Assembly (NCBI GenBank): GCA_030390025.1
Contig: JASTWF010000033.1
Location: forward strand, 4,156,001-4,220,000
Length of the DNA: 64,000 nt
Origin: Squalus acanthias
Taxonomy: Eukaryota
Direction: 5' to 3'
Shown: positions 1-64,000 of the stretch, piece after piece
How the letters are laid out: each line of letters starts with the position of its first letter
Position numbering within the stretch: position 1 is the first letter of the stretch
Program-made: the position numbers and the translations under genes
Notes under the pieces: model-generated
What the model saw: the letters and a program-made list of their open reading frames with translations, nothing else
Database searches by the model: none
Told to the model about the DNA's origin: nothing

Positions 1-178
1 GTCGCTGGGTCAAAATCCTGGAAAACCCTACCTAACAGCACTGTTGGAGTACCTTCACCACACGGACTGCAGCAGTTCAAGAAGGCGGCCCACACCACCT
101 TTTCCGGGGCAATTCGGGATAGGCCATAAATGCTGTGATTGACAGCGATGCCCACATCGCATAAAAACGAATGAAAAA
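1..178 (+). mobile_element. 3' end of a CR1/L2-superclade LINE (tail shared with the SINE at 13999-14485 and the minus-strand piece at 42161-42470)
   Basis: Tail ...gttcaagaaggcggcccacaccacc...gggcaattcgggataggccataaatgc...cagcgatgcccacatc recurs at about 14350-14485 (+) and 42161-42330 (-). Confidence 0.75.
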
Positions 179-179
179 T

Positions 180-450
180 CACTCCCAGGGCTGGTACAGA
201 ACGAGTAAGACACAGAGTAAAGTTCCCTCTACACTGTCCCATCCAGCACTCCCAGGGCAGGGACAGCGTGGGTTAGATACAGAGTAAAGCTCCCTCTACA
301 CTGTCCCATCAAACACTCCCAGAGTAGGTACAGCACGGGTTAGATACAGAGTAAAGCCCCCTCTGCACTTTCCTGTCCTGCACTCCCAGGGCAGATACAG
401 CACAGTTTAGATTCAGAGTAAAGCTCCCTCTGCACTGTCCCATCAAACAC
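180..450. repeat. About 67-bp tandem repeat, about 4 copies (cactcccagggcaggtacagcacgggttagatacagagtaaagctccctctacactgtcccatcaaa)
   Basis: Unit starts visible at about 180, 247, 314 and 381. Confidence 0.9.
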
Positions 451-702
451 GCACTGGACAGATGGAGCCTCAGACATTTGGCAGGAAGAGAGATGCAGTT
501 GGTGGACACACACAGACTGTTAAGTACCAGATGAGACTGAATCGTCTTTTACTCGCTGAGCTCTACCTTTACAGGTGCTCACTGGACCTTGGATCCGTCA
601 GTCAGAGGATCGGTTGTCCCAGATGTCGGACCTGGCGCTCAGTACAGCTCTGTCCCGGACCATTCCTCTCAGGCTGTCATCCCAGTCCTGATCCCAATCA
701 AA

Positions 703-1840
703 GGGTGCAGAGAAACTCTTCCCATTGGCAGAAAGGTCAGTCACTAGAGGTCCCAGATTTAAGATGATTGGCAAAAGAACAAGAGATGACGTGAGGATAG
801 ATTTCTTTATCATAGAATCATTGAATGGTTACAGGACTGAAGATCGGATCCGGCGAGCCCGTGCCGGCTCTCTGCAAGAGCACTTCAGCTTGACCCACTC
901 CCCTGCTCCTCCCCATAGCCCTGAAAATGTATTTCCTTCAGATAATTATCTAATACATTCCATTGAGAAACAAAAACTACACAGGAAAAGTGATACAACC
1001 GTGGGTAACTAAAGAAGTTAAGGATAGTATTAGATTGAAAGAAGAAGCTTACAATGTTGTAAAGAATAATAGTCAGCCTGAGGATTGGGAGAGTTTCAGA
1101 AACCAGCAAAGGTTGACGGAAAAATTGATAAAAAGGGAAAAAAAAATAGGAAAAACTAGCAAGAGATATAAAAGCAGATTTTAAGATTTTCTACAAGTAT
1201 GCAAAAAGGAAAAGAGTAGCAAAAGTAAACGTTGGTCCCTTAGAGACTGAGACAGGATAAATTATTATGGGGAATAAGCAAATGGCAGAATGTTAAACAA
1301 ATATTTTGTGTCTGTCTTCACAGTAGAAGAAACAAAAACCATACGAAATATTGCGGGGAAGCAAGGGGCTATTGAAGGTGTGGAACTAAGCATAATTAAT
1401 ATAAGTAGAGAAAAAGTACAAGAGAAACTAATGGGTCTAAAAGCCGACAAATTTCCAGGACGTAACGGCCGACATCATAGGGTTCTAAAGGTATTGGCTG
1501 AAGAGATAGAAGATGCATTGGTTCACTAGATTGATTCCTGGGATGAGAGGGCTGTCCTATGATGAATGCTTGTTTAGAATGGGCCTTTACTCTCTGGAGT
1601 TTAGAAGAATGAGAGGTGATCTCATTGAAACATACAAGATTCTGAAGGGGATTGACAGGGTAGATGCTGACAGGTTGTTTCCCCCTGGCTGGTGTGTCTG
1701 GAACTAGGGGGCATAGTCTCAGGATAAGGGGTAGGCCGTTTAAGACTGAGATGAGGAGGAATTTTCTCAAACACAGATTTATGAATCTTTGAGCTGGCTG
1801 TGGATGCTGAGTCTTTGAGTATATGCAAGGCTGAGATACA
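703..1840. mobile_element. Mosaic of CR1 LINE ORF2 fragments (mostly +, with a short minus-strand 3' end at about 811-965)
   Basis: Peptides QPWVTKEVKDSIRLKEEAY, MLNKYFVSVFTVE, GLYSLEFRRMRGDLIETYKIL are typical CR1 ORF2. Confidence 0.85.
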
Positions 1841-3145
1841 GGGGCCCGTGAGTGATGCCAGCACTGAGTGCAGCCAGCACAGACTTAACAACTGGGAGTT
1901 TGGTAAGTGTGGGAGTTCGGTGAAGCAGAGGAAGGAGATGCTGCATTTCCTAGCATCTCCCGCAGAGCGGCGGCGGAGCTGAGCGGGAGCAGACCGAGGC
2001 CCGAGAGCGGGGATAAAAGCAGCAGCAGACTTGCAACAACAATAGAAATATGCAGTGTGACGTCACAGTCAAGGCAGGTAAGTGATTGGTAGTGACTGTG
2101 GGCTACGTTTTAAGTTTACATATAACATATAACTAAATTTTTAAAACTAAACTTAATTTAATTAATTGAATAAATTAAACGAGGTAAATTTGATTAACAC
2201 TAAACTAATTAATTACATGAATAAAATAATGGGAGAACAGGAGATGTGCTGCTGCTGAAATATGTGGGAGGTTGTGGATATTTTTGTCAAGGGCGACTAT
2301 ATCTGCAATAGGTGTCTGCGGCCTGAGGAACTTCGGCTCCGAGTTGAGTAGCTGAATTCGGAGCTGCAGACAGTGCGAGACATCAGGGAGGGAGAAAGTT
2401 ACCTGGAACTTTTGCTCCAGGAGTCAGCCACACCGCTTAGATTAAATACTTTAGAATTGACATGTGGTTAGGGAAAGGAGGGTGTGACTGCGAGTGAGGC
2501 AGGTACGGGGATCCAGGAGGTAGTATTGCAGGAGCGTCGGTAACTGCAATTGTCCAATAGATTCGAGGATCGTGCAATCCTTGTGGATAAGTGCGGGGAC
2601 TTAGGGGAGGATGAGCAAACTGATCACGGCACCGTGGTACAGGAAGCCGTTAATGTGGGGGGAGTAAAAAGGAAGGTGGCTATAATGGGCGACAGTAGAG
2701 TTAGGGGGTTAGACACTGCTCTCTGCAGCCAGGAGCGTGAGTTCCGAAGGCTATTTTGACAGGGTAACGGACATCTCGTTAGGGCTGGAGAGAACTTGGA
2801 GTGGGAGGGGGAGGATCCAGTTGTCGTGGTCCACGTATGTACCAACGACATAGGTAGGACAATGAAAAAGGTTCTGCTGAGAGAATTTGAGCAGCTAGGG
2901 ACTAAATTAAAAAGCAGAACCACAAAGATCGTAATATCTTGATTATTACCAGAGCCACGAGCAAATTGGCACAGGGTCAATCGGTTCAGGGAGATGAATG
3001 CGTGGCTCAAAAAATGGTGTGGGAGAAGTGGGTTTCGTATCGTGGGGCACTGGCACCATTACTGGGGAAAGAGAGAGCTGTTACGTTGGGATGGACTACA
3101 TCTAAACCATGCTGGGAACAGAGTTCGAGCGAATCGAATAACTAC
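1841..3145 (+). mobile_element. CR1 LINE 5' UTR and disrupted ORF1 (zinc finger/leucine zipper plus SGNH esterase), ending at the ERV LTR
   Basis: Cys-rich start at about 2229 (C..C.MWE, YICNRC); esterase motifs IMGDSRVRG, VHVCTND, DGLHLN. Confidence 0.85.
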
Positions 3146-4305
3146 TGTTGGCTTCGCAAAACCCCCAGAAACTCGAACAGAGCCCTAAAGGGAGTGATTT
3201 TTGGACTTTTCATACAAACTTGGGATGATGGGACGTCAGTGAAGTGATTTGATGCAAAAACCTAAAGATCACAAGATTTAAACCCTGAGGAAAATGACTT
3301 TTCGAATCTTATTGTTGGGAGAGACATTTTTTTCACAGACACAAGCTGCAAGGGGCGTGGCCGGTCAGTGAACAGATCAAGCTGTCTGGGAATTGTTTGA
3401 GTCAATGCAAAACTCACAAACACATTCAAATATGGATCCCCAGGGGCAAACAAAATGCTGGAAATCTAAAAACGAATCAATGACAATATAACACCGATCA
3501 CACAGTTTCATAGCCATTATCCCATCAAAAAAAACAATCAACCAGGTATCCAGAGAACAGATTTAAAAGCCAGCCAACAGAAGGACAATAGGGTGAAGAT
3601 TTGGCGCGTAGATAAGGCCGTGTTTTTAAATCGTAAAACGATTAACACTAAGCAAAAACCATCGGAGCTGGCCAGCCCGCCAAAAACTAGACAATTGGAC
3701 GAAGCAAGGGTAATTTACATTCAAAAAGGAATTCGTTTTAGTAAGTGGTTTTTGGGCGCGAAAAAGAAACAGTATAATTTGAAAGCCTGAGCCATAATCT
3801 CTCTCTCTTTCGGACTGACTGACGACGTGAACACAGCTCTCTCCCTGCTCCAGCAAAACTTACCACAAGCCACGAAGAAGAAGGCCAGAAGACCAGCACG
3901 CAAGAAGAAACCATAAGTGCCTTCCGGAGTTCTTCTAAACAAAAGACTCTAATATCCTGTCAAGGATTCGTTAGTGAGCATTATCCCTGATCTCCTGAAA
4001 CCAACAACCTAGCCAAATAGTGGGATCTTTGGGAGGGATAAGGTTTTGTTTGATATATTGTCATTTCCCTCGCTTGTACCGTGTGTTCCCCGAATCTGTG
4101 TTTAAGTAATAAATGTGTTTCAAGTTTGTTACCTTTATTTTCTTTTAGTAAAGTAAATTTTCTTTCATCAGAACCTGTTTACTGCAATTTTGTTCACAAC
4201 CCCTAAATAAGCCCAAAGTCTAGGAACCGGAGGGGTGTTGGAGTGATTCGAACCGCTCACTGTGTCAGAAAGCGAAGGGTGACCCCACTTAAGATACTCC
4301 TTACA
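3146..4305 (+). mobile_element. 5' LTR of endogenous retrovirus (1160 bp, TG...CA)
   Basis: Starts tgttggcttcgcaaaa, ends ccttaca; collinear with 11492-12746; TATA-like agtataa at about 3771, aataaa at 4108. Confidence 0.9.
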
Positions 4306-4307
4306 TA

Positions 4308-7300
4308 ATGGCATGGGAGCAAGAAGGGAAGGGGATCCTGGGGGCCGACTTTATCACAGGCCACAGGATTTGAGTGGATTTAAGGAACCACTGTCTATGG
4401 GGAGCATGTACCCAAAAGGGTAGTGAGATAGCATTCATCCCGGAGGCACAAGGCAAGGGGACCTTGTGCACAGTAATACCAAAGGAGGGTAACGACCTCG
4501 AACTCATGGTCAGTAACACTCCAATGGACTACGAGGCATTTGTGCAGGGAAACCTCGCAGCATTTGCCATTCACAAGCACGACTGTGGGAGGGTAACCGG
4601 GACCGAGGTTAGTGTGAGTGGGGACCCCATGAACCGCCCACAAAAGCAGTATAACTTCCCCAGGGAAGCTGAGACAGACTTGGAAACGGCTTTGACTTCT
4701 TTAGTCAAGCAGGGGGTATTGAGACCTATAGTTACCGACGTGAACCCCCCACTGTGGCCGGTTAGAAAACAAGACAACTCATGGTGGGCCACAGTAGACT
4801 ATCGAGTACACAACCGAAACATCCCCGCCTGTGCCCCCACGGTTGCAGCCGTAGCCGACCTCATTGGAAGTATCCCAGCATCTGCGAACACCTTTACAGT
4901 GCTGGATATTTCCAACGGGTTCTGGTCCATCCCTCTAAGGAGAGAGGATCAGAACAAGTTCGCCTTTACATTTAAAGGCCGACAGTACACATGGCACTGT
5001 CTGCCCCAGGGTTTCCACAACAGCCCAAGCATTTTTCACCAATGTATGGCGAATTGCTTGAAGGGCTTCAGCAGGCCCCATCAGCTGGTCCAGTATGTGG
5101 ACGACCTACTCCTCTTTACCGATGAGGGAGAGGGACATCGACCCCTTCTGGCAGAACTGCTGGATCTGCTCAGGCAAGAGGGCTTTAAAGTAAACCCCAA
5201 GAAGGCACAGATTGGCCAGCGGGAAGTCAAATTCCTGGGCCTGGCTGTGCGAGCAGGGGAGAGGGCCATTGACAAAGCTAGAAGGGAAGCAGTTCAGGAG
5301 TTACCAGCCCCCAACACAGTTACAGGAGTAAGGTCTTTTCTAGGGCTAACTGGGTACTGCAGAGATTTCATGGAGGATTACGCAGCCACAGCAGCCCCTC
5401 TGCTCCGACTCCTACACAAGGGAGTGGAGTTGGTTTGAGATGAGAGTTGCGAGGCTGCCTTTATGAAACTCAAGAGAGATCTGCAGACCGCTCCGGCTCT
5501 AGGGGCCATTGATGGAGGGGAAGAGTTTTTCCTGGAGGTAGCAGCCAGTGGGGACAGTCTGAGTGCAGTGCTGCTCCAAGAGAGGCATGGGAAGCTGTGA
5601 CCTGTGGTTTACTCCTGCGGAATACTCACTGATGTGGAGAGGAGCTACTCCAACTGTGAGAGGCACCTCCTATCACTAACTGGGCTGTGAAAAGATCATT
5701 GATCTTCACAGGCACCTCTCCCATCACACTCCTCACTCACCACACGCCCACCCAGATGCTCTTGGATGGAGGATTAAAGATGGGACAGTGAGCAATGCCC
5801 GCAATGCTCGCTGGACCCTGCTTCTCTCACAAATGGATCTGAGGGTAAAAGGTCTCTGCGAGCCAAAGCTCGCAGCCAACATGATTTAGTCAGGGACAGC
5901 CCACTGGTGTTCCGTTGAAGGGGTATGGGAAGTCAACATAGGTTTGCGAGCTGGGATACACCCCGCAGGCCGCGAAATCTATGTGGACGGTTCAAGCACT
6001 GTATCAGCTGGAAAACGACTCTCTGGGTGTGGGATTTATGACCCAGAGGTAGGCATTGCTCTGGCAATCAAGCTCCCCAGCACCATGAGTGCCCAGCAGG
6101 CTGAACTGTCTGCGGTGGTGTATTTAGTCACACAGCCCGAGGAATTCCCTACCCCATACACGATTTGCTCGGACAGCATGTTCACATGCAATTCGTGTAC
6201 AGAGTACCTGGCCATCTGGTCCCGTCATGGATACACCTCCGCTGATGGGAGACCCCTGGCCATCAAGTCTCTGTTGGAGAAAATCATGCGGGCAATAGGG
6301 GAGGAAGGTAGGGTCTACATCCTAAAGGTGAAGGCCCATTCCAAGGTAGAGCCCCGCGCAGAGGGTAATCACCAAGCCGACATGCTGGCCAAAGAGGTAG
6401 CCAGTACAGGCACGTTATGGGATCCATATGGATCAAACCGGGTAGCAGCAATCAGAGGCAGAGGAGCGACCCAAGGGAGTGAAGGGGTAGCATTGACCCC
6501 GGACCTAAAGTCGGTCCAGGCACAGGATCCCATCCTAAAAAAACTGTCCTGGAAAAGCTATCAGAGGGGAGAAGGTAGAGGGCCCATACGGCGCAGCAGC
6601 CATCACCCACAAAAAAGGCATGCTGTTCAGGGGGGAACAATGGGTAGTGCCGCAGCAGCACCGAAGGGAATTCCTCCAACTGGCCCATGCGGGACCAGGA
6701 GCGGGGTATCCCGGGCCTGAGACCACCTGGCAGCGGGTGGAACAGGCAGGATGGTGGCCAGGACTGAGGGAGGATGTCCGCGAGTTATGTGCAGGCTGTC
6801 TGGTGTGTGCTGCTAACAACCCTGACCCCCAGAACAGGAAGGTATCTATGGGACACATCAGGAGGGTAGAGGGGCCATGGCAGTCGATCCAGGTCGACTA
6901 CATCGGGCCCGTACCCACCGCTCATGGAGGCTGCAAATACTGTCTAGTCCTGGTGGATGTGTTCTCAAAGTGGGTGGAAGCTTTTCCATGTCGAACAGCT
7001 ACCGCTTTGCATAGAGCCAGGATCCTGGTCAGGGAAGTGTTCTCACGATGGGGGCTCCCACAGTATGTGGAGTCAGACCAGAGGAGTCAATTTACTGGGC
7101 AGGTCATGCAAGAGACCCTCAGGGTACTCGGCATAGAAGGGAAATGGCACGTCGCCCACAACCCACAGTCATCAGGGATTGTGGAGCAATTAATCCGTAC
7201 CATCAAAGAAAGGCTGCGAAAGGAGATGGGAGACTCACCCAAAAAGTGGGTAGAAGCCTTACCGTTGGTCCTATTGGGGATCCGGGCCAGCGAGTCAAAA

Positions 7301-8668
7301 AGCACGGGGTATTCCCCACACCAGCTCATGACTGGCAGGATTATGCGGACCCCCACCCATGTGCTAGCCCCGGTGCTCACGGAAGGGCAGCTCAGGGAGG
7401 TGAACCGGGAAAGATTCGTCAGGAATCTGTTGGACCACCTTAAACAGGTCATAGAAACATAGATAGAAACATAGAATCTAGGAGCAGGAGTAGGCCATTC
7501 GGCCCGTCGAGCCTGCTCCACCATTCAATACGATCATTGCTGATCATCCAAATCCAGTACCCTGTCCCTGCTTTAATCCCCACAGTACACATATCCCACC
7601 CTACCCCCGTAACCCCACGTACTTAATTCCCCCTAACATATCCCATCCTATCCCCATAACCCCACATATTTAATACCCCCTAACACTAAGGGTCAATTTA
7701 TCATAGCCAAATCAACCTAACCCACACATTTTTGGACTGTGGGAGGAAACCGGAGCACCCGGAGGAAACCCACGCAGACACGGGGAGAATGTGCAAACTC
7801 CACACAGACAGTCACCCACTGGCAGGCTGCGAGTAACATGGGAAAACAGCATCGGGGTAAACGATTGCGGCTGGAACCCCGCAAGCACCACGAGTGGGAG
7901 GTTGGAAATCAGGTCACGGTGAGAAATTTTGCCCGGATAGGGAGTTTCGAATCATTGTACATGGGGCCCTACAACATTGTAGACAAGGCAAGCCCCATGG
8001 TCGATGCCATAAAGATGCCTCGCCGTACAAAGTGATTTCACCTCAACCAATGCAAACTGGTTAAACCTAAAAGGCAACAGCCGGCAAAGGTGGACTGCCC
8101 CCAAGTTAGAAATCCTCAGCCTGCCGCAGCTGTGGCAGACGCACAAGCTGCAGCGGGAGGGACAGTGTGTTGTCTCACAGGAGATGTCACTCCACCGATT
8201 ATGTGGGACTCAAGCACACCCCCCGTGGCCAGAGCCCTAAGAAGGTCTCCCCGCACACGACAGCAAAGGCTACTGTGGCCACAGGTGTATCTGTTCAGAG
8301 GGTCCCACACAAAGAGGGTTGCAACCCGAAGAAGAGCGCCCAAGAGCAGGGAGCGTTCTAAAGTTGGGGATTCCCAGCCTACAGCCTCCAACAGTGAGGG
8401 TTTCACAGTAGAGGTAGTACTGGGAGAAGAGAGAGAGAAGGGTCCCCCGCCCGCAGCCTCAGGCTGGGAGGAGCCCACAGATATGAACGAGGGCGCTGCA
8501 GCCACACAAAAGGGGGTAGTGTGCTGCAGCACAGGACGCAGCTGGGATGTTAAGATACCCACAGCGGTTTTGAGGAAGGCCTTCTGGGTCCGGCGGTACA
8601 GGGCGCACTACACCCAGGTGTACAAGCCATCCAGAGGCCACATAAGGCAGAGACTAAATAGGATTTAA
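4308..8668 (+). pseudogene. pol: Retroviral pol: protease C-terminal half, RT, tether, RNase H, integrase and a C-terminal extension; disrupted by stops, frameshifts and a SINE
   Basis: ILGADF (protease); RPQKQY, LDISNGFW, LPQGFHNSP, YVDD (RT); IYVDGS, SAQQAEL, SDS, KVKAH, GNHQAD (RNase H); CLVC, VDYIG, SDQ, GIVE, YMGPY (integrase). Confidence 0.92.
7451..7816 (-). mobile_element. 5'-truncated V-SINE (HE1-like) with CR1-derived tail, inserted in integrase
   Basis: V-domain-like ggactgtgggaggaaaccggagcacccggaggaaacccacgcagacacggggagaatgtgcaaactccacacagac plus CR1-type tail (atagaaac)n; removing it restores ...LKQV|HWQAA... Confidence 0.8.
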
Positions 8669-8869
8669 CCTGGCCGTCCGGAGACGGGCGGCAAATGTAC
8701 AGAATTTTCGGTTTTAAGTAATTGACTTTTGGTGGTTATGGTTATCATTAGTTTAGTTGTTTGTAGAGATTTTTTTTAAGTTTAAGGGCTTGATTAATCA
8801 TCCAGCCAAAGAACCTTTCTGGGACATGGATATATGTTTTGTGTGTGCCCCTACAGAAAGGACTTCGGA

Positions 8870-11209
8870 ATGACAAGGTTTCTGCTCCTGCTCGCCCTGG
8901 TAGGGGTGAGCATCGGTGACCGAGGTGACGTGGAGGACTCCCACATTTTTGGGTGTTCAGGAGTGAGAGCACCAGTCGTCACCGCAGGGGGTGGCGAGCG
9001 GGGAGTGGAGGAGCTCACCATCTATTTCCACGAGGGAAGGTGGCCAGGGTGGCTGGGGTCCAACTCTACTAAATACTCAATCCAGCCCGGGTTCACGTAC
9101 GGGGAGGCCTCCCTTCCACGCCCCAGAATACAGGTCGTTGCCACAAGGGTCAGTGTCACCGAGGGGAAGCTTGTGTGCCTTACCTGTGAGGGACGAATTC
9201 CCCTGAATAGGTGGTGGTGGCTCAAGGAAGCTGAGCAGGGACGCAGGGGTCCATACAGCCGACTGGGAAAGATTAGGGAACGACACCCATCGGACAATCA
9301 CTGGGACCCAAGGAGGAGTTAGTGTTTGTTGGGATAAGTGGTGGGAGTCGGAACAGGGAGTCTATGTTTGTATGTGGGGATCAGAGGAAACCTGCCCCAC
9401 AGGGGTATCCATCATCTTCTCCAGCCAATGGCAAGATGCTGGGGAGGGGATAGGGTGGGATTCTAGCCTGCATGGGTGCGTGGTCCCACACATTCCGGTC
9501 CCAGTTAATGCCACTGAACTCGTGGCACACACCCGAAAGCCCTTACCCACGACCCAGGTACCGAAAACCCTGGAAGAAAAGTGCCCTACCACCACCAAGG
9601 GACCAGGGAATGGGTTAGTCCTAGTACCAACCGAAAAGGTACTATACCAGGGGGTACACTATGCATTAGCTTCAGTAATATTAAACCTTACCGAGTTATA
9701 CTTACCTGAGTGGTTTCCTAAGGAGACGGAGCAGCTGTAACAGGCCCTGCTAAAGGAAATGTTTAGAAAATGTTACGAATTTGATTTTGCTAATATAGAA
9801 AAAGTTGAGCTATACAGAATACACCCTGAAAACCCTATTGGCACGGGTAGACAAAGAAGGGGAGCCTGGAATGATGTCTTCACTGCCTATAGTACAGGGT
9901 CCTCTGTAATAAATAGCCTGGATGACATGGAATTACAGACACAGATAAATGGTTTAAAAACCCAGTTAAGAAAGATCCTGAAGGATGGGAACACAGTAGT
10001 AGGCTCAGAGCTACATGAGGACCAAGTTATGACGGTTCATTTAAAGGAAATTATTGCGGAATTGGAAAGGCATGCCAAAACAGTAAATGCACTCATACGG
10101 GAGGATAGGATTGCATCGGATCAGGCTGCACAGAATGAGGTGTGTGTGCTGTACGGGGCATGGTTGCTGGGCGAGGGCCATAGCAACCTGGAGGATTTAA
10201 AGCAAGGTTTAGTCCCCTCCTGGATCAGCAACAAGCACCTCGCAGCCCTCCACCCGTTTAGTAATTCGCTGAGCCCATGCCAATTTCGTCTAGCCTCTGA
10301 AGCCTACCCTGTCCCAATAGATTGTGGGCGTTCAAATCACACTATCATGGGGATAGTAGTGAGGATGACGGTCATGAGTGGGACAGCCCGACCCGTACCG
10401 GTATACAGGGTGGAGAACATTGGAGTCAATCAACGGGGTGCACACATCCGTTTTAACGCGGTCCCACCTTATGTCATAAAGTGGGAGCACGCCATGACGG
10501 GTGCCGGAGCCGGGGTTCACACATAATACTGTGTCCCCAGCACTTGGAAGCCTATTGTAAACCACAGTGCGGGTTTAAAGCTGCTGGCGCACGACCTATC
10601 AACTGTACCATGGAGGTGATGGCACAAGGCCATGTTTTCTCACAGGTAGCATATATAGGGGGTGGGACATATTGTGTCACCACAGGTGCGTCCCACTACC
10701 AGCATGGACACTTTTGGTGTCCGGTAAGTGAGAGCAGTTTCTGCTTTAAACCCGAGGCAGAAGTTCAAGTGGCCCAGGAACGGATTGTCCCCATTCCTGA
10801 AACCTCCACTGTTCATCTCACTGTAACAGAAAACATTTCCAACCTGCAAAAGTATGTGACTTACTTTGGATATAAAATTCCCCCTCTACCCGAACATCTT
10901 ACCATCCTACTTAAAGCTGTAGAGATTTCACAAAAACATTTCTACACCCTGGAACAGAAAACAGTTGAAATAGGGGCAGAGATTTTGGATATAGTAGTTC
11001 CACCCTGGTGGGATATTTTCGAGAATATAGAGGTGCCTTCCTGGATCAGGATGGCTTCCCATCTTTTGGTGGTCTGCCAACTCGGGATAGTTATCTACCT
11101 GCTGTGTACAAAGTGCAGGGGAAGGGACGGGGAGCTCCGCTCCAGACACGAAGGGACTTGGGAAGTGCTTCAAAATAAAGGCTATGGTCAGGGATGGAAC
11201 GAAACTTGA
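8870..11209 (+). pseudogene. env: env: class I fusion glycoprotein with F-like architecture; one stop and two frameshifts
   Basis: Splice acceptor ending at 8856; signal peptide MTRFLLLLALVGVSIG; furin site RQRR at 9849-9860; heptad region; Cys-rich domain; C-terminal transmembrane ASHLLVVCQLGIVIYLLC. Confidence 0.85.
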
Positions 11210-11480
11210 ATTTTGTCTTTTAATTAAAAAAATTGTATGTGTGGTGTGTCATTTTTATGATGTGTATGATGTGTTTTTCCAAGCTGTGCAGGGGTGTCGG
11301 ACACTCTCCGTGCTTGGATGTGAAATAAAGATTGATTCTTACCTGTATGTACCTGAAACACCAGTTTTAAAAGGGGAATGTATGTTTGGGTTTTTAGTTT
11401 AGGTAATACAGGGGAAGGTTGGTTTTCGGGGATCGGAAATTTTGCTCACCTGTTAATGATACTAATTCAGTTTTCGTATC

Positions 11481-11491
11481 AAAGTGGGGGA
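11481..11491 (+). promoter_or_regulatory. Polypurine tract before the 3' LTR
   Basis: aaagtggggga immediately precedes the TG of the 3' LTR. Confidence 0.8.
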
Positions 11492-12746
11492 TGCAGGCTT
11501 CGCAAAATCCCCCAGAAACTCCAACAGAGCCCTAAAGGGAGTGATTTTTGTACCTTTCATACAAACTTGGGATGATGGGACCTAAGTGAAGTGATTTGAT
11601 GTAAAAACCTCAGTTTTGGAAAGATCAGGGAAGAAAAACCCTGAGAAAAATGATTTTTGAATCTTACTGTTGGGAGAGACACCTTTCACAGACACAAGAC
11701 AAGTTGCGGTGGGGCGTGGCCAGGCAGTGGACAGCTTTGGGTATTGGGGCCCAATCAAGCTGTCTGGGAATTGTTTACACTGCAAATCCTACCAAGGAGG
11801 AAGAGACAAACCAAAAACTCACACACACATCGAAATATGAATAATCCAAGACCCACTTTTGAATTTCCCAGGGCCAAACATGATACCAGAAGTCTGAAAT
11901 CAATAAAACATTTAGTGCTTCATCAAAACCCAATCAACCAGGTATCCACAGAACAGATTTAAAAACCCGCCAAAAGACCTAGGACAATAGGGTTGAGATT
12001 TGGCGCGTAGATTAGGCTGTGTTTAAATCGGAAAACGATCAGGTCATGTTTAACACTGAGCTAAAGTCATCGGAACTGGCAAGCCCGCCAAAACTAGACA
12101 ATGGACTTAGCAAGGTTCATTTGAACCTAAAGGAATCCGTTTTAGTAAGGGGTTTTTGGGCGCGAAAAAGAAAGAGTATAAATGAAAGCCTGTCCCATAA
12201 CTTCTCTCTCTTTCGGACTGGCTGACTACGCTGACACAGCTCTCTCCCTGCTCCAGCAAAAACCACTACAAGCCACGAGGAAGAAGGCCAGCAAGCAGAC
12301 CAGCACACAAGAAGAAACCAGAGCAACTGCCTCAGTGACCACCGGACACTTCGCAGCAACAAGGGCCTTACGAAAACTTTTAAACAAAAGAATCTAAAAT
12401 CCTGTCAAGGATTCGTTGGTGAGCATTATCCCTGAACTCCTGAAACCAAAAACCTAGCTAGATAGTGGGATATTTGGGAGGGATAAGGTTTTGTTTGGTA
12501 TATTGTCATTCTCCCTCCCTTGTACCGTGTGCTCCCCAATCTGTGTTTAAGTAATAAGTGTGTTTCAAGTTTGTTACCTTTTTCTTTTAATAAAGTAAAA
12601 TTCTTTCATCAGAACCTGTCGTCTACTGCAATTTTGTTCACAACCCCTAAATAAGTCCAACGTCTAGGAATCAGAAGGGTGTGGGAGCGATTCGAACCGC
12701 TCACTTAGTCAGAAAGCGAAGGCTGACCCCATTACCAGCCCCTACA
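11492..12746 (+). mobile_element. 3' LTR of endogenous retrovirus (1255 bp, TG...CA)
   Basis: Starts tgcaggcttcgcaaaa, ends ccctaca; agtataaa at about 12175, aataaa at 12589. Confidence 0.9.
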
Positions 12747-12779
12747 AAACTAACAGAGCTCCTCAAACTAATTCAGCAC

Positions 12780-13635
12780 CTCAAACTTGCAAAATGTGTG
12801 CATAATTGTCAACTAAATTCCTGCACAGATAAGTGTGACATATTGCATTTTGTTAAGAAAAATAATAAGGTCACATATTACGTGGAAAATAAGAATGTAA
12901 TTAAGATAGTGGACCAAATCGAACTTGGAGTACAAAGACAGAAATCACTAAAAGTAGCGGCACAGGTTAATAAATCATAAAAAGCAAACCACGTGCTCGG
13001 GTTTATTACTAGAGCGATAGTATTGGAAAGTGAAGAAGTTATGCTAAACCTGTATCGAACCTTGGTTGGACCACACGTGGAGCACTATGTATAGTTCTGG
13101 TCGCCATATTAGAAAAAAGAATATAGAGGCACTGGAAAGGATAAAAAACAAGAATTACAAGGATCATACCAGAAATCCGAGCTTATAAATATCAGGATAG
13201 AATGAACAGGTTGTGTCTCTTTTCACTTGAAAAGAGAAATTTAAGTTGTGACCTAATTGAGGTCTTTAAAATTGTGAAAGTTTTTAATAGCATAGATACA
13301 GAGAGAGTGTTTCCACTTGTGGGGAAGAGAAAAACTAGAGGCCTTAAATATAAGATAGTCACCAAGAAATCAAATAGGGAAATCCGAAGAAGCTACGTTA
13401 CCCAGCGAGTGGTGAGAATGTGGAACTCGCGAGCACAGGGAGTGGTTGAGGCAAATAAAATAGGTTAATTTAAGGGGAGGCTAGATAAGCACATGAGGGA
13501 GAAGGGAATAGAGGGTTATGCTGATAGAGTTCGATGAGGAAGGATGGGAGGCAGCTCGAGTGGGCATATAAGCTGGAACGGAGTGGTTAGATCGGGTGGC
13601 CTCTTTCTTTGCAGTATGTTCTATGTAATTTTATG
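12780..13635 (+). mobile_element. Degenerate CR1 LINE 3' end
   Basis: LFSLEKRNLSCDLIEVFKI, TQRVVRMWNS; tail tatgttctatgtaattttatg. Confidence 0.85.
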
Positions 13636-13765
13636 TGATCATAGAATCATAGATGAATCTGTCATCAAAGTATTTGTACTCCCAGATGTCTATTGTATTC
13701 TATCCCATTTAGATTCCTATTTTCAAAGTAATACGTGACCTACTTAATTTGCTTAACACAATGTA

Positions 13766-14675
13766 AGTGGTCAGCCGTGGCTCAGTGGGTAGCACTCTCA
13801 CCTCTGAGTCCGGAGGTAGTGGGTTCAGAGACCCACTCCAGAGACTTGAGCACAGGAATCTAGGCGGGCAGTAGAAAGGGAGTGCTGCACTGTCCGAGGT
13901 GCCGTTTTTCGGATGACACGTTAAGCTCTCTCAGGTGGACGTAAAAGTTCCCATGACATTATTTTGAAGAGGAGCAGGGGAGTTATCCCTCAATCAACGT
14001 GGGCATGTTAGCATAGTGGTTATGTTACTGTATTAGTAATCCAGAGGCCTGGACTAATAATCTGGAGACATGAGTCCAAATCTCTCCACGGCAACTGGGG
14101 TTTAAATTCAATTAATTAAATAAATCGGGAAAAAGAAAGCGAGTATCAGTAATGGCTACCATGAAACTAGCGGATTCTCGTAAAAACCCATCTGGTACCT
14201 AATGTCCTTTAGAGAAGGAAATCTGCCGTCCTTACCTGGTCTGGCCTATATGTGACACCTGACCCACAGCAATGTGGTTGACCCTTAACTGCCCCCCGAA
14301 ATAGACGAACCAGCCACTCAGTTGTACCACACCGCTACGACAAAGTCAGCACTGTGGGAGAACCTTCATAAAACGGACTCCAGCGGTTCATAAGTCAGCT
14401 CACCACTACCTACTCAGGGGCAATTAGGAATCAGCAATAAATGCCGGACTTGCCAGCGACGCCCCCTCCCGTTAATGAATAAAAACATCTAACAGACAGA
14501 TTATCTGGTCATTATCACTTTGCCGTTCGTGGGAGCTTGCTGTGTGCAAATTGACTGCTGCATTTCCTACATTGCAACAGTGACTACACTTTAAAAGTAC
14601 TTGATTGGCTGTAAAGAGATTTGGGACATCCTGAGGTCGTGACAGGCGCTATATAAATGAAAGTATTTCTTTCTT
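13766..14675 (+). mobile_element. tRNA-headed Deu-domain SINE (SacSINE1/AmnSINE1-like), split by a nested SINE
   Basis: Head gtggctcagtgggtagcac; Deu-like core gtgctgcactgtccgaggtgccgtttttcggatg...caggtggacgtaaaag; resumes at about 14486 and ends ggcgctatataaatgaaagt. Confidence 0.7.
13999..14485 (+). mobile_element. tRNA-derived SINE with LINE-derived tail, nested in the Deu SINE
   Basis: Head tagcatagtggttatgttact; 3' part matches the LINE tail at 1-178. Confidence 0.75.
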
Positions 14676-14679
14676 ACAG

Positions 14680-17600
14680 ATAGAGGCCATTCGGTCAATC
14701 GAGTCTACGTCTACACTTTCGATGAACCATTCAGTTATTCTTACTCCCTCACTCTTACCCCATAATCCTGTAATTATTCTCCTTCAAGCATTTATTCAAT
14801 TCCCTGTTGAAGGCTACTATTGAATCTGTACCCAGCACCCGATCAGGCAGTGAATTCCAAATCCTAACTACTCGCTGGGTGAAAATGTTTTAGCTCATGT
14901 CGCATCTGGTTCTTCTGCCAATCACCTTAAATCTGAGCCCTCTGGTTATTGACCCTTCAGACATTGGAAACAGTTTCTATTTATTTACTCTAATTAAATA
15001 ATTCATGATTTTTAGTATCTCCATCAAATCTCCTCTTAGCACTCGGTGCTCCAAGGAAAACAAACCCCAGCTTCATCAATCTATTCACGTAATTGCAATC
15101 CCTCATCCCTGCAACCAAATGGGGAATCTCTTCTGAACCCTCTTCAAAGCCTTCACGTCTTTTTTAAAGTGAGGTGAACAACATTGGACACAATACTCCA
15201 GCTGGGGCCGAACTAGTGTATTTTATACGTTAACATAACTTCCTGTCTTTTGTCCTCTGTGCGTCTATTTATAAAGGCCAGGATCCTGTCTGCTTTATTA
15301 ACTGCTTTGTTTACCTTTCCGGCCACCTTCAAAAACTTGTGCAGAATCACCCCCTGGTCTCTCTGTTCTTGCACCCAATTTATCATTGTAATATTTAGCT
15401 GGTACTGTCTCGCCTCATTCTTCCTACCAAAATGAATCATCTCACACCTTTCTGCGTTGAATTACATCTGCCAAATGTCTGCCCATTCCACTAGCCTGTC
15501 TATTTCCTCTTGAAGTCTATTACCTGCTTCCTCAGTGGTTACCACACTTCCAAATTTCGTGTCAACTGCAAAGTTTAAAACATGCCCTTTACCCACAAGT
15601 CCAATCATTAATGTTTATCAAAGCAGCAGTGGTCTTGGTAGAGAACGCCGGGGAACACCACGGAATACCTCCCTCCAGTCCGAAATACAGCGCCTCACCA
15701 CAACTCTCTGTTTTCATCCATAAGCCAATTTTATATCCATGCTGCTACTGTCCCTTTTATCCCATGGGCTTCAAATTTGCTAACAAGCCTCGTTTGTGGT
15801 ACTTTATCAAACCTCTATTGAAAGCCTATATACACAACTCCAACTGCACTTCCCGGCCTCTCTGTTAACTGAACAAAAATCTCAATCACGTTATGCAAAC
15901 ATGATTTGCCCTTTACAAATCCGCGCTGGCTCTCCTTTATTAGTCCAGACTTTTCCAAGTTTCTGTTAATTTTCACCCGGATTATTGTTTTTATAAATCT
16001 TCCCCACACCGACATTAAACTGACTGGTCTGTACTTGCCAGGTTTTTACTTCTACCCTTTTTTGAACAAGGTTGTTAAGTTTGCATTCCTTCCGGTCTCC
16101 GCAGCACCATTGTATCTGAGGAGACTTTGAATATTGTGATCAGAACATCCACAATTTCTACCCTTACTTCCACAACATCCTCGGTTGCATCCCATCCGGA
16201 CCGGTTGACTTAGCCACTTTAATTACCACCAGCCTTTCAAGTAAATCCTCGCTATCTAATATTTTTTATCACATCTAATATCCCAGCAAACTCCTCGTTT
16301 ACTATAGCTTCGGCAAAGTCGTCTTCCTTGGTAAACACCGACACAAAGTATGCATTTACTACCTCAGCCATGCCTTCTGCATTCACTAATACATGTCAAT
16401 CCTGGTCTGTAATCGGCCCCACCGTTCCTCTGACAACGCTTTTACTCTTATTGTGCCTATGGAAGAGCTTTGGATTCCTCTTTATGTTAGCGGCTAATAT
16501 ATGCCTTTACTGTCTCTTTTTCCCCTCTTACTTACTTTTTCACTTCCCCTCAGAACTTTCTATATTCAGCCTGATTCTCCCTACATTATCAAGCTGACAT
16601 CTATCATTCGCCCCCTTTTTTCTGCTTTCCTACTCGCCAATTCCTTCACCTTCCAGGGAGCTCTGGCTTTGTTTGCCCTCCATTTCCACCTTGTATGAGT
16701 TACCTAGACTGTACCCGAAACATCTCCTCTTTAAAGGCCGCCCATTGCTCCATTACATTTTGCCTGCCACTCTTTGACTCCAATTCCTCCCGGCCAGATC
16801 CCTCCGCAATTCGCTGAAATCAGCCATCATTCAATTAAGTATTTTTATTCTACATTGCTCCATGTCCTTCTCCATAACTAATCAAAACCTTCCAATACTA
16901 AGATCACTATTCCCACTTTGACATTCTCCACTTGACCCACTTCATTCCCCAGGACTAGAACCAGCAATGCCTCCTTCCTCGTTGTGCAGAAATCATACTG
17001 ATCAAGAAAAATCTGCTGAGCCCTCTTCAGAGATTCTTCCCCTCCCTGCCCTTAACACAGTTACTATCCCAGTCTCTATTGGTGTTGCTAAAGTCTCGCA
17101 TTATCGCCACTGTATTGCTCTTGCACCTCTCAGTAATTTATTTGCTATTCTTCTCCTCTATCACCAACCCACAGTTTGTCCCATAAATACAGCAGACAGT
17201 CTAATAGCTCCTCTATTGTTTCTCAATTCCAACCAAATAAATGTTGTCTTTGACCCCGCAAGGGCATTCTCTCTTTCTAGAACTGGAATATTTCCCTAAA
17301 TCTGAAATGCTACCCCTCCTCCTTTTGTCCCTTCCCTCTCTTGTACCAAGTAATATTAACCATCCAATCCTCTCCTTTTTATGCCAATCTCTGTTAACGC
17401 CACTACATCGTATTCCCAAGCGACTATTTACGTCTGCAGCTCACCAAGCTTATTAACCACACTTTGAGCATTTACACACTTAGAACTCTATTAACTTGAA
17501 ACCTCTCTCCCAGTTCTCTGTGCTCCTTTTTTTCTACCTTTTAATATTACATCCTGGTGGACAATCCCCCGTCGAATTAGTTGAAACCGACCCCAACAGC

Positions 17601-18850
17601 AATCGTTAACGTGCCCAAAAGAATATTGATCCCAGCTCAGTTCAGGTACTACCCGTCCATGTTGAACAGGTCCCTCCTGCGACAGAACTGTTTCGAATGT
17701 TCCAGGTAACTGAAACCCTCCCTCCTGCATCATGTCTCTAGACATGCATTAACCTTCCAGATCTTTCTATTCTACTTTCACGAGCACTGGGAGTAATCCA
17801 GAGATTACCATCCTTGAGGTCCTGCTTTTTAACTTCTCCCTGGCTCATTAAAATCTGAGTGCAGGACCACAGCCCTCTTTCTCCCTATGTCGTTGGTCCT
17901 GACATTGATCAGGACTTCTGGCTCTTGGTGAAGAATGTTCTGCACCCTCTCCGTAATTTCAATTACCCTAGCAACAGGCAGGCAGCATAGCATACGGTTT
18001 TTACGTCGACGGCATCAGGACTGCCTGTCCGTCCCCCTGAATATAGAATCCCAAATTACTACTGTATTCTTACACGTTGCTATTGCCCCTGTGCAATCTT
18101 TGCCTCACGGTGCCCGGCTCGGCACTGCACATCTTTAAGATGTCATCACCTTCACCAGTAAGCAATGGAGAATTTCGGTTTGAGAGTGCCACAATCCCGG
18201 AGGATACCTGCACTGCCTGCCTCGTCCCACCCTTGTGAGTGGCCACCAACTTGCCATTCTGAATTCCATCAGTCTGTGCAGTATCCACCTCCTGGGACCT
18301 GCGATCCAGGACACACTCAGCCACCCGTATGTCCTGCAGTGAATCCAGCTGCCGCTCAAGATCAGAAACCCTCAGCATGAGTTCGGGCCCCTGGAGGCAC
18401 TTAATGCAAAAATGGGCATCCGGGACTCCTGAAGCGTCCTGAAGTTCGCACATGGCGCAGGAATTGCAGGCTTCGCGTCGTAGCTGTCGCTCCACCCTAA
18501 TTAGAAACTTAAAATAAACTACTTAGATACACGGTGATTCATAGAATTGCTGTTAACTATGTCTAAACTGCACAGCAAATATTATATCCGCTCTCAAACC
18601 AAACTAACCAATGACTAAATCATTTACCGAAGCTTAACAGGAACTACGAGTTACAATATACAAACAAGCTTAATATTGGATATTTAATTTAGAATTATTG
18701 ACTGCACTCCTTCTTTTGAGCTGGACATGAGAATCTGCATTTCTCCTCTCCACCGAATTTTTACTATCACCTCATTCAAATGCTTCCATCCAGCTTGCGA
18801 TCCAGTCCGATTGTGTTTTACTGAGCTCTGCCTCCCTGACTCTGATTATA
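14680..18850 (-). mobile_element. Near-full-length, internally deleted, decayed CR1 LINE (ORF1 zinc finger/esterase at about 17490-18500, ORF2 fragments below)
   Basis: ACNSCAMCELQD..HFCIKC..LRVSDLERQL (ORF1); SQRGFVKGKSCL, MIHFGRKN (ORF2). Confidence 0.85.
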
Positions 18851-18877
18851 TTTAATTTCATTATATTAGAAATTAGT

Positions 18878-20215
18878 CATAGTCATGGAGTCGTAACGGC
18901 ACTGAAGGAGGCCATTCGGCCCATTGTGTCCGTGCCGGCACTCTGTGGAGCGATCCAGTCACTCCCATTCCCCCGCTCTATCCCCGTAGCCCTGCACGTT
19001 TATTTCCCTCAAGTGCCTATCCAGTCTCCCCTTCAAAACACTGATTGTCTCCGCTTCTACAACTTCCGTCGGCAGCGAGTTCCAGGTCCTCACCACTCGC
19101 TGCGTAAAAAAGTTTTTCCTCACATCTCCCCTGCATCTGTTGCCAAAACCTTAAATCTGTGTCCCCTAGTCCTTGTACCACCAACTCGTGGCACAGCCTT
19201 TCCCCGTTTAACCTAGCCAAACCCGTCAGAATCTTGTACACCTCTGACAAATCACCCCTCAAAATCCTTTGCTGTAATGAAAACAAATCCAGTTTCTCCA
19301 ACCTGTCCTTGTAGATAAGATCACCCATCCCCGGAACCATTCTGGTAATTCTGCTCTGCAGCCTCGCAAGGGCCTTCACATCCTTCCTACGGTGTGGTGA
19401 ATAGAACTGGACGCGAAACTTTAGTTGTAGCCTAACCAGCGCTTTATAAAGGTTAAATATAACTTCTCAACATTTGAACTCAATACCTCTACTTATGAAG
19501 CCCCAGATCCCATATTCTTTGCTAACCACTCTCTCAATATGCCATGCCACCATCAGGGACATATGCATATTAACTCCCAGGTCCCTCTGTCCCTGCACAC
19601 TCTTTAAAATTGTGCCATTAAGTGTATATTGCCTCTGTCTCTTCCTTCTTCCAAAATGCATCACCTCACGCTTCTCTGTATTAAATTCCATCTGCCACTT
19701 GTCTGCCCATTCTGCTAGCCTTTCTATGTCCTGCTGTAGTCGATTAATATCATCATCACTGTTTGAATCACCGCCAAGTTTGTTGTCATCGGCAAATTTA
19801 GAAATTCTAATCTGTATTCCAATATCCAGCACTGACACTTGGGAAACACCACTATCTACCATCCTCCCGTCCGAAAAAACAACCATTTACCACAACTCCC
19901 TGTTTTCTGTCATTGAGGCAATTTCTTATCCAAGCTGCCAGTGATCCACCTATTCCAGGAGCCTCAATTTTTAACCAGCCTTCTCTGTGGTACTTTGTCA
20001 AACGCCTTCTTAAAATCCATGTAGACAACATTCATTGCATTCCCTTCATCAATCCCCTCTGTAACTTCGTCAAACAATTCAATTAGATTAGTCAAACACG
20101 ATCTGACTTTTACAAATCCGCGTTGGCTCTCTTTAATTAGCTTAAACCTCTCCAAGTGACCGTTAATTATTTCATTGATTATTGTTTCTAAAACTTTACC
20201 CACCACTGATGTTAA
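18878..20215 (-). mobile_element. 5'-truncated CR1 LINE
   Basis: VVYMDFKKAFDKVP, ISKFADDNKLGG, LRGDLSEVYKIL. Confidence 0.9.
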
Positions 20216-20229
20216 AATTAATTAATAGC

Positions 20230-20650
20230 TTCTGCTTCAATGTTTTTATTGATACCTTGTGCTTTTCTGTCCTTTCCCCTATTTTTAAGGACCAAACTCA
20301 CTCACAGTGTCAGCTGCCAACTTGAGCTCCTGCCCACGGTAACGACAACTGATGAATATTAACCAGGGGCTAAAACCAGATGACATCACAAAGGAGCCAG
20401 GAGTCAATCACACAGCAGCCAGCGCACGCCCCGCCCACTGGCGGTGTGACAGGGAGACATGGCCAGGCTCAGCTCCTGGTGCAGTCTCACTGGACTGGAG
20501 CAGAGGTTGCAGGATCGGTCCATTAGTGTTGTGGCCCTGTCTCCGATTCCAGCTCCCGCCTAACGACGTCACTTGCAGGGAGCACAGCCTCGCAACTTTA
20601 ATCTTCACGACTCCTGTCTCCCGACTTCGTAATGTGAAGTCCCACAATCA
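20230..20650 (-). pseudogene. Unknown gene family, copy M0: promoter module plus non-coding exon 1 with GTGAGT donor at about 20300
   Basis: Homologous to 37800-38230 in inverted orientation. Confidence 0.6.
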
Positions 20651-20699
20651 AATGCCCGCGCACCACCCGTCCACGTCATCCTTCATCGAACCGAAGATC

Positions 20700-22600
20700 T
20701 TGCAAGCTGAATTCAGCAGGATGCGGTAAAGAGATGTTTTGCTGCTGATGGACGGAAATGTCCCAAGGGCAGTGTTGCCGCATTTAGATAGATGAGCAAG
20801 GTGGGCATTGGCGATTGTGACTGAACATGTCCTTCCTCTTTCGCATCACTGTCTTGTCTCTTGCACAGTCCTGCAAATGTGCTGTCAGGAAATGCAGGAC
20901 ATCTGAAGAACGGATCTGGTCATCAAAGGGGAGCTAAAAAAAAAGAATTGAAGAGGACAAAGTTTGATGTCACACACCCGCAGTATCCCAGCAGCAACTA
21001 CAGGAACATGATAATGTACAGCGGGAGCATACAGGGGCTGATCTCTAGAGTTTGCTATTGGACCCGCCGTGTTAGTGTTGCAGGTTCCAAGGATCAGCTC
21101 CTGTGGTTGAGATGTTTCGGGCTCTTGTGCTGATCTCTGTGAGTGTGCAGAATGTACCTGATTGCAGACCAGCGCTGGGTACATGATTTAATTGGTCAAT
21201 GAAGGTGTATGTCAGTCTAACAGGCCAATTCCAACCAAACATTAAACTACTTATCCCAATTTGCAACCTGGATCATCTGTTATTCATCTTTGGGAGAGGT
21301 GGCAGGATGTTTAATACCTTTTTTTGAGACATTTGTCCCGTATAGTTTTTCCATTGAATGTTTGTTCCAATGCCTGGTCAGTATCTGTAGAACTGAAAGG
21401 GACAGAATAGTGATTGGTTCACCATCATCCAGGGATGGACTGAACCAGCCTGATTTCGTGCAGAATCCTACACAAAACACCAGACATCTTTGTGACAATG
21501 TCTAAAACTCTAATGTAGGAGGATAAAATAAATGGAGGTGGAACATTGTGGAAAAGAAGATGTTTGTACTTAAAAAGGAATGGAATATTTTCCACTCTAA
21601 AGTTTGAGTGTCTGGTTTCAGTGTGTCAGGGAATGTGAAAAGTGAGACTGCTTTTCCTTTACAGCAGCTGACACCATACTCGGGGCTGGAGGATTCGGAA
21701 TGCTGTTTAAGCAGCAGCAAAAATCTCGTGAATTCCTGTAACGATAAAGCTTCCACTTATCTATTTAGTCCTCCTTTTCTTTTTTCCAATCCTTTTCATC
21801 AATCCCGATCAGAGGGATGCAGATAGAAAGGCTATTGACACAATTAACAGAGAGGCACCATTATGCACCTGTCCCTTACCTCCCTCCCATGACAAATGCT
21901 GTGAATGTTGTGGGCACAGAAGCTCCACTTTGCTTCACCAGAGGAAGCCTTGCGAATAACTGAGGTGGAGGAACAGCATCACGAGCCTCCACCCCTTTTT
22001 ACTTGCCTTTGCCCCGGGAAATAAGCATTCCCCAGATCCATAGAAGAGGAAATTTGGGGTCTTTCTCATGTCCACCGAATGCTCCTCCTGTGCATGTATG
22101 ATTTGCCAGCTGCCAAATCCAGCTCCTGCCCGCGGCAACTATACCTGATGAATTGTAAACAGCGGCTTCAACATGTCTCCAGGTGACATCACAAAGGGAG
22201 CATGGAGCCAATCACACAGCAGCCAGCGCAGGCCCCGCCCACTGGCGGTGTTACAGGGTGTCATGGCCAGGCTCTGCTCCTGGTGCAGTCTCACTGGACT
22301 GGAGCACAGTTTGCATGATCTGCACATTTGAGTTATGGACCTATCTCTGAGCCCCTCTCCTGCCTAACGACGCCTCAGGCAGAGAGCACAGCCCCCAATA
22401 TTTCATTTTATTACTCTTGCATCCCAAACTCCTAATGTGAGGTCCCAGTATTCAATGTCCTCCACCTCCCAATGTCTCCTAATATTTTTCCTCTCCTTTG
22501 CAACTGGGAACTAAGCATTCCCCAGACTCATAGAAGAGTAGTATAGGTACTAGTGTTACATCCAAACATTCCTCCTGCTGTCAATGTATGATGTAAATCT
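20700..22600 (-). pseudogene. Unknown gene family, copy M1: promoter at about 22130-22245; putative exons at about 21388-21277, 21157-20978 and 20933-20836
   Basis: Collinear with 42790-44900 and partly with 39370-40700; the 180-nt and 98-nt segments are open. Confidence 0.6.
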
Positions 22601-24360
22601 GCACTTTAACTCCATTTACCTGCCTTGATTCCATAACCCTTGATACGCTTGCCGAACAAAAATCTATCAATCTCAGTTTTGAAATTTTCAATAAACTAGC
22701 CTCAACAGCATTTTGGGGGAGAGAGTTCCAGATTTCCATTCTGTTTTGGTTGAAGAAGTGCTTCCTGAATAATCCATTAATAACCCAGATCTCATTTAAA
22801 GTTTATGCCCCTTTGTTCTCGACAAACCCAGCAGAGGAGAACCTTTCTCTGCACCTACCCTATCAACTCATTTTAATTATCTTAAGTACCTCAATTAGAT
22901 CACTGGTTATCTTCTTCACTCGCGGGAAAAGAAGCCCCGTCTGTGCAGCCTGTCCTCAAAATTTAACCCTTTCTGCCCCGGTATCATTTTGGTGAATCTG
23001 CGGTGACCAGACTGAACACTACTGTAAATGGGGTCTAAGCAGAGCTTCATATAACTTACATCAATTGCACTCCTCCGTATTCCAGCCGCTTCAGATAAAG
23101 AACAACATTGCATTAGCATTTCTATTATTTTTTTTTGTGATTGTCCACTCACTTTTAGTAAGTTCTGTACTTGGACCACTAAATCTCGCTGCTCCACCAC
23201 CATTCCCAACATCTCACCATTTAGAAAATAACAATTTCTCACGTTAATATCCATCTGCCACGGTTTATTTCCAAATCACTTAATCAATGTCCCATTGCAA
23301 CCTTCTGCGCCCATCCACACCATTTACTGTGCCACCTAACTCGGTGTTGTCAACAAACATGGATATTTAGCATTCTATTTGTTCATCCAATAATTTATAA
23401 ATATGGAGGAAAGCCGAGGTCCCAGCACTGATCCCTGGGGGAAACCATTACTCAAATCCTGCCAATTTCAATATGTATCGATTAACCCTATTGTCTGTCA
23501 CGTACCTCCAAATCAATTCTCTACCCAGGTAAATAAATTGCCTCTAATTCCATCGCTCTCATTTATGTTAATATTCTTTTTGTGGAACCTTATCGAATGC
23601 CTTCTGCAAGTCCATAGATATAGCATCCATGGATACATACTTATCTACAACATTAGTTACCTGTTCAAAATATTCAGCTAGCATCGTTAGACACGACTCC
23701 GCCTTTACAAATCCATGCTGGCTCTCTCTGATCAGCTCATATTTGTCCAAGTGCTTAGTCACTCTGTTCCTAACAACAGATTCCAGTAACATCCGATAAC
23801 ATACGATCGAGTGATAGGTCAATAATTTCCTCGTTTTAATAGAATCATAGAATCATCGAAAGTTACAGGATGGAAGGAGAACATTTCGGCCCATCGTGTC
23901 CGCGCCGGCCAACAAAGAGCTATCCAGCCTAATCCCACTTCCCAGCTCTTGGGCCGTAGCCCTGAAGGTTAGAGCATCCCAAGTGCACATCCAAGTACTT
24001 TTTAAATGTGGTTCGGGTTTCTGCCTCTACCACCCTTTCAGGCAGTGAGTTCCAGACCCCCACAATCCTCTGGGCGAGGACATTTCCCCTCAATTCCCCT
24101 CTAAACCTTGCACCAATTACTATAAATCTGTGCCCCCTTGTTTTTGACCCCTCTGCTAAGGGAAATAGGTCATTTCTTTCCACTTTATCTAGGCCCCTCA
24201 TAATTGTATACACCTCAATAAGGTCTCCCCTCAGCCTCCTCTTATCGAATGCCTTCTGCATGTCCATATACATAGCATCCATGGTCACATCCTTATCTAC
24301 AACAGCAGTTACTTATTCAAAGTATTCAAATAGGCTCTTTGGACACGACTTACTCTTTAC
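22600..24360 (-). mobile_element. Old CR1 fragments (part of the duplicated segment) with a nested CR1 3' end at about 23840-24241
   Basis: ESQHGFVKAESCL, MDLQKAFDKVP, RRLRGDLIEVYTIM. Confidence 0.85.
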
Positions 24361-26087
24361 AAACAGGAAATGGCAGATAAATTAAATATATACGATGATT
24401 CTTCACGGAGGAAGACAAAAAAAATCCAGAAATACGAGAAATCCAAGGGTTTGACGAGATTGAGGAACTAAAATAAATTAATGTTAGTCGAAAAACAGTA
24501 CCAGCAAAATTAATGGGACTAAAAGTCGATAAATCCCAAGGATCAGATGACCTACATCCTAGGGTTTTGAAAAAGGTTGCCATTGGGATAGTGGACGCAT
24601 CGGTTGTCTTCTTCCAAATTTCTATACATTCTGCAACGGTTCCTGCAGTTTGGAGGATAGCAAATGTGAACCCGCTATTTAAGAAAGGAGGGAGAGAGAA
24701 CACGGGGAACTACAGACCTGTTAGCCTCACATCAGTAGTTGGGAAAATGCTGATATCTATTTTAAAGGATGCAATAAATGGGCACTTCGAAACTATTGGT
24801 AAGATTGGGCAGAGGCAACGTGGATTTATGAAAGGGAAATCCTGTTTGATAAACTTATTGGAGTTCTTTGCGGATGTAACTATGGGCTTATACACAGGGG
24901 TAGATGTAGTGTATCTGGATTTTCAGAAGTCCATCGATAAGGTCCCACAAAAGAGGTTGGTGAAAAAAATTAGGACGCATGGAATTGGGGGTAATATACC
25001 AGCATGAATTGAGAATTGGCTAACAGACAGAAAACAAAGAGTAGGGATAAACGGGTCATTTTTCAGGATGGCAGGCTGTTACTACTGGGGTACCGCAAGG
25101 ATCGGTGCTTGGGCCCCTGTTATTCATAATCTATATCAATGATTTGGATGAGGACCCTAAATGTAACATTTCCAAATTTGCTGATGATACAAATCTACGT
25201 GGCAGTGTCAGTTGTGAAGAGGATGTGGAGAGGCTTCAAGGAGATCTCGACAGGCTCAGTGAGTGGTCGAGAACATGGCAGATGTAATATAATGTGGATA
25301 AATGTGAAGTTATCCACTTTGGTGAACAAAACAGAAAGGCAGAGTATTTCCTCAATGGTGAAAGATTGGGGAATGCAGATGCTCAAAGGGTGGTGGGTGT
25401 CCTTTTACATGAGTCACGTAAAGTGAAAGTGCAGGTGCAGCAAACCGTTAGGAAGACCAATGGTATTCTGTCCTTCATTACAAGAGGATTTGAGTACAGG
25501 AGTAAAGAAGTCTTATTCCAATTATACAGGGCCTTGGTGAGACCACACCTCGTGTACAATTTTGGTCTCCTTACCTAAGGAAGGATATACTTGCCTTAGA
25601 GAGAGAGCAATGAAGGTTCAAGAGATTGATTCCTGGGATGGCGGGACTGTCGTGTGAGAAGAGATTCAGTAAACTAGGCCATATTCTCTTGAATTCAGAA
25701 GAATGAGAGGGGATCTCATTGAAGCATAGAAAGTTATTTAAGGGCTTGATAGAGTGCATGCTGGGAGAATGTTTCCCTTGGCTGGGAGATTAGAACCAGG
25801 GGCCACAGCCTCAGGATAATTGGTCGGCCATTCAGGACTGAGATGAGAAGAAATTTCATCACACAGAGGGTGGGGAATCTTTGGAATTCTCTAGCCCAGA
25901 GGGCTGTGGAGGCTCAGTCATTGGGTATATACCAAACAGAAGTCGATAGATTTCGGACTAGTAAGGGCATCAAGGTGATAGGTCCGGCAAATGGAGTTGA
26001 GGCAGGAGGTCAGCCATGACCTCATTGAACGGCGGAGCAGGCTCGAAGGGCCGAATGTCCTACTCCTGCTCCTATTTCTTATGTTCT
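24361..26087 (+). mobile_element. 5'-truncated CR1 LINE (RT domain to 3' tail)
   Basis: GNYRPVSLTSVVGK, YLDFQK, GPLLFIIYINDL, SKFADDT; tail cctatttcttatg. Confidence 0.9.
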
Positions 26088-26559
26088 CCCTTTTCTGAAA
26101 TCCATGCTGGTTTTCTCTGATCAGCTCATATTTGCCAAGTGCTCAGTCACTCTGTTCAACAACAGATTCTCGTCACTTCAACAACAGACGATCGAGTAAT
26201 AGGCCCAATTATTTCCTCGTTTTCCTCTTCTACTCTTCATAAATAATGGACTGTCTCGACAATTTTCTAATTCAAGGATAGAATTCTGGAATCAAAGAGA
26301 TTTGGAAGATTTTCTAAATGATCGACAATTTCCTCACCTATTTCGTTTAGTAGCCGGCGGTGGAAAGATTCAGGACCTATAGATTTGTCAATCTTCTTTC
26401 TCATTATTTTTCCATTACAAATTCATAACTTATATTCAATCTATTAACACCCATTCCTCAATTTTTTGCTAATTTTACTCGTATCTCTGTTACTTTATCT
26501 TCACCCATTACACAGAAGACCGTTGCACAGTAAGTATTGAGGAAACCTGGGAACTTTGA

Positions 26560-29500
26560 TGTGCTGCTCAATCCCCGAGAAAAGATTCCTCCCCCGCGCC
26601 CAATCCATCACAAACCTTTTGCCTCGTATAGTTTTCCATTGAATGTTTGTTGTAATGCCAGGTCAGTATCTGTAGACCAGAAAGGGGTAAAATAGTGATG
26701 GGGTCCACCATCCTCCAGGGATTTACTAAACCAGCCTGATTTGGATAAAAATCCAACAAAAAACTCCAAAGATCTTGGGAAAACTCAAGGGAAATGTGAG
26801 GCTATTCACTTTGGTAGCAAGGATAGAAAATGGAGAGAAACTTTCAAATGTTGGTGTTCAGAGAGATTTGGATGTCCTCGTGCAAGAAACACAGAGAGCT
26901 AACATACATGTACAGCTCAAATAAGGAAGGCAAATGGCATGTTGGCCTTTATTGCAAGGGGGTTGGCGGAAAAGTGTGAGGTGTTTTGCTACAATTGTAC
27001 AGTGCCTTGATCAGACCACATCTGGAGTACTGTGCACAGTTTTGGTCTGCTTATCTAAGGAAGCATGTACTTGCCTTGGAGGCGGTGCAACGAAGGTTCA
27101 GTAGATTGATTCCTGGGATGAAATGGCTGTCCTATGGTGAGACATCGTGTAGAATGGGCCTATACGCTCTGGAATTTAGAAGCATGAGAGGTGATCGCAA
27201 TGAATCATACAAGATTCTGAAGGTGATTGACAGGGTAGATGCTGAGAGGTTAATTCCCCTGGCGGTAGTGCCTATAACTAGGAGGCAGAGTCTCAGGATA
27301 AGGGGTCGGCCATTTAAGACCGGGATGAGGAGGAATTTCTTCATTCAGAGGGTTGTGAATATTTGGAATTTTCTGTCACAGAGGGCTGTGAATGCTGAGT
27401 CTTTGAGTATATTCAAGGCTGAGAGCAATTGATTTTTGTACCCTAGGGGAATCAAGGGATATGGAGATCGGGCGGCAAACTGGAGTTGAGGTCGATGATC
27501 AGCCATGACCTTACTGAATGGCAGAACAGGCTCGAGCGGCCATATGGCCTAGTCCTGCACCTATTTTTTATGTTCTTATGTTCAGGGACACGATTGAAGG
27601 GTGATAAAAAACATAAGAACATAAGGAATAGGAGAAGGAGTACGCCGTTCAGCCCCTCGAGCCTGCTCTGTCATTGAATATGATCATGGCTGATCTGATT
27701 TTGGCCACAACTTCACTTTCCCGCCCGCTCTCCATAACCCTTGACTCCCCTGTCGCTCAAATATCAGTCTTTCTCCTCCTTGAATATATTCAATGACACA
27801 GCATGCACAGCTCTCTGGGGTTGAGAATTCCAAATTTCACGACCCTCTGAGAGAAGGAATTCCTCCTCATCTGCGTTTTAATTGAGCGACACCTTCTACT
27901 GAAGATATACCCCCTCGTTCAAGATTCCCCCACGAGAGGGGACATCCTCTCTGAATCTACCCTATCAAGCCTCCTGAGAATCTTATATGGTTCAATAAGA
28001 GGACCTATCATACTTCTGAACGTCAATGAGTATAGGCCCAACCTGCTCAACCTTTCTTCATAAGACAACCCCTTCAACTCAGGAATCAACCTCGTGAACC
28101 TTCTCTGAACTGCCTCCAATGCCACTATATCCCGCCTTTAATAAGGAAACCAAAACTGAACGCCCTGTGCAGCTGTCGTAAGAGTTCCCTACTGATATAC
28201 TCCATCCCCCCTTGCAATAAAGGTCAACATTCATTTGCCTTCCTAATTAATTGCTGCACCTGCATGCTTACTTTTTGTGTTTGATGTACGATGACCCCCA
28301 GATCCCTCTGTGCCGCAGCATTTTGTAGTCTCTCACCATGTAAATAATAATTTGCTTTTCATTCTTCCTATCAAAGTTTATAACCTCACATTGTCCCACA
28401 TTATACTTCATCTGCCAAGCTGTTGCCCTTTCACTTAACCTATCTATCTCCCTTTCCAGACTCTCTATGTCCTCCTCACAACTGGTTATCGCACCAATCT
28501 TTGTATCATTAGCAAACTTGCAACAGTATACTTGGTCTCTTTTCAAAGCCACGAACATAGGTTGTAAATGGCTGAGGCCACCGGATAAAATAATTTATTT
28601 TCCAAGAGATGGAGGAGAAAAAATGTGGAAAAGAAGACGTTTGCACTTAAAGCGGAATGGAATCTATTCTACTTACAGTTGGAATGCCTTGTTTCTGTGT
28701 GACACGGACTGTGAAAAGTGAGAGTACTTTGCCTTAACAGACCCTGACGCCGGCCTCCCAGCTGAAGGCTTCTGGCAGCTGTTTTTGAAAGCATCAAAGA
28801 TCTAATGAATTAAATTGGCTAGAAACATTCTACGTACCTTTTCAGAACACCTTCACTCGATTGCCATTTTCTCTCAGAGCTCCCGTCCTGAGGTGAGCAG
28901 CCACAAGGGTTACTGGAGCTTCCACATGCACCCATCCAAATGAGCCCCCGCCGAGGGAAACATCAAATTGGAGACACGGTTTGGCCCCGCTCCCTCATTT
29001 CCCTGCCATTACAATATCTGTGCATGTTGTGGGCACAGATGCTCCACACCCATTTTTCCAGAGGACGTCTAGGGAATCCCATGGATGGAGGGAGAGCGTC
29101 ACGAGGCTCCATCCCTTTTCCTCGCCTTTGCCCCGGGGAATTTAGCGTTCTCCAGACCCATAGAAGAGGAATATTGGGGTCTGCATCATGCCCACCGATT
29201 CCTCCTCCTGTCCATGTATGATGTGCTAGCTGCCGAGTGCAGCTCCTGCGCAAGATAACTACAACTGATGAATTGTTACCAGGGGATAAAACCTGTCTCC
29301 AGGTGACATCACAAAGGAGCCAGGATCCAATCACACAGCAGGCAGCGCAGGCTGCGCCCACAGGCGGTGTGGTAGGATGACATGGCCAAGCTCTGCTCCT
29401 TGTGCAGTATCACTGGACTGGAGCGCAGGATGCAGGATCTGACCATTTGTGTTATGACCCTGTCTCCGAGCCCCGCTGCCGCCTAACGACGCCCCAGGCA

Positions 29501-29800
29501 GAGAGCACAGCCTCCAATATTAGGTTTTATGACTCTTGAATCGCAACATCCTAATGTGAGATCCCAGTTCTCAATGTCCCCGTCATCCCAATATCTCCAC
29601 ATATCTTTCCTCACCTTTGCAACTGGGAACTTAGCATTCCCCAGGCATATAGAAGAGGAATATAGGGACTTGTGTCACATCCAAAGTTTCCTCCTGCTGT
29701 CATTGTATGATGTAAAGCTGGACATTGTCCGTGCTCCCCTCGTTGTCAATTCGATAGTTGTGAATTTGCCGTGTTATCCTTTACTATACATTAAGCAGTC
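26560..29800 (-). pseudogene. Unknown gene family, copy M2 (promoter at about 29245-29365), split by CR1 insertions at about 26790-28545
   Basis: 28580-29720 is collinear with 21500-22600; 26600-26780 is collinear with 21320-21500. Confidence 0.6.
26790..28545. mobile_element. Two tail-to-tail CR1 3' fragments (26790-27581 +, 27610-28545 -)
   Basis: LIRPHLEYCAQFWS; ALEAVQRRFTRLIP; tails cttatg / cataagaacataag. Confidence 0.9.
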
Positions 29801-30267
29801 TTTCTGTATGATTTCTCAGGTCAGTATTTACAATACTTTAAATAAACCAAGCATCAATACGAATAAAAACTGAGCGCAACGCTGAAAGTTTCACAGGAAA
29901 TAATCAAAAGGGAAAGAGATGAAATATAGAAAGAATAAACTAACTTAAAAATGGAAAATTCTGCAAAGACTGAACAGGTCCTGCAGCATTTGTGAAGAAG
30001 GGCAGCTCAGGTTAATGGTTCAGGTGTATGACATTTCTACAGAACGCAAAGTTTAATTTTCCCTTCCTTTCCACTGAAGCATTTTCAGTTCATTCCCGTT
30101 TGTTTTTGCAAAACTCTATTCTGATTTGATAGTTGCGGATTATGTACTTGCACTTGTTTGTGAACATCCAGTGCGCAGTGCCGGCCCACTGCGGCTCCTT
30201 TGATTGACAGCACTCTCTCCAATGAAGAGAGCGGCCCGAGGGCTCCTCTGACTCCAGGCTCCGGACA

Positions 30268-30598
30268 AATGTTAATGGGGCCGAGACCCTGGTTAATGAC
30301 GCCGCAATCCCGGTTAATGGGGCCTAGACCCCAGTTAATGGGGCCACAACACCAGTTAATGAGGCCACCACCCCTTTTAATGGGACCGTGACCACGGTTA
30401 TTGGGACCACGACCCCGGTAAATGGGACCGTGACCCCGGTTAATGGGACCACAACACCGGTTAATGGGGCCGCGACCCCAGTTAATGGGGCCGCGACCCC
30501 GGTTAATGGGACCGTGACCCCGGTTAATGGCAACACGACCCTGGTTAATGGGACTGCGACCAAGGCTAATTGGACTCTGACCCCGGTTAATGGGGCCG
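30268..30598. repeat. 21-bp minisatellite (ccggttaatggggccgcgacc), about 15 copies
   Basis: gttaatggg recurs every 21 bp. Confidence 0.9.
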
Positions 30599-30602
30599 CT
30601 CC

Positions 30603-31763
30603 TCTTATTTCGTATTGTAGTCGCAAATCAAATCAAATGTCAATATCTAAGTTGGATAGTCGGGCCAAAGCATCTGGTGTAACAGTGTGGATATCTGGTA
30701 GGCTGCCTGCGAATATCCTCTGAGGGCAGCGCTCAGTCATGTGCTCCAGGAGCTGATTAGGAGCTCCACAGCCGCATGATGGGGATGCTTTAATCTTCCA
30801 CCGATGGAGAAGGTGGCAGCATCTACCATTACCAGTTCTGAGACGGTTGATTGTTGTCCACTGTTTGCGAGGAAAGTTTGATCCTTCAGTTAGCACTGTA
30901 GGGTCCTCTATATGGAATCCATTACGTATGTCACATTTCTTCGAAGTATTTCGCCATCGGACATGAAGGCGAAGGTCCAAAATTGCCTTCTAGATTTGAG
31001 ACGGGTTCGAGGTAGGTTGATGAAGTCGGCCTGGATCGGCATGTCTTCGCTGGGATAGCGGTTGTGTTCCCTGGAGACTGCATATTCGCGGACTAGGTTT
31101 GGTGGTGCGATGTTTGCAAGCACGGGCTGCCAAGGTGTTGGTTTCGATAAAAGTGTACCTGTTATAATTGTCACAGTAGAATTTAATGGTTTTGACATGC
31201 GCACTTGAAAGCCATTCCGGAGAGCAGTACTCCGCTGTAGAGTACATCAGGGCGAGTGCTGCCGTACGGAAGGTTTGAGCGTCTGCTCCCCATGTGCATC
31301 CAGCGAGTTTCTGGATCTAATTGTCCGCACTCTTTAGTTTTTCCCAAAGGTTCTGAGGATGTTTTCGATATGTCAGGATGCGATCGAGCGGGACTCCTAA
31401 ATAGGACGGGTGTTTGGCATGGTTTACCTCTGCGCCGCAAAAGGAGACTTTCAAAGCTTGGTTTGCTTGTTGGGTGTTGAGGTGAAAGTTCGAGGTGACG
31501 GTCTTTTGCGGGTTTGGCCGAAGTTGCCATGAGCGGAAGTTGGCCTCCATCCTCTGTAAATCACTGGTTAGGGTCTATTCGGTGATGGACAGATTCATGT
31601 TTTGCGTGGCCAGGGCAATGTCATCAGCGTATACGAACTTGTGGGACTCTGTTTCAGACAGGTCACTGGTGTAAACGTTGAATAATATGGGTGCCAGAAC
31701 AGAACCCTGTGGGAGTCCGTTGTTCAATGTCCTACATCTGCTCTTCTGGGTGTCAGAGTACAC
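30603..31763 (-). mobile_element. 5'-truncated, frameshifted Vingi/Ingi-like non-LTR retrotransposon
   Basis: LPQGSVLAPILFNVYTSD, YADDIAL, YSTAEYC, PVLANIAPP, RLKSR, NRLRTG, C-terminal CxCG...H...CP. Confidence 0.75.
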
Positions 31764-31853
31764 ACAGTACCACTAAACAGAACCTTAAATCAATCAGGAG
31801 GCCTTAACCTGAGGAAACCGGAAACAGCTGATTCCAAACCACGATCGGCAATC

Positions 31854-31937
31854 CTGATCACGGAAACAAAGCAGAGTCAGGCCTGCTTAATACTCGGATG
31901 GGAGACTGTCTGGGATTACCAGGTACTGTAGGCTTTT
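31854..31937 (+). pseudogene. 5S rRNA pseudogene fragment (3' two-thirds plus oligo-T)
   Basis: ctgatcacggaaacaaagcagagtcaggcctgcttaatactcggatgggagactgtctgggattaccaggtactgtaggctttt aligns by eye to the vertebrate 5S 3' region. Confidence 0.85.
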
Positions 31938-32383
31938 CTTGCCACCAGAAGCTGTTCTCAACCCTGCAAATTGAAACCTCATACTATCCACAACCAATAT
32001 GAGTGCACGAGTCTCTTTCATACTATACAAGCCTACCTGAGAGCAGCTGAGACACAAACTATCCGTAATTCCAGTGTGAGCTGCTCACCAGTGTTCCCTT
32101 ACATTCTTACAAAATTGTGCCTTTAATCACTACATTGCATGCATACTACCAATAAATCATGGTACATCAAAGGTACATATAACTGCCACAGAATAACAAC
32201 ATCAACTAAACAACCAGGCTCTCAGCTCTTCTAATTGTTATATTGCCGCAATCAATCCTGAACAGAGTTATCAAGTTGACACATTCAGGTATGGCTGAAG
32301 GTCTCTTTCACATCCTATCTTTCCCCTAAAGTCATCATTTCCCCAAAATTATCTTATCCAATTTACAGCCCAGACTCAGCCTA

Positions 32384-33680
32384 TTGTTATTGACTAACAT
32401 TCACTACAAGCCCACCGACTCCCACAGCTACCTGGACTACACTTCCTCCCACCCCGCCTCCTGTAAGGACTCTATTCCATTCTCCCAGTTTCTCCGTCTC
32501 CGCCGCATCTGCTCTGATGATGCCACCTTCCATACCAGTGCTCCCGACATGTCTTCCTTTTTCCTCAACCGAGGATTCCCCTCTACCGTGGTCGACACGG
32601 CCCTCGACCGTGTCCGTTCTATCTCCCGCACATCTGCCCTCACCCCTGCCCCTCCCTCCCGGAACCACGATAGGGTTCCCCTTGTCCTCACCTTTCACCC
32701 CACCAGCCTCCATATTCAACGGATCATCCTCCGCCATTTCCGCCACCTCCAGCGTGATCCCACCACCAAGCACATCTTCCCCTCACCTCCCCTTTCAGCA
32801 TTCCGTAGGGACCGCTCCCTCCGCGACACCCTAGTCCACTCCTCTACCACCCCCAGCACCCCTTCCCCTTCGCCCGGCACCTTCCCGTGCACGCGCAGGA
32901 GATGCAACACATGCCCTTATACCTCCCCTCTTCCCACTGTCCAGGGCCCCAAACACCCCTTCCAGGTGAAACAGCGATTTACTTGTACTTCCTGCAATTT
33001 AGTATACTGTATTCGCTGCTCACGATGTGGACTCCTCTACATTGGGGAGACCAAACGCAGATTGGGTGACCGCTTTGCGGAACACCTCCGTTCAGTCCGT
33101 AAGGGGGACCCCGAGCTCCCGGTGGCCTGTCACTTTAATTCACCGCTTCACTCCCACTCTGACCTCACCGTCCTCGGCCTATTACACTGTTCCACGGAAG
33201 CTCAGCGTAAGCTCGAGGAACAGCACCTCATCTTTCGTTTAGGCACGCTACAGCCCTCTGGACTCAATATCGAGTTCAACAATTTTAGATCATAACCTCA
33301 GCTCCAATCACATTTATATTTTATTTTATCCACCCTTTTATTTGTTCCCCCCCCACCTTTTTTTTCCTCCTAGAAGCTGGCAGCTGTCCTTCATTCTGCC
33401 AGTGGATTTCACACTTCATTCAGCCTTAATCTGTCACATTAACACCACCTCTAGCCTTGCATATCTCTTAATGTCTCTTAATGTCTCTTCATCTCCACCT
33501 TTGTTCCTTTATCCCCTCCCCCTTTTCCCAGCTTTACCCTGGCCTTAAATCTATTTGATTTCCGGCTCTTCCCAGTTCTGATGAAAGGTCATCGACCTGA
33601 AACGTTAACTCTCTTTCTCTCTCCACGGATGCTGCCTGGCCTGCTGAGTTTTTCCAGCGTTTTCTGTTGTTATTTCAGCC
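32384..33680 (+). mobile_element. 5'-truncated Penelope-like element: uninterrupted RT thumb/linker plus GIY-YIG endonuclease (32384-33295) and 3' region
   Basis: HYKPTDSHSYLDYTSSHP, SQFLRLRRICS, C..RRCNTC, NLVYCIRCSRCGLLYIGET, RFAEH, VACHFN, PSGLN. Confidence 0.92.
33574..33610 (+). ncRNA. Minimal type I hammerhead ribozyme motif of the Penelope-like element
   Basis: agtt-CTGATGA-a-aggtc-atc-gacct-GAAA-cg-TT-aact: stem I agtt/aact, stem II aggtc/gacct, palindromic aacgtt stem III. Confidence 0.75.
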
Positions 33681-33992
33681 TAAAGCTGTTTCAACTTGGT
33701 CTCCGCAGAACCGGAATAAACGGAGTCAACTTGAAGATCCTGTTTTATTTGGAAATTTGGAAAGAGTTGGAATTTCTGGTAAGTATTAGGTAAGTAGAAG
33801 CTGTAACAAGTGACATTTAGTTGAAGCTTTGATTTTCACCTGGAACTTTATAAATTGTAGTTAAAAGAGGCTGCCTGCCAGTGGCAGTTCACTGTCAGTC
33901 AGCTGTAAGTGTTTGTCTTGAATAGGCGCTAATCACCAGGAGCAGGGGAGCTGAGTCAACACTTGTAAATTGGGTGAGGCTCCTAGTGTAGA

Positions 33993-34925
33993 AAAAAGTA
34001 GGAGCAGAAGTAGACTATTCGGCATTTCGAGCCTGCTCCGCCATTCAATATGATCATGGCTGATCCTCTATCTCAATACCATATTACTGCTCTCTTCCCA
34101 TACACCTTAATGCCTTTTGTATCTAGAAATCTATCGATCTCCTTCTTAAATATAGTCAGTAACTTGGCATCCACAGACTTCTGTGGTAGAGAATTCCACA
34201 GGTTCACCTCTCTCTGAGTGAAAAAATCTCCCCTCATCTCAGTCCTAAATGTCCTACCCCGAATCATGAGACTGTGACCCCTCGTTCCAGAACCCCCCAG
34301 CCAGCGAAACATCCTCACTGCATCCAGTCTGTCTCCCACTGTCAGAATTTCATACGTTTCAATGAGATCCCCTCTCATTCATCTAAACTCTCGTGAATGC
34401 AGGCCTAATCGACCCAATCTCTCCTCATATGACAGTCCTGCCATCCCAGGAATCAGTCTGGTGAACCTTCGCTGCACTCCATCTATGGCAAGTATATGCT
34501 TTCTTAGGTAAGGAGAACAAAACTGCACGCAATACTCCAGGTGTGGTCTCACCAAGGCCCTGTACAACTGTAGTAGGACATCCTTGCTCCTCTACTCAAT
34601 CCTCTTGCAATGAAGACCAACATACCATTTGCCTTCGTAACTGCTTGCTGCACCTGCATGTTTGCTTTCAGTGACTTGTGTACAAGAACACCCAGGTTAC
34701 TTTGTACATCAACACTTCCCAATCTATTACCATTCAAATAATACTCAGCCTTTCTGTTTTTCCTACCGAAGTGGACAACTTCACATGTATCCACGTTATA
34801 CTGCATCTGCCATGTATTTGCCCACTCACTCAACTTGTCTAATCGCCTTGAAGCCACTTTGCATCCTCCTCACAACTCACAATCGCACTTAGTTTTGTAT
34901 CGTCAGCAAACTTGGAAATATTACA
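33993..34925 (-). mobile_element. CR1 LINE 3' fragment
   Basis: YRALVRPHLEYCVQFCSP, MRGDLIETYEIL. Confidence 0.9.
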
Positions 34926-35205
34926 AATGTATCTGCGCTGGTGCTGGCTGCGCTTGTGTCTGCTGATGGTGAACCCTCAGAGGCTGGAGGTTTCACTGAG
35001 GAGTCGTTTTCCTCCTCTGGCTGGACAGTGGGGATAGGTGGGGAGTTGATGGACTTGTGGAAGAGTAAATAGATGAATTAGAAATTATATAATAAGAATG
35101 GTTAACGTTACCTTTATTCACATGATGACATTTCTATGGCTGATGACGTCGATCATCACGTGGCTTTATCAGATGTGATTCTGTCAACAGGTTGCTAGGA
35201 TGTCA

Positions 35206-35343
35206 CCTCTCTCCGTCTCCCACCGCCAGCATCTCTCGAGCTCCCGGAAATTCCAGAGCCGTGTCCTGTTCTGTAAGATGTGCAATTACTGGAGGGTCAC
35301 CTTCGGTTCTCTCAGTTTCTCTGTTGTCCTGGGCTCTCTTCTC
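35206..35343 (-). mobile_element. Possible exon remnant of a Harbinger-type Myb/SANT protein gene
   Basis: Acceptor ccctccttgcag then EKRAQDNRETERTEGDPPVIAHLTEQDTALE, resembling the ..RTGGGP....LT..E motif. Confidence 0.45.
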
Positions 35344-35399
35344 CTGCAAGGAGGGAAAGAAGACAAGTTTAAGTGAGAGTGTTAGAACGATCATTAAAT

Positions 35400-37680
35400 T
35401 ACGTCATGTGCGTTAAACTGGGAAAAAAGGGGAAATCACACTGCTGGGATTGTACTGTAGACCCCCAAATAGCCAGAGGAAAATAGAAGAGAAAATATGT
35501 AGGCAAATTTCTGAGTAGTGCCAAAACAATAGGGCAATAATAGTAGGGGATTTCAACTGCACTAATATTAACTGGGATAGAATTCGTAAATGCATTCAGG
35601 AGAAAATTTTTAGCCAGAATGTAGCAAGCCCAACAAGAGAGCACAGAAAATACTGTGGATGGCAGCAGGAAGTTGCAAAAGCATATTGATATAAGTGAGT
35701 GAGAAATAATTGTGGCGGATGTACTTTAATGTGGGAAAGTGTGTGGTCATCCACTTTGGACCTAAGAAAGATCGATCAGTGAATTTTATAAATGTTAAGG
35801 AGTTACGAACGGCGGTGGAGCGCCGACATTTAATGGTCCAAGTACAAAACTAACTAAAAGATAGTGGATAGATACCAACCTAATTTAAAATAAAGGCTCA
35901 TGAAATGTCGCCCTTTTTTTCAAGTGGCTGGGATACAAAGGATTGGAAGTTAAGTTACCGTTGTATAAAGCTCTAGTTAGACACCTATTAGATTATTGTG
36001 CTCAGGTCTGGTCACCGCAAATCCACCAGAATGATACCGGGACTAAAAGGATTAAATTATGAGGACAGGTTGCATAGACTGGGCTTGTAATCCCTTGAGT
36101 ACAGAAGATTAACCGGTGATCCAATTGAAGTGCTTAGGATGATCAAAAGGAGTTCGTAGGGTAGAGAGAGAGAAACATTTAAATTTCTTTGGGAGTGTCG
36201 AGATCATGGGGTTATAATTTGACAAATATGTTAGAGTTTTTTGAGGATGTAACTGGCAGGGTAGATAAAGTGGAACAAGTGAATGTAGTATATTTTGATT
36301 TTCAAAAGGAATTCGATAAGATGCCACATAAAGGGCTGTTATGCAAGATAAGGGCTCACGGGGTTGGGGTAATGTATTAGCATGGATAAAGAATAGGTAA
36401 CGGACAGAAAACAGAGAGTAGAGATAAACGGATCATTTTCAGATTGGCAGGCTATAACTAGTGGAGTGTCGCAGGGATAAGTGCTTGGGCCTCAGCTATT
36501 CACAATCTAAATTAACGACTTAGTGGAAGGGACCTAGTGCAATGTATCCAAGTTTTCTGACAATACAAACGTTGGTGGGACAGTGAGCTGTGAGAAGAAC
36601 GGAAAGAGTCTGCAAAGGGATATAGACAGGTTAATTGAATGGGGAATATGGTGGCAGATAGAGTATAATGTGGGAAATGTGAGGTTACCCACTTTATCAG
36701 GTAGAATAGGAAATAGAATATTTTTAAATTGTCAGATACTATTACATTTTGGCGTTCAGAGAGATTGCGATGTCCTCGCAGAAGAAACATAGACAATTAG
36801 CATGCAGATAAAGCAAGCAATTAGGAAGGCAAATAACATGTTGGCATATGTATTGGGAGAGAGTTGGAGTACAAGAGTAAGGAAGTATTGCTATAATTGT
36901 ACAGGGCATTGGTGAGACCACACCCGGAGTACTGTGCACGGTATTGCTCTCTTTATCTGAGGAAGGATATACTTGCTGTAGGGGCGGTGCAGCAAAGGTT
37001 CACTGGATTGATTCCTGGGATAAGGGGGTTGTCCTATGAGGAAATATTGAGTAGATTGGGCCGATACTCTCTGGAGTTTAGGCGTATGAATGGTGATCTC
37101 ATTGAAATAGCTAAGTCTCTACGGGCGATTGAAAGGATAGATGCTGTGAGGTTGTTACCCCTGGCTGGAGTCTCTAGAACCAGGGCGCACAAACTCAGGA
37201 TCAGGGATCGGCCTTTTAAGACGTAGGTGAGGAGGAATTTCTTCACTCAGATGGTTGTGAACCTTTGGAAATCTCTACCACAAAGGGCTGTGGATGCTCA
37301 ATCATCGAGTATATTCAAGGCTGAGATATAAAGATTTTGGACTCTGGAGGAATCAAGGATATGGGGTTAGGGCAGGAAAGTGGAGTTGAGTTCGAAGTTC
37401 AGCCATATTCTCACTGAGTGATGGAGCGGGTTCGAGGGGCCGTGTGGCCCACTCCTGCTTCTAATTCTTATGTACCTTTAAACTCAAAATTAGAGAGAGT
37501 ATATTCAGGAGTGATGAAAGGAAGCAGTTCGTCACACAAAGGTAAGTGAAATCTGGAACTCTCACCTCAAAACACTGTTGAGGGTATGTTACTGATAATT
37601 TAAAACATTTAATAGATTTTGATAGGCACATTTGTTAAGATTTATGGAATCAAGGTGAGTAACTGTAATTAAGATACCGA
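35400..37680 (+). mobile_element. Stacked CR1 fragments
   Basis: YFDFQKEFDKMPH, YRALVRPHPEYC, tail cttatg at about 37470. Confidence 0.85.
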
Positions 37681-40600
37681 TTTATCATGCAATCACAGCA
37701 GGAAGAATCGTTGGATGAGAAACAAGTCCCTATATTCCTCTTCTATGCGCCTGAGGAATGCTTATCTCCCAGTTGCAAAGGAGAGGAAAATATGTGGAGA
37801 CATTGGGAGGTGGGGTCATTGAATACTCGGACCTCACATTAGGATGTTGAGACGCAAGAATCATGAAACCGAATATTGGAGGCTGTGCTCTCTGCTGACG
37901 TGTCTTCTGGGTTCGAAGACAGGGCCATAACATTAATGGGCTGATCCCACAACCTGTGCTCCAGTCCAGTGAGACTGCACCAAGAGCAGAGCCTGGCCAT
38001 GTCAACCTGTCATACTGCCAATGGGCGGGGCCTACGCTGGCTGCTGTGTGATTGGCTCCTGGCTCCTTTGTGATGTCACCTGGAGACAGGTTTTAGCCCC
38101 TGGTTACAATTCATCAGTTATAGTTACCGTGGGCAGGAGGTGGATTTGGCAGCGGGCACTCTGAGTGAGTTTACTCACAACAAATAGGGGAAGGACCGAA
38201 ATGCACAAGATAATTCTAAAGTTATTGAATCAAATGCTATCAATTACAAATATATTGAAATTAAATATAATCAGAGTGACAAGATTAGTTCTATTGTATT
38301 CCAGGTAATGTTCTCGACTCAAACCAGCCGCTGTGTGTTATAGGACAGCTGCCCAGTGTCTCTCTACCAGAGATGGTTACTCTCTTCCTCTGGGTAAGCA
38401 CCTTGCCATTAAGGCTTCCACTGTGATGAGGAGGGCAGGCGGTGAACCCAGGTCCGGCCACCCCAAGATGTGGAGCATCAACGCACGATAGCCCTGAACC
38501 AAATTGGCCACTCACTGCAACCATGAAAACTTAAAATTAGTACAGCGCTCCGCACATAGAGAGACAGCTCAGAACACTTGACATAGCAGGGAGCACAGAC
38601 TGGGTATCAAGCAGGTGTGAGAAAGGGTAGAGGGTGTAGAGAGCTGAGCGCTAGTGAGAGATTAGGTTATTGAGCAGGGTTATAAGGGAGGGCGGGAGTT
38701 CTAGATGCCCAGGCCGTAGTTCATTCAGGAACGACTGCCGACGGTGGAGCAGGAAGAGCGCTTAATGAGGATTAATGCTGTGCCACAGGAGCGGAAGAAG
38801 TGCGGACAGTGCGTACAGTGATGTGTGGCTGGAGGAGACTGCAGGGATTGGGAGGAAGTCAGGCACGCAGGGATTGCAATGGGCGGTAACGCTATTCATA
38901 TCAATTCACTGGAGCACAAGGAGCGAGTGGAAATTTTCAAGAAGGCAGAACATAAGGGTTTGGTCTTTGACCAGGTCAAGTCGTGCAATGTGACATTCGG
39001 AATACCCTTTAGCTTGTGGAGGGGTGAAGTGGGGAGGTTGGTAGGGAGAGCGTTGGAGAGATTGGCATTGAAATGACGGAAGCTGGATTAGGGTTTAGGC
39101 AGCAGAGGGTGGGAAGGCATTGATTTGGAGGTGAGAGATATCATGCTGGTAATGGATTGGGTGTGGGGGACGGACGCTGTACTCAGGATCGAGCAGGACA
39201 CAAAGGATCCACATCTCTGGGCTTAGCCTGAGGTTGCAGTAGGTAAACTGATAGAGTCAAAGCTGGTTTTGCGATGCTGCTTGTGGGAGTCAAAGAGGGC
39301 GGATTCAGTTTGCCTGACATTTATCCGGAGTGAATTTAGGCTTCTCAAGATTTCACTTTTGCACAGACAGTTGGAGAGTGGCAACGCCCTGGGGACAATT
39401 GAGGAGGCGGAGTGTGTCGTTGACTTCTTGTGGGAGCTGGCCACATGATTCCTGATGATATCACAGAGGGATATCATGTATCTGGGGACGATGGAGAATG
39501 ACCAGGTTGCAACATACATGGGAAGGAGGAGGAATTGTTGGAAGTGATTCAGGCCCCTTAATTCCTCTTCTATCCGTCTGGAGAATGCTTGCCCCAGGTT
39601 GAAAGCTTTAGTACAAAGGATGGTGACTCGTGATGCTCTCCCTCCATCCATCCATTTTGATGGTTGCTTGAGGAATCTCTCCGTGGCCCTTGTGGCTGCT
39701 CCCGTATGACCGGGGTTTCTAAGAAGGACAGGCAACCAAGTGAAGGTAGTCCGGAAAATTAAACAGACATTTTTTCCGCCCAGGAATCCATTACATCATT
39801 TGAGGCTGTATACAAACAGTAGCCGGAGGCCTCCAGCGCCGTGGATGGTGTCAGCTTGCTGCAGAGAGACCGTGCTGACACTTTTATCATTCAATGACGC
39901 ACGAAAACCAAGCACCCAATCTCTAGATTGGAGCAGATTATTTCCCTTTTAATTACAATCACCTTTTTTTCCTCATGATTCCACCTTCATCTCTGATACA
40001 AATGTATTTTATCCGCATTCATTCCTCTTAGATTGCTGACCCAAAGATCAGCGAGCTTTCATGTTGGATTGTACCAAAAATCAGTTTGGTTCAGTCCATC
40101 CCTGGAGGGCGGAGGACCCATGACTATTATGCCCCTTTCCCTTCTGTAGATCCTGCCCTGGAATTGAAAGAATACATTTCAGCAAATGATTTTAAACGTC
40201 CTGTCACTGCTCGCGAAGATGAACAACAAGTGATGCAGAATGCTCTTTGGGGTATGCAGTTTTATTCTTGTTTTGAATTGGTCTGTGAAGCTGATTGACA
40301 CCTTCATTTATCAATTAGTTCATGTACCAAGCACTGGCCTGAACTCAGGTACATTCCGCATACTCACAGAGATCAGCACAAGAGACCGAAACATCCCAAT
40401 CACAGGAGCTGATCCAGGAATTGTGCCGCTCTAACTCTGCACTTCAATTAGCAACCTCTAGTTATTAGCCACTGTCTTTTCCCACCCTGCTTAATGATCT
40501 TCTTGAGGCTGCTGCTGGACTATTGCGCGTGAATCTCTTCAAAACTTACAGAATCTCCACATTTTAGCTCTTCAATTCTGTTATTTTAGCTCCGCTTTGA

Positions 40601-40700
40601 AGACCAGGAGCACTATCCAGATATCATGCATGTCCTGAGAGCACGATTGCAGGACTGTACAGGAGATAAGGGACTAACACCAAAGAGGTAGGACATGCTT
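37680..40700 (+). pseudogene. Unknown gene family, copy P1 (most complete): promoter 38020-38135, exon 1 to donor 38165, putative exons 38305-38393, from 39367, 40150-40229, 40349-40528, 40590-40687
   Basis: AG/GT boundaries, phase-compatible last three exons, homology to four other copies; in-frame stops present. Confidence 0.6.
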
Positions 40701-41219
40701 CGAAAATTAAGCAGCTGGTAAAAAGGGTGACGTGTTAAGTGGATCAGTGTGGTGAGCGCCTAGTGAGAGAGAAGTTTAGTGAGGAGCGTATTGAAGACAG
40801 TGAGAGAGGGGACCAGATGTCCAGGGTGCCGGGGCTTGAGGAAAGTCTGCCGATGGTGGAGCAGAAGGAGCGGTTAATGAGGAGTAATCTGATGCCATAG
40901 GAGCGGAGAGAGGAACAGAGTTTGATAAGAGTGATGTGTGGCTGCAGGAGATCGCTGAGATAGCGGGGAACTCAGGCACGATGTGACTGAAAATGGCGTT
41001 ATCGTGTAGACAGGGATAATTGGTTTTGGCTTTGTTCGGTTCAACACTTGCGCTGTGCATTCGGAATAACTTCTAGTTTGTGCAGGTTGGAAGTAGGGAG
41101 GCCCGTAAGGAGAGTGTTGGAGAAATTGAAACTCGAGGTAACCAAGGCTGGATTATTACATTGCATAGGATATACGGCACAGAAACAGGCCATTCGGCCC
41201 AACCAGGCCATGCCTGCGT

Positions 41220-42790
41220 TTCGTTACTGGGAACTGTTGTTAGGAACAGAGTGACTGAGCACTTCGACAAAAATGAGCTGATCAGAGAGAACCAGAATGG
41301 ATTTGTAAGGTAATTCATGTGTAGATGAGGGGTGTGAAGCTTAAGTCCTGTCTCAAGAGCCTAGTTGAATATTGTCAATAGATAGCTAATGTAGTAGATG
41401 AGGGGTGTCTATGGATGTTATTTGTATGAACTTGCAGAAGGCATTCGAGAAGGTTCAACTTAGGAGACTGTTAACAGAAACTAGAGCACATGGAATTGGA
41501 GGCAATTTATTGACCTGGGTAGAGAATTGGTTTGGAGCTCGGAGACAATGTGTAGGGATAATCTGTCTTTTTTCAAATTGGCAGCATGTGACTAATGGTG
41601 TCCCTAGGGATCAGTGCTGGGGGCTCCTTTTTAAACTATGTTTATAAATGACTTGGATGAACCAATAGAATGCAATATGTTTGCTGACAACTCCAAGTTA
41701 GGTGTCACAGTAAATGGTGTGGATGGGAGCAGGAAGTTGCACTGGGACATTGATTAAGTGAGTGTGAAAAACCTGTGTCAGATGGAGATCAATGTGGGAA
41801 GTGTGAGGTCATCCAATTTAAACTACCAAAGATAGATCAGCGTATTTTCTAAATGGTGAGAAGTTGGGAATGGTGGTGGAGCAGAGGGATTGAGGGGTCC
41901 AGGAACAGAAATCACTAAAAGCGAGTGGACAGGTACCAAAAGTAATTTAAAAGAAAGGCTAATGCAATGTTGCCCTTTATCTCAAGCGGCTGGAATACAA
42001 AGGATTGCAATCGACGTTTGTTGTATAAAACTCTGGTTAGACCCCATTTGGAAAACAAAGTTCAGTTCTGGGCACCACAGATTCACCTGAATGTTACCGG
42101 GGCTAAAAGGGTTAGATTATGAGGACAGGTTACAGAGACGAGCCTTATAACCTCCAACATTATTTTTTATTCGTTCATGGGATCTGGGCGTCGCTGGCAA
42201 GGCCAGCATTTATTGCCCATCCCTAGTTGCCCTTGAGAAGGTGGTGGTGAGCCGCCTTCTTGAACCGCTGCAGTCCGTGTGATGAAGGTACTCCCACAGT
42301 GCTGTTAGGGAGGGTGTTCCAGGATTTTGACCCAGCGACGATGAAGGAGCGGCGATATACTTCCAAGTCAGGATGCTGTGTGACTTGAAGGAGAACTTTG
42401 AAGTGGTGGTGTTCGCATGCGCCTGCTGCCCTTGTCCTTCTAGGTGGAAGAGGTGCTGCTGAAGAAGTTTTAGAGAAGTATAGAAGATTAACCGGTCATC
42501 TAACTGAAATGTTTAAGATGATCAAAATGATTTGATAAGGTAGATAGAGAGAAACGTTTTCTTCTGGTGAGGGTGTGGAGATCAAGGTGGGATAATCTGA
42601 AAATTAGAAAGGGTACATTCAGCAGTGATGTCAGGAAGCAGTTCTTCACACAGAGGCGAGTGAAAGCTGGAACTCTCACTCCATAACGCTGCTAAGGATA
42701 GGATATTGGAGATTTCAAAAAGGAGATTGATAGAACTTGTTCGGCAAGTCTATTTAGAGTTATGGAAACAAGGCGTGTAATTGGAGAGAG
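41220..42790 (+). mobile_element. Old CR1 fragment (inverted paralogue of 22600-23800) with a nested minus-strand LINE tail at 42161-42470
   Basis: VVRNRVTEHFDKNELIRENQNGFV versus VVRNRVTKHLDKYELIRESQHGFV on the minus strand at 23700-23790. Confidence 0.85.
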
Positions 42791-44900
42791 GATACATATT
42801 AACATCATACCGTGACAGCAGATGGGATCTTTGGATGTCACACAATTCCAAATATTCCTCTTCTATACATCTGGGGAATGCTTAGTTCTCAGTTGCAAAG
42901 GGAAGGAAACATTCGTGGAGACATTTGGAGGTGGAGGATATTCATAGAATCATCGAAACTTAAGGCACAGAAGTAGACCATTCGGCCCATGTTGTCTATG
43001 CCAGATTGAATTTGGACATCACCTTAGGAGGTTGGGAGGCAATATTCATAAAACCCTAATATTGTGATTTGTGTTCTGTAACTGGGACGTCATTAGTCTA
43101 GAGCTGGGCTCGGAGACAGGTCCTTAAAACTAATGGGCCAATCCTGCAACCTGTGCTCCAGTCCAGTGAGACTGCAACAGGAGCAGATCCTGGCCAAGTC
43201 AAACTGTCACAGCGCCAGTGGGCGGGGCCTGCGCTGGCTGCTATGTGATTGGCTCCTGGCTCCTTTGTGATTTCACCTGGAGACAGGTTTTAGCCCCTGG
43301 TTACAATTCATGAGTTGTAGTTACCGTGGGCAGGAGCTGGAGTTGGCAGCTGGCACATCATACATGGACAGGAGGAGGAATCGGTGGACATGAGACAGAA
43401 CCCAATATTGCTCTTCTATGTCTCTGGAGAATGCTTAGTTCTCCGGGGCAAATGAGAGGGTAAAGTGGTGGAGACTCGTGATATTCACCCGCCACCCCTG
43501 AGATTCCCAAGGCTTCCCCTGAGCAAGTGGGGCGGAGCATCTGTGCCCACAACATTCACAGACATTTCAATGACAGGGACATGAAGGGAGAAAGCCAAAC
43601 GTTCCCTGCCGGATCATGTTTCTGGAGTTGTGGAGATGCGAGGGACTGGCAACAAAGTGATGGAGATGTAAACAGGTAAGTGGAATTTTCTAGCCAAAAT
43701 AATTAATGAGATCTTTGGTGCTGTGTAAAAAACTCCATTCAGAATCCGCCAGTCCCGAGGCTGGTGTCAGGTGTCTGTAAAGGCAAAATACTCACACTTT
43801 CACACTCCCTGACACACTGAAACCAGGCACTCAACTTTAGAGTGGAATAGATTCCATTACTTGTTAGGTGAAAATATCATCTTTTCCACATTATTCAACT
43901 TACATCTCTTGGGACCTTTTATTTTATCCACCTACATTCAAGTGCTAGATTTTGTCCCAAAGATCTGTGGGGTTCATGTTTGATTCTGCCTCAAATCAGG
44001 GTGGTTCAGTCCATCCTTGGAGAATGGTGGACCCAGCACTATTCTGGGTGGTTCAGTCCATCCCTGGAGAATGGTGGACCCATCACTATTCAGGGTGGTT
44101 CAGTCCATCCCTGGAGAATGGTGGACCCAGCACTATTCTGGGTGTTCAGTCCATCCCTGGAGAATGGTGGACCCAGCACTATTCTGTTCCTTTCTGTTCT
44201 ACAAATACTGACCTGGCATTGGAACAAAAATTCTATGGAAAACCTATACGGGACAAAAGTTTCAGGAAAAGGTACTCAACGTCCTGCCACCTCTCCCAAA
44301 GATGAATAACAAGTAATGCAGATTGCTCGTTGAGGTAAGCAGTTTAATTCCTGGTTTGAATTGGCCTGTGCGCATGTCTGACATGTTCATTGATTAATTA
44401 GTTCATGTACCCAGCACTGGCATGAAATCAGGTACATTCCGCACACTCACAGAGATCAGCACAAGAGCCCGAAACTTCCCTACCACAGGAACAGATCCTG
44501 GGAATCTGCAACACTAACTCTGCGGGTCCACTAGGAATCTCTAGCGATCAGCCCCTGTATGCTCCCGCTTCATATTATGATGTTCCTGTGGTTGCTGCTG
44601 GGACATTGCGGGTGCGGGACATGAAACTTAAGAAATGTTCAACCTTTGACCTCTTCAATTCTTATTGTTCAGCTCCTCTTTGAGGACCAGATCCGTCCTT
44701 CAGATGTCCTGCATTTCCTGACAGCACATTTTCACGACTGCACAAGAGGCAAGAGTTTGATGCCAAAGAGGTAGGACTTGTTCAGCCACAAACGTCAATG
44801 TCCATCTTGCTCATCTTTCTAAAGGTACAAACACTGCCCTTCTGTCAGTATCCTCCATCAGCTGCAGAACATCTCTTTCCGTATCCTGCTTCAAAAATAA
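42790..44900 (+). pseudogene. Unknown gene family, copy P2: promoter 43219-43335; putative exons 44205-44312, 44432-44611, 44673-44770
   Basis: Inverted paralogue of 20700-22600. Confidence 0.6.
43999..44185. repeat. 47-bp tandem repeat, 4 copies
   Basis: gggtggttcagtccatccctggagaatggtggacccagcactattct at 43999, 44046, 44093 and 44140. Confidence 0.95.
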
Positions 44901-44919
44901 TATCAGCTTGACAGATATG

Positions 44920-47900
44920 TAGAACCACTACAACCCCAGCACAGGACTGCAAGGGCACAGACCTGTACAATCCCACAGCACTGCACCGTAAGGGCACAAA
45001 ACTTTAAATCCAAGAACATTATTATAAGGACACAGGCCAGTACAAACCCTCAGCATTTTCCTGCAAGGAAACAAACATGTACAACACAAACACAGTCCGA
45101 TTAATAAACAGAGCTGTACCATCCCATCACTGTCCTGTATAAACACCAGCAGAGTCCTATAACTACACAGAACTGTACCTCCCCAGCACTGTCCTTTATA
45201 AACCCCCAGCACTATCCTGTAACTAAATAGAAATGTACCACCCCAGCACAGTCCTGTATAAACCCCCAGCACTATCCGGTACCGAAACAGAGCCGTACCA
45301 CCCCAGAACAGTCCTGTATAAACCGCCAGCACTATCCTGTAACTACACAGAGCTCAACCACCCCAGTATTGTCCTGCATAAACCCCAGCAGAGTCCTATC
45401 AATACACAGAACTGTACCACCCCAGCACAGTCCTGTATAAACCCACAGCAATATCCTGCAACTACACAGAGCCGTACCATCCCACCACTGTCCTGTATAA
45501 ACCGCCAGCACAATCCTGTAACGACACAGAGCTCAACCACCCCAGTATTGTCCTGCATAAACCCCAGCAGAGTCCTATAAATACACAGCGCAGTACTACA
45601 CCAGCACTGTCCTGTATAAACACCCCAGCACTGTCCTGTAAATACACAGAGCTGTACCACCCCAGCAATGTCCTGTTTAAACCCCAGCACTGTACATTTC
45701 GACACAGACATGTAACACACCAGTACTGTCCTGTAAAATACCCCAGCACTGTCCTGTAACTACACAGAGCTGTAAAACCACAGCACTGTCCTTTATAACC
45801 CCCTGCACTGTCCTGTAACTACACATTGCTGTACCACCCCAGCACTGGCCTGTATAACCACCCGCTCACCCACCCCAGCACTGTTCTGTAACTAGACAGA
45901 GCTGTACCACCCCAGCACTGTCCCGTATAAGACCCCAGCACATCCTTTAACTACACAGAGCTGAGCAACCACAGCACTGTCCTGCATAATCCCCCAGCAC
46001 TGTATTGTTAGGACACAGATCTGTACAAAGCCAACACTGTACTGTAAAGCTACAGATCTGTGCATCCCCTGCCCTGCACTGTAAGGACAAATACATGTAC
46101 AACCCCATTATTGTACTATAAGACACAGCAGTTTAAAATAACCCAGCACTGCACTGTAAGGTTACAGAGTTTTACAACCGCCTACACTGCACTGTAAGGA
46201 CTGAGTCATATACAGCCCCGGCACTCTAATGTACGGACAAAGACATGTACAGCCCCGACACCACACTGCATGGACGCAGAACGGTACCCCCCACCCCCAT
46301 CATTGCTCTTTAAGGAGACAGAATTGCACAACCCCAGCACTGCACTGTTAGGACACAGACCTGCACAAGCCAAGCTATGCACTGTTAGGATATAGACCTG
46401 TAGAACCACAGCAATGCACTGTTAGGACACAGAACTGTACAACTCCTGCACTGCACTGTTAGGACACAGACCTGTACAATTCAAGCAATGCACTGTTAGG
46501 ACACAGACCTGTACAACCCAAGCACTGCACTGTTAGGACACAGACCTGTAGAACCCAAACAATGCATTGTTAGGACACAGACCTGTAGAACCTCAGCACT
46601 GCACTGTTAGGACACAGAACTGTACCACCCTAGCACAGTCCTGTATAAACCCCAGCAGAGTCCTATCAATACACAGAACTGTACCACCCCAGCACAGTCC
46701 TGTATAAACCCAAAGCAATATCCTGGAACTACACAGAGCCGTACCATCCCACCACTGTCCTGTATAAACCGCCAGCACAATCCTGTAACTACACAGAGCT
46801 CAACCACCCCAGTATTGTCTTGCATAAACCCCAGCAGAGTCCTATAAATACACAGCGCAGTACTGCAACAGCACTGTCCTGTATAAACAGCCCAGCACTG
46901 TCCTGTAAATACACAGAGCTGTACCACCCCAGCAATGTTCTGTTTAAAGCCCCAGCACTGTACATTTCGGACACAGACATGTAACGCACTAGCACTGTCG
47001 TGCAAAAAATGTCAGCACAGTCCTGTAACTACACAGAGCTGTACCATCACAGCACTCTCCTGTACAACCCCCTGCACTGTCCTGTAACTACACAGAACTG
47101 TACAACCCAGCACTGGCCTGAATAACCATCCCCCCAACCCCAGCACTGTTCTGTAACTAGACAGAGCTGTACCACCCCATTACTGTCCCGAATAAAAACT
47201 AGCACTGCCCTATAACTACACAGAGCTGTACAACCACAGCACTGTCCTGCATAATCCCCCAGCACTGTATTGTTAGGACACAGATCTGTACAAAGCCAAC
47301 ACTGTACTGTAAGGCTACAGATCTGTGCATCCCCTGCCCTGCACTGTAAGGACAAATACATGTACAACCCCATTATTGTACTATAAGGACACAGCAGTTT
47401 AAAATAACCCAGCACTGCACTGTAAGGACAGAGTCATGTACAGCCCCGGCACTCTAATGTATGGACACAGACATGTACAGCCCCGGCACTACACTGCATG
47501 GACGCAGACATGTACAACCCCGGCACTCTAATGTACGGACACAGACATGTACAGCCCCGGCACTACACTGCATGGACGCAGAACGGTACCCCCAACCCCC
47601 ATCATTGTTCTTTAAGGAGATAGAACTGCACAACCCCAGCACTGTACTGTAGAATCACAAAACTGTACAATCCCACAGCACTGTACTGTGGGAACACAGA
47701 ACTGTACAATCCTCCAGCACTGCACTGTAACAACACTCACCTGCACAACCCAAACAATGCACTGTTAGGACACAGACCCGTACAACCTCAGCACTGCACT
47801 GTTAGGACACAGACCTGTACAACCACAGCACTGCACTGCTAGGGCTCAGACCTGTAGAACCACAGCACTGCACTGTTAGGACACAGACCTGTAGAACCGA

Positions 47901-48862
47901 AGCACTGCACTGTTAGGACACAGACCTGTACAACCCCAGCACTGCACTGTTAGGACACAGACCTGTGCAACTCCAGCACTGCACTGTTAGGACACAGACC
48001 TGTACAACCACAGCACTGCACTGTTAGGACACAGACCTGTACAACCTCAGCACTGCACTGTTAGGACACAGACCTGTACAACCGAGCACTGCACTGTTAG
48101 GACACAGACCTGTAAAACCGGGCACTGCACTGTTAGGACACAGACCTGTACAACCCCAGCACTGCACTGTTAGGACACAGACCTGGAGAACCGAGCACTG
48201 CACTGTTAGGACACAGACCTGTACAACCCCAGCACTGCACTGTTAGGACACAGACCTGCCAACCCCAGCACTGCACTGTTAGGACACAGACCTGTACAAC
48301 CCCAGCACTGCACTGTTAGGACACAGACCTGTACAACACCAGCACTGCACTGTTAGGACACAGACCTGCACAACCCCAGCACTGCACTGTTAGGACACAG
48401 ACCTGTACAACCCAGCACTGCACTGTTAGGACACAGACCTGTACAACCCCAGCACTGCACTGTTAGGACACAGACCTGTACAACCCCAGCACTGCACTGT
48501 TAGGACACAGACCTGTACAACCCCAGCACTGCACTGTTAGGACACAGACCTGCACAACACCAGCACTGCACTGTTAGGACAAAGACTTGCACAACCCCAT
48601 CACTGCACTGTTAGGGCACAGATCTGTACAACCCCAGCACTGCACTGTTAGGACACAGACCTGTACAACCCCAGCACTGCACTGTTAGGACACAGACCTG
48701 GAGAACCGAGTACTGCATTGTTAGGACACAGACCTGCACAACCGCAACACTGCACTGTTAGGACACAGCCCTGGAGAACCGAGCACTGCACTGTTAGGAC
48801 ACAGACCTGTACAACCCCAGTACTGCACTGTTAGGACACAGACCTGCACAACCCCAGCACTG
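44920..48862. repeat. Compound minisatellite: 37-bp unit (agcactgcactgttaggacacagacctgtacaacccc) plus related longer variants
   Basis: Homogeneous 37-bp array at about 47750-48862; diverged variants upstream. Confidence 0.92.
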
Positions 48863-48865
48863 CTC

Positions 48866-49912
48866 TGTTTGACCGGTCACGGGGGTTTGACTGGTCCCGG
48901 GGGTTTGACCAGTCCTGGGGGTTTTGCCAGTCCCGGGGGTTTGACCGGTCCCGGGGGTTTGACCAGTCCTGGGGGTTTGATCAGTCCTGGGGTTTTGACT
49001 GGTCCCGGGGGTTTGACCGGTCCCGGGGGTTTGACCTGTCCCGGGGGTCTGACCGGTCCCTGGGGTTTCCACCGGTCCCGGGGATTTGACCAGTCCCGGG
49101 GGTTTAACCGGACCCGGGGCTTTGACCAGTCCCGGGGGTTTGTCCGGTCCCGGGGGTGTGACCAGTCCCTGGGGTTTGACCTGTCCCGGGGGTCTGACCG
49201 GTCCCGGGTGTGTGACCAGTCCCGGGTGTGTGACCAGTCCCGGGTGTGTGACCAGTCCCGGGTGTGTGACCAGTCCCGGGTGTTTGACCTGTCCCGGGGG
49301 TTTGACCGGTCCCGGGGGTTTGACCTGTCCCGGGGGTGTTACCGGTCCCGGGGGTTAGACCAGTCCCGGAAGTTTGACCAGTCCCGGGGGTTTGACCAGT
49401 CCCAGGGGGTTTGACCGGCCCCGGAGGTTTGACCGGCCCCGGAGGTTTGACCAGTCCCGGGGGATTGACCAGTCCCGGGTGTTTGACCAGTCCCGGGGGA
49501 TTGACCGGTTCCGGGGGTTTGACCGGTCCCGGGGGTTTGACCAGTCCCGGGAGTTTGACCAGTCCCAGGGGGTTTGACCGGCCCCGGAGGTTTGACCGGT
49601 CCCGGGGGTTTGACCAGTCCCGGGGGATTGACCAGTCCCGGGTGTTTGACCAGTTCCGGGGGTTTGACCGGTCCCGGGAGTTTGACCAGTCCCGGGGATT
49701 TCATTTGTCCCAGGGGTTTGACCAGTCCCGGGGGGTTTGACCGGTCCCGGGGGTGTGACCAGTCCCGGGGGTTTGACCGGACCCGGGGGTTTGACCGGTC
49801 CCGGGGGTGTGACCAGTCCCGGGGGTTTGACCGGACCCGGGGGTTTGACCAGTCCCAGGGGTTTGACCTGTACCGGGGGTTTGACCAGTCCCGGGGTTGT
49901 GACCTTTCCCGG
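48866..49912. repeat. 18-bp GC-rich minisatellite (gacc[a/g]gtcccgggggttt), about 58 copies
   Basis: Direct inspection; produces the PGTGQT / TSPGGL pseudo-ORFs. Confidence 0.95.
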
Positions 49913-50498
49913 GGCCTTGCTGAGGCCACACCTGGAGTATTGTGTGCAGTTTTGGTCTCCTAACTTGAGGAAGGACATTCTTGCTATTGAGGGAGTGCAA
50001 CGAAGGTTCACTAGATTGATTCCTGGGATGGCCAAACCGACATATCAAGAAAGACTGGATCAACTGAACTTGTATCCTCTGGAGTTCAGAAGAATGAGGG
50101 GGGATCTTATAGAGACATTTAAAATCCTGACCGGTTTAGACAAATTAGATGCGGGCAGAATGTTTACAATGTTAGGGAAAAATAAAACCAGGGGTCACAG
50201 TCTAAGGATAAAGGGGAAGCCATTTAAGACTGAGATGAGGAGGAACTTCTTCACCCAGAGAGTGGTGAATCTGTGGAATTCTCTACCACAGAAGGTTGTT
50301 GAGGCCTGTTCGCTAAATATATTCAAAAGGGAGTTAGATATGATACTCACAACTAGGGGGATCAAGGGGTATGGCGAGAAAGCAGGAATGGGGTACTGAG
50401 GTAGCATGTTCAGCCATGACCGCATTGAATGGCGGTGCAGGCTCGAAGGACCGAATGGTCTACTCCTGCACCTATTTTCGATGTTTCTATGTTTCTAT
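49913..50498 (+). mobile_element. CR1 LINE 3' end with an uninterrupted ORF2 C-terminus
   Basis: LRPHLEYCVQFWSP...GIKGYGEKAG open to stop at 50399; (atgtttct)n tail. Confidence 0.92.
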
Positions 50499-53400
50499 GG
50501 GTCTGTGAATGGAGCTGCATGGGTCTGTGAATTGAGCTGTCTGAGTCTGTGAATGGAGCTGTCTGTGTCTGTGAATGGAGCTGTCTGTGTCTGTGAATGG
50601 AGCTGTCTGGGTCTGTGAATGGAGATGTCTGAGTCTGTGAATGGAGCTGCCAGAGTCTGTAAATGGAGCTGTCTGGGTCTCTGAATTGAGCTGTCTGTGT
50701 ATATGAATTGAGCTGTCAGTGTCTGTAAATGGAGCTGTCTGGTTCTGTTAATGGAGCTGTCTGGATCTGTGAATGGAACAGTCTGTGTCTGTGAATGAGC
50801 TGTCTGGGTCTGTGAATGGAGCTGTCTGGTTCTGTGAATGGAGCGGTCTGTATCTGTGAATGGAGTTTTCTGGGCCTGTGAATGGAGATGTCTGGTTCTG
50901 TGAATGGAGATGTCTGGTTCTGTGAATGGAGATGTCTGGTTCTGTGAATGGAGATGTCTGGTTCTGTGAATGGAGCTGTCTGGTTCTGTGAATGGTGTTG
51001 TCTGGTCTGTGAATGGAGCTGGCTGGGTCTGTGAATGGAACTGTCTGAGGCTGTGAATGCAGATGTCTGGAATTGTGAATGGAGTTATCTGTGTCTGTGA
51101 ATGGAGCTGTCTGAGTCTGTGAATGGAGCTGTCTGGTTCTGTGAATGGAGCTGTCTGGGTCTGTGAATGGAGCTGTCTGGGTCTGTGAATGGAGCTGTCT
51201 GGGTCTGTGAATGGAGCTGTCTGAGTCTGTAAATAGAGCTGTCTGGGTCTGTGAATGGAGCTGCGAGAGTCTGTAAATGGAGCTGTCTGAGTCTGTAAAT
51301 GGAGCTGTCTGGATCTGTGAATGGAACTGTCTGTGTCTGTGAATGAGCTGTCTGGATCTGTGAAATGTGCTTTCTGTATCTGAAAATGGAGTTGTCTGGG
51401 TCTGTGAATAGAGCTGTCTGACTTTGTTAATGGAGCTGTCTGGGTCTGTGACCTGAGGTTTCAGAGTTTTTGAAGTCAGCCGTCTGGATCTTTGAATGGA
51501 GCTGTCTGTGTGTCTGAAATGAGCTTTTTGAGTTTCTGAATGGAGATGTCTGGGTCTGTCAAATGAATTGTCTGAATCTGTTCGTGAAATGAGCTGTCTG
51601 TTTTTTTCAAATTAGCTTTCCATGTCTGTGAATGTTGCTGTCTGGGTCTGTGAATGGATCTGTCGAGTCTGTGAAAGGAGCTGTCTGAGTCTGTGAATGG
51701 AGCTGTCTGAGTCTCTGAATGGAGCTATCGGGGTCTGTGAATGGAGCTGTCTGCGTCTGTGAATGGAGCTGTCTGAGTATGTGAATGGAGCTGTCTGGGT
51801 CGCTGAATGGAACTGTCTGGATCTGTGAATGGAGCTGACTGAGTCTGTGAATGGAGCTGTCTGAGTCTGTGAATGGAGCTATCTGGGTCTGTGAATGGAG
51901 CTGTCTGGGTCTGTGAATGGAGCTGTCTGAGTCTCTGAATCGAGCTGTCTGGGTCTGTGAATGGAGCTGTCTGGGTTTGTGAATGGAGGGGTCTGGGTCT
52001 GTGAATGGAGCTGTCTCATTCTCTGAATGGAGCTGTCTGTGTCTGTGAAAAGTGCTATCGAGGTCTCTGAAATGAACTTTCTGAGTCTGTAAATGGAGCT
52101 GTCTGGGTCTGTAAATGGAGCTGTTTTGGACTGTGAATGGAGCTGTCTGAGTCTGTGAATGGAGCTGTCTGTGTCTGTAAATGGAGCTGTTTGGGACTGT
52201 AAATGGAGCTGTTTGGGTCTGTGAATGGAGCTGTCTGAGTCTGTGAATGAGCTGTCTGGATCTGGGAAATGTGCTTTCTGGGTCTGAAAATGCAGTTGTC
52301 TGGGTCTGTGAATAGAGCTGTCTGACGTTGTTAATGGAGTAGTCTGGGTCTGTGACCTGAGCTTGCAGAGTCTTTGAAGTCAGCCGTCTGTATCTTTGAA
52401 TGGAGCAGTCTGAGTGTCTGAAATGAGCTTTTTGAATTTCTGAATGGAGATGTCTGGGTCTGTCAAATGAATTGTCTGAATCTGTACGTGAAATGAGCTT
52501 TCTGTTTTTTTCAAATTAGCTTTCCATGTCTGTGAATGTTGCTGTCTGAGTCTGTGAATGGAGCTATCTGGGTCTGTGAATGGAGCTGTCTGGGTCTCTG
52601 AATGAAACTGTCTAGGTCTGTGAATGGAGCTGTCTGGGTCTGTGAATGAGCTGTCTGGATCTGTGAAATGTGCTTTCTGTATCTGAAAATGGAGTTGTCT
52701 GGGTCTGTGAATAGAGCTGTCTGACTTTGTTAATGGAGCTGTCTGGGTCTGTGACCTGAGGTTTCAGAGTTTTTGAAGTCAGCCGTCTGGATCTTTGAAT
52801 GGAGCTGTCTGTGTGTCTGAAATGAGCTTTTTGAGTTTCTGAATGGAGATGTCTGGGTCTGTCAAATGAATTGTCTGAATCTGTTCGTGAAATGAGCTGT
52901 CTGTTTTTTTCAAATTAGCTTTCCATGTCTGTGAATGTTGCTGTCTGGGTCTGTGAATGGATCTGTCGAGTCTGTGAAAGGAGCTGTCTGAGTCTGTGAA
53001 TGGAGCTGTCTGAGTCTCTGAATGGAGCTGTCTGGGTCTGTGAATGGAGCTGTCTGCGTCTGTGAATGGAGCTGTCTGAGTCTGTGAATGGAGCTGTCTG
53101 GGTCGCTGAATGGAACTGTCTGGTCTGTGAATGGAGCTGACTGAGTCTGTGAATGGAGCTGTCTGAGTCTGTGAATGGAGCTATCTGGGTCTGTGAATGG
53201 AGCTGTCTGGGTCTGTGAATGGAGCTGTCTGAGTCTCTGAATCGAGCTGTCTGGGTCTGTGAATGGAGCTGTCTGGGTCTGTGAATGGAGCTGTCTGGGT
53301 CTGTGAATGGAGCTGTCTGGGTCTCTGAATGGAGCTGTCTGTGTCTGTGAATGGAGCTATCGAGGTCTCTGAAATGAACTTTCTGAGTCTGTAAATGGAG

Positions 53401-56400
53401 CTGTCTGGGTCTGTAAATGGAGCTGTTTGGGTCTGTGAATGGAGCTGTCTGAGTCTGTGAATGGAGCTGTCTGTGTCTGTAATGGAGCTGTTTGGGTCTG
53501 TAAATGGAGCTGTTTGGGTCTGTGAATGGAGCTGTCTGAGTCTGTGAATGAGCTGTCTGGATCTGGGAAATGTGCTTTCTGGGTCTGAAAATGCAGTTGT
53601 CTGGGTCTGTGAATAGAGCTGTCTGACGTTGTTAATGGAGTAGTCTGGGTCTGTGACCTGAGCTTGCAGAGTCTTTGAAGTCAGCCGTCTGTATCTTTGA
53701 ATGGAGCAGTCTGAGTGTCTGAAATGAGCTTTTTGAATTTCTGAATGGAGATGTCTGGGTCTGTCAAATGAATTGTCTGAATCTGTACGTGAAATGAGCT
53801 TTCTGTTTTTTTCAAATTAGCTTTCCATGTCTGTGAATGTTGCTGTCTGAGTCTGTGAATGGAGCTATCTGGGTCTGTGAATGGAGCTGTCTGGGTCTCT
53901 GAATGAAACTGTCTAGGTCTGTGAATGGAGCTGTCTGGGTCTGTGAATGGAGCCGTCTGAGTCTGTGAATGCAGATGTCTGGGTCTGTGAATGGAGGTAT
54001 CTGTGTCTGTGAATGGAGCTGTCTGGGTCTGTGAATGGAGCTGTCTGGGTCTGTGAATGGAGCTGTCTGGGTCTGTGAATAGAGCTGTCTGACGTTGTTA
54101 ATGGAGCAGTCTGGGTCTGTGACCTGAGCTTGCAGAGTCTTTGAAGTCAGCCGTCTGTATCTTTGAATGGAGCAGTCTGAGTCTCTGAATGGATGTGTCT
54201 GTGTCTGTGAATGGAGCTGTCTGAGTCTGTGAATGGAGCTGTCTGAGTCTGTGAATGGAGCTATCTGGGTCTGTGATTGGAGCTGTCTGGGTCTCTGAAT
54301 GAAACTGTCTGGGTCTGTGAATGGAGCTGTCTGAGTATGTGAATGGAGCAGTCTGGGTCTCTGAATGGACCTGTCTGGGTCTGTGAATGGAGCTTACCGA
54401 GTCTGTGAATGGAGGTGTCTGGGTCTGTGAATGGAGGGGTCTGGGTCTGTGAATGGTTCTGTCTGGGTCTGTGAATGGAGCTGTCTGGATCTGTGAAATA
54501 TACTTTCGGAGTCTCTGAATGGAACTGTCTGTGTCTGTGAATGGTGCTATCTAGGTCTCTGAAATGAACTATCTGAGTCTGTAAATGGAGCTGTCTGGGT
54601 CTGTAAATGTAGCTGTCTGGGTCTGTAAATGGAGCTGTTTGGGACTGTGAATGGAGCTGTCTGAGTCTGTGAATGGAGCTGTCTGTGTCTGCAAATGGAG
54701 CTGTCTGGGTCTGTGAATGGAGCTGCCAGAGTCTGTAATGAAGCTGACTGGGTCTGTGAATGGAGCTGTCTGAGTCTTTGAATGGAGCTGTCTGGGTCTG
54801 TAAATGGAGCTGTTGGGTCTGTGAATGGAGCTGTCTCGGTCTGTGAATGGAGCTGTCTGGGTCTGTGAAAGAAGCTGTCTGGGTCTGTGAATGGAGCTCT
54901 CTGTATCTGTGAATGGAGCTGTCTGAGTCTGTGAATGGGATGTCTAGGTCTGTGAATGGAGCTGTCTGGGTCTGTGAATGGAGCTGTCTGGGTCTGTGAA
55001 TGGATCTGTCTGGTTCTGTGAATGGAGCTGTCTGGGTCTGTGAATGGAGCAGCGAGAGTATGTGAATGGAGATGCGAGAGTCTGTAAATGGAGCTGTCTG
55101 GGTCTCTGAATGGAGCTGTCTGTGTCTGTGAATTGAGCTTTCAGTGTCTGTAAATTGAGCTGTTTGGGTCTTTGAATACAGCTGCCTGTTTCTGTGAATG
55201 GAGCTGTCTGGATCTGTGAATGGAACTGTCTGTGTCTGTGAATGAGCTGTCTGGGTCTGTGATTGGAACTGTCTGAGTCTGTGACTGGAGCTGTCTGGAT
55301 CCGTGAATGGAACTGTCTGTGATGTGAATGGAGCTGTCTGGGTCTGTGAATGGAGCTGTCTGAGTCTGTAAATATAGCTGTCTGTATCTGTGAATGGAAC
55401 TGTCTGTGTCTTTGAATGAGCTGTCTGGATCTGTGAAATGTGTTGTCTGGGTCTAAAAATGGAGTTGTCTCGGTCTGTGAATAGAGCTGTCTGGGTCTGT
55501 AATGGAGCTGTTATGGGTCTGTGAATGGAGCTTTCTGAGTCTGTGAATGGAGCGTCTGAGTCTGTGAATGGAGCTGTCTGAGTCTCTGAATGAGCTTTAT
55601 GAGTTTGTAATGGAGCTGTTGGGTCTGTAATGAGCTGTCTGGGTCTGTGAATGAGCTGTCTAGTTCTGTGAATGGAGCTTTCTGAGTCTGTGATGCTGTC
55701 TGGGTCTGTGAATGGATCTGTCTGGGTCTGTGAATGGAGCTGTCTGGGTCTGTGAATGGAGCTGTCTGAGTCTGTGAATGGAGCTGTCTGGTCTGTGAAT
55801 GGAGCTGTCTGGGTCTGTGAATGGAACTGTCTGGGTCTGTGAATGGAGCTGTCTGGTCTGTGAATGGAGCTGTCTGGGTCTGTGAATGGAGCTGTCTGGG
55901 TCTGTGAATGGAGCTGTCTGGGTCTGTGAATGGAGCTGTCTGGGTCTGTGAATGGAGCTGTCTGGGTCTGTGAATGGAGCTGTCTGGGTCTGTGAATGGA
56001 GCTGTTTTGGTCTGTGAATGGTGCTGTCTGAGTCTGTGAATGGAGCTGTCTGGGTCTGTGAATGGAGCTGTCTGGGTCTGTGAATGGAGCTGTCTGAGTC
56101 TGTGGATGGAGCTGTCTGGGTCTGTGAATGGAGCTGTCTGGGTCTGTGAATGGAGCTGTCTGGGTCTGTGAATGGAGATGTCTGAATCTGCGAATGGAGC
56201 TGCCAGAGTCTGTAAATGGAGCTTACTCGGTCTGTTAATGGAGCTGTCTAGGCCTGTGAAAGAAGCTGTCTGGGTCTGTGAATGGAGCTGTCTATTTCTG
56301 TGAATGGAGCTGCCTGAATCTGTAAATGGAGCTGTCTGTGTCTGTGAATGGTGTTGTCTGGGTCTGTGAATGGAGCTGGCTGGGTCTGTGAATGGAACTG

Positions 56401-59400
56401 TCTGAGGCTGTGAATGCAGATGTCTGGAATTGTGAATGGAGTTATCTGTGTCTGTGAATGGAGCTGTCTGAGTCTGTGAATGGAGCTGTCTGGTTCTGTG
56501 AATGGAGCTGTCTGGGTCTGTGAATGGAGCTGTCTGGGTCTGTGAATGGAGCTGTCTGGGTCTGTGAATGGAGCTGTCTGAGTCTGTAAATAGAGCTGTC
56601 TGGGTCTGTGAATGGAGCTGCGAGAGTCTGTAAATGGAGCTGTCTGAGTCTGTAAATGGAGCTGTCTCGATCTGTGAATGGAACTGTCTGTGTCTGTGAA
56701 TGAGCTGTCTGGATCTGTGAAATGTGCTTTCTGTATCTGAAAATGGAGTTGTCTGGGTCTGTGAATAGAGCTGTCTGACTTTGTTAATGGAGCTGTCTGG
56801 GTCTGTGACCTGAGGTTTCAGAGTTTTTGAAGTCAGCCGTCTGGATCTTTGAATGGAGCTGTCTGTGTGTCTGAAATGAGCTTTTTGAGTTTCTGAATGG
56901 AGATGTCTGGGTCTGTCAAATGAATTGTCTGAATCTGTTCGTGAAATGAGCTGTCTGTTTTTTTCAAATTAGCTTTCCATGTCTGTGAATGTTGCTGTCT
57001 GGGTCTGTGAATGGATCTGTCTGAGTCTGTGAAAGGAGCTGTCTGAGTCTGTAAATGGAGCTGTCTGAGTCTCTGAATGGAGCTATCGGGGTCTGTGAAT
57101 GGAGCTGTCTGCGTCTGTGAATGGAGCTGTCTGAGTATGTGAATGGAGCTGTCTGAGTCTGTGAATGGAGCTATCTGGGTCTGTGAATGGAGCTGTCTGG
57201 GTCTGTGAATGGAGCTGTCTGAGTCTCTGAATCGAGCTGTCTGGGTCTGTGAATGGAGCTGTCTGGGTTTGTGAATGGAGGGGTCTGGGTCTGTGAATGG
57301 AGCTGTCTCATTCTCTGAATGGAGCTGTCTGTGTCTGTGAATGGTGCTATCGAGGTCTCTGAAATGAACTTTCTGAGTCTGTAAATGGAGCTGTCTGGGT
57401 CTGTAAATGGAGCTGTTTTGGACTGTGAATGGAGCTGTCTGAGTCTGTGAATGGAGCTGTCTGTGTCTGTAAATGGAGCTGTTTGGGACTGTAAATGGAG
57501 CTGTTTGGGTCTGTGAATGGAGCTGTCTGAGTCTGTGAATGAGCTGTCTGGATCTGGGAAATGTGCTTTCTGGGTCTGAAAATGCAGTTGTCTGGGTCTG
57601 TGAATAGAGCTGTCTGACGTTGTTGATGGAGCAGTCTGGGTCTGTGACCTGAGCTTGCAGAGTCTTTGAAGTCAGCCGTCTGTATCTTTGAATGGAGCAG
57701 TCTGAGTGTCTGAAATGAGCTTTTTGAAAATCTGAATGGAGATGTCTGGGTCTGTCAAATGAATTGTCTGAATCTGTACGTGAAATGAGCTGTCTGTTTG
57801 TTTCAAATTAGCTTTCCATGTCTGTGAATGTTGCTGTCTGAGTCTGTGAATGGAGCTATCTGGGTCTGTGAATGGAGCTGTCTGGGTCTCTGAATGAAAC
57901 TGTCTGGGTTTGTGAATGGAGCTGTCTGGGTCTGTGAATGGAGCTGTCTGAGTCTGTGAATGCAGATGTCTGGGTCTGTGAATGGAGGTATCTGTGTCTG
58001 TGAATGGAGCTGTCTGAGTCTGTGAATGGAGATGTTTGGGTCTTTGAATGGAGCTGTCTGTGTCTGCGAATGGAGCTGTCTGTATCTGTGAATGGAGCTG
58101 CCTGTGTCTGTGAATGAACTGTCTGGGTCTGTGATTGGAGCTGTCTGAGTCTTTGAATGGAGCTATCTGTGTCTGTGAATGAGCTGTCTGGGACTGTAAA
58201 TGGTGCCATCTGGGTCTGTGAATGGAGCTGTCTGAGTCTGTAAATGGAGCTGTCTGGATCTGTGAATGGAACTGGCTGTGTCTGTGAATGAGCTGTCTGG
58301 ATCTGTGAAATGTGCTTTCTGGGTCAGAAAATGCAGTTGTCTGGGTCTGTGAATAGAGCTGTCTGACGTTGTTAATGGAGCTGTCTGGGTCTGTGAATGG
58401 AGCTGTCTGTGTCTGTAAATGGAGCTGTTTGGGTCTGTGAATGGAGCTGTCTGAGTCTGTGAATGGATCTGTCTGGGTCTGTGAATGGAGCTGTCTGGTT
58501 CTGTGAATAGAGCTGTCTGGGTCTGTGAATGGATCTGTCTGGTCTGTGAATGGAGCTATCTTTGTCTGTGAATGGACATGTCTGGTTCTGTGAATGGAGC
58601 TGTCTGGGTCTGTGAGAGGAGCTGTTTGGGTCTGTGAATGGAGCTGTCTGGGTCTGTGAATGGAGCTGTCTGGGTCTGTGAATGGAGCTGTCTGGGTCTG
58701 TGAATAGAGCTGTCTGACGTTGTTAATTGAGCAGTCTGGGTCTGTGATCTGAGCTTGCAGAGTCTTTGAAGTCAGCCATCTGTATCTTTGAATGGAGCAG
58801 TCTGAGTCTGTGAATGGATGTGTCTGTGTCTGTGAATGGAGCTGTCTGAGTCTGTGAATGGAGCTGTCTGAGTCTGTGAATGGAGCTATCTGGGTCTGTG
58901 AATGGAGCTGTCTGGGTCTCTGAATGAAACTGTCTGGGTCTGTGAATGGAGCTGTCTGAGTCTGTGAATGGAGCAGTCTGGGTCTCTGAATGGACCTGTC
59001 TGGGTCTGTGAATGGAGCTTACTGAGTCTGTGAATGGAGGTGTCTGGGTCTGTGAATGGAGGGGTCTGGGTCTGTGAATGGTTCTGTCTGGGTCTGTGAA
59101 TGGAGCTGTCTGGATCTGTGAAATAAACTTTCGTAGTCTCTGAATGGAACTGCCTGTGTCTGTGAATGGTGCTATCTAGGTCTCTGAAATGAACTATCTG
59201 AGTCTGTAAATGGAGCTGTCTGGGACTGTAAATGGAGCTGTCTGGGTCTGTGAATGGAGCTGCCAGAGTCTGTAAATGGAGCTGACTGGGTCTGTGAATG
59301 GAGCTGTCTGAGTCTGTAAATATAGCTGTCTGTATCTGCGAATGGAACTGTCTGTGATGTGAATGGAGCTGTCTGGGTCTGTGAATGGAGCTGTCTGAGT

Positions 59401-62400
59401 CTGTAAATATAGCTGTCTGTATCTGTGAATGGAACTGTCTGTGTCTTTGAATGAGCTGTCTGGATCTGTGAAATGTGTTGTCTGGGTCTAAAAATGGAGT
59501 TGTCTTGGTCTGTGAATAGAGCTGTCTGACGTTGTTAATGGAGGAGCTGACTGGGTCTGTGACCTGAGCTTTCAGAGTCTTTGAAGTCAGCCGTCTGGAT
59601 CTTTGAATGGAGCTGTCGGTGTGTCTGAAATGAGCTTTTTGAGTTTCTGAATGCAGATGTCTGGGTCTGTCAAATTAATTGTCTAAATCTGTTCGTGAAA
59701 TGAGCTGTCTGCTTTTTTCAAATTAGCTTTCCATGTCTGTGAATGTTGGTGTCTGAGTCTGTGAATGGATCTGTCCAGGTCAGTGAATGGAGCTGTCTGA
59801 GACTGTGAATGGATCTGTCTGAGTCTGTGAATGGAGCTATCTGGGTCTGTGAATGGAGCTGTCTGGGTTTCTGAATGGAACTGTCTGGGTCTGTGAATGG
59901 AGCTGTCTGAGTCTGTGAATGGAGCTGTCTGTGTCTGTGAATGGAGCTGTCTGAGTCTGTGAATGGAGCTGCCTGGGTCTGTGAATGAAGGTGTCTGGGT
60001 CTGTGAATGGAGCTGTCTGAGTCTGTGAATGGAGCTGTCTGGGTCTGTGAATGGAGCTGTCTGGGTCTGTGAATGGTGCTGTCTGAGTCTGTGAATGGAG
60101 CTGTCTGGGTCTGTGAATGGAGCTGTCCGGGTCTGTGAATGGAGCTGTCTGGGTCTGTGAATGGATCTGTCTGGGTCTGTGAATGGATCTTTCTGGGTCT
60201 GTGAATAGAGCTGTCTGGATCTGTGAATGGAGCTGTCTGGGTCTGTGAATGGAGCTGTCTGAATCTGTAATTGGAGCTGTCTGCGTCTGTAAATGGAGCT
60301 GTTTGGGTCTGTGAATGGAGCTGTCTGTGTCTGTGAATGGAGCTGACTGTGTCTGTGAATGGAGCTGTCTGAGTCTGTGAATGGAGCCATCTGTGCCTGT
60401 GAATGAGCTGTCTGGGTCTGTGAATGTAGCTGTCTGAGTCTTTGAATGGAGCTATCTGTGTCTGTGAATGAGCTGTCTGGGACTGTAAATGGTGCCATCT
60501 GGGTCTGTGAATGGAGCTGTCTGAGTCTGTAAATGGAGCTGTCTGGATCTGTGAATGGAACTGGCTGTGTCTGTGAATGAGCTGTCTGGATCTGTGAAAT
60601 GTGCTTTCTGGGTCTGAAAATGCAGTTGTCTGGGTCTGTGAATAGAGCTGTCTGACGTTGTTAATGGAGCTGTCTGGGTCTGTGAATGGAGCTGTCTGTG
60701 TCTGTAAATGGAGCTGTTTGGGTCTGTGAATGGAGCTGTCTGAGTCTGTGAATGGATCTGTCTGGGTCTGTGAATGGAGCTGTCTGGATCTGTGAATGCA
60801 AATGTCTGCGTCTGTGAATGGAGCTATCTTTGTCTGTGAATGGAGATGTCTGGTTCTGTGAATGGAGCTGTCTGGGTCTGTGAGGGGAGCTGTTTGGGTC
60901 TGTGAATGGAGCTGTCTGGGTCTGTGAATGGAGCTGTCTGGGTCTGTGAATGCAGCTGTCTGGGTCTGTGAATAGAGCTGTCTGACGTTGTTAATGGAGC
61001 AGTCTGGGTCTGTGACCTGAGCTTGCAGAGTCTTTGAAGTCAGCCGTCTGTATCTTTGAATGGAGCAGTCTGAGTCTGTGAATGGATGTGTCTGTGTCTG
61101 TGAATGGAGCTGTCTGAGTCTGTGAATGGAGCTGTCTGAGTCTGTGAATGGAGCTATCTGGGTCTGTGAATGGAGCTGTCTGGGTCTCTGAATGAAACTG
61201 TCTGGGTCTGTGAATGGAGCTGTCTGAGTCTGTGAATGGAGCAGTCTGGGTCTCTGAATGGACCTGTCTGGCTCTGTGATTGGAGCTTACTGAGTCTGTG
61301 AATGGAGGTGTCTGGGTCTGTGAATGGAGGGGTCTGGGTCTGTGAATGGTTCTGTCTGGGTCTGTGAATGGAGCTGTCTGGATCTGTGAAATAAACTTTC
61401 GTAGTCTCTGAATGGAACTGCCTGTGTCTGTGAATGGTGCTATCTAGGTCTCTGAAATGAACTATCTGAGTCTGTAAATGGAGCTGTCTGGGTCTGTAAA
61501 TGGAGCTGTCTGGGTCTGTAAATGGAGCTGTTTGGGTCTGTGAATGGAGCTGTCTGAGTCTGTGAATGGAGCTGTCTGTGTCTGTAAATGGAGCTGTCTG
61601 GGTCTGTGAATGGAGCTGCCAGAGTCTGTAAATGGAGCTGACTGGGTCTGTGAATGGAGCTGTCTGAGTCTTTAAATGGAGCTGTCTGGGTCTGTAAATG
61701 GAGCTGTTTGGGTCTGTAAATGGAGCTGACTCGGTCTGTGAATGGAGCTGTCTGGGTCTGTGAAAGAAGCTGTCTGGGTCTGTGAATGGAGCTGTCTGTA
61801 TCTGTGAATGGAGCTGTCTGAGTCTGTGAATGGGGATGTCTAGTTCTGTGAATGGAGCCGTCTAGGTCTGTGAATGGAGCTGTCTGGGTCTGTGAATGGA
61901 TCTGTCTGGTTCTGTGAATGGAGCTGTCTGGGTCTGTGAATGGAGCAGCGAGAGTATGTGAATGGAGATGCGAGAGTCTGTAAATGGAGCTGTCTGGGTC
62001 TCTGAATGGAGCTGTCTGTGTCTGTGAATTGAGCTTTCAGTATCTGTAAATGGAGCTGTTTGGGTCTTTGAATACAGCTGCCTGTTTCCGTGAATGGAAC
62101 TGTCTGTGATGTGAATGGAGCTGTCTGGGTCTGTGAATGGAGCTGTCTGAGTCTGTAAATATAGCTGTCTGTATCTGTGAATGGAACTGTCTGTGTCTTT
62201 GAATGAGCTGTCTGGATCTGTGAAATGTGTTGTCTGTGTCTAAAAATGGAGTTGTCTTGGTCTGTGAATAGAGTTGTCTGACGTTGTTAATGGAGCTGAA
62301 TGGGTCTGTGACCTGAGCTTTCAGAGTCTTTGAAGTCAGCCGTCTGGATCTTTGAATGGAGCTGTCGGTGTGTCTGAAATGAGCTTTTTGAGTTTCTGAA

Positions 62401-64000
62401 TACAGATGTCTGGGTCTGTCAAATTAATTGTCTAAATCTGTTCGTGAAATGAGCTGTCTGTTTTTTTTCAAATTTGCTTTCCATGTCTGTGAATGTTGGT
62501 GTCTGAGTCTGTGAATGGATCTGTCTAGGTCAGTGAATGGAGCTGTCTGAGACTGTGAATGGAGCTGTCTGAGTCTGTGAATGGAGCTATCTGGGTCTGT
62601 GAATGGAGCTGTCTGGGTTTCTGAATGGAACTGTCTGGGTCTGTGAATGGAGCTGTCTGAGTCAGTGAATGGAGCTGTCTGTGTCTGTGAATGGAGCTGT
62701 CTGAGTCTGTGAATGGAGCTGCCTGGGTCTGTGAATGAAGGTGTCTGGGTCTGTGAATGGAGCTGTCTGAGTCTGTGAATGGAGCTGTCTGGGTCTGTGA
62801 ATGGAGCTGTCTGGGTCTGTGAATGGTGCTGTCTGTGTCTGTGAATGGAGCTGTCTGGGTCTGTGAATGGAGCTGTCTGGGTCTGTGAATGGAGCTGTCT
62901 GGGTCTGTGAATGGATCTGTCTGGGTCTGTGAATGAATCTTTCTGGGTCTGTGAATAGAGCTGTCTGGATCTGTGAATGGAGCTGTCTGGGTCTGTGAAT
63001 GGTGCTGTCTGAGTCTGTGAATGGAGCTGTCTGGGTCTGTGAATGGAGCTGTCTGGGTCTTTGAATGGAGCTGTCTGGGTCTGTGAATGGATCTGTCTGG
63101 GTCTGTGAATGGATCTTTCTGGGTCTGTGAATAGAGCTGTCTGGATCTGTGAATGGAGCTGTCTGGGTCTGTGAATGGAGCTGTCTGAATCTGTAATTGG
63201 AGCTGTCTGGGTCTGTAAATGGAGCTGTTTGGGTCTGTGAATGGAGCTGTCTGAGTCTGTGAATGGAACTGTCTGGGTCCGTGAATGGAGCTGCCTGGGT
63301 CTTTGAATAGAGCTGTCTGGGTCTGTGAATGGAGCTGTCTGAATCTGTAAATGGTGCTGTCTGTGTCTGTGACTGGAGCTGTCTGTGTCTGTGAATGAAC
63401 TGTCTGGGTCTGTTATTGGAGCTGTTTGAGTCTGTGAATGGAGCTGTCTGTGTCTGTGAATGGAGCTGTCTGAGTCTGTGAATGGAGCTGTCTGGGTCTG
63501 TGAATGGAGCTGTCTGGGTCTGTGAATGGTGCTGTCTGAGTCTGTGAATGGAGCTGTCTGGGTCTGTGAATGGAGCTGTCTGGGTCTGTGAATGGTGCTG
63601 TCTGAGTCTGTGAATGGAGCTGTCTGGGTCTGTGAATGGAGCGGTCTGGGTCTGTGAATGGAGCTGTCTGGGTCTGTGAATGGATCTGTCTGGGTCTGTG
63701 AATGGATCTTTCTGGGTCTGTGAATAGAGCTGTCTGGATCTGTGAAATAAACTTTCGGAGTCTGTGAATGGAGCTGTCTGAGTCTCTGAAATGAACTTTC
63801 TGAGTCTGTAAATGGAGCAATCTGGGTCTGTAAATGGAGCTGTTTGGGTCTGTGAATGGAGCTGTCTGGGTCTGTGAATGGAGCTGTCTGAATCTGTAAT
63901 TGGAGCTGTCTGGGTCTGTAAATGGAGCTGTTTTGGTCTGTGAATGGAGCTGTCTGTGTCTGTGAATGGAGCTGACTGTGTCTGTGAATGGAGCTGTCTG
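50499..64000. repeat. 22-bp satellite array (gtctgtgaatggagctgtctgg), over 13.5 kb and running off the window
   Basis: Period of 22 read directly (e.g. 55861 to 55883); recurrent variant blocks. Confidence 0.97.

Follow-up and report, generated by a model that had tools for sequence, protein, structure and literature searches.

F-type fusogens either depend on a separate protein for attachment or have a module added to them. In the sections of PMC11468914 consulted, binding modules are said to be accommodated by the F scaffold either internally or N-terminally, the coronavirus spike being the N-terminal case, and the module added to foamy virus Env is a binding domain. In gamma-type Env, an N-terminal Ig-fold receptor-binding domain (RBD) is joined by a proline-rich region, and RBDs have been transferred between lineages via recombination inside env; Env-Dbi carries a captured SIRP-like IgV domain that retains the SIRP residues contacting CD47 (bioRxiv 2024.03.17.585361, in the excerpts consulted, where neither fish nor shark is mentioned). 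A whole captured nectin3 replaces env in crocodilian ERV4, as reported in the part consulted of PMC4299795. A survey of lokiretroviruses lists no positives for the two shark orders covered by the sections consulted (PMC7947760). SnRV-like endogenous retroviruses (ERVs) occur in fish, amphibians, and reptiles, including elephant shark lineage I, and the portions of PMC4422223 and PMC4977317 consulted describe no Env domains for them.

The env gene examined here had been read in a first-pass annotation as a captured host Ig domain on a mucin-like stalk, fused to an F-like fusogen, and no such retroviral Env architecture was known to its author. The latter statement was too strong, since the Ig-fold RBD and proline-rich region of gamma-type Env and the IgV domain of Env-Dbi are already described (excerpts consulted of bioRxiv 2024.03.17.585361). 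In the mostly open-access literature searched, an Ig head on an F-type retroviral Env was nowhere described, and word searches showed "immunoglobulin" to be absent from the main text of PMC7947760, PMC9040795, PMC5512871, PMC12440569, PMC13709493, PMC8227577, and bioRxiv 2023.10.26.564294.

The window, by which we mean the whole 64,000-nucleotide stretch of Squalus acanthias DNA analyzed, contains an LTR retroelement at approximately 3147-12748 in which reverse transcriptase (RT), RNase H, integrase, and env are present, while gag and protease are absent upstream of RT. All features described below lie on the forward strand. The 5' LTR (3147-4306, ends approximate) was recognized as the repeat partner of 11490-12750, and the 3' LTR (11493-12748, ends approximate) as the repeat of the 5' LTR, preceded by a purine run. 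RT (4374-5438) was assigned by a Pfam RVT_1 match (5e-32), by best PDB matches to foamy virus and then MLV RT, and by motifs and a tree. A second RNase H follows downstream of a tether region (5890-6720; Pfam RNase_H, 1e-19), and tether and RNase H were also seen in the genomic copy L025. The integrase core (6539-7462; Pfam rve and Integrase_H2C2) is interrupted by an insert at approximately 7450-7816, which is missing from L025 and L026, repeats elsewhere, and is probably a SINE. A 210-residue open stretch 3' of integrase (8036-8668) gave no Pfam match; its counterpart in L025 and L026 appears to extend the integrase frame.

The two LTRs of the element align at 77% identity (1264 columns, 33 gaps), each resembles at 90-95% the LTR of another copy (a different copy for each), and no target-site duplication was evident by eye around the element. 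Based on these three observations, the window element likely arose through recombination between two proviruses or through a join made in assembly. When the animal's own genome was searched at the DNA level, 1729 first-look candidates were returned, 40 of which were scored, at 95-100% identity, and the window element is one copy, now dead, of an endogenous retrovirus present in high copy number. Two internal layouts were seen to share env: gag-like and protease-like ORFs without RT or integrase (L021-L024, four of six loci), the gag-like ORF having a weak zinc knuckle, and pol plus env (L025, L026, and the window). These layouts may complement each other. No tRNA gene was found in the window. 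Elsewhere in the window, positions 45000-64000 display a steady, strong strand skew (GC skew of about +0.4 and AT skew of about -0.3 from 50 kb, reversed at 45-49 kb), likely reflecting a long simple-repeat or satellite array.

The window RT carries the motifs LPQGFHNSP and QYVDD, which are of the SnRV type. A 28-row RT tree placed it in a starred 17-row clade with Pols of frog, coelacanth, and turtle; P0081, which carries the two SnRV motifs, is the sister row of this clade, with 93/88 support. The tree used 27 of 29 Pol matches (P0089 and P0095, too short, were left out) and is without a named lokiretrovirus or foamy virus reference. An integrase close to CGIN1/NYNRIN is a lokiretrovirus trait; four of the 29 Pol relatives bear the name "NYNRIN-like." A scan of viral contigs for RT references found no relative. 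By its RT motifs and this tree, the element is likely an SnRV-related endogenous retrovirus. The SnRV-like ERVs described in the consulted portions of PMC4422223 and PMC4977317 have RT motifs of this type; membership would rest on motifs and on a tree without named references. Lokiretrovirus-type features, namely, an F-like Env and dual RNase H, are present. All 11 of the lokiretrovirus RT passages compared, from the part of the published material consulted, read PFG..NSP..FN where the window has LPQGFHNSP and QYVDD, and membership in the lokiretroviruses was rejected on this motif difference only, the tree holding no lokiretrovirus row. Although its Env core is Loki-like, the element is not to be classed as a lokiretrovirus.

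Env starts with a likely signal peptide at 8870-8920, recognized by eye from its hydrophobic N-terminus. The peptides quoted in the first-pass annotation were found where it had placed them, with PRIQVVATRVSVTEGKLVCLTC and NRWWWLK in the frame open at 8798-9322 and SVCWDKWWESEQGVYVCMW and PLPTTQVPKT...PTTTK in the frame open at 9207-9740. The frameshift between them, which had been put at about 9280-9300, was relocated by comparison with the 20 closest genomic copies to approximately 9220-9230, directly after the W-rich strand. Counting the window, 6 of these 20 copies share the frameshift, 13 are open, and 1 has a stop there. In the same 13, signal peptide, a head of about 200 residues with the Ig-like segment (through GVYVC), short hinge, and fusion core follow one another in a single open frame; the concern that intact copies might read GVYVC in another frame is thereby removed. 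Contigs from four of four public sequencing runs, representing three organisms, also departed from the window at the frameshift site, a comparison that addresses presence only; no RNA dataset was listed among those carrying the sequence. In runs X1-X3, contigs diverged from the window after the signal peptide (8842-8920) and continued like the env tail near 11100, likely derived from an env-deleted form. The window env has two further breaks, a stop (9738-9740) and, near 10500, another change of frame, and its own Env is dead. The domain analyses were based on natural open copies.

A skate, several sharks, and frogs are the sources of the named relatives of this env, from which the host was judged likely to be a cartilaginous fish. 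Several database gene models (P0002, P0003, P0004, and P0034) fuse env-family pieces to host genes (zinc finger, Niban, cadherin, F-box) and are either annotation artefacts or exonised provirus. The P0037 cluster has 16 members within one frog genome, with 677 residues in 12 of the 15 listed, and is a young expansion of a related env.

Domains of the Ig superfamily are recognized by a B-strand Cys, a C-strand Trp about 10-15 residues later, an F-strand D/E-x-G-x-Y-x-C motif, and a Cys spacing of about 55-75 residues. The candidate Ig-like domain of the shark Env spans residues 84-184 (9119-9422, frameshifted in the window at approximately 9220-9230), and 58 of its 101 residues are identical in the skate relative P0001. 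All six sequences tested have the B-strand Cys, Trp at +9/+10, the D/E-x-G-x-Y-x-C motif (Asp at its first position in four of six), and a Cys-to-Cys distance of 61, and these landmarks and their spacing are conserved in the skate and sawshark relatives. From the final residue of the E strand to the F-strand Cys the distance is 13, giving an E-to-F length equal to that of the antibody heavy chain used for comparison. Two extra Cys residues, 103 and 153, are conserved in the same six sequences; in the antibody register they would presumably be cross-strand neighbors on strands B and E. The landmark pattern, which was written post hoc, arose in 5 of 20,000 shuffles of the module and had no match in the six-frame translation of the window (122,502 residues).

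Profile searches pointed to the same fold below threshold. Pfam Ig_3, the sole or best family match for the head, aligned over profile positions 2-74 of 78 in all six copies that include the head (E of 0.005-0.015) and, with the isolated domain, in four of four open copies (E of 0.0008-0.001). The latter gave the best scores, 20.0-20.4 bits; over all searches the range was 16-20 bits, always below the cut-off of 30, so the Pfam check proposed for the Ig call did not reach its cut-off. Ig_3 also matched the relatives P0009 and P0068, and no Ig_3 match was found in P0001 or P0007. In the ESM Atlas, the ten best matches carrying a family all belonged to the Ig clan (0.90-0.91), where the top three matches had no family and one third of shuffled proteins likewise obtain ten same-clan matches. 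A PDB search gave a weak match of the head to basigin Ig (E of 1.3), and a head profile searched against the PDB found no Ig chain. In the predicted models, strands fall at B, C, D, E, and F. With seven sequences as input, AlphaFold modeled the head at a mean pLDDT of 34.6, and Foldseek with this low-confidence model returned no match at E≤0.001, cohesins ranking at the top with antibody and IgLON chains intermixed below. The proposal of an Ig domain in the Env N-terminus is accordingly supported in part, by motifs, spacing, and in-frame copies, and falls short in Pfam score and in the poor AlphaFold model; overall, from sequence landmarks, the head very probably adopts an Ig fold. Its description as a captured host domain fared less well, in that traceable capture is unsupported: no host Ig protein was among the 49 matches at E≤0.001 in a phmmer search with the whole Env against 1.84 billion representatives, and neither the PDB searches nor the ESM Atlas named a host donor.

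The Ig-like domain is flanked by two further conserved segments. The one preceding it (residues 26-83; 8945-9118) is identical to skate P0001 at 36 of 58 positions, and the models contain no confident structure for it; the one following (residues 185-215; 9423-9515) is identical at 17 of 31 and includes one conserved Cys. A short Pro/Thr-rich hinge, assigned from its composition, then leads to the core (residues 216-237; 9516-9581). The hinge is the least conserved part of Env in the skate comparison, with 6 of 22 residues identical versus 58 of 101 in the Ig domain and 64 of 89 at the core start. A mucin-like stalk is a long segment densely rich in Ser, Thr, and Pro. The stalk claimed in the first-pass annotation was rejected on grounds of length and composition, as only a hinge of about 22 residues is present, with 30% Ser/Thr and 17% Pro at residues 221-243.

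The core is conserved from residue 238 across sharks and frogs. Its F2-like start (CP...GP..GL) runs to an RQRR cleavage motif at 9849-9860 (9582-9860, containing the window's stop) and is conserved in seven of seven aligned sequences. The F1-like part (9861-11209, containing the window's second frame change) comprises fusion peptide, heptad repeats, Cys-rich domains, and membrane anchor, and was assigned by Foldseek and a foamy virus Env profile match. The full-length model had a mean pLDDT of 60.4, with 60-94 in most core blocks and a monomer pTM of 0.42. In Foldseek, the full-length model matched F proteins from paramyxoviruses and pneumoviruses with a best E of 7.9e-10; there were 196 matches at E≤0.001, all F proteins among the matches listed, and TM-scores of the F matches were low (0.28/0.48). 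A 42-row profile matched foamy virus Env (E of 4.5e-5), and structural matches extended to glycoprotein models of insect viruses and walleye retroviruses. No orthoretroviral SU/TM Pfam family was found on a full-length copy. The F2-like region expected after the Thr/Pro-rich stretch is borne out by pLDDT values of 81-91 at residues 241-300 and by the 7.9e-10 match. The core is thus predicted, from these models, to fold like paramyxovirus F, and within the proposed fusion of an Ig domain to an F-like fusogen, the F-like core is well supported and the Ig part is likely. As a separate observation, the predicted Envs of the walleye epsilonretroviruses WDSV and WEHV1 rank among the top structural matches, which suggests, at the level of models, that they may also carry an F-type core.

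Comparison with relatives indicates that the head is an add-on. In the published lokiretrovirus Envs, as far as the source was consulted, the homologous GP..G motif directly follows the signal peptide in 22 of 23 cases, judged by eye, the 23rd being a fragment; P0038 likewise has no head, its signal peptide leading directly to the core. Other relatives carry heads of their own. A bamboo-shark Env relative bears the UniProt name "Ig-like domain-containing," the P0029 head has a weak V-set match (E of 0.045), and two frog Envs, whose heads are possibly Ig-like in sequence, share a Cys-Trp-Cys segment, one of them with weak antibody matches. The head of P0011 and P0023 is of another, Cys-rich kind, and further Cys-rich heads occur in the animal's own genome. 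A search of the animal's own genome with P0011 gave 66 matches, and the 16 loci read (L027-L042) contained no fewer than three further kinds of head, all ending in a hinge rich in Thr and Pro, with no match to the Ig head in any of the 16. L028 and L034 resemble mosaics from which most of the head has gone. The L033 head had no usable ESM Atlas match and only a weak MapZ_C2 match in Pfam.

A sign of exchange is seen at the junction with the core. L029, L033, and L040 share 90-91% DNA identity with L037 from 51 bases before the core-motif end onward, have no head match to it, and are 69-71% identical further upstream. This is the sequence pattern of a crossover at the head/core junction, seen in sister families and not for the Ig head itself. 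In a 16-row core tree, the skate and sawshark rows joined the Ig-head family in a starred clade, and two unrelated heads sat on one starred clade with short branches. When cut modules were compared, the Ig-like heads of distant lineages showed a marginal likeness (z of 2.5-4.6), with which a single ancient origin and repeated capture are both compatible.

By analogy with foamy virus Env and gamma-type Env, on which the assignment of binding and cleavage depends, we regard it as reasonably probable that the Ig-fold head is an exchangeable receptor-binding head on a paramyxovirus-F-like core that fuses after cleavage at RQRR. The Ig domain would have been acquired long ago from a host gene or another virus, and recombination at the hinge/core junction would have swapped heads between virus lineages. 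Furin cleavage would leave the head on the F2-like subunit; by binding a cell-surface receptor, the head would provide a target for the fusogen without a separate attachment protein, and the F-type core would fuse membranes once the RQRR motif is cut. The Ig-like domain could instead be a spacer, a shield, or a clamp on the prefusion trimer, with the flanks or the F core binding the receptor. That the core can exist without a head is evident from P0038, from the 22 of 23 headless lokiretrovirus Envs in the part of the survey consulted, and from L028 and L034, and the flanks are as conserved as the Ig domain (55-62% versus 57%). However, the module added to foamy virus Env binds and the F scaffold carries binding modules (PMC11468914, sections consulted), and the turnover of heads over near-identical cores fits receptor switching; we consider the spacer or clamp role unlikely.

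A role as an immune decoy or mimic, engaging a host immune receptor or ligand and dispensable for entry, draws on the Ig-superfamily fold itself, on the CD47-contacting SIRP residues kept by Env-Dbi (bioRxiv 2024.03.17.585361, excerpts consulted), and on the captured nectin3 of crocodilian ERV4 (PMC4299795, part consulted). A mimic would, however, be expected to stay near its host model, whereas no host Ig protein was matched at E≤0.001, and sister families have non-Ig modules in the head position, making this role distinctly improbable. Finally, the sub-threshold Pfam scores, low pLDDT, and lack of a significant fold match would also suit a Cys/Trp-rich viral beta domain whose Ig-like motifs arose by chance or convergence. 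Against this stand the fixed-spacing landmarks in six of six sequences, recovered in only 5 of 20,000 shuffles, and independent Ig calls at the equivalent position in distant relatives, and a non-Ig domain appears very improbable indeed. For the receptor-binding head, a broader scenario may be entertained tentatively, in which a retrovirus clade of sharks, rays, and frogs would use one F-like chassis to which heads are plugged in and swapped by recombination at a fixed hinge, several of these heads being Ig domains taken independently from hosts, as a natural receptor-switching system parallel to, and independent of, the gamma-Env RBD.

In the literature searched, cell targeting by an F-type retroviral Env is known for foamy viruses only. 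With the present family, F-type Env is also found in a lineage of cartilaginous fish and frogs that is neither lokiretroviral nor foamy viral; this matters for the question of whether the F type is the older state of retroviral Env. Since a single genome shows one core gaining, losing, and exchanging heads, natural variants make it possible to test where receptor-binding modules come from.

Among known systems, foamy virus Env ("class Ib") resembles the window Env in combining an F-like scaffold with its own binding module, a probable one in the window, yet the RBD of foamy virus sits ahead of the furin site with a fold of its own, whereas the window module is N-terminal, as in the coronavirus spike, and Ig-like (PMC11468914, sections consulted). 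Where foamy viruses have an RBD between the F2-like part and the furin site, the window family has no insertion, its core reaching the cleavage motif after about 90 residues. The head is also separate from the Ig-fold domain II of F, which sits inside the core. Lokiretrovirus Env shares the F-like character, an RxxR site, and a homologous core start, along with the tether and RNase H in Pol, but lacks in 22 of 23 cases the N-terminal head that the window family has (PMC7947760, sections consulted). Crocodilian ERV4 is comparable in that its env position, again in an ERV outside classes I and II, holds Ig domains; it took up the mRNA of a host gene in full, with about 76% identity to the host protein, in contrast to one diverged domain fused to a fusogen in the window (PMC4299795, part consulted). 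Gamma-type Env and Env-Dbi come closest in layout, having an N-terminal Ig-fold module, a flexible linker, and a fusion machine behind, with modules exchanged; their core is orthoretroviral SU/TM where that of the window family is F type, and the Env-Dbi domain is near a host gene, whereas the window Ig head is without a traceable donor (bioRxiv 2024.03.17.585361, excerpts consulted). Overall, the design itself is known, and its combination of a likely Ig head with an F-type retroviral Env, as read from sequence, did not turn up in the literature searched.

Follow-up and report, generated by a model that had tools for sequence, protein, structure and literature searches.

Does the repeated material at 20–45 kb of the window, the whole 64-kb stretch of shark DNA analysed here, constitute a protein-coding gene family, or is it duplicated DNA that resembles one? 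The unit is about 3 kb long, is present in several copies in a repeat-rich region, and is most likely one of an ordinary family of gene fragments that are duplicated and either non-coding or dead. The first-pass annotation proposed a gene family, and this family is indeed duplicated, exon-bearing and without a known relative, but junctions, dN/dS and indels all speak against its encoding the peptides that were listed for it.

Layout of the family and its exon-like blocks

Five copies had been claimed, and repeated copies are found by self-BLAST and alignments, but the count is four gene-like copies (P1–P4), and a promoter-like block of 253 nt occurs five times, all of these being clustered in 20–45 kb with none in the rest of the 64 kb (Table 1). 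The pieces 28583–29739 and 26613–26783 are collinear, ending and resuming at the P2-equivalent positions 43929 and 43952, and thus constitute a single copy, P4, interrupted by some 1.8 kb of LINE DNA. Introns and flanks are duplicated along with the exon-like blocks, flanking LINE fragments are co-copied (P2 41223–42146 matches P3 23790–22932), and the ends of the unit are ragged and differ from copy to copy. P1 is the most diverged copy, its 180-nt and 98-nt blocks being 71–76% identical to those of P2, and contains in order a LINE tail, a motif, a promoter-like block, an unrelated insert at about 38160–39500, a second motif and the exon-like blocks. In P3, LINE fragments are followed by a motif, a type B block, another motif, the 108-nt and 180-nt blocks, a gap of 44 nt, the 98-nt block and a type A block.

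Table 1. Coordinates of the copies and their parts in the window.
Feature	Position	Strand	Basis
Copy P1 (mosaic)	37479..40697	+	self-BLAST, alignments
P1 promoter-like block, type A	37907..38159	+	alignments
P1 exon B, 80 nt (108-nt block minus 28 nt)	40150..40229	+	alignment
P1 180-nt block, one frame-0 stop, weak acceptor (7/16 pyrimidines)	40349..40528	+	alignment, site context
P1 98-nt block, good acceptor, donor GAG/GTAGGA	40590..40687	+	alignment, site context
Copy P2, including upstream LINE fragments common to P3	41223..44890	+	self-comparison
P2 promoter-like block, type B, running directly into a motif copy	43104..43356	+	alignments
P2 exon A region, consensus donor CAG/GTAAGT at 43675	43357..43675	+	spliced contig, site context
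47-bp unit, four tandem copies, P2 only	43999..44186	+	alignment
P2 exon B, 108 nt, acceptor lost (CAA), ATG at 44235 with TAA 24 codons later	44205..44312	+	alignment, contig
P2 180-nt block, frame 0 open, no ATG in frame, weak acceptor (6/16 pyrimidines)	44432..44611	+	alignment, contigs
Proposed 61-nt intron of P2	44612..44672	+	retained in 99–100% identical contigs
P2 98-nt exon, both borders used	44673..44770	+	contigs, site context
Copy P3	20219..23790	−	self-comparison, alignments
P3 type B block	22356-22104	−	alignments
P3 108-nt block	21384-21277	−	alignments
P3 180-nt block	21157-20978	−	
P3 98-nt block	20933-20836	−	
P3 type A block, head to tail behind the 98-nt block	20552-20307	−	alignments
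Copy P4, 5' part (motif, type B block, motif, exon A)	28583..29739	−	alignments
P4 type B block	29475-29223	−	alignments
P4 exon A donor AAG/GTACGT	28838	−	site context
P4 continuation past the LINE insertion (exon B: acceptor and initial 57 nt, 1-nt deletion)	26613..26783	−	alignments

The 180-nt blocks of P1, P2 and P3 give the peptides originally read from them, with one stop in P1, and all three are preceded by AG and followed by GT, while frame 0 of the 98-nt blocks is open in all three copies. The 180-nt acceptor is weak, having only 6–8 pyrimidines in 16 positions. The exon-like segment of P1 upstream of these blocks reads as described, but the 80-nt form is present in P1 only and P2 and P3 have 108 nt. 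The peptide DPALELKEY results from a 28-nt deletion seen in P1 alone, and the first half of the peptide sits in a shifted frame; the deletion also takes out the ATG of the block, and the acceptor of this exon is strong (15/16 pyrimidines). P2 and P3 share a TAA near the end of the 108-nt block. Most copies have AG/GT borders, although the 108-nt acceptor is missing from P2 and three donors are missing from P3; the P3 98-nt block is followed by GA in place of a donor GT. The length of 61 nt given for the last intron holds in P1 and P2 but not in P3 (44 nt). The usual vertebrate minimum intron is put at about 76 nt in PMC9438311, and both gaps are shorter than this, which counts for a non-coding reading. 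Counting against such a reading, the 108-, 180- and 98-nt blocks are mutually in phase, P2 and P3 each having one stop in that frame.

The five 253-nt blocks are 82–89% identical to each other and lie in both orientations, and the P2 block contains stops in all six frames. The P1 block has a GC box, ATTGG and TGATGTCA, which we take to be promoter motifs, and is a putative promoter, with a donor-like GA/GTGAGT at 38164/38165 just past it. The promoter-like block is poor in CpG (observed/expected 0.25–0.40), which counts against a transcribed non-coding unit. The motif IIH.QEEE was reported to recur about eight times, and eight copies were found, as a DNA motif. It was considered as an exon and dropped: in the frame first proposed there is a stop in five of the eight copies, the variable columns are flat over the codon positions (16/17/18), and the pooled dN/dS of 0.62, against 1.5 in the other two frames, comes from non-independent pairs.

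Evidence for transcription and splicing of copy P2

Contigs from four runs (X1, X2, X3 and X5) of two studies, which we infer to be RNA, were compared with P2 only, over 42700–44915. The P2 contigs are 254–561 nt long with 99–100% identity and contain one GT..AG joint, from 43675 to 44673, in a single contig (X2 record 12, 1 difference). The downstream border is marked by zero-difference contigs that leave the genome at 44771 and continue with 288 (X3 record 23) and 189 (X5 record 31) other letters, and in X1 one contig ends at 44771 and another starts 30 letters before it. The exon after 44770 lies outside 42700–44915, and eight candidate acceptors are located downstream in 44830–64000, the first at 45068. 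A 96% identical contig (X3 record 22) begins exactly at 44205, preceded by 142 unlike letters, and the acceptor equivalent to 40150 is probably used in this relative. Some contigs cover DNA upstream of the motifs (43044–43300), and more variants of the 253-nt block are present in contigs of these presumed RNA runs. Contigs are sparse over 43676–44400, and no weight is given to this.

In three of the four runs, contigs with identities of 99% or more span the 61-nt spacer (X1 record 4, X3 record 23 and X5 record 29), and its donor is read through in all four (X2 record 15 among them). The 180-nt block of P2 is transcribed, with splicing at neither end among the contigs. The junctions predicted earlier have their P2 equivalents at 44312/44432 and 44611/44673; these are absent from the contig joints, and the contigs read through. 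Of the splice sites picked from the letters, both borders of the 98-nt block are in use, and the acceptor equivalent to 40150 probably is as well. The longest closed ORF in the contig-supported isoform segments is 47 codons in the part seen, where an ATG at 44760 in the 98-nt exon stays open and runs into the donor. The splice evidence is thin, with a junction from one contig and runs from two studies, and this counts against the spliced unit preferred below.

Divergence, coding signal and relatives

The comparison of dN/dS among the copies, proposed as a check, gives pooled values of 0.93, 1.09 and 0.80 and thus no purifying signal; the intervals are wide, including 1 and also about 0.5 (0.43–1.78 for P2/P3), and power is low, so that weak selection is possible. 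The synonymous share of the differences equals that of a neutral simulation (P 0.41–0.79), and the variable columns are distributed over the codon positions as 30/28/26, without a third-position excess. A frame bias of indels was likewise looked for, and the indels of the exon blocks are 28 nt (P1), 1 nt (the 26669–26613 piece) and 8 nt (a contig paralogue), none of them a multiple of three, with the 180-nt block free of indels. The transcribed paralogue, at 88% identity, has 5 synonymous among 19 listed changes in the 180-nt block, with 10 of the 19 at second positions, and the 8-nt loss in its 98-nt exon is seen in all four runs.

A comparison of P2 with P3 gives 45 differences over 386 sites (11.7%) and no indels in the three exon-like blocks, against 131 over 647 (20.2%) and nine indels in the intron-like parts; this post hoc contrast (Fisher p=3e-4, indel p=0.015) favours the first-pass annotation. 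The non-synonymous divergence of 0.112 against an intron divergence of 0.202 also counts against a non-coding unit. P1 shows no contrast between exon and intron (p=0.19). The TAA common to P2 and P3 would predate their split, and protein selection therefore hardly explains their conserved exons. In a neutral three-copy simulation of 300 runs, AG..GT-bordered phase-0 blocks of at least 60 codons with at most one stop arose by chance in 43% without indels, and in 24%, 11% and 3% at 0.004, 0.008 and 0.015 indel breaks per nt, respectively, and blocks of at least 32 codons in 48–98% of the simulations, indicating that the open frames are at most mildly beyond chance.

No protein family had been recognised in the peptides, and four protein searches were in agreement, giving no credible relative. 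Three of them were word-seeded, took in proteins of at least 75–106 residues and count as weak evidence, with 0 of 229 candidates at E≤1 for the 180-nt peptide (two-sequence alignment, against longer proteins), 0 of 69 for the 98-nt peptide, and 0 of 43 at E≤10 for the 108-nt peptide. A full HMMER search of 1.84 billion representatives, made with the 180-nt peptide only, returned one match, P0006, with an E value of 4e-10. P0006 was rejected as a relative, being a tandem repeat of about 68 residues with a score summed over eight stretches, and the best pairwise alignment has 14/37 identities and 25.8 bits. Pfam yielded nothing beyond an RIIa match below the threshold and one of 7 residues at E 0.47, both profiles had no match at E≤5 among solved structures, Rfam had none over 19000–46000, and the scanned frames of the unit showed no match to transposase or reverse transcriptase. 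The DNA patterns were absent from metagenome and viral contigs, collections that are not expected to contain shark DNA. No intact copy is located within the 64-kb window, and a search limited to open-licence papers on shark lineage-specific duplicated families turned up no title on this family, which leaves room for a description elsewhere in print.

Origin of the unit and comparison with known systems

It is moderately likely that the locus represents a segmentally duplicated, transcribed and spliced non-coding unit, consisting of leader (5'UTR) exons, a lncRNA or a pseudogene. A unit of about 2–3.5 kb, carrying the promoter-like block and a few exons, would have been copied by local segmental duplication and inversion with neighbouring LINE fragments included, and the copies would later have been cut by new LINE insertions and mixed through recombination. 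P2 at least should be transcribed on the plus strand, from exon A to the 98-nt exon and on to a further downstream exon, with an alternative form in which the 61-nt spacer is kept together with the 180-nt block. The P2 RNA would be non-coding in the part seen and might thus be 5'UTR leader exons or a lncRNA, and the listed peptides would be open frames carried without selection while the copies diverged.

A coding ancestor of the unit is possible, and with it the somewhat doubtful alternative that the copies represent unprocessed but transcribed pseudogenes derived from a lineage-specific protein-coding family with an intact parent elsewhere. Such a parent should start at the ATG of the 108-nt block, continue for about 119 codons through the 180- and 98-nt exons and go on into further exons, the ATG having been deleted in P1 and a nonsense codon being common to P2 and P3. 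The shared phase of the three blocks, the lower divergence of the P2/P3 blocks without indels, and the two to three borders used in the presumed RNA contigs are consistent with this, the exon skipping in P2 agrees with the lost acceptor at 44205, and a bounded block of 60 codons arises by chance in only 3–11% at the two higher indel rates. However, the codon-level signal is absent in every pair, P1 diverges equally in exon and intron, the 28-, 1- and 8-nt indels are frameshifting, a weak acceptor is combined with introns of 44–61 nt, the P2 contigs have no junction at either end of the 180-nt block, and neither the three word-seeded searches nor the full HMMER search gave a relative. We think it unlikely that the copies are dead or leader-only members of a fast-evolving, hitherto undescribed protein-coding family of sharks. 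Its intact parent would join the 108-, 180- and 98-nt exons by removing unusually short introns (119 nt and some 61 nt), giving an N-terminus of about 119 codons without relatives in the protein collections, and its promoter-bearing core would duplicate like a primate core duplicon and lend starts and leader exons downstream.

LTRs often carry promoter motifs and splice donors, and the unit, or the 253-nt block with its motif, might be an uncatalogued non-autonomous mobile element (solo-LTR-like or similar) whose promoter and cryptic splice sites yield transcripts. The five similar blocks in both orientations and their further variants in the contigs would fit, but the shared flanking LINE fragments, the ragged ends, the clustering in one part of the 64 kb, the scanned frames free of transposase and reverse transcriptase matches, and the absence of the DNA pattern from viral contigs make this improbable. 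That the RNA signal is library DNA or intronic background, with silent duplicated DNA and joints that are genomic rearrangements, seems highly improbable: no run is recorded as RNA and most pieces are unspliced, which would fit, but the joint and three loose or contig ends fall to the base on consensus splice sites (43675, 44673, 44770 and 44205), in contigs with 0–7 differences.

As it stands, the duplicated non-coding unit is what segmental duplication ordinarily leaves in a vertebrate genome rich in repeats, and a caution that duplicated DNA yields "conserved peptides" with AG/GT borders without selection on a protein. If an intact, spliced and translated parent were found, it would represent a protein family specific to sharks that annotation has overlooked, its introns being shorter than the usual vertebrate minimum, and the exon beyond 44770 would decide whether P2 is the working leader of a real gene.

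Transcribed unprocessed pseudogenes share with the unit the clustered partial copies, the exon-intron layout, the disabling lesions, a neutral divergence and a transcription that is low in level and partly spliced; the protein collections gave no coding parent for the unit, and pseudogene status is therefore not assignable. Primate core-duplicon families (NPIP/morpheus) have intact translated members, and their exons diverge faster than their introns. The unit resembles them in its duplicated promoter-bearing core, mosaic copies and high dN/dS, but no intact member is seen and the exons diverge equally (P1) or less (P2/P3). The RIIa docking domain (PF02197) has a 13-residue match in the P2 98-nt frame (E=0.016), taken as chance since P1 and P3 lack it, its score of 15.3 bits is below the curated cut-off of 22.4 bits, and the profile of the three copies matches no solved structure at E≤5. 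Shark lncRNAs have been catalogued in the blue shark (PMC11433378). Spliced lncRNAs and 5'UTR leaders are, like the unit, multi-exon and GT-AG spliced, with a retained short spacer and no long ORF in the part seen, but the unit is set apart by its three in-phase open blocks and by its occurrence as a duplicated family.

Copies and layout of the duplicated unit

The DNA of the window is vertebrate-like and consists mostly of LINE fragments, a retrovirus-like element and satellites, among which lie the copies of one duplicated unit (P1–P4). The first-pass annotation counted five copies, but the pieces at 28.6–29.7 kb and 26.6–26.8 kb are one copy interrupted by LINE DNA, giving a copy number of four. 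The LINE fragments upstream are common to the copies, and this arrangement points to segmental duplication. The positions and translations given earlier for the 180-nt and 98-nt blocks are correct, as is the count of eight for the motif, a recurring element that had been read as an IIH.QEEE peptide. The proposed AG/GT borders and 61-nt last intron stand in part: in P3 (- strand) the donor following the 98-nt block is GA and the last spacer is 44 nt. Where P1 has the 80-nt exon-like piece (40150–40229), P2 and P3 have a block of 108 nt; a 28-nt deletion in P1 leaves its peptide frame-shifted over the first half. P2 and P3 have in common a TAA close to where the 108-nt block ends, and the acceptor of this block is gone in P2. 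Directly upstream, a second 61-nt stretch, equal in length to the proposed last intron, starts with GT and ends at the 108-nt block acceptor in all three copies; no splicing was seen at this stretch. A 47-bp tandem repeat in P2 derives from its start.

Features of the window and of the duplicated unit
Feature	Position	Strand	Remarks
Retrovirus-like LTR element	about 3150–12731	+	
LTR-like repeats	3150–4287, 11496–12731		about 1.2 kb, 77% identical
env-like ORFs	8798–11209		broken, hydrophobic stretch at end
P1	37479–40697	+	
P2	41223–44890	+	
P3	20219–23790	-	
P4	28583–29739, 26613–26783	-	
Exon A region (P2)	43357–43675	+	
108-nt block (P2)	44205–44312	+	
180-nt block (P2)	44432–44611	+	
98-nt block (P2)	44673–44770	+	
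Upstream 61-nt stretch (P1, P2, P3)	40089–40149, 44144–44204, 21445–21385		
119-nt spacer (P1, P2, P3)	40230–40348, 44313–44431, 21276–21158		
21-bp tandem array	30271–30599		about 16 copies, one open frame per strand
321-codon open frame	32330–33295	+	GIY-YIG match at end, E 2.6e-4, just under cut-off
37- and 60-bp arrays	45108–48869		
18-bp array	48867–49914		58 copies, adjoins 22-bp satellite
22-bp satellite	50498–64000		at least 614 copies, continues past window end

A promoter-like block of 253 nt, absent from the earlier description, occurs five times with 82–89% identity, has stops in all six frames and carries a GC box, ATTGG and TGATGTCA. After two of the five comes a donor-like GA/GTGAGT, and three lead into a copy of the motif. 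Overall 85 of its 253 columns are variable; a 14-nt stretch (43156–43169 and four counterparts) is invariant in all five.

The 321-codon frame resembles the end of a Penelope-type retroelement. The pol of the retrovirus-like element is broken, with RT (YVDD), RNase H and integrase, and there is hardly any space for gag. Against solved enzymes the RT comes closer to those of foamy-virus type (E 1e-46) and of MLV (about 1e-42) than to Ty3 (3e-27). For the env-like ORFs neither Pfam, above cut-off, nor the structures gave a match. Naming the element a lokiretrovirus would be a guess; in the main text of the lokiretrovirus paper a term search turned up neither sharks nor cartilaginous fish (PMC7947760).

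Transcript evidence on P2

Five sequencing runs contain part of P2, none recorded as RNA. Contigs of four (X1, X2, X3 and X5, guessed to be RNA, from two studies) were aligned to 42700–44915 at 80% likeness; P1, at 71–76% identity, falls below this threshold, so the junction results cover P2 and not P1. The matches listed comprise 32 of 117 pieces, 24 of 86 loose ends and 40 of 129 differences, and the joint table gives two joints. One, carried by a single contig that shows one difference, links 43675 to 44673 and has GT..AG ends; the other, from 44878 back to 43129, fits the head-to-tail layout of P3. Zero-difference contigs of X3 and X5 stop at 44771 and go on with 288 and 189 other letters (loose ends listed), and X1 contigs also break there, which indicates that the 44770 donor is in use; the following exon is outside 42700–44915. 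It would lie in or beyond the tandem-array block 45108–64000.

In the joint table of the four runs' contigs neither border of the 180-nt block in P2 has a joint, although contigs omit rare variants and minor spliced forms could escape it. The 61-nt spacer is bridged by contigs of at least 99% identity in at least three of the four runs (pieces listed), its donor is read through by such contigs in all four, and one spacer-retaining contig is also spliced at 44770. A contig of 88% bridges 44432, while one of 96% identity begins exactly at 44205, preceded by 142 unlike letters, and runs 54 nt beyond the proposed donor 44312. Short introns of vertebrates peak near 76 nt and teleost introns fall fast in frequency below this size (PMC9438311); human introns of 37–65 nt exist but are few (PMC4463651). 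At these sizes, removal of the 61-nt and 44-nt spacers as introns is improbable, though still conceivable. In the P2 transcript segments no closed ORF is longer than 47 codons, and the frame of an ATG at 44760 is open as far as the donor. A transcribed paralogue outside the window lacks 8 nt of the 98-nt exon in all four runs, and in its 180-nt block 5 of 19 listed differences are synonymous.

Coding signal and divergence between copies

Purifying selection on the proposed frame was not borne out, pooled dN/dS being 0.93 (P1/P2), 1.09 (P1/P3) and 0.80 (P2/P3); the last is unchanged with the 108-nt block included, with an interval of 0.43–1.78 and hence low power. The synonymous share of differences is 0.23–0.29 against 0.27–0.29 in neutral simulations, variable columns by codon position number 30/28/26, and other frames give ratios down to 0.45, so that frame 0 does not stand out. 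Neutral simulation produced an AG..GT block of 60 codons in 3–43% of 300 runs, by indel rate, with no pyrimidine tract or three-block chain demanded. Searches of protein collections found no relatives of the 180-, 98- or 108-nt peptides, and in Pfam, solved structures and Rfam no match rose above threshold. A single profile match to the 180-nt peptide was rejected as a repeat artefact. On these tests the reading as a coding family is not supported. As proposed, the three blocks are in compatible phases, P2 and P3 each having a single stop, which would allow for a coding ancestor.

When P2 is compared with P3, 45 of 386 sites are different in the three exon-like blocks, which have no indels, against 131 of 647 sites and nine indels in the intron-like parts (p=3e-4 for sites, 0.015 for indels). 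The blocks were picked partly for their conserved look, and the contrast leaves out the motif, the promoter-like block and the poorly aligned tail of exon A. One AT-rich stretch holds seven of the nine indels, and P1 has no such contrast (p=0.19). In the 119-nt spacer P1 groups with P2, whereas in the flanking segments P2 groups with P3, and P3-only changes take 19 of 119 sites there versus 1–9 in the adjoining segments; the copies are thus mosaics, a pattern that points to gene conversion or recombination between copies.

Origin of the unit and comparison

We lean, by a modest degree, towards the blocks being non-coding leader or lncRNA exons, as the splicing of P2 and the dN/dS values would suggest; the P2/P3 contrast counts against this. 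A unit carrying a putative promoter and exons most likely underwent local duplication and inversion, after which the copies were disrupted by LINEs and mixed with one another. P2 would still be a source of + strand RNA in which exon A is spliced to the 98-nt exon, with an alternative form keeping the 180-nt block and the spacer, and both forms would then splice to a further, unseen exon.

That the copies are pseudogenes of an unseen coding parent agrees with the same contrast and the shared phases, and is less likely in view of the neutral ratios. An uncatalogued mobile element is improbable: the flanking LINE fragments are common to the copies. DNA background as the source of the contig signal is, beside the spliced contigs, very improbable. 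No paper on this family was found in listings of the open-licence literature. A pseudogene label would need a coding parent, and the protein collections yielded none. In its behaviour the unit resembles a partial duplicate that is transcribed, or a spliced lncRNA.
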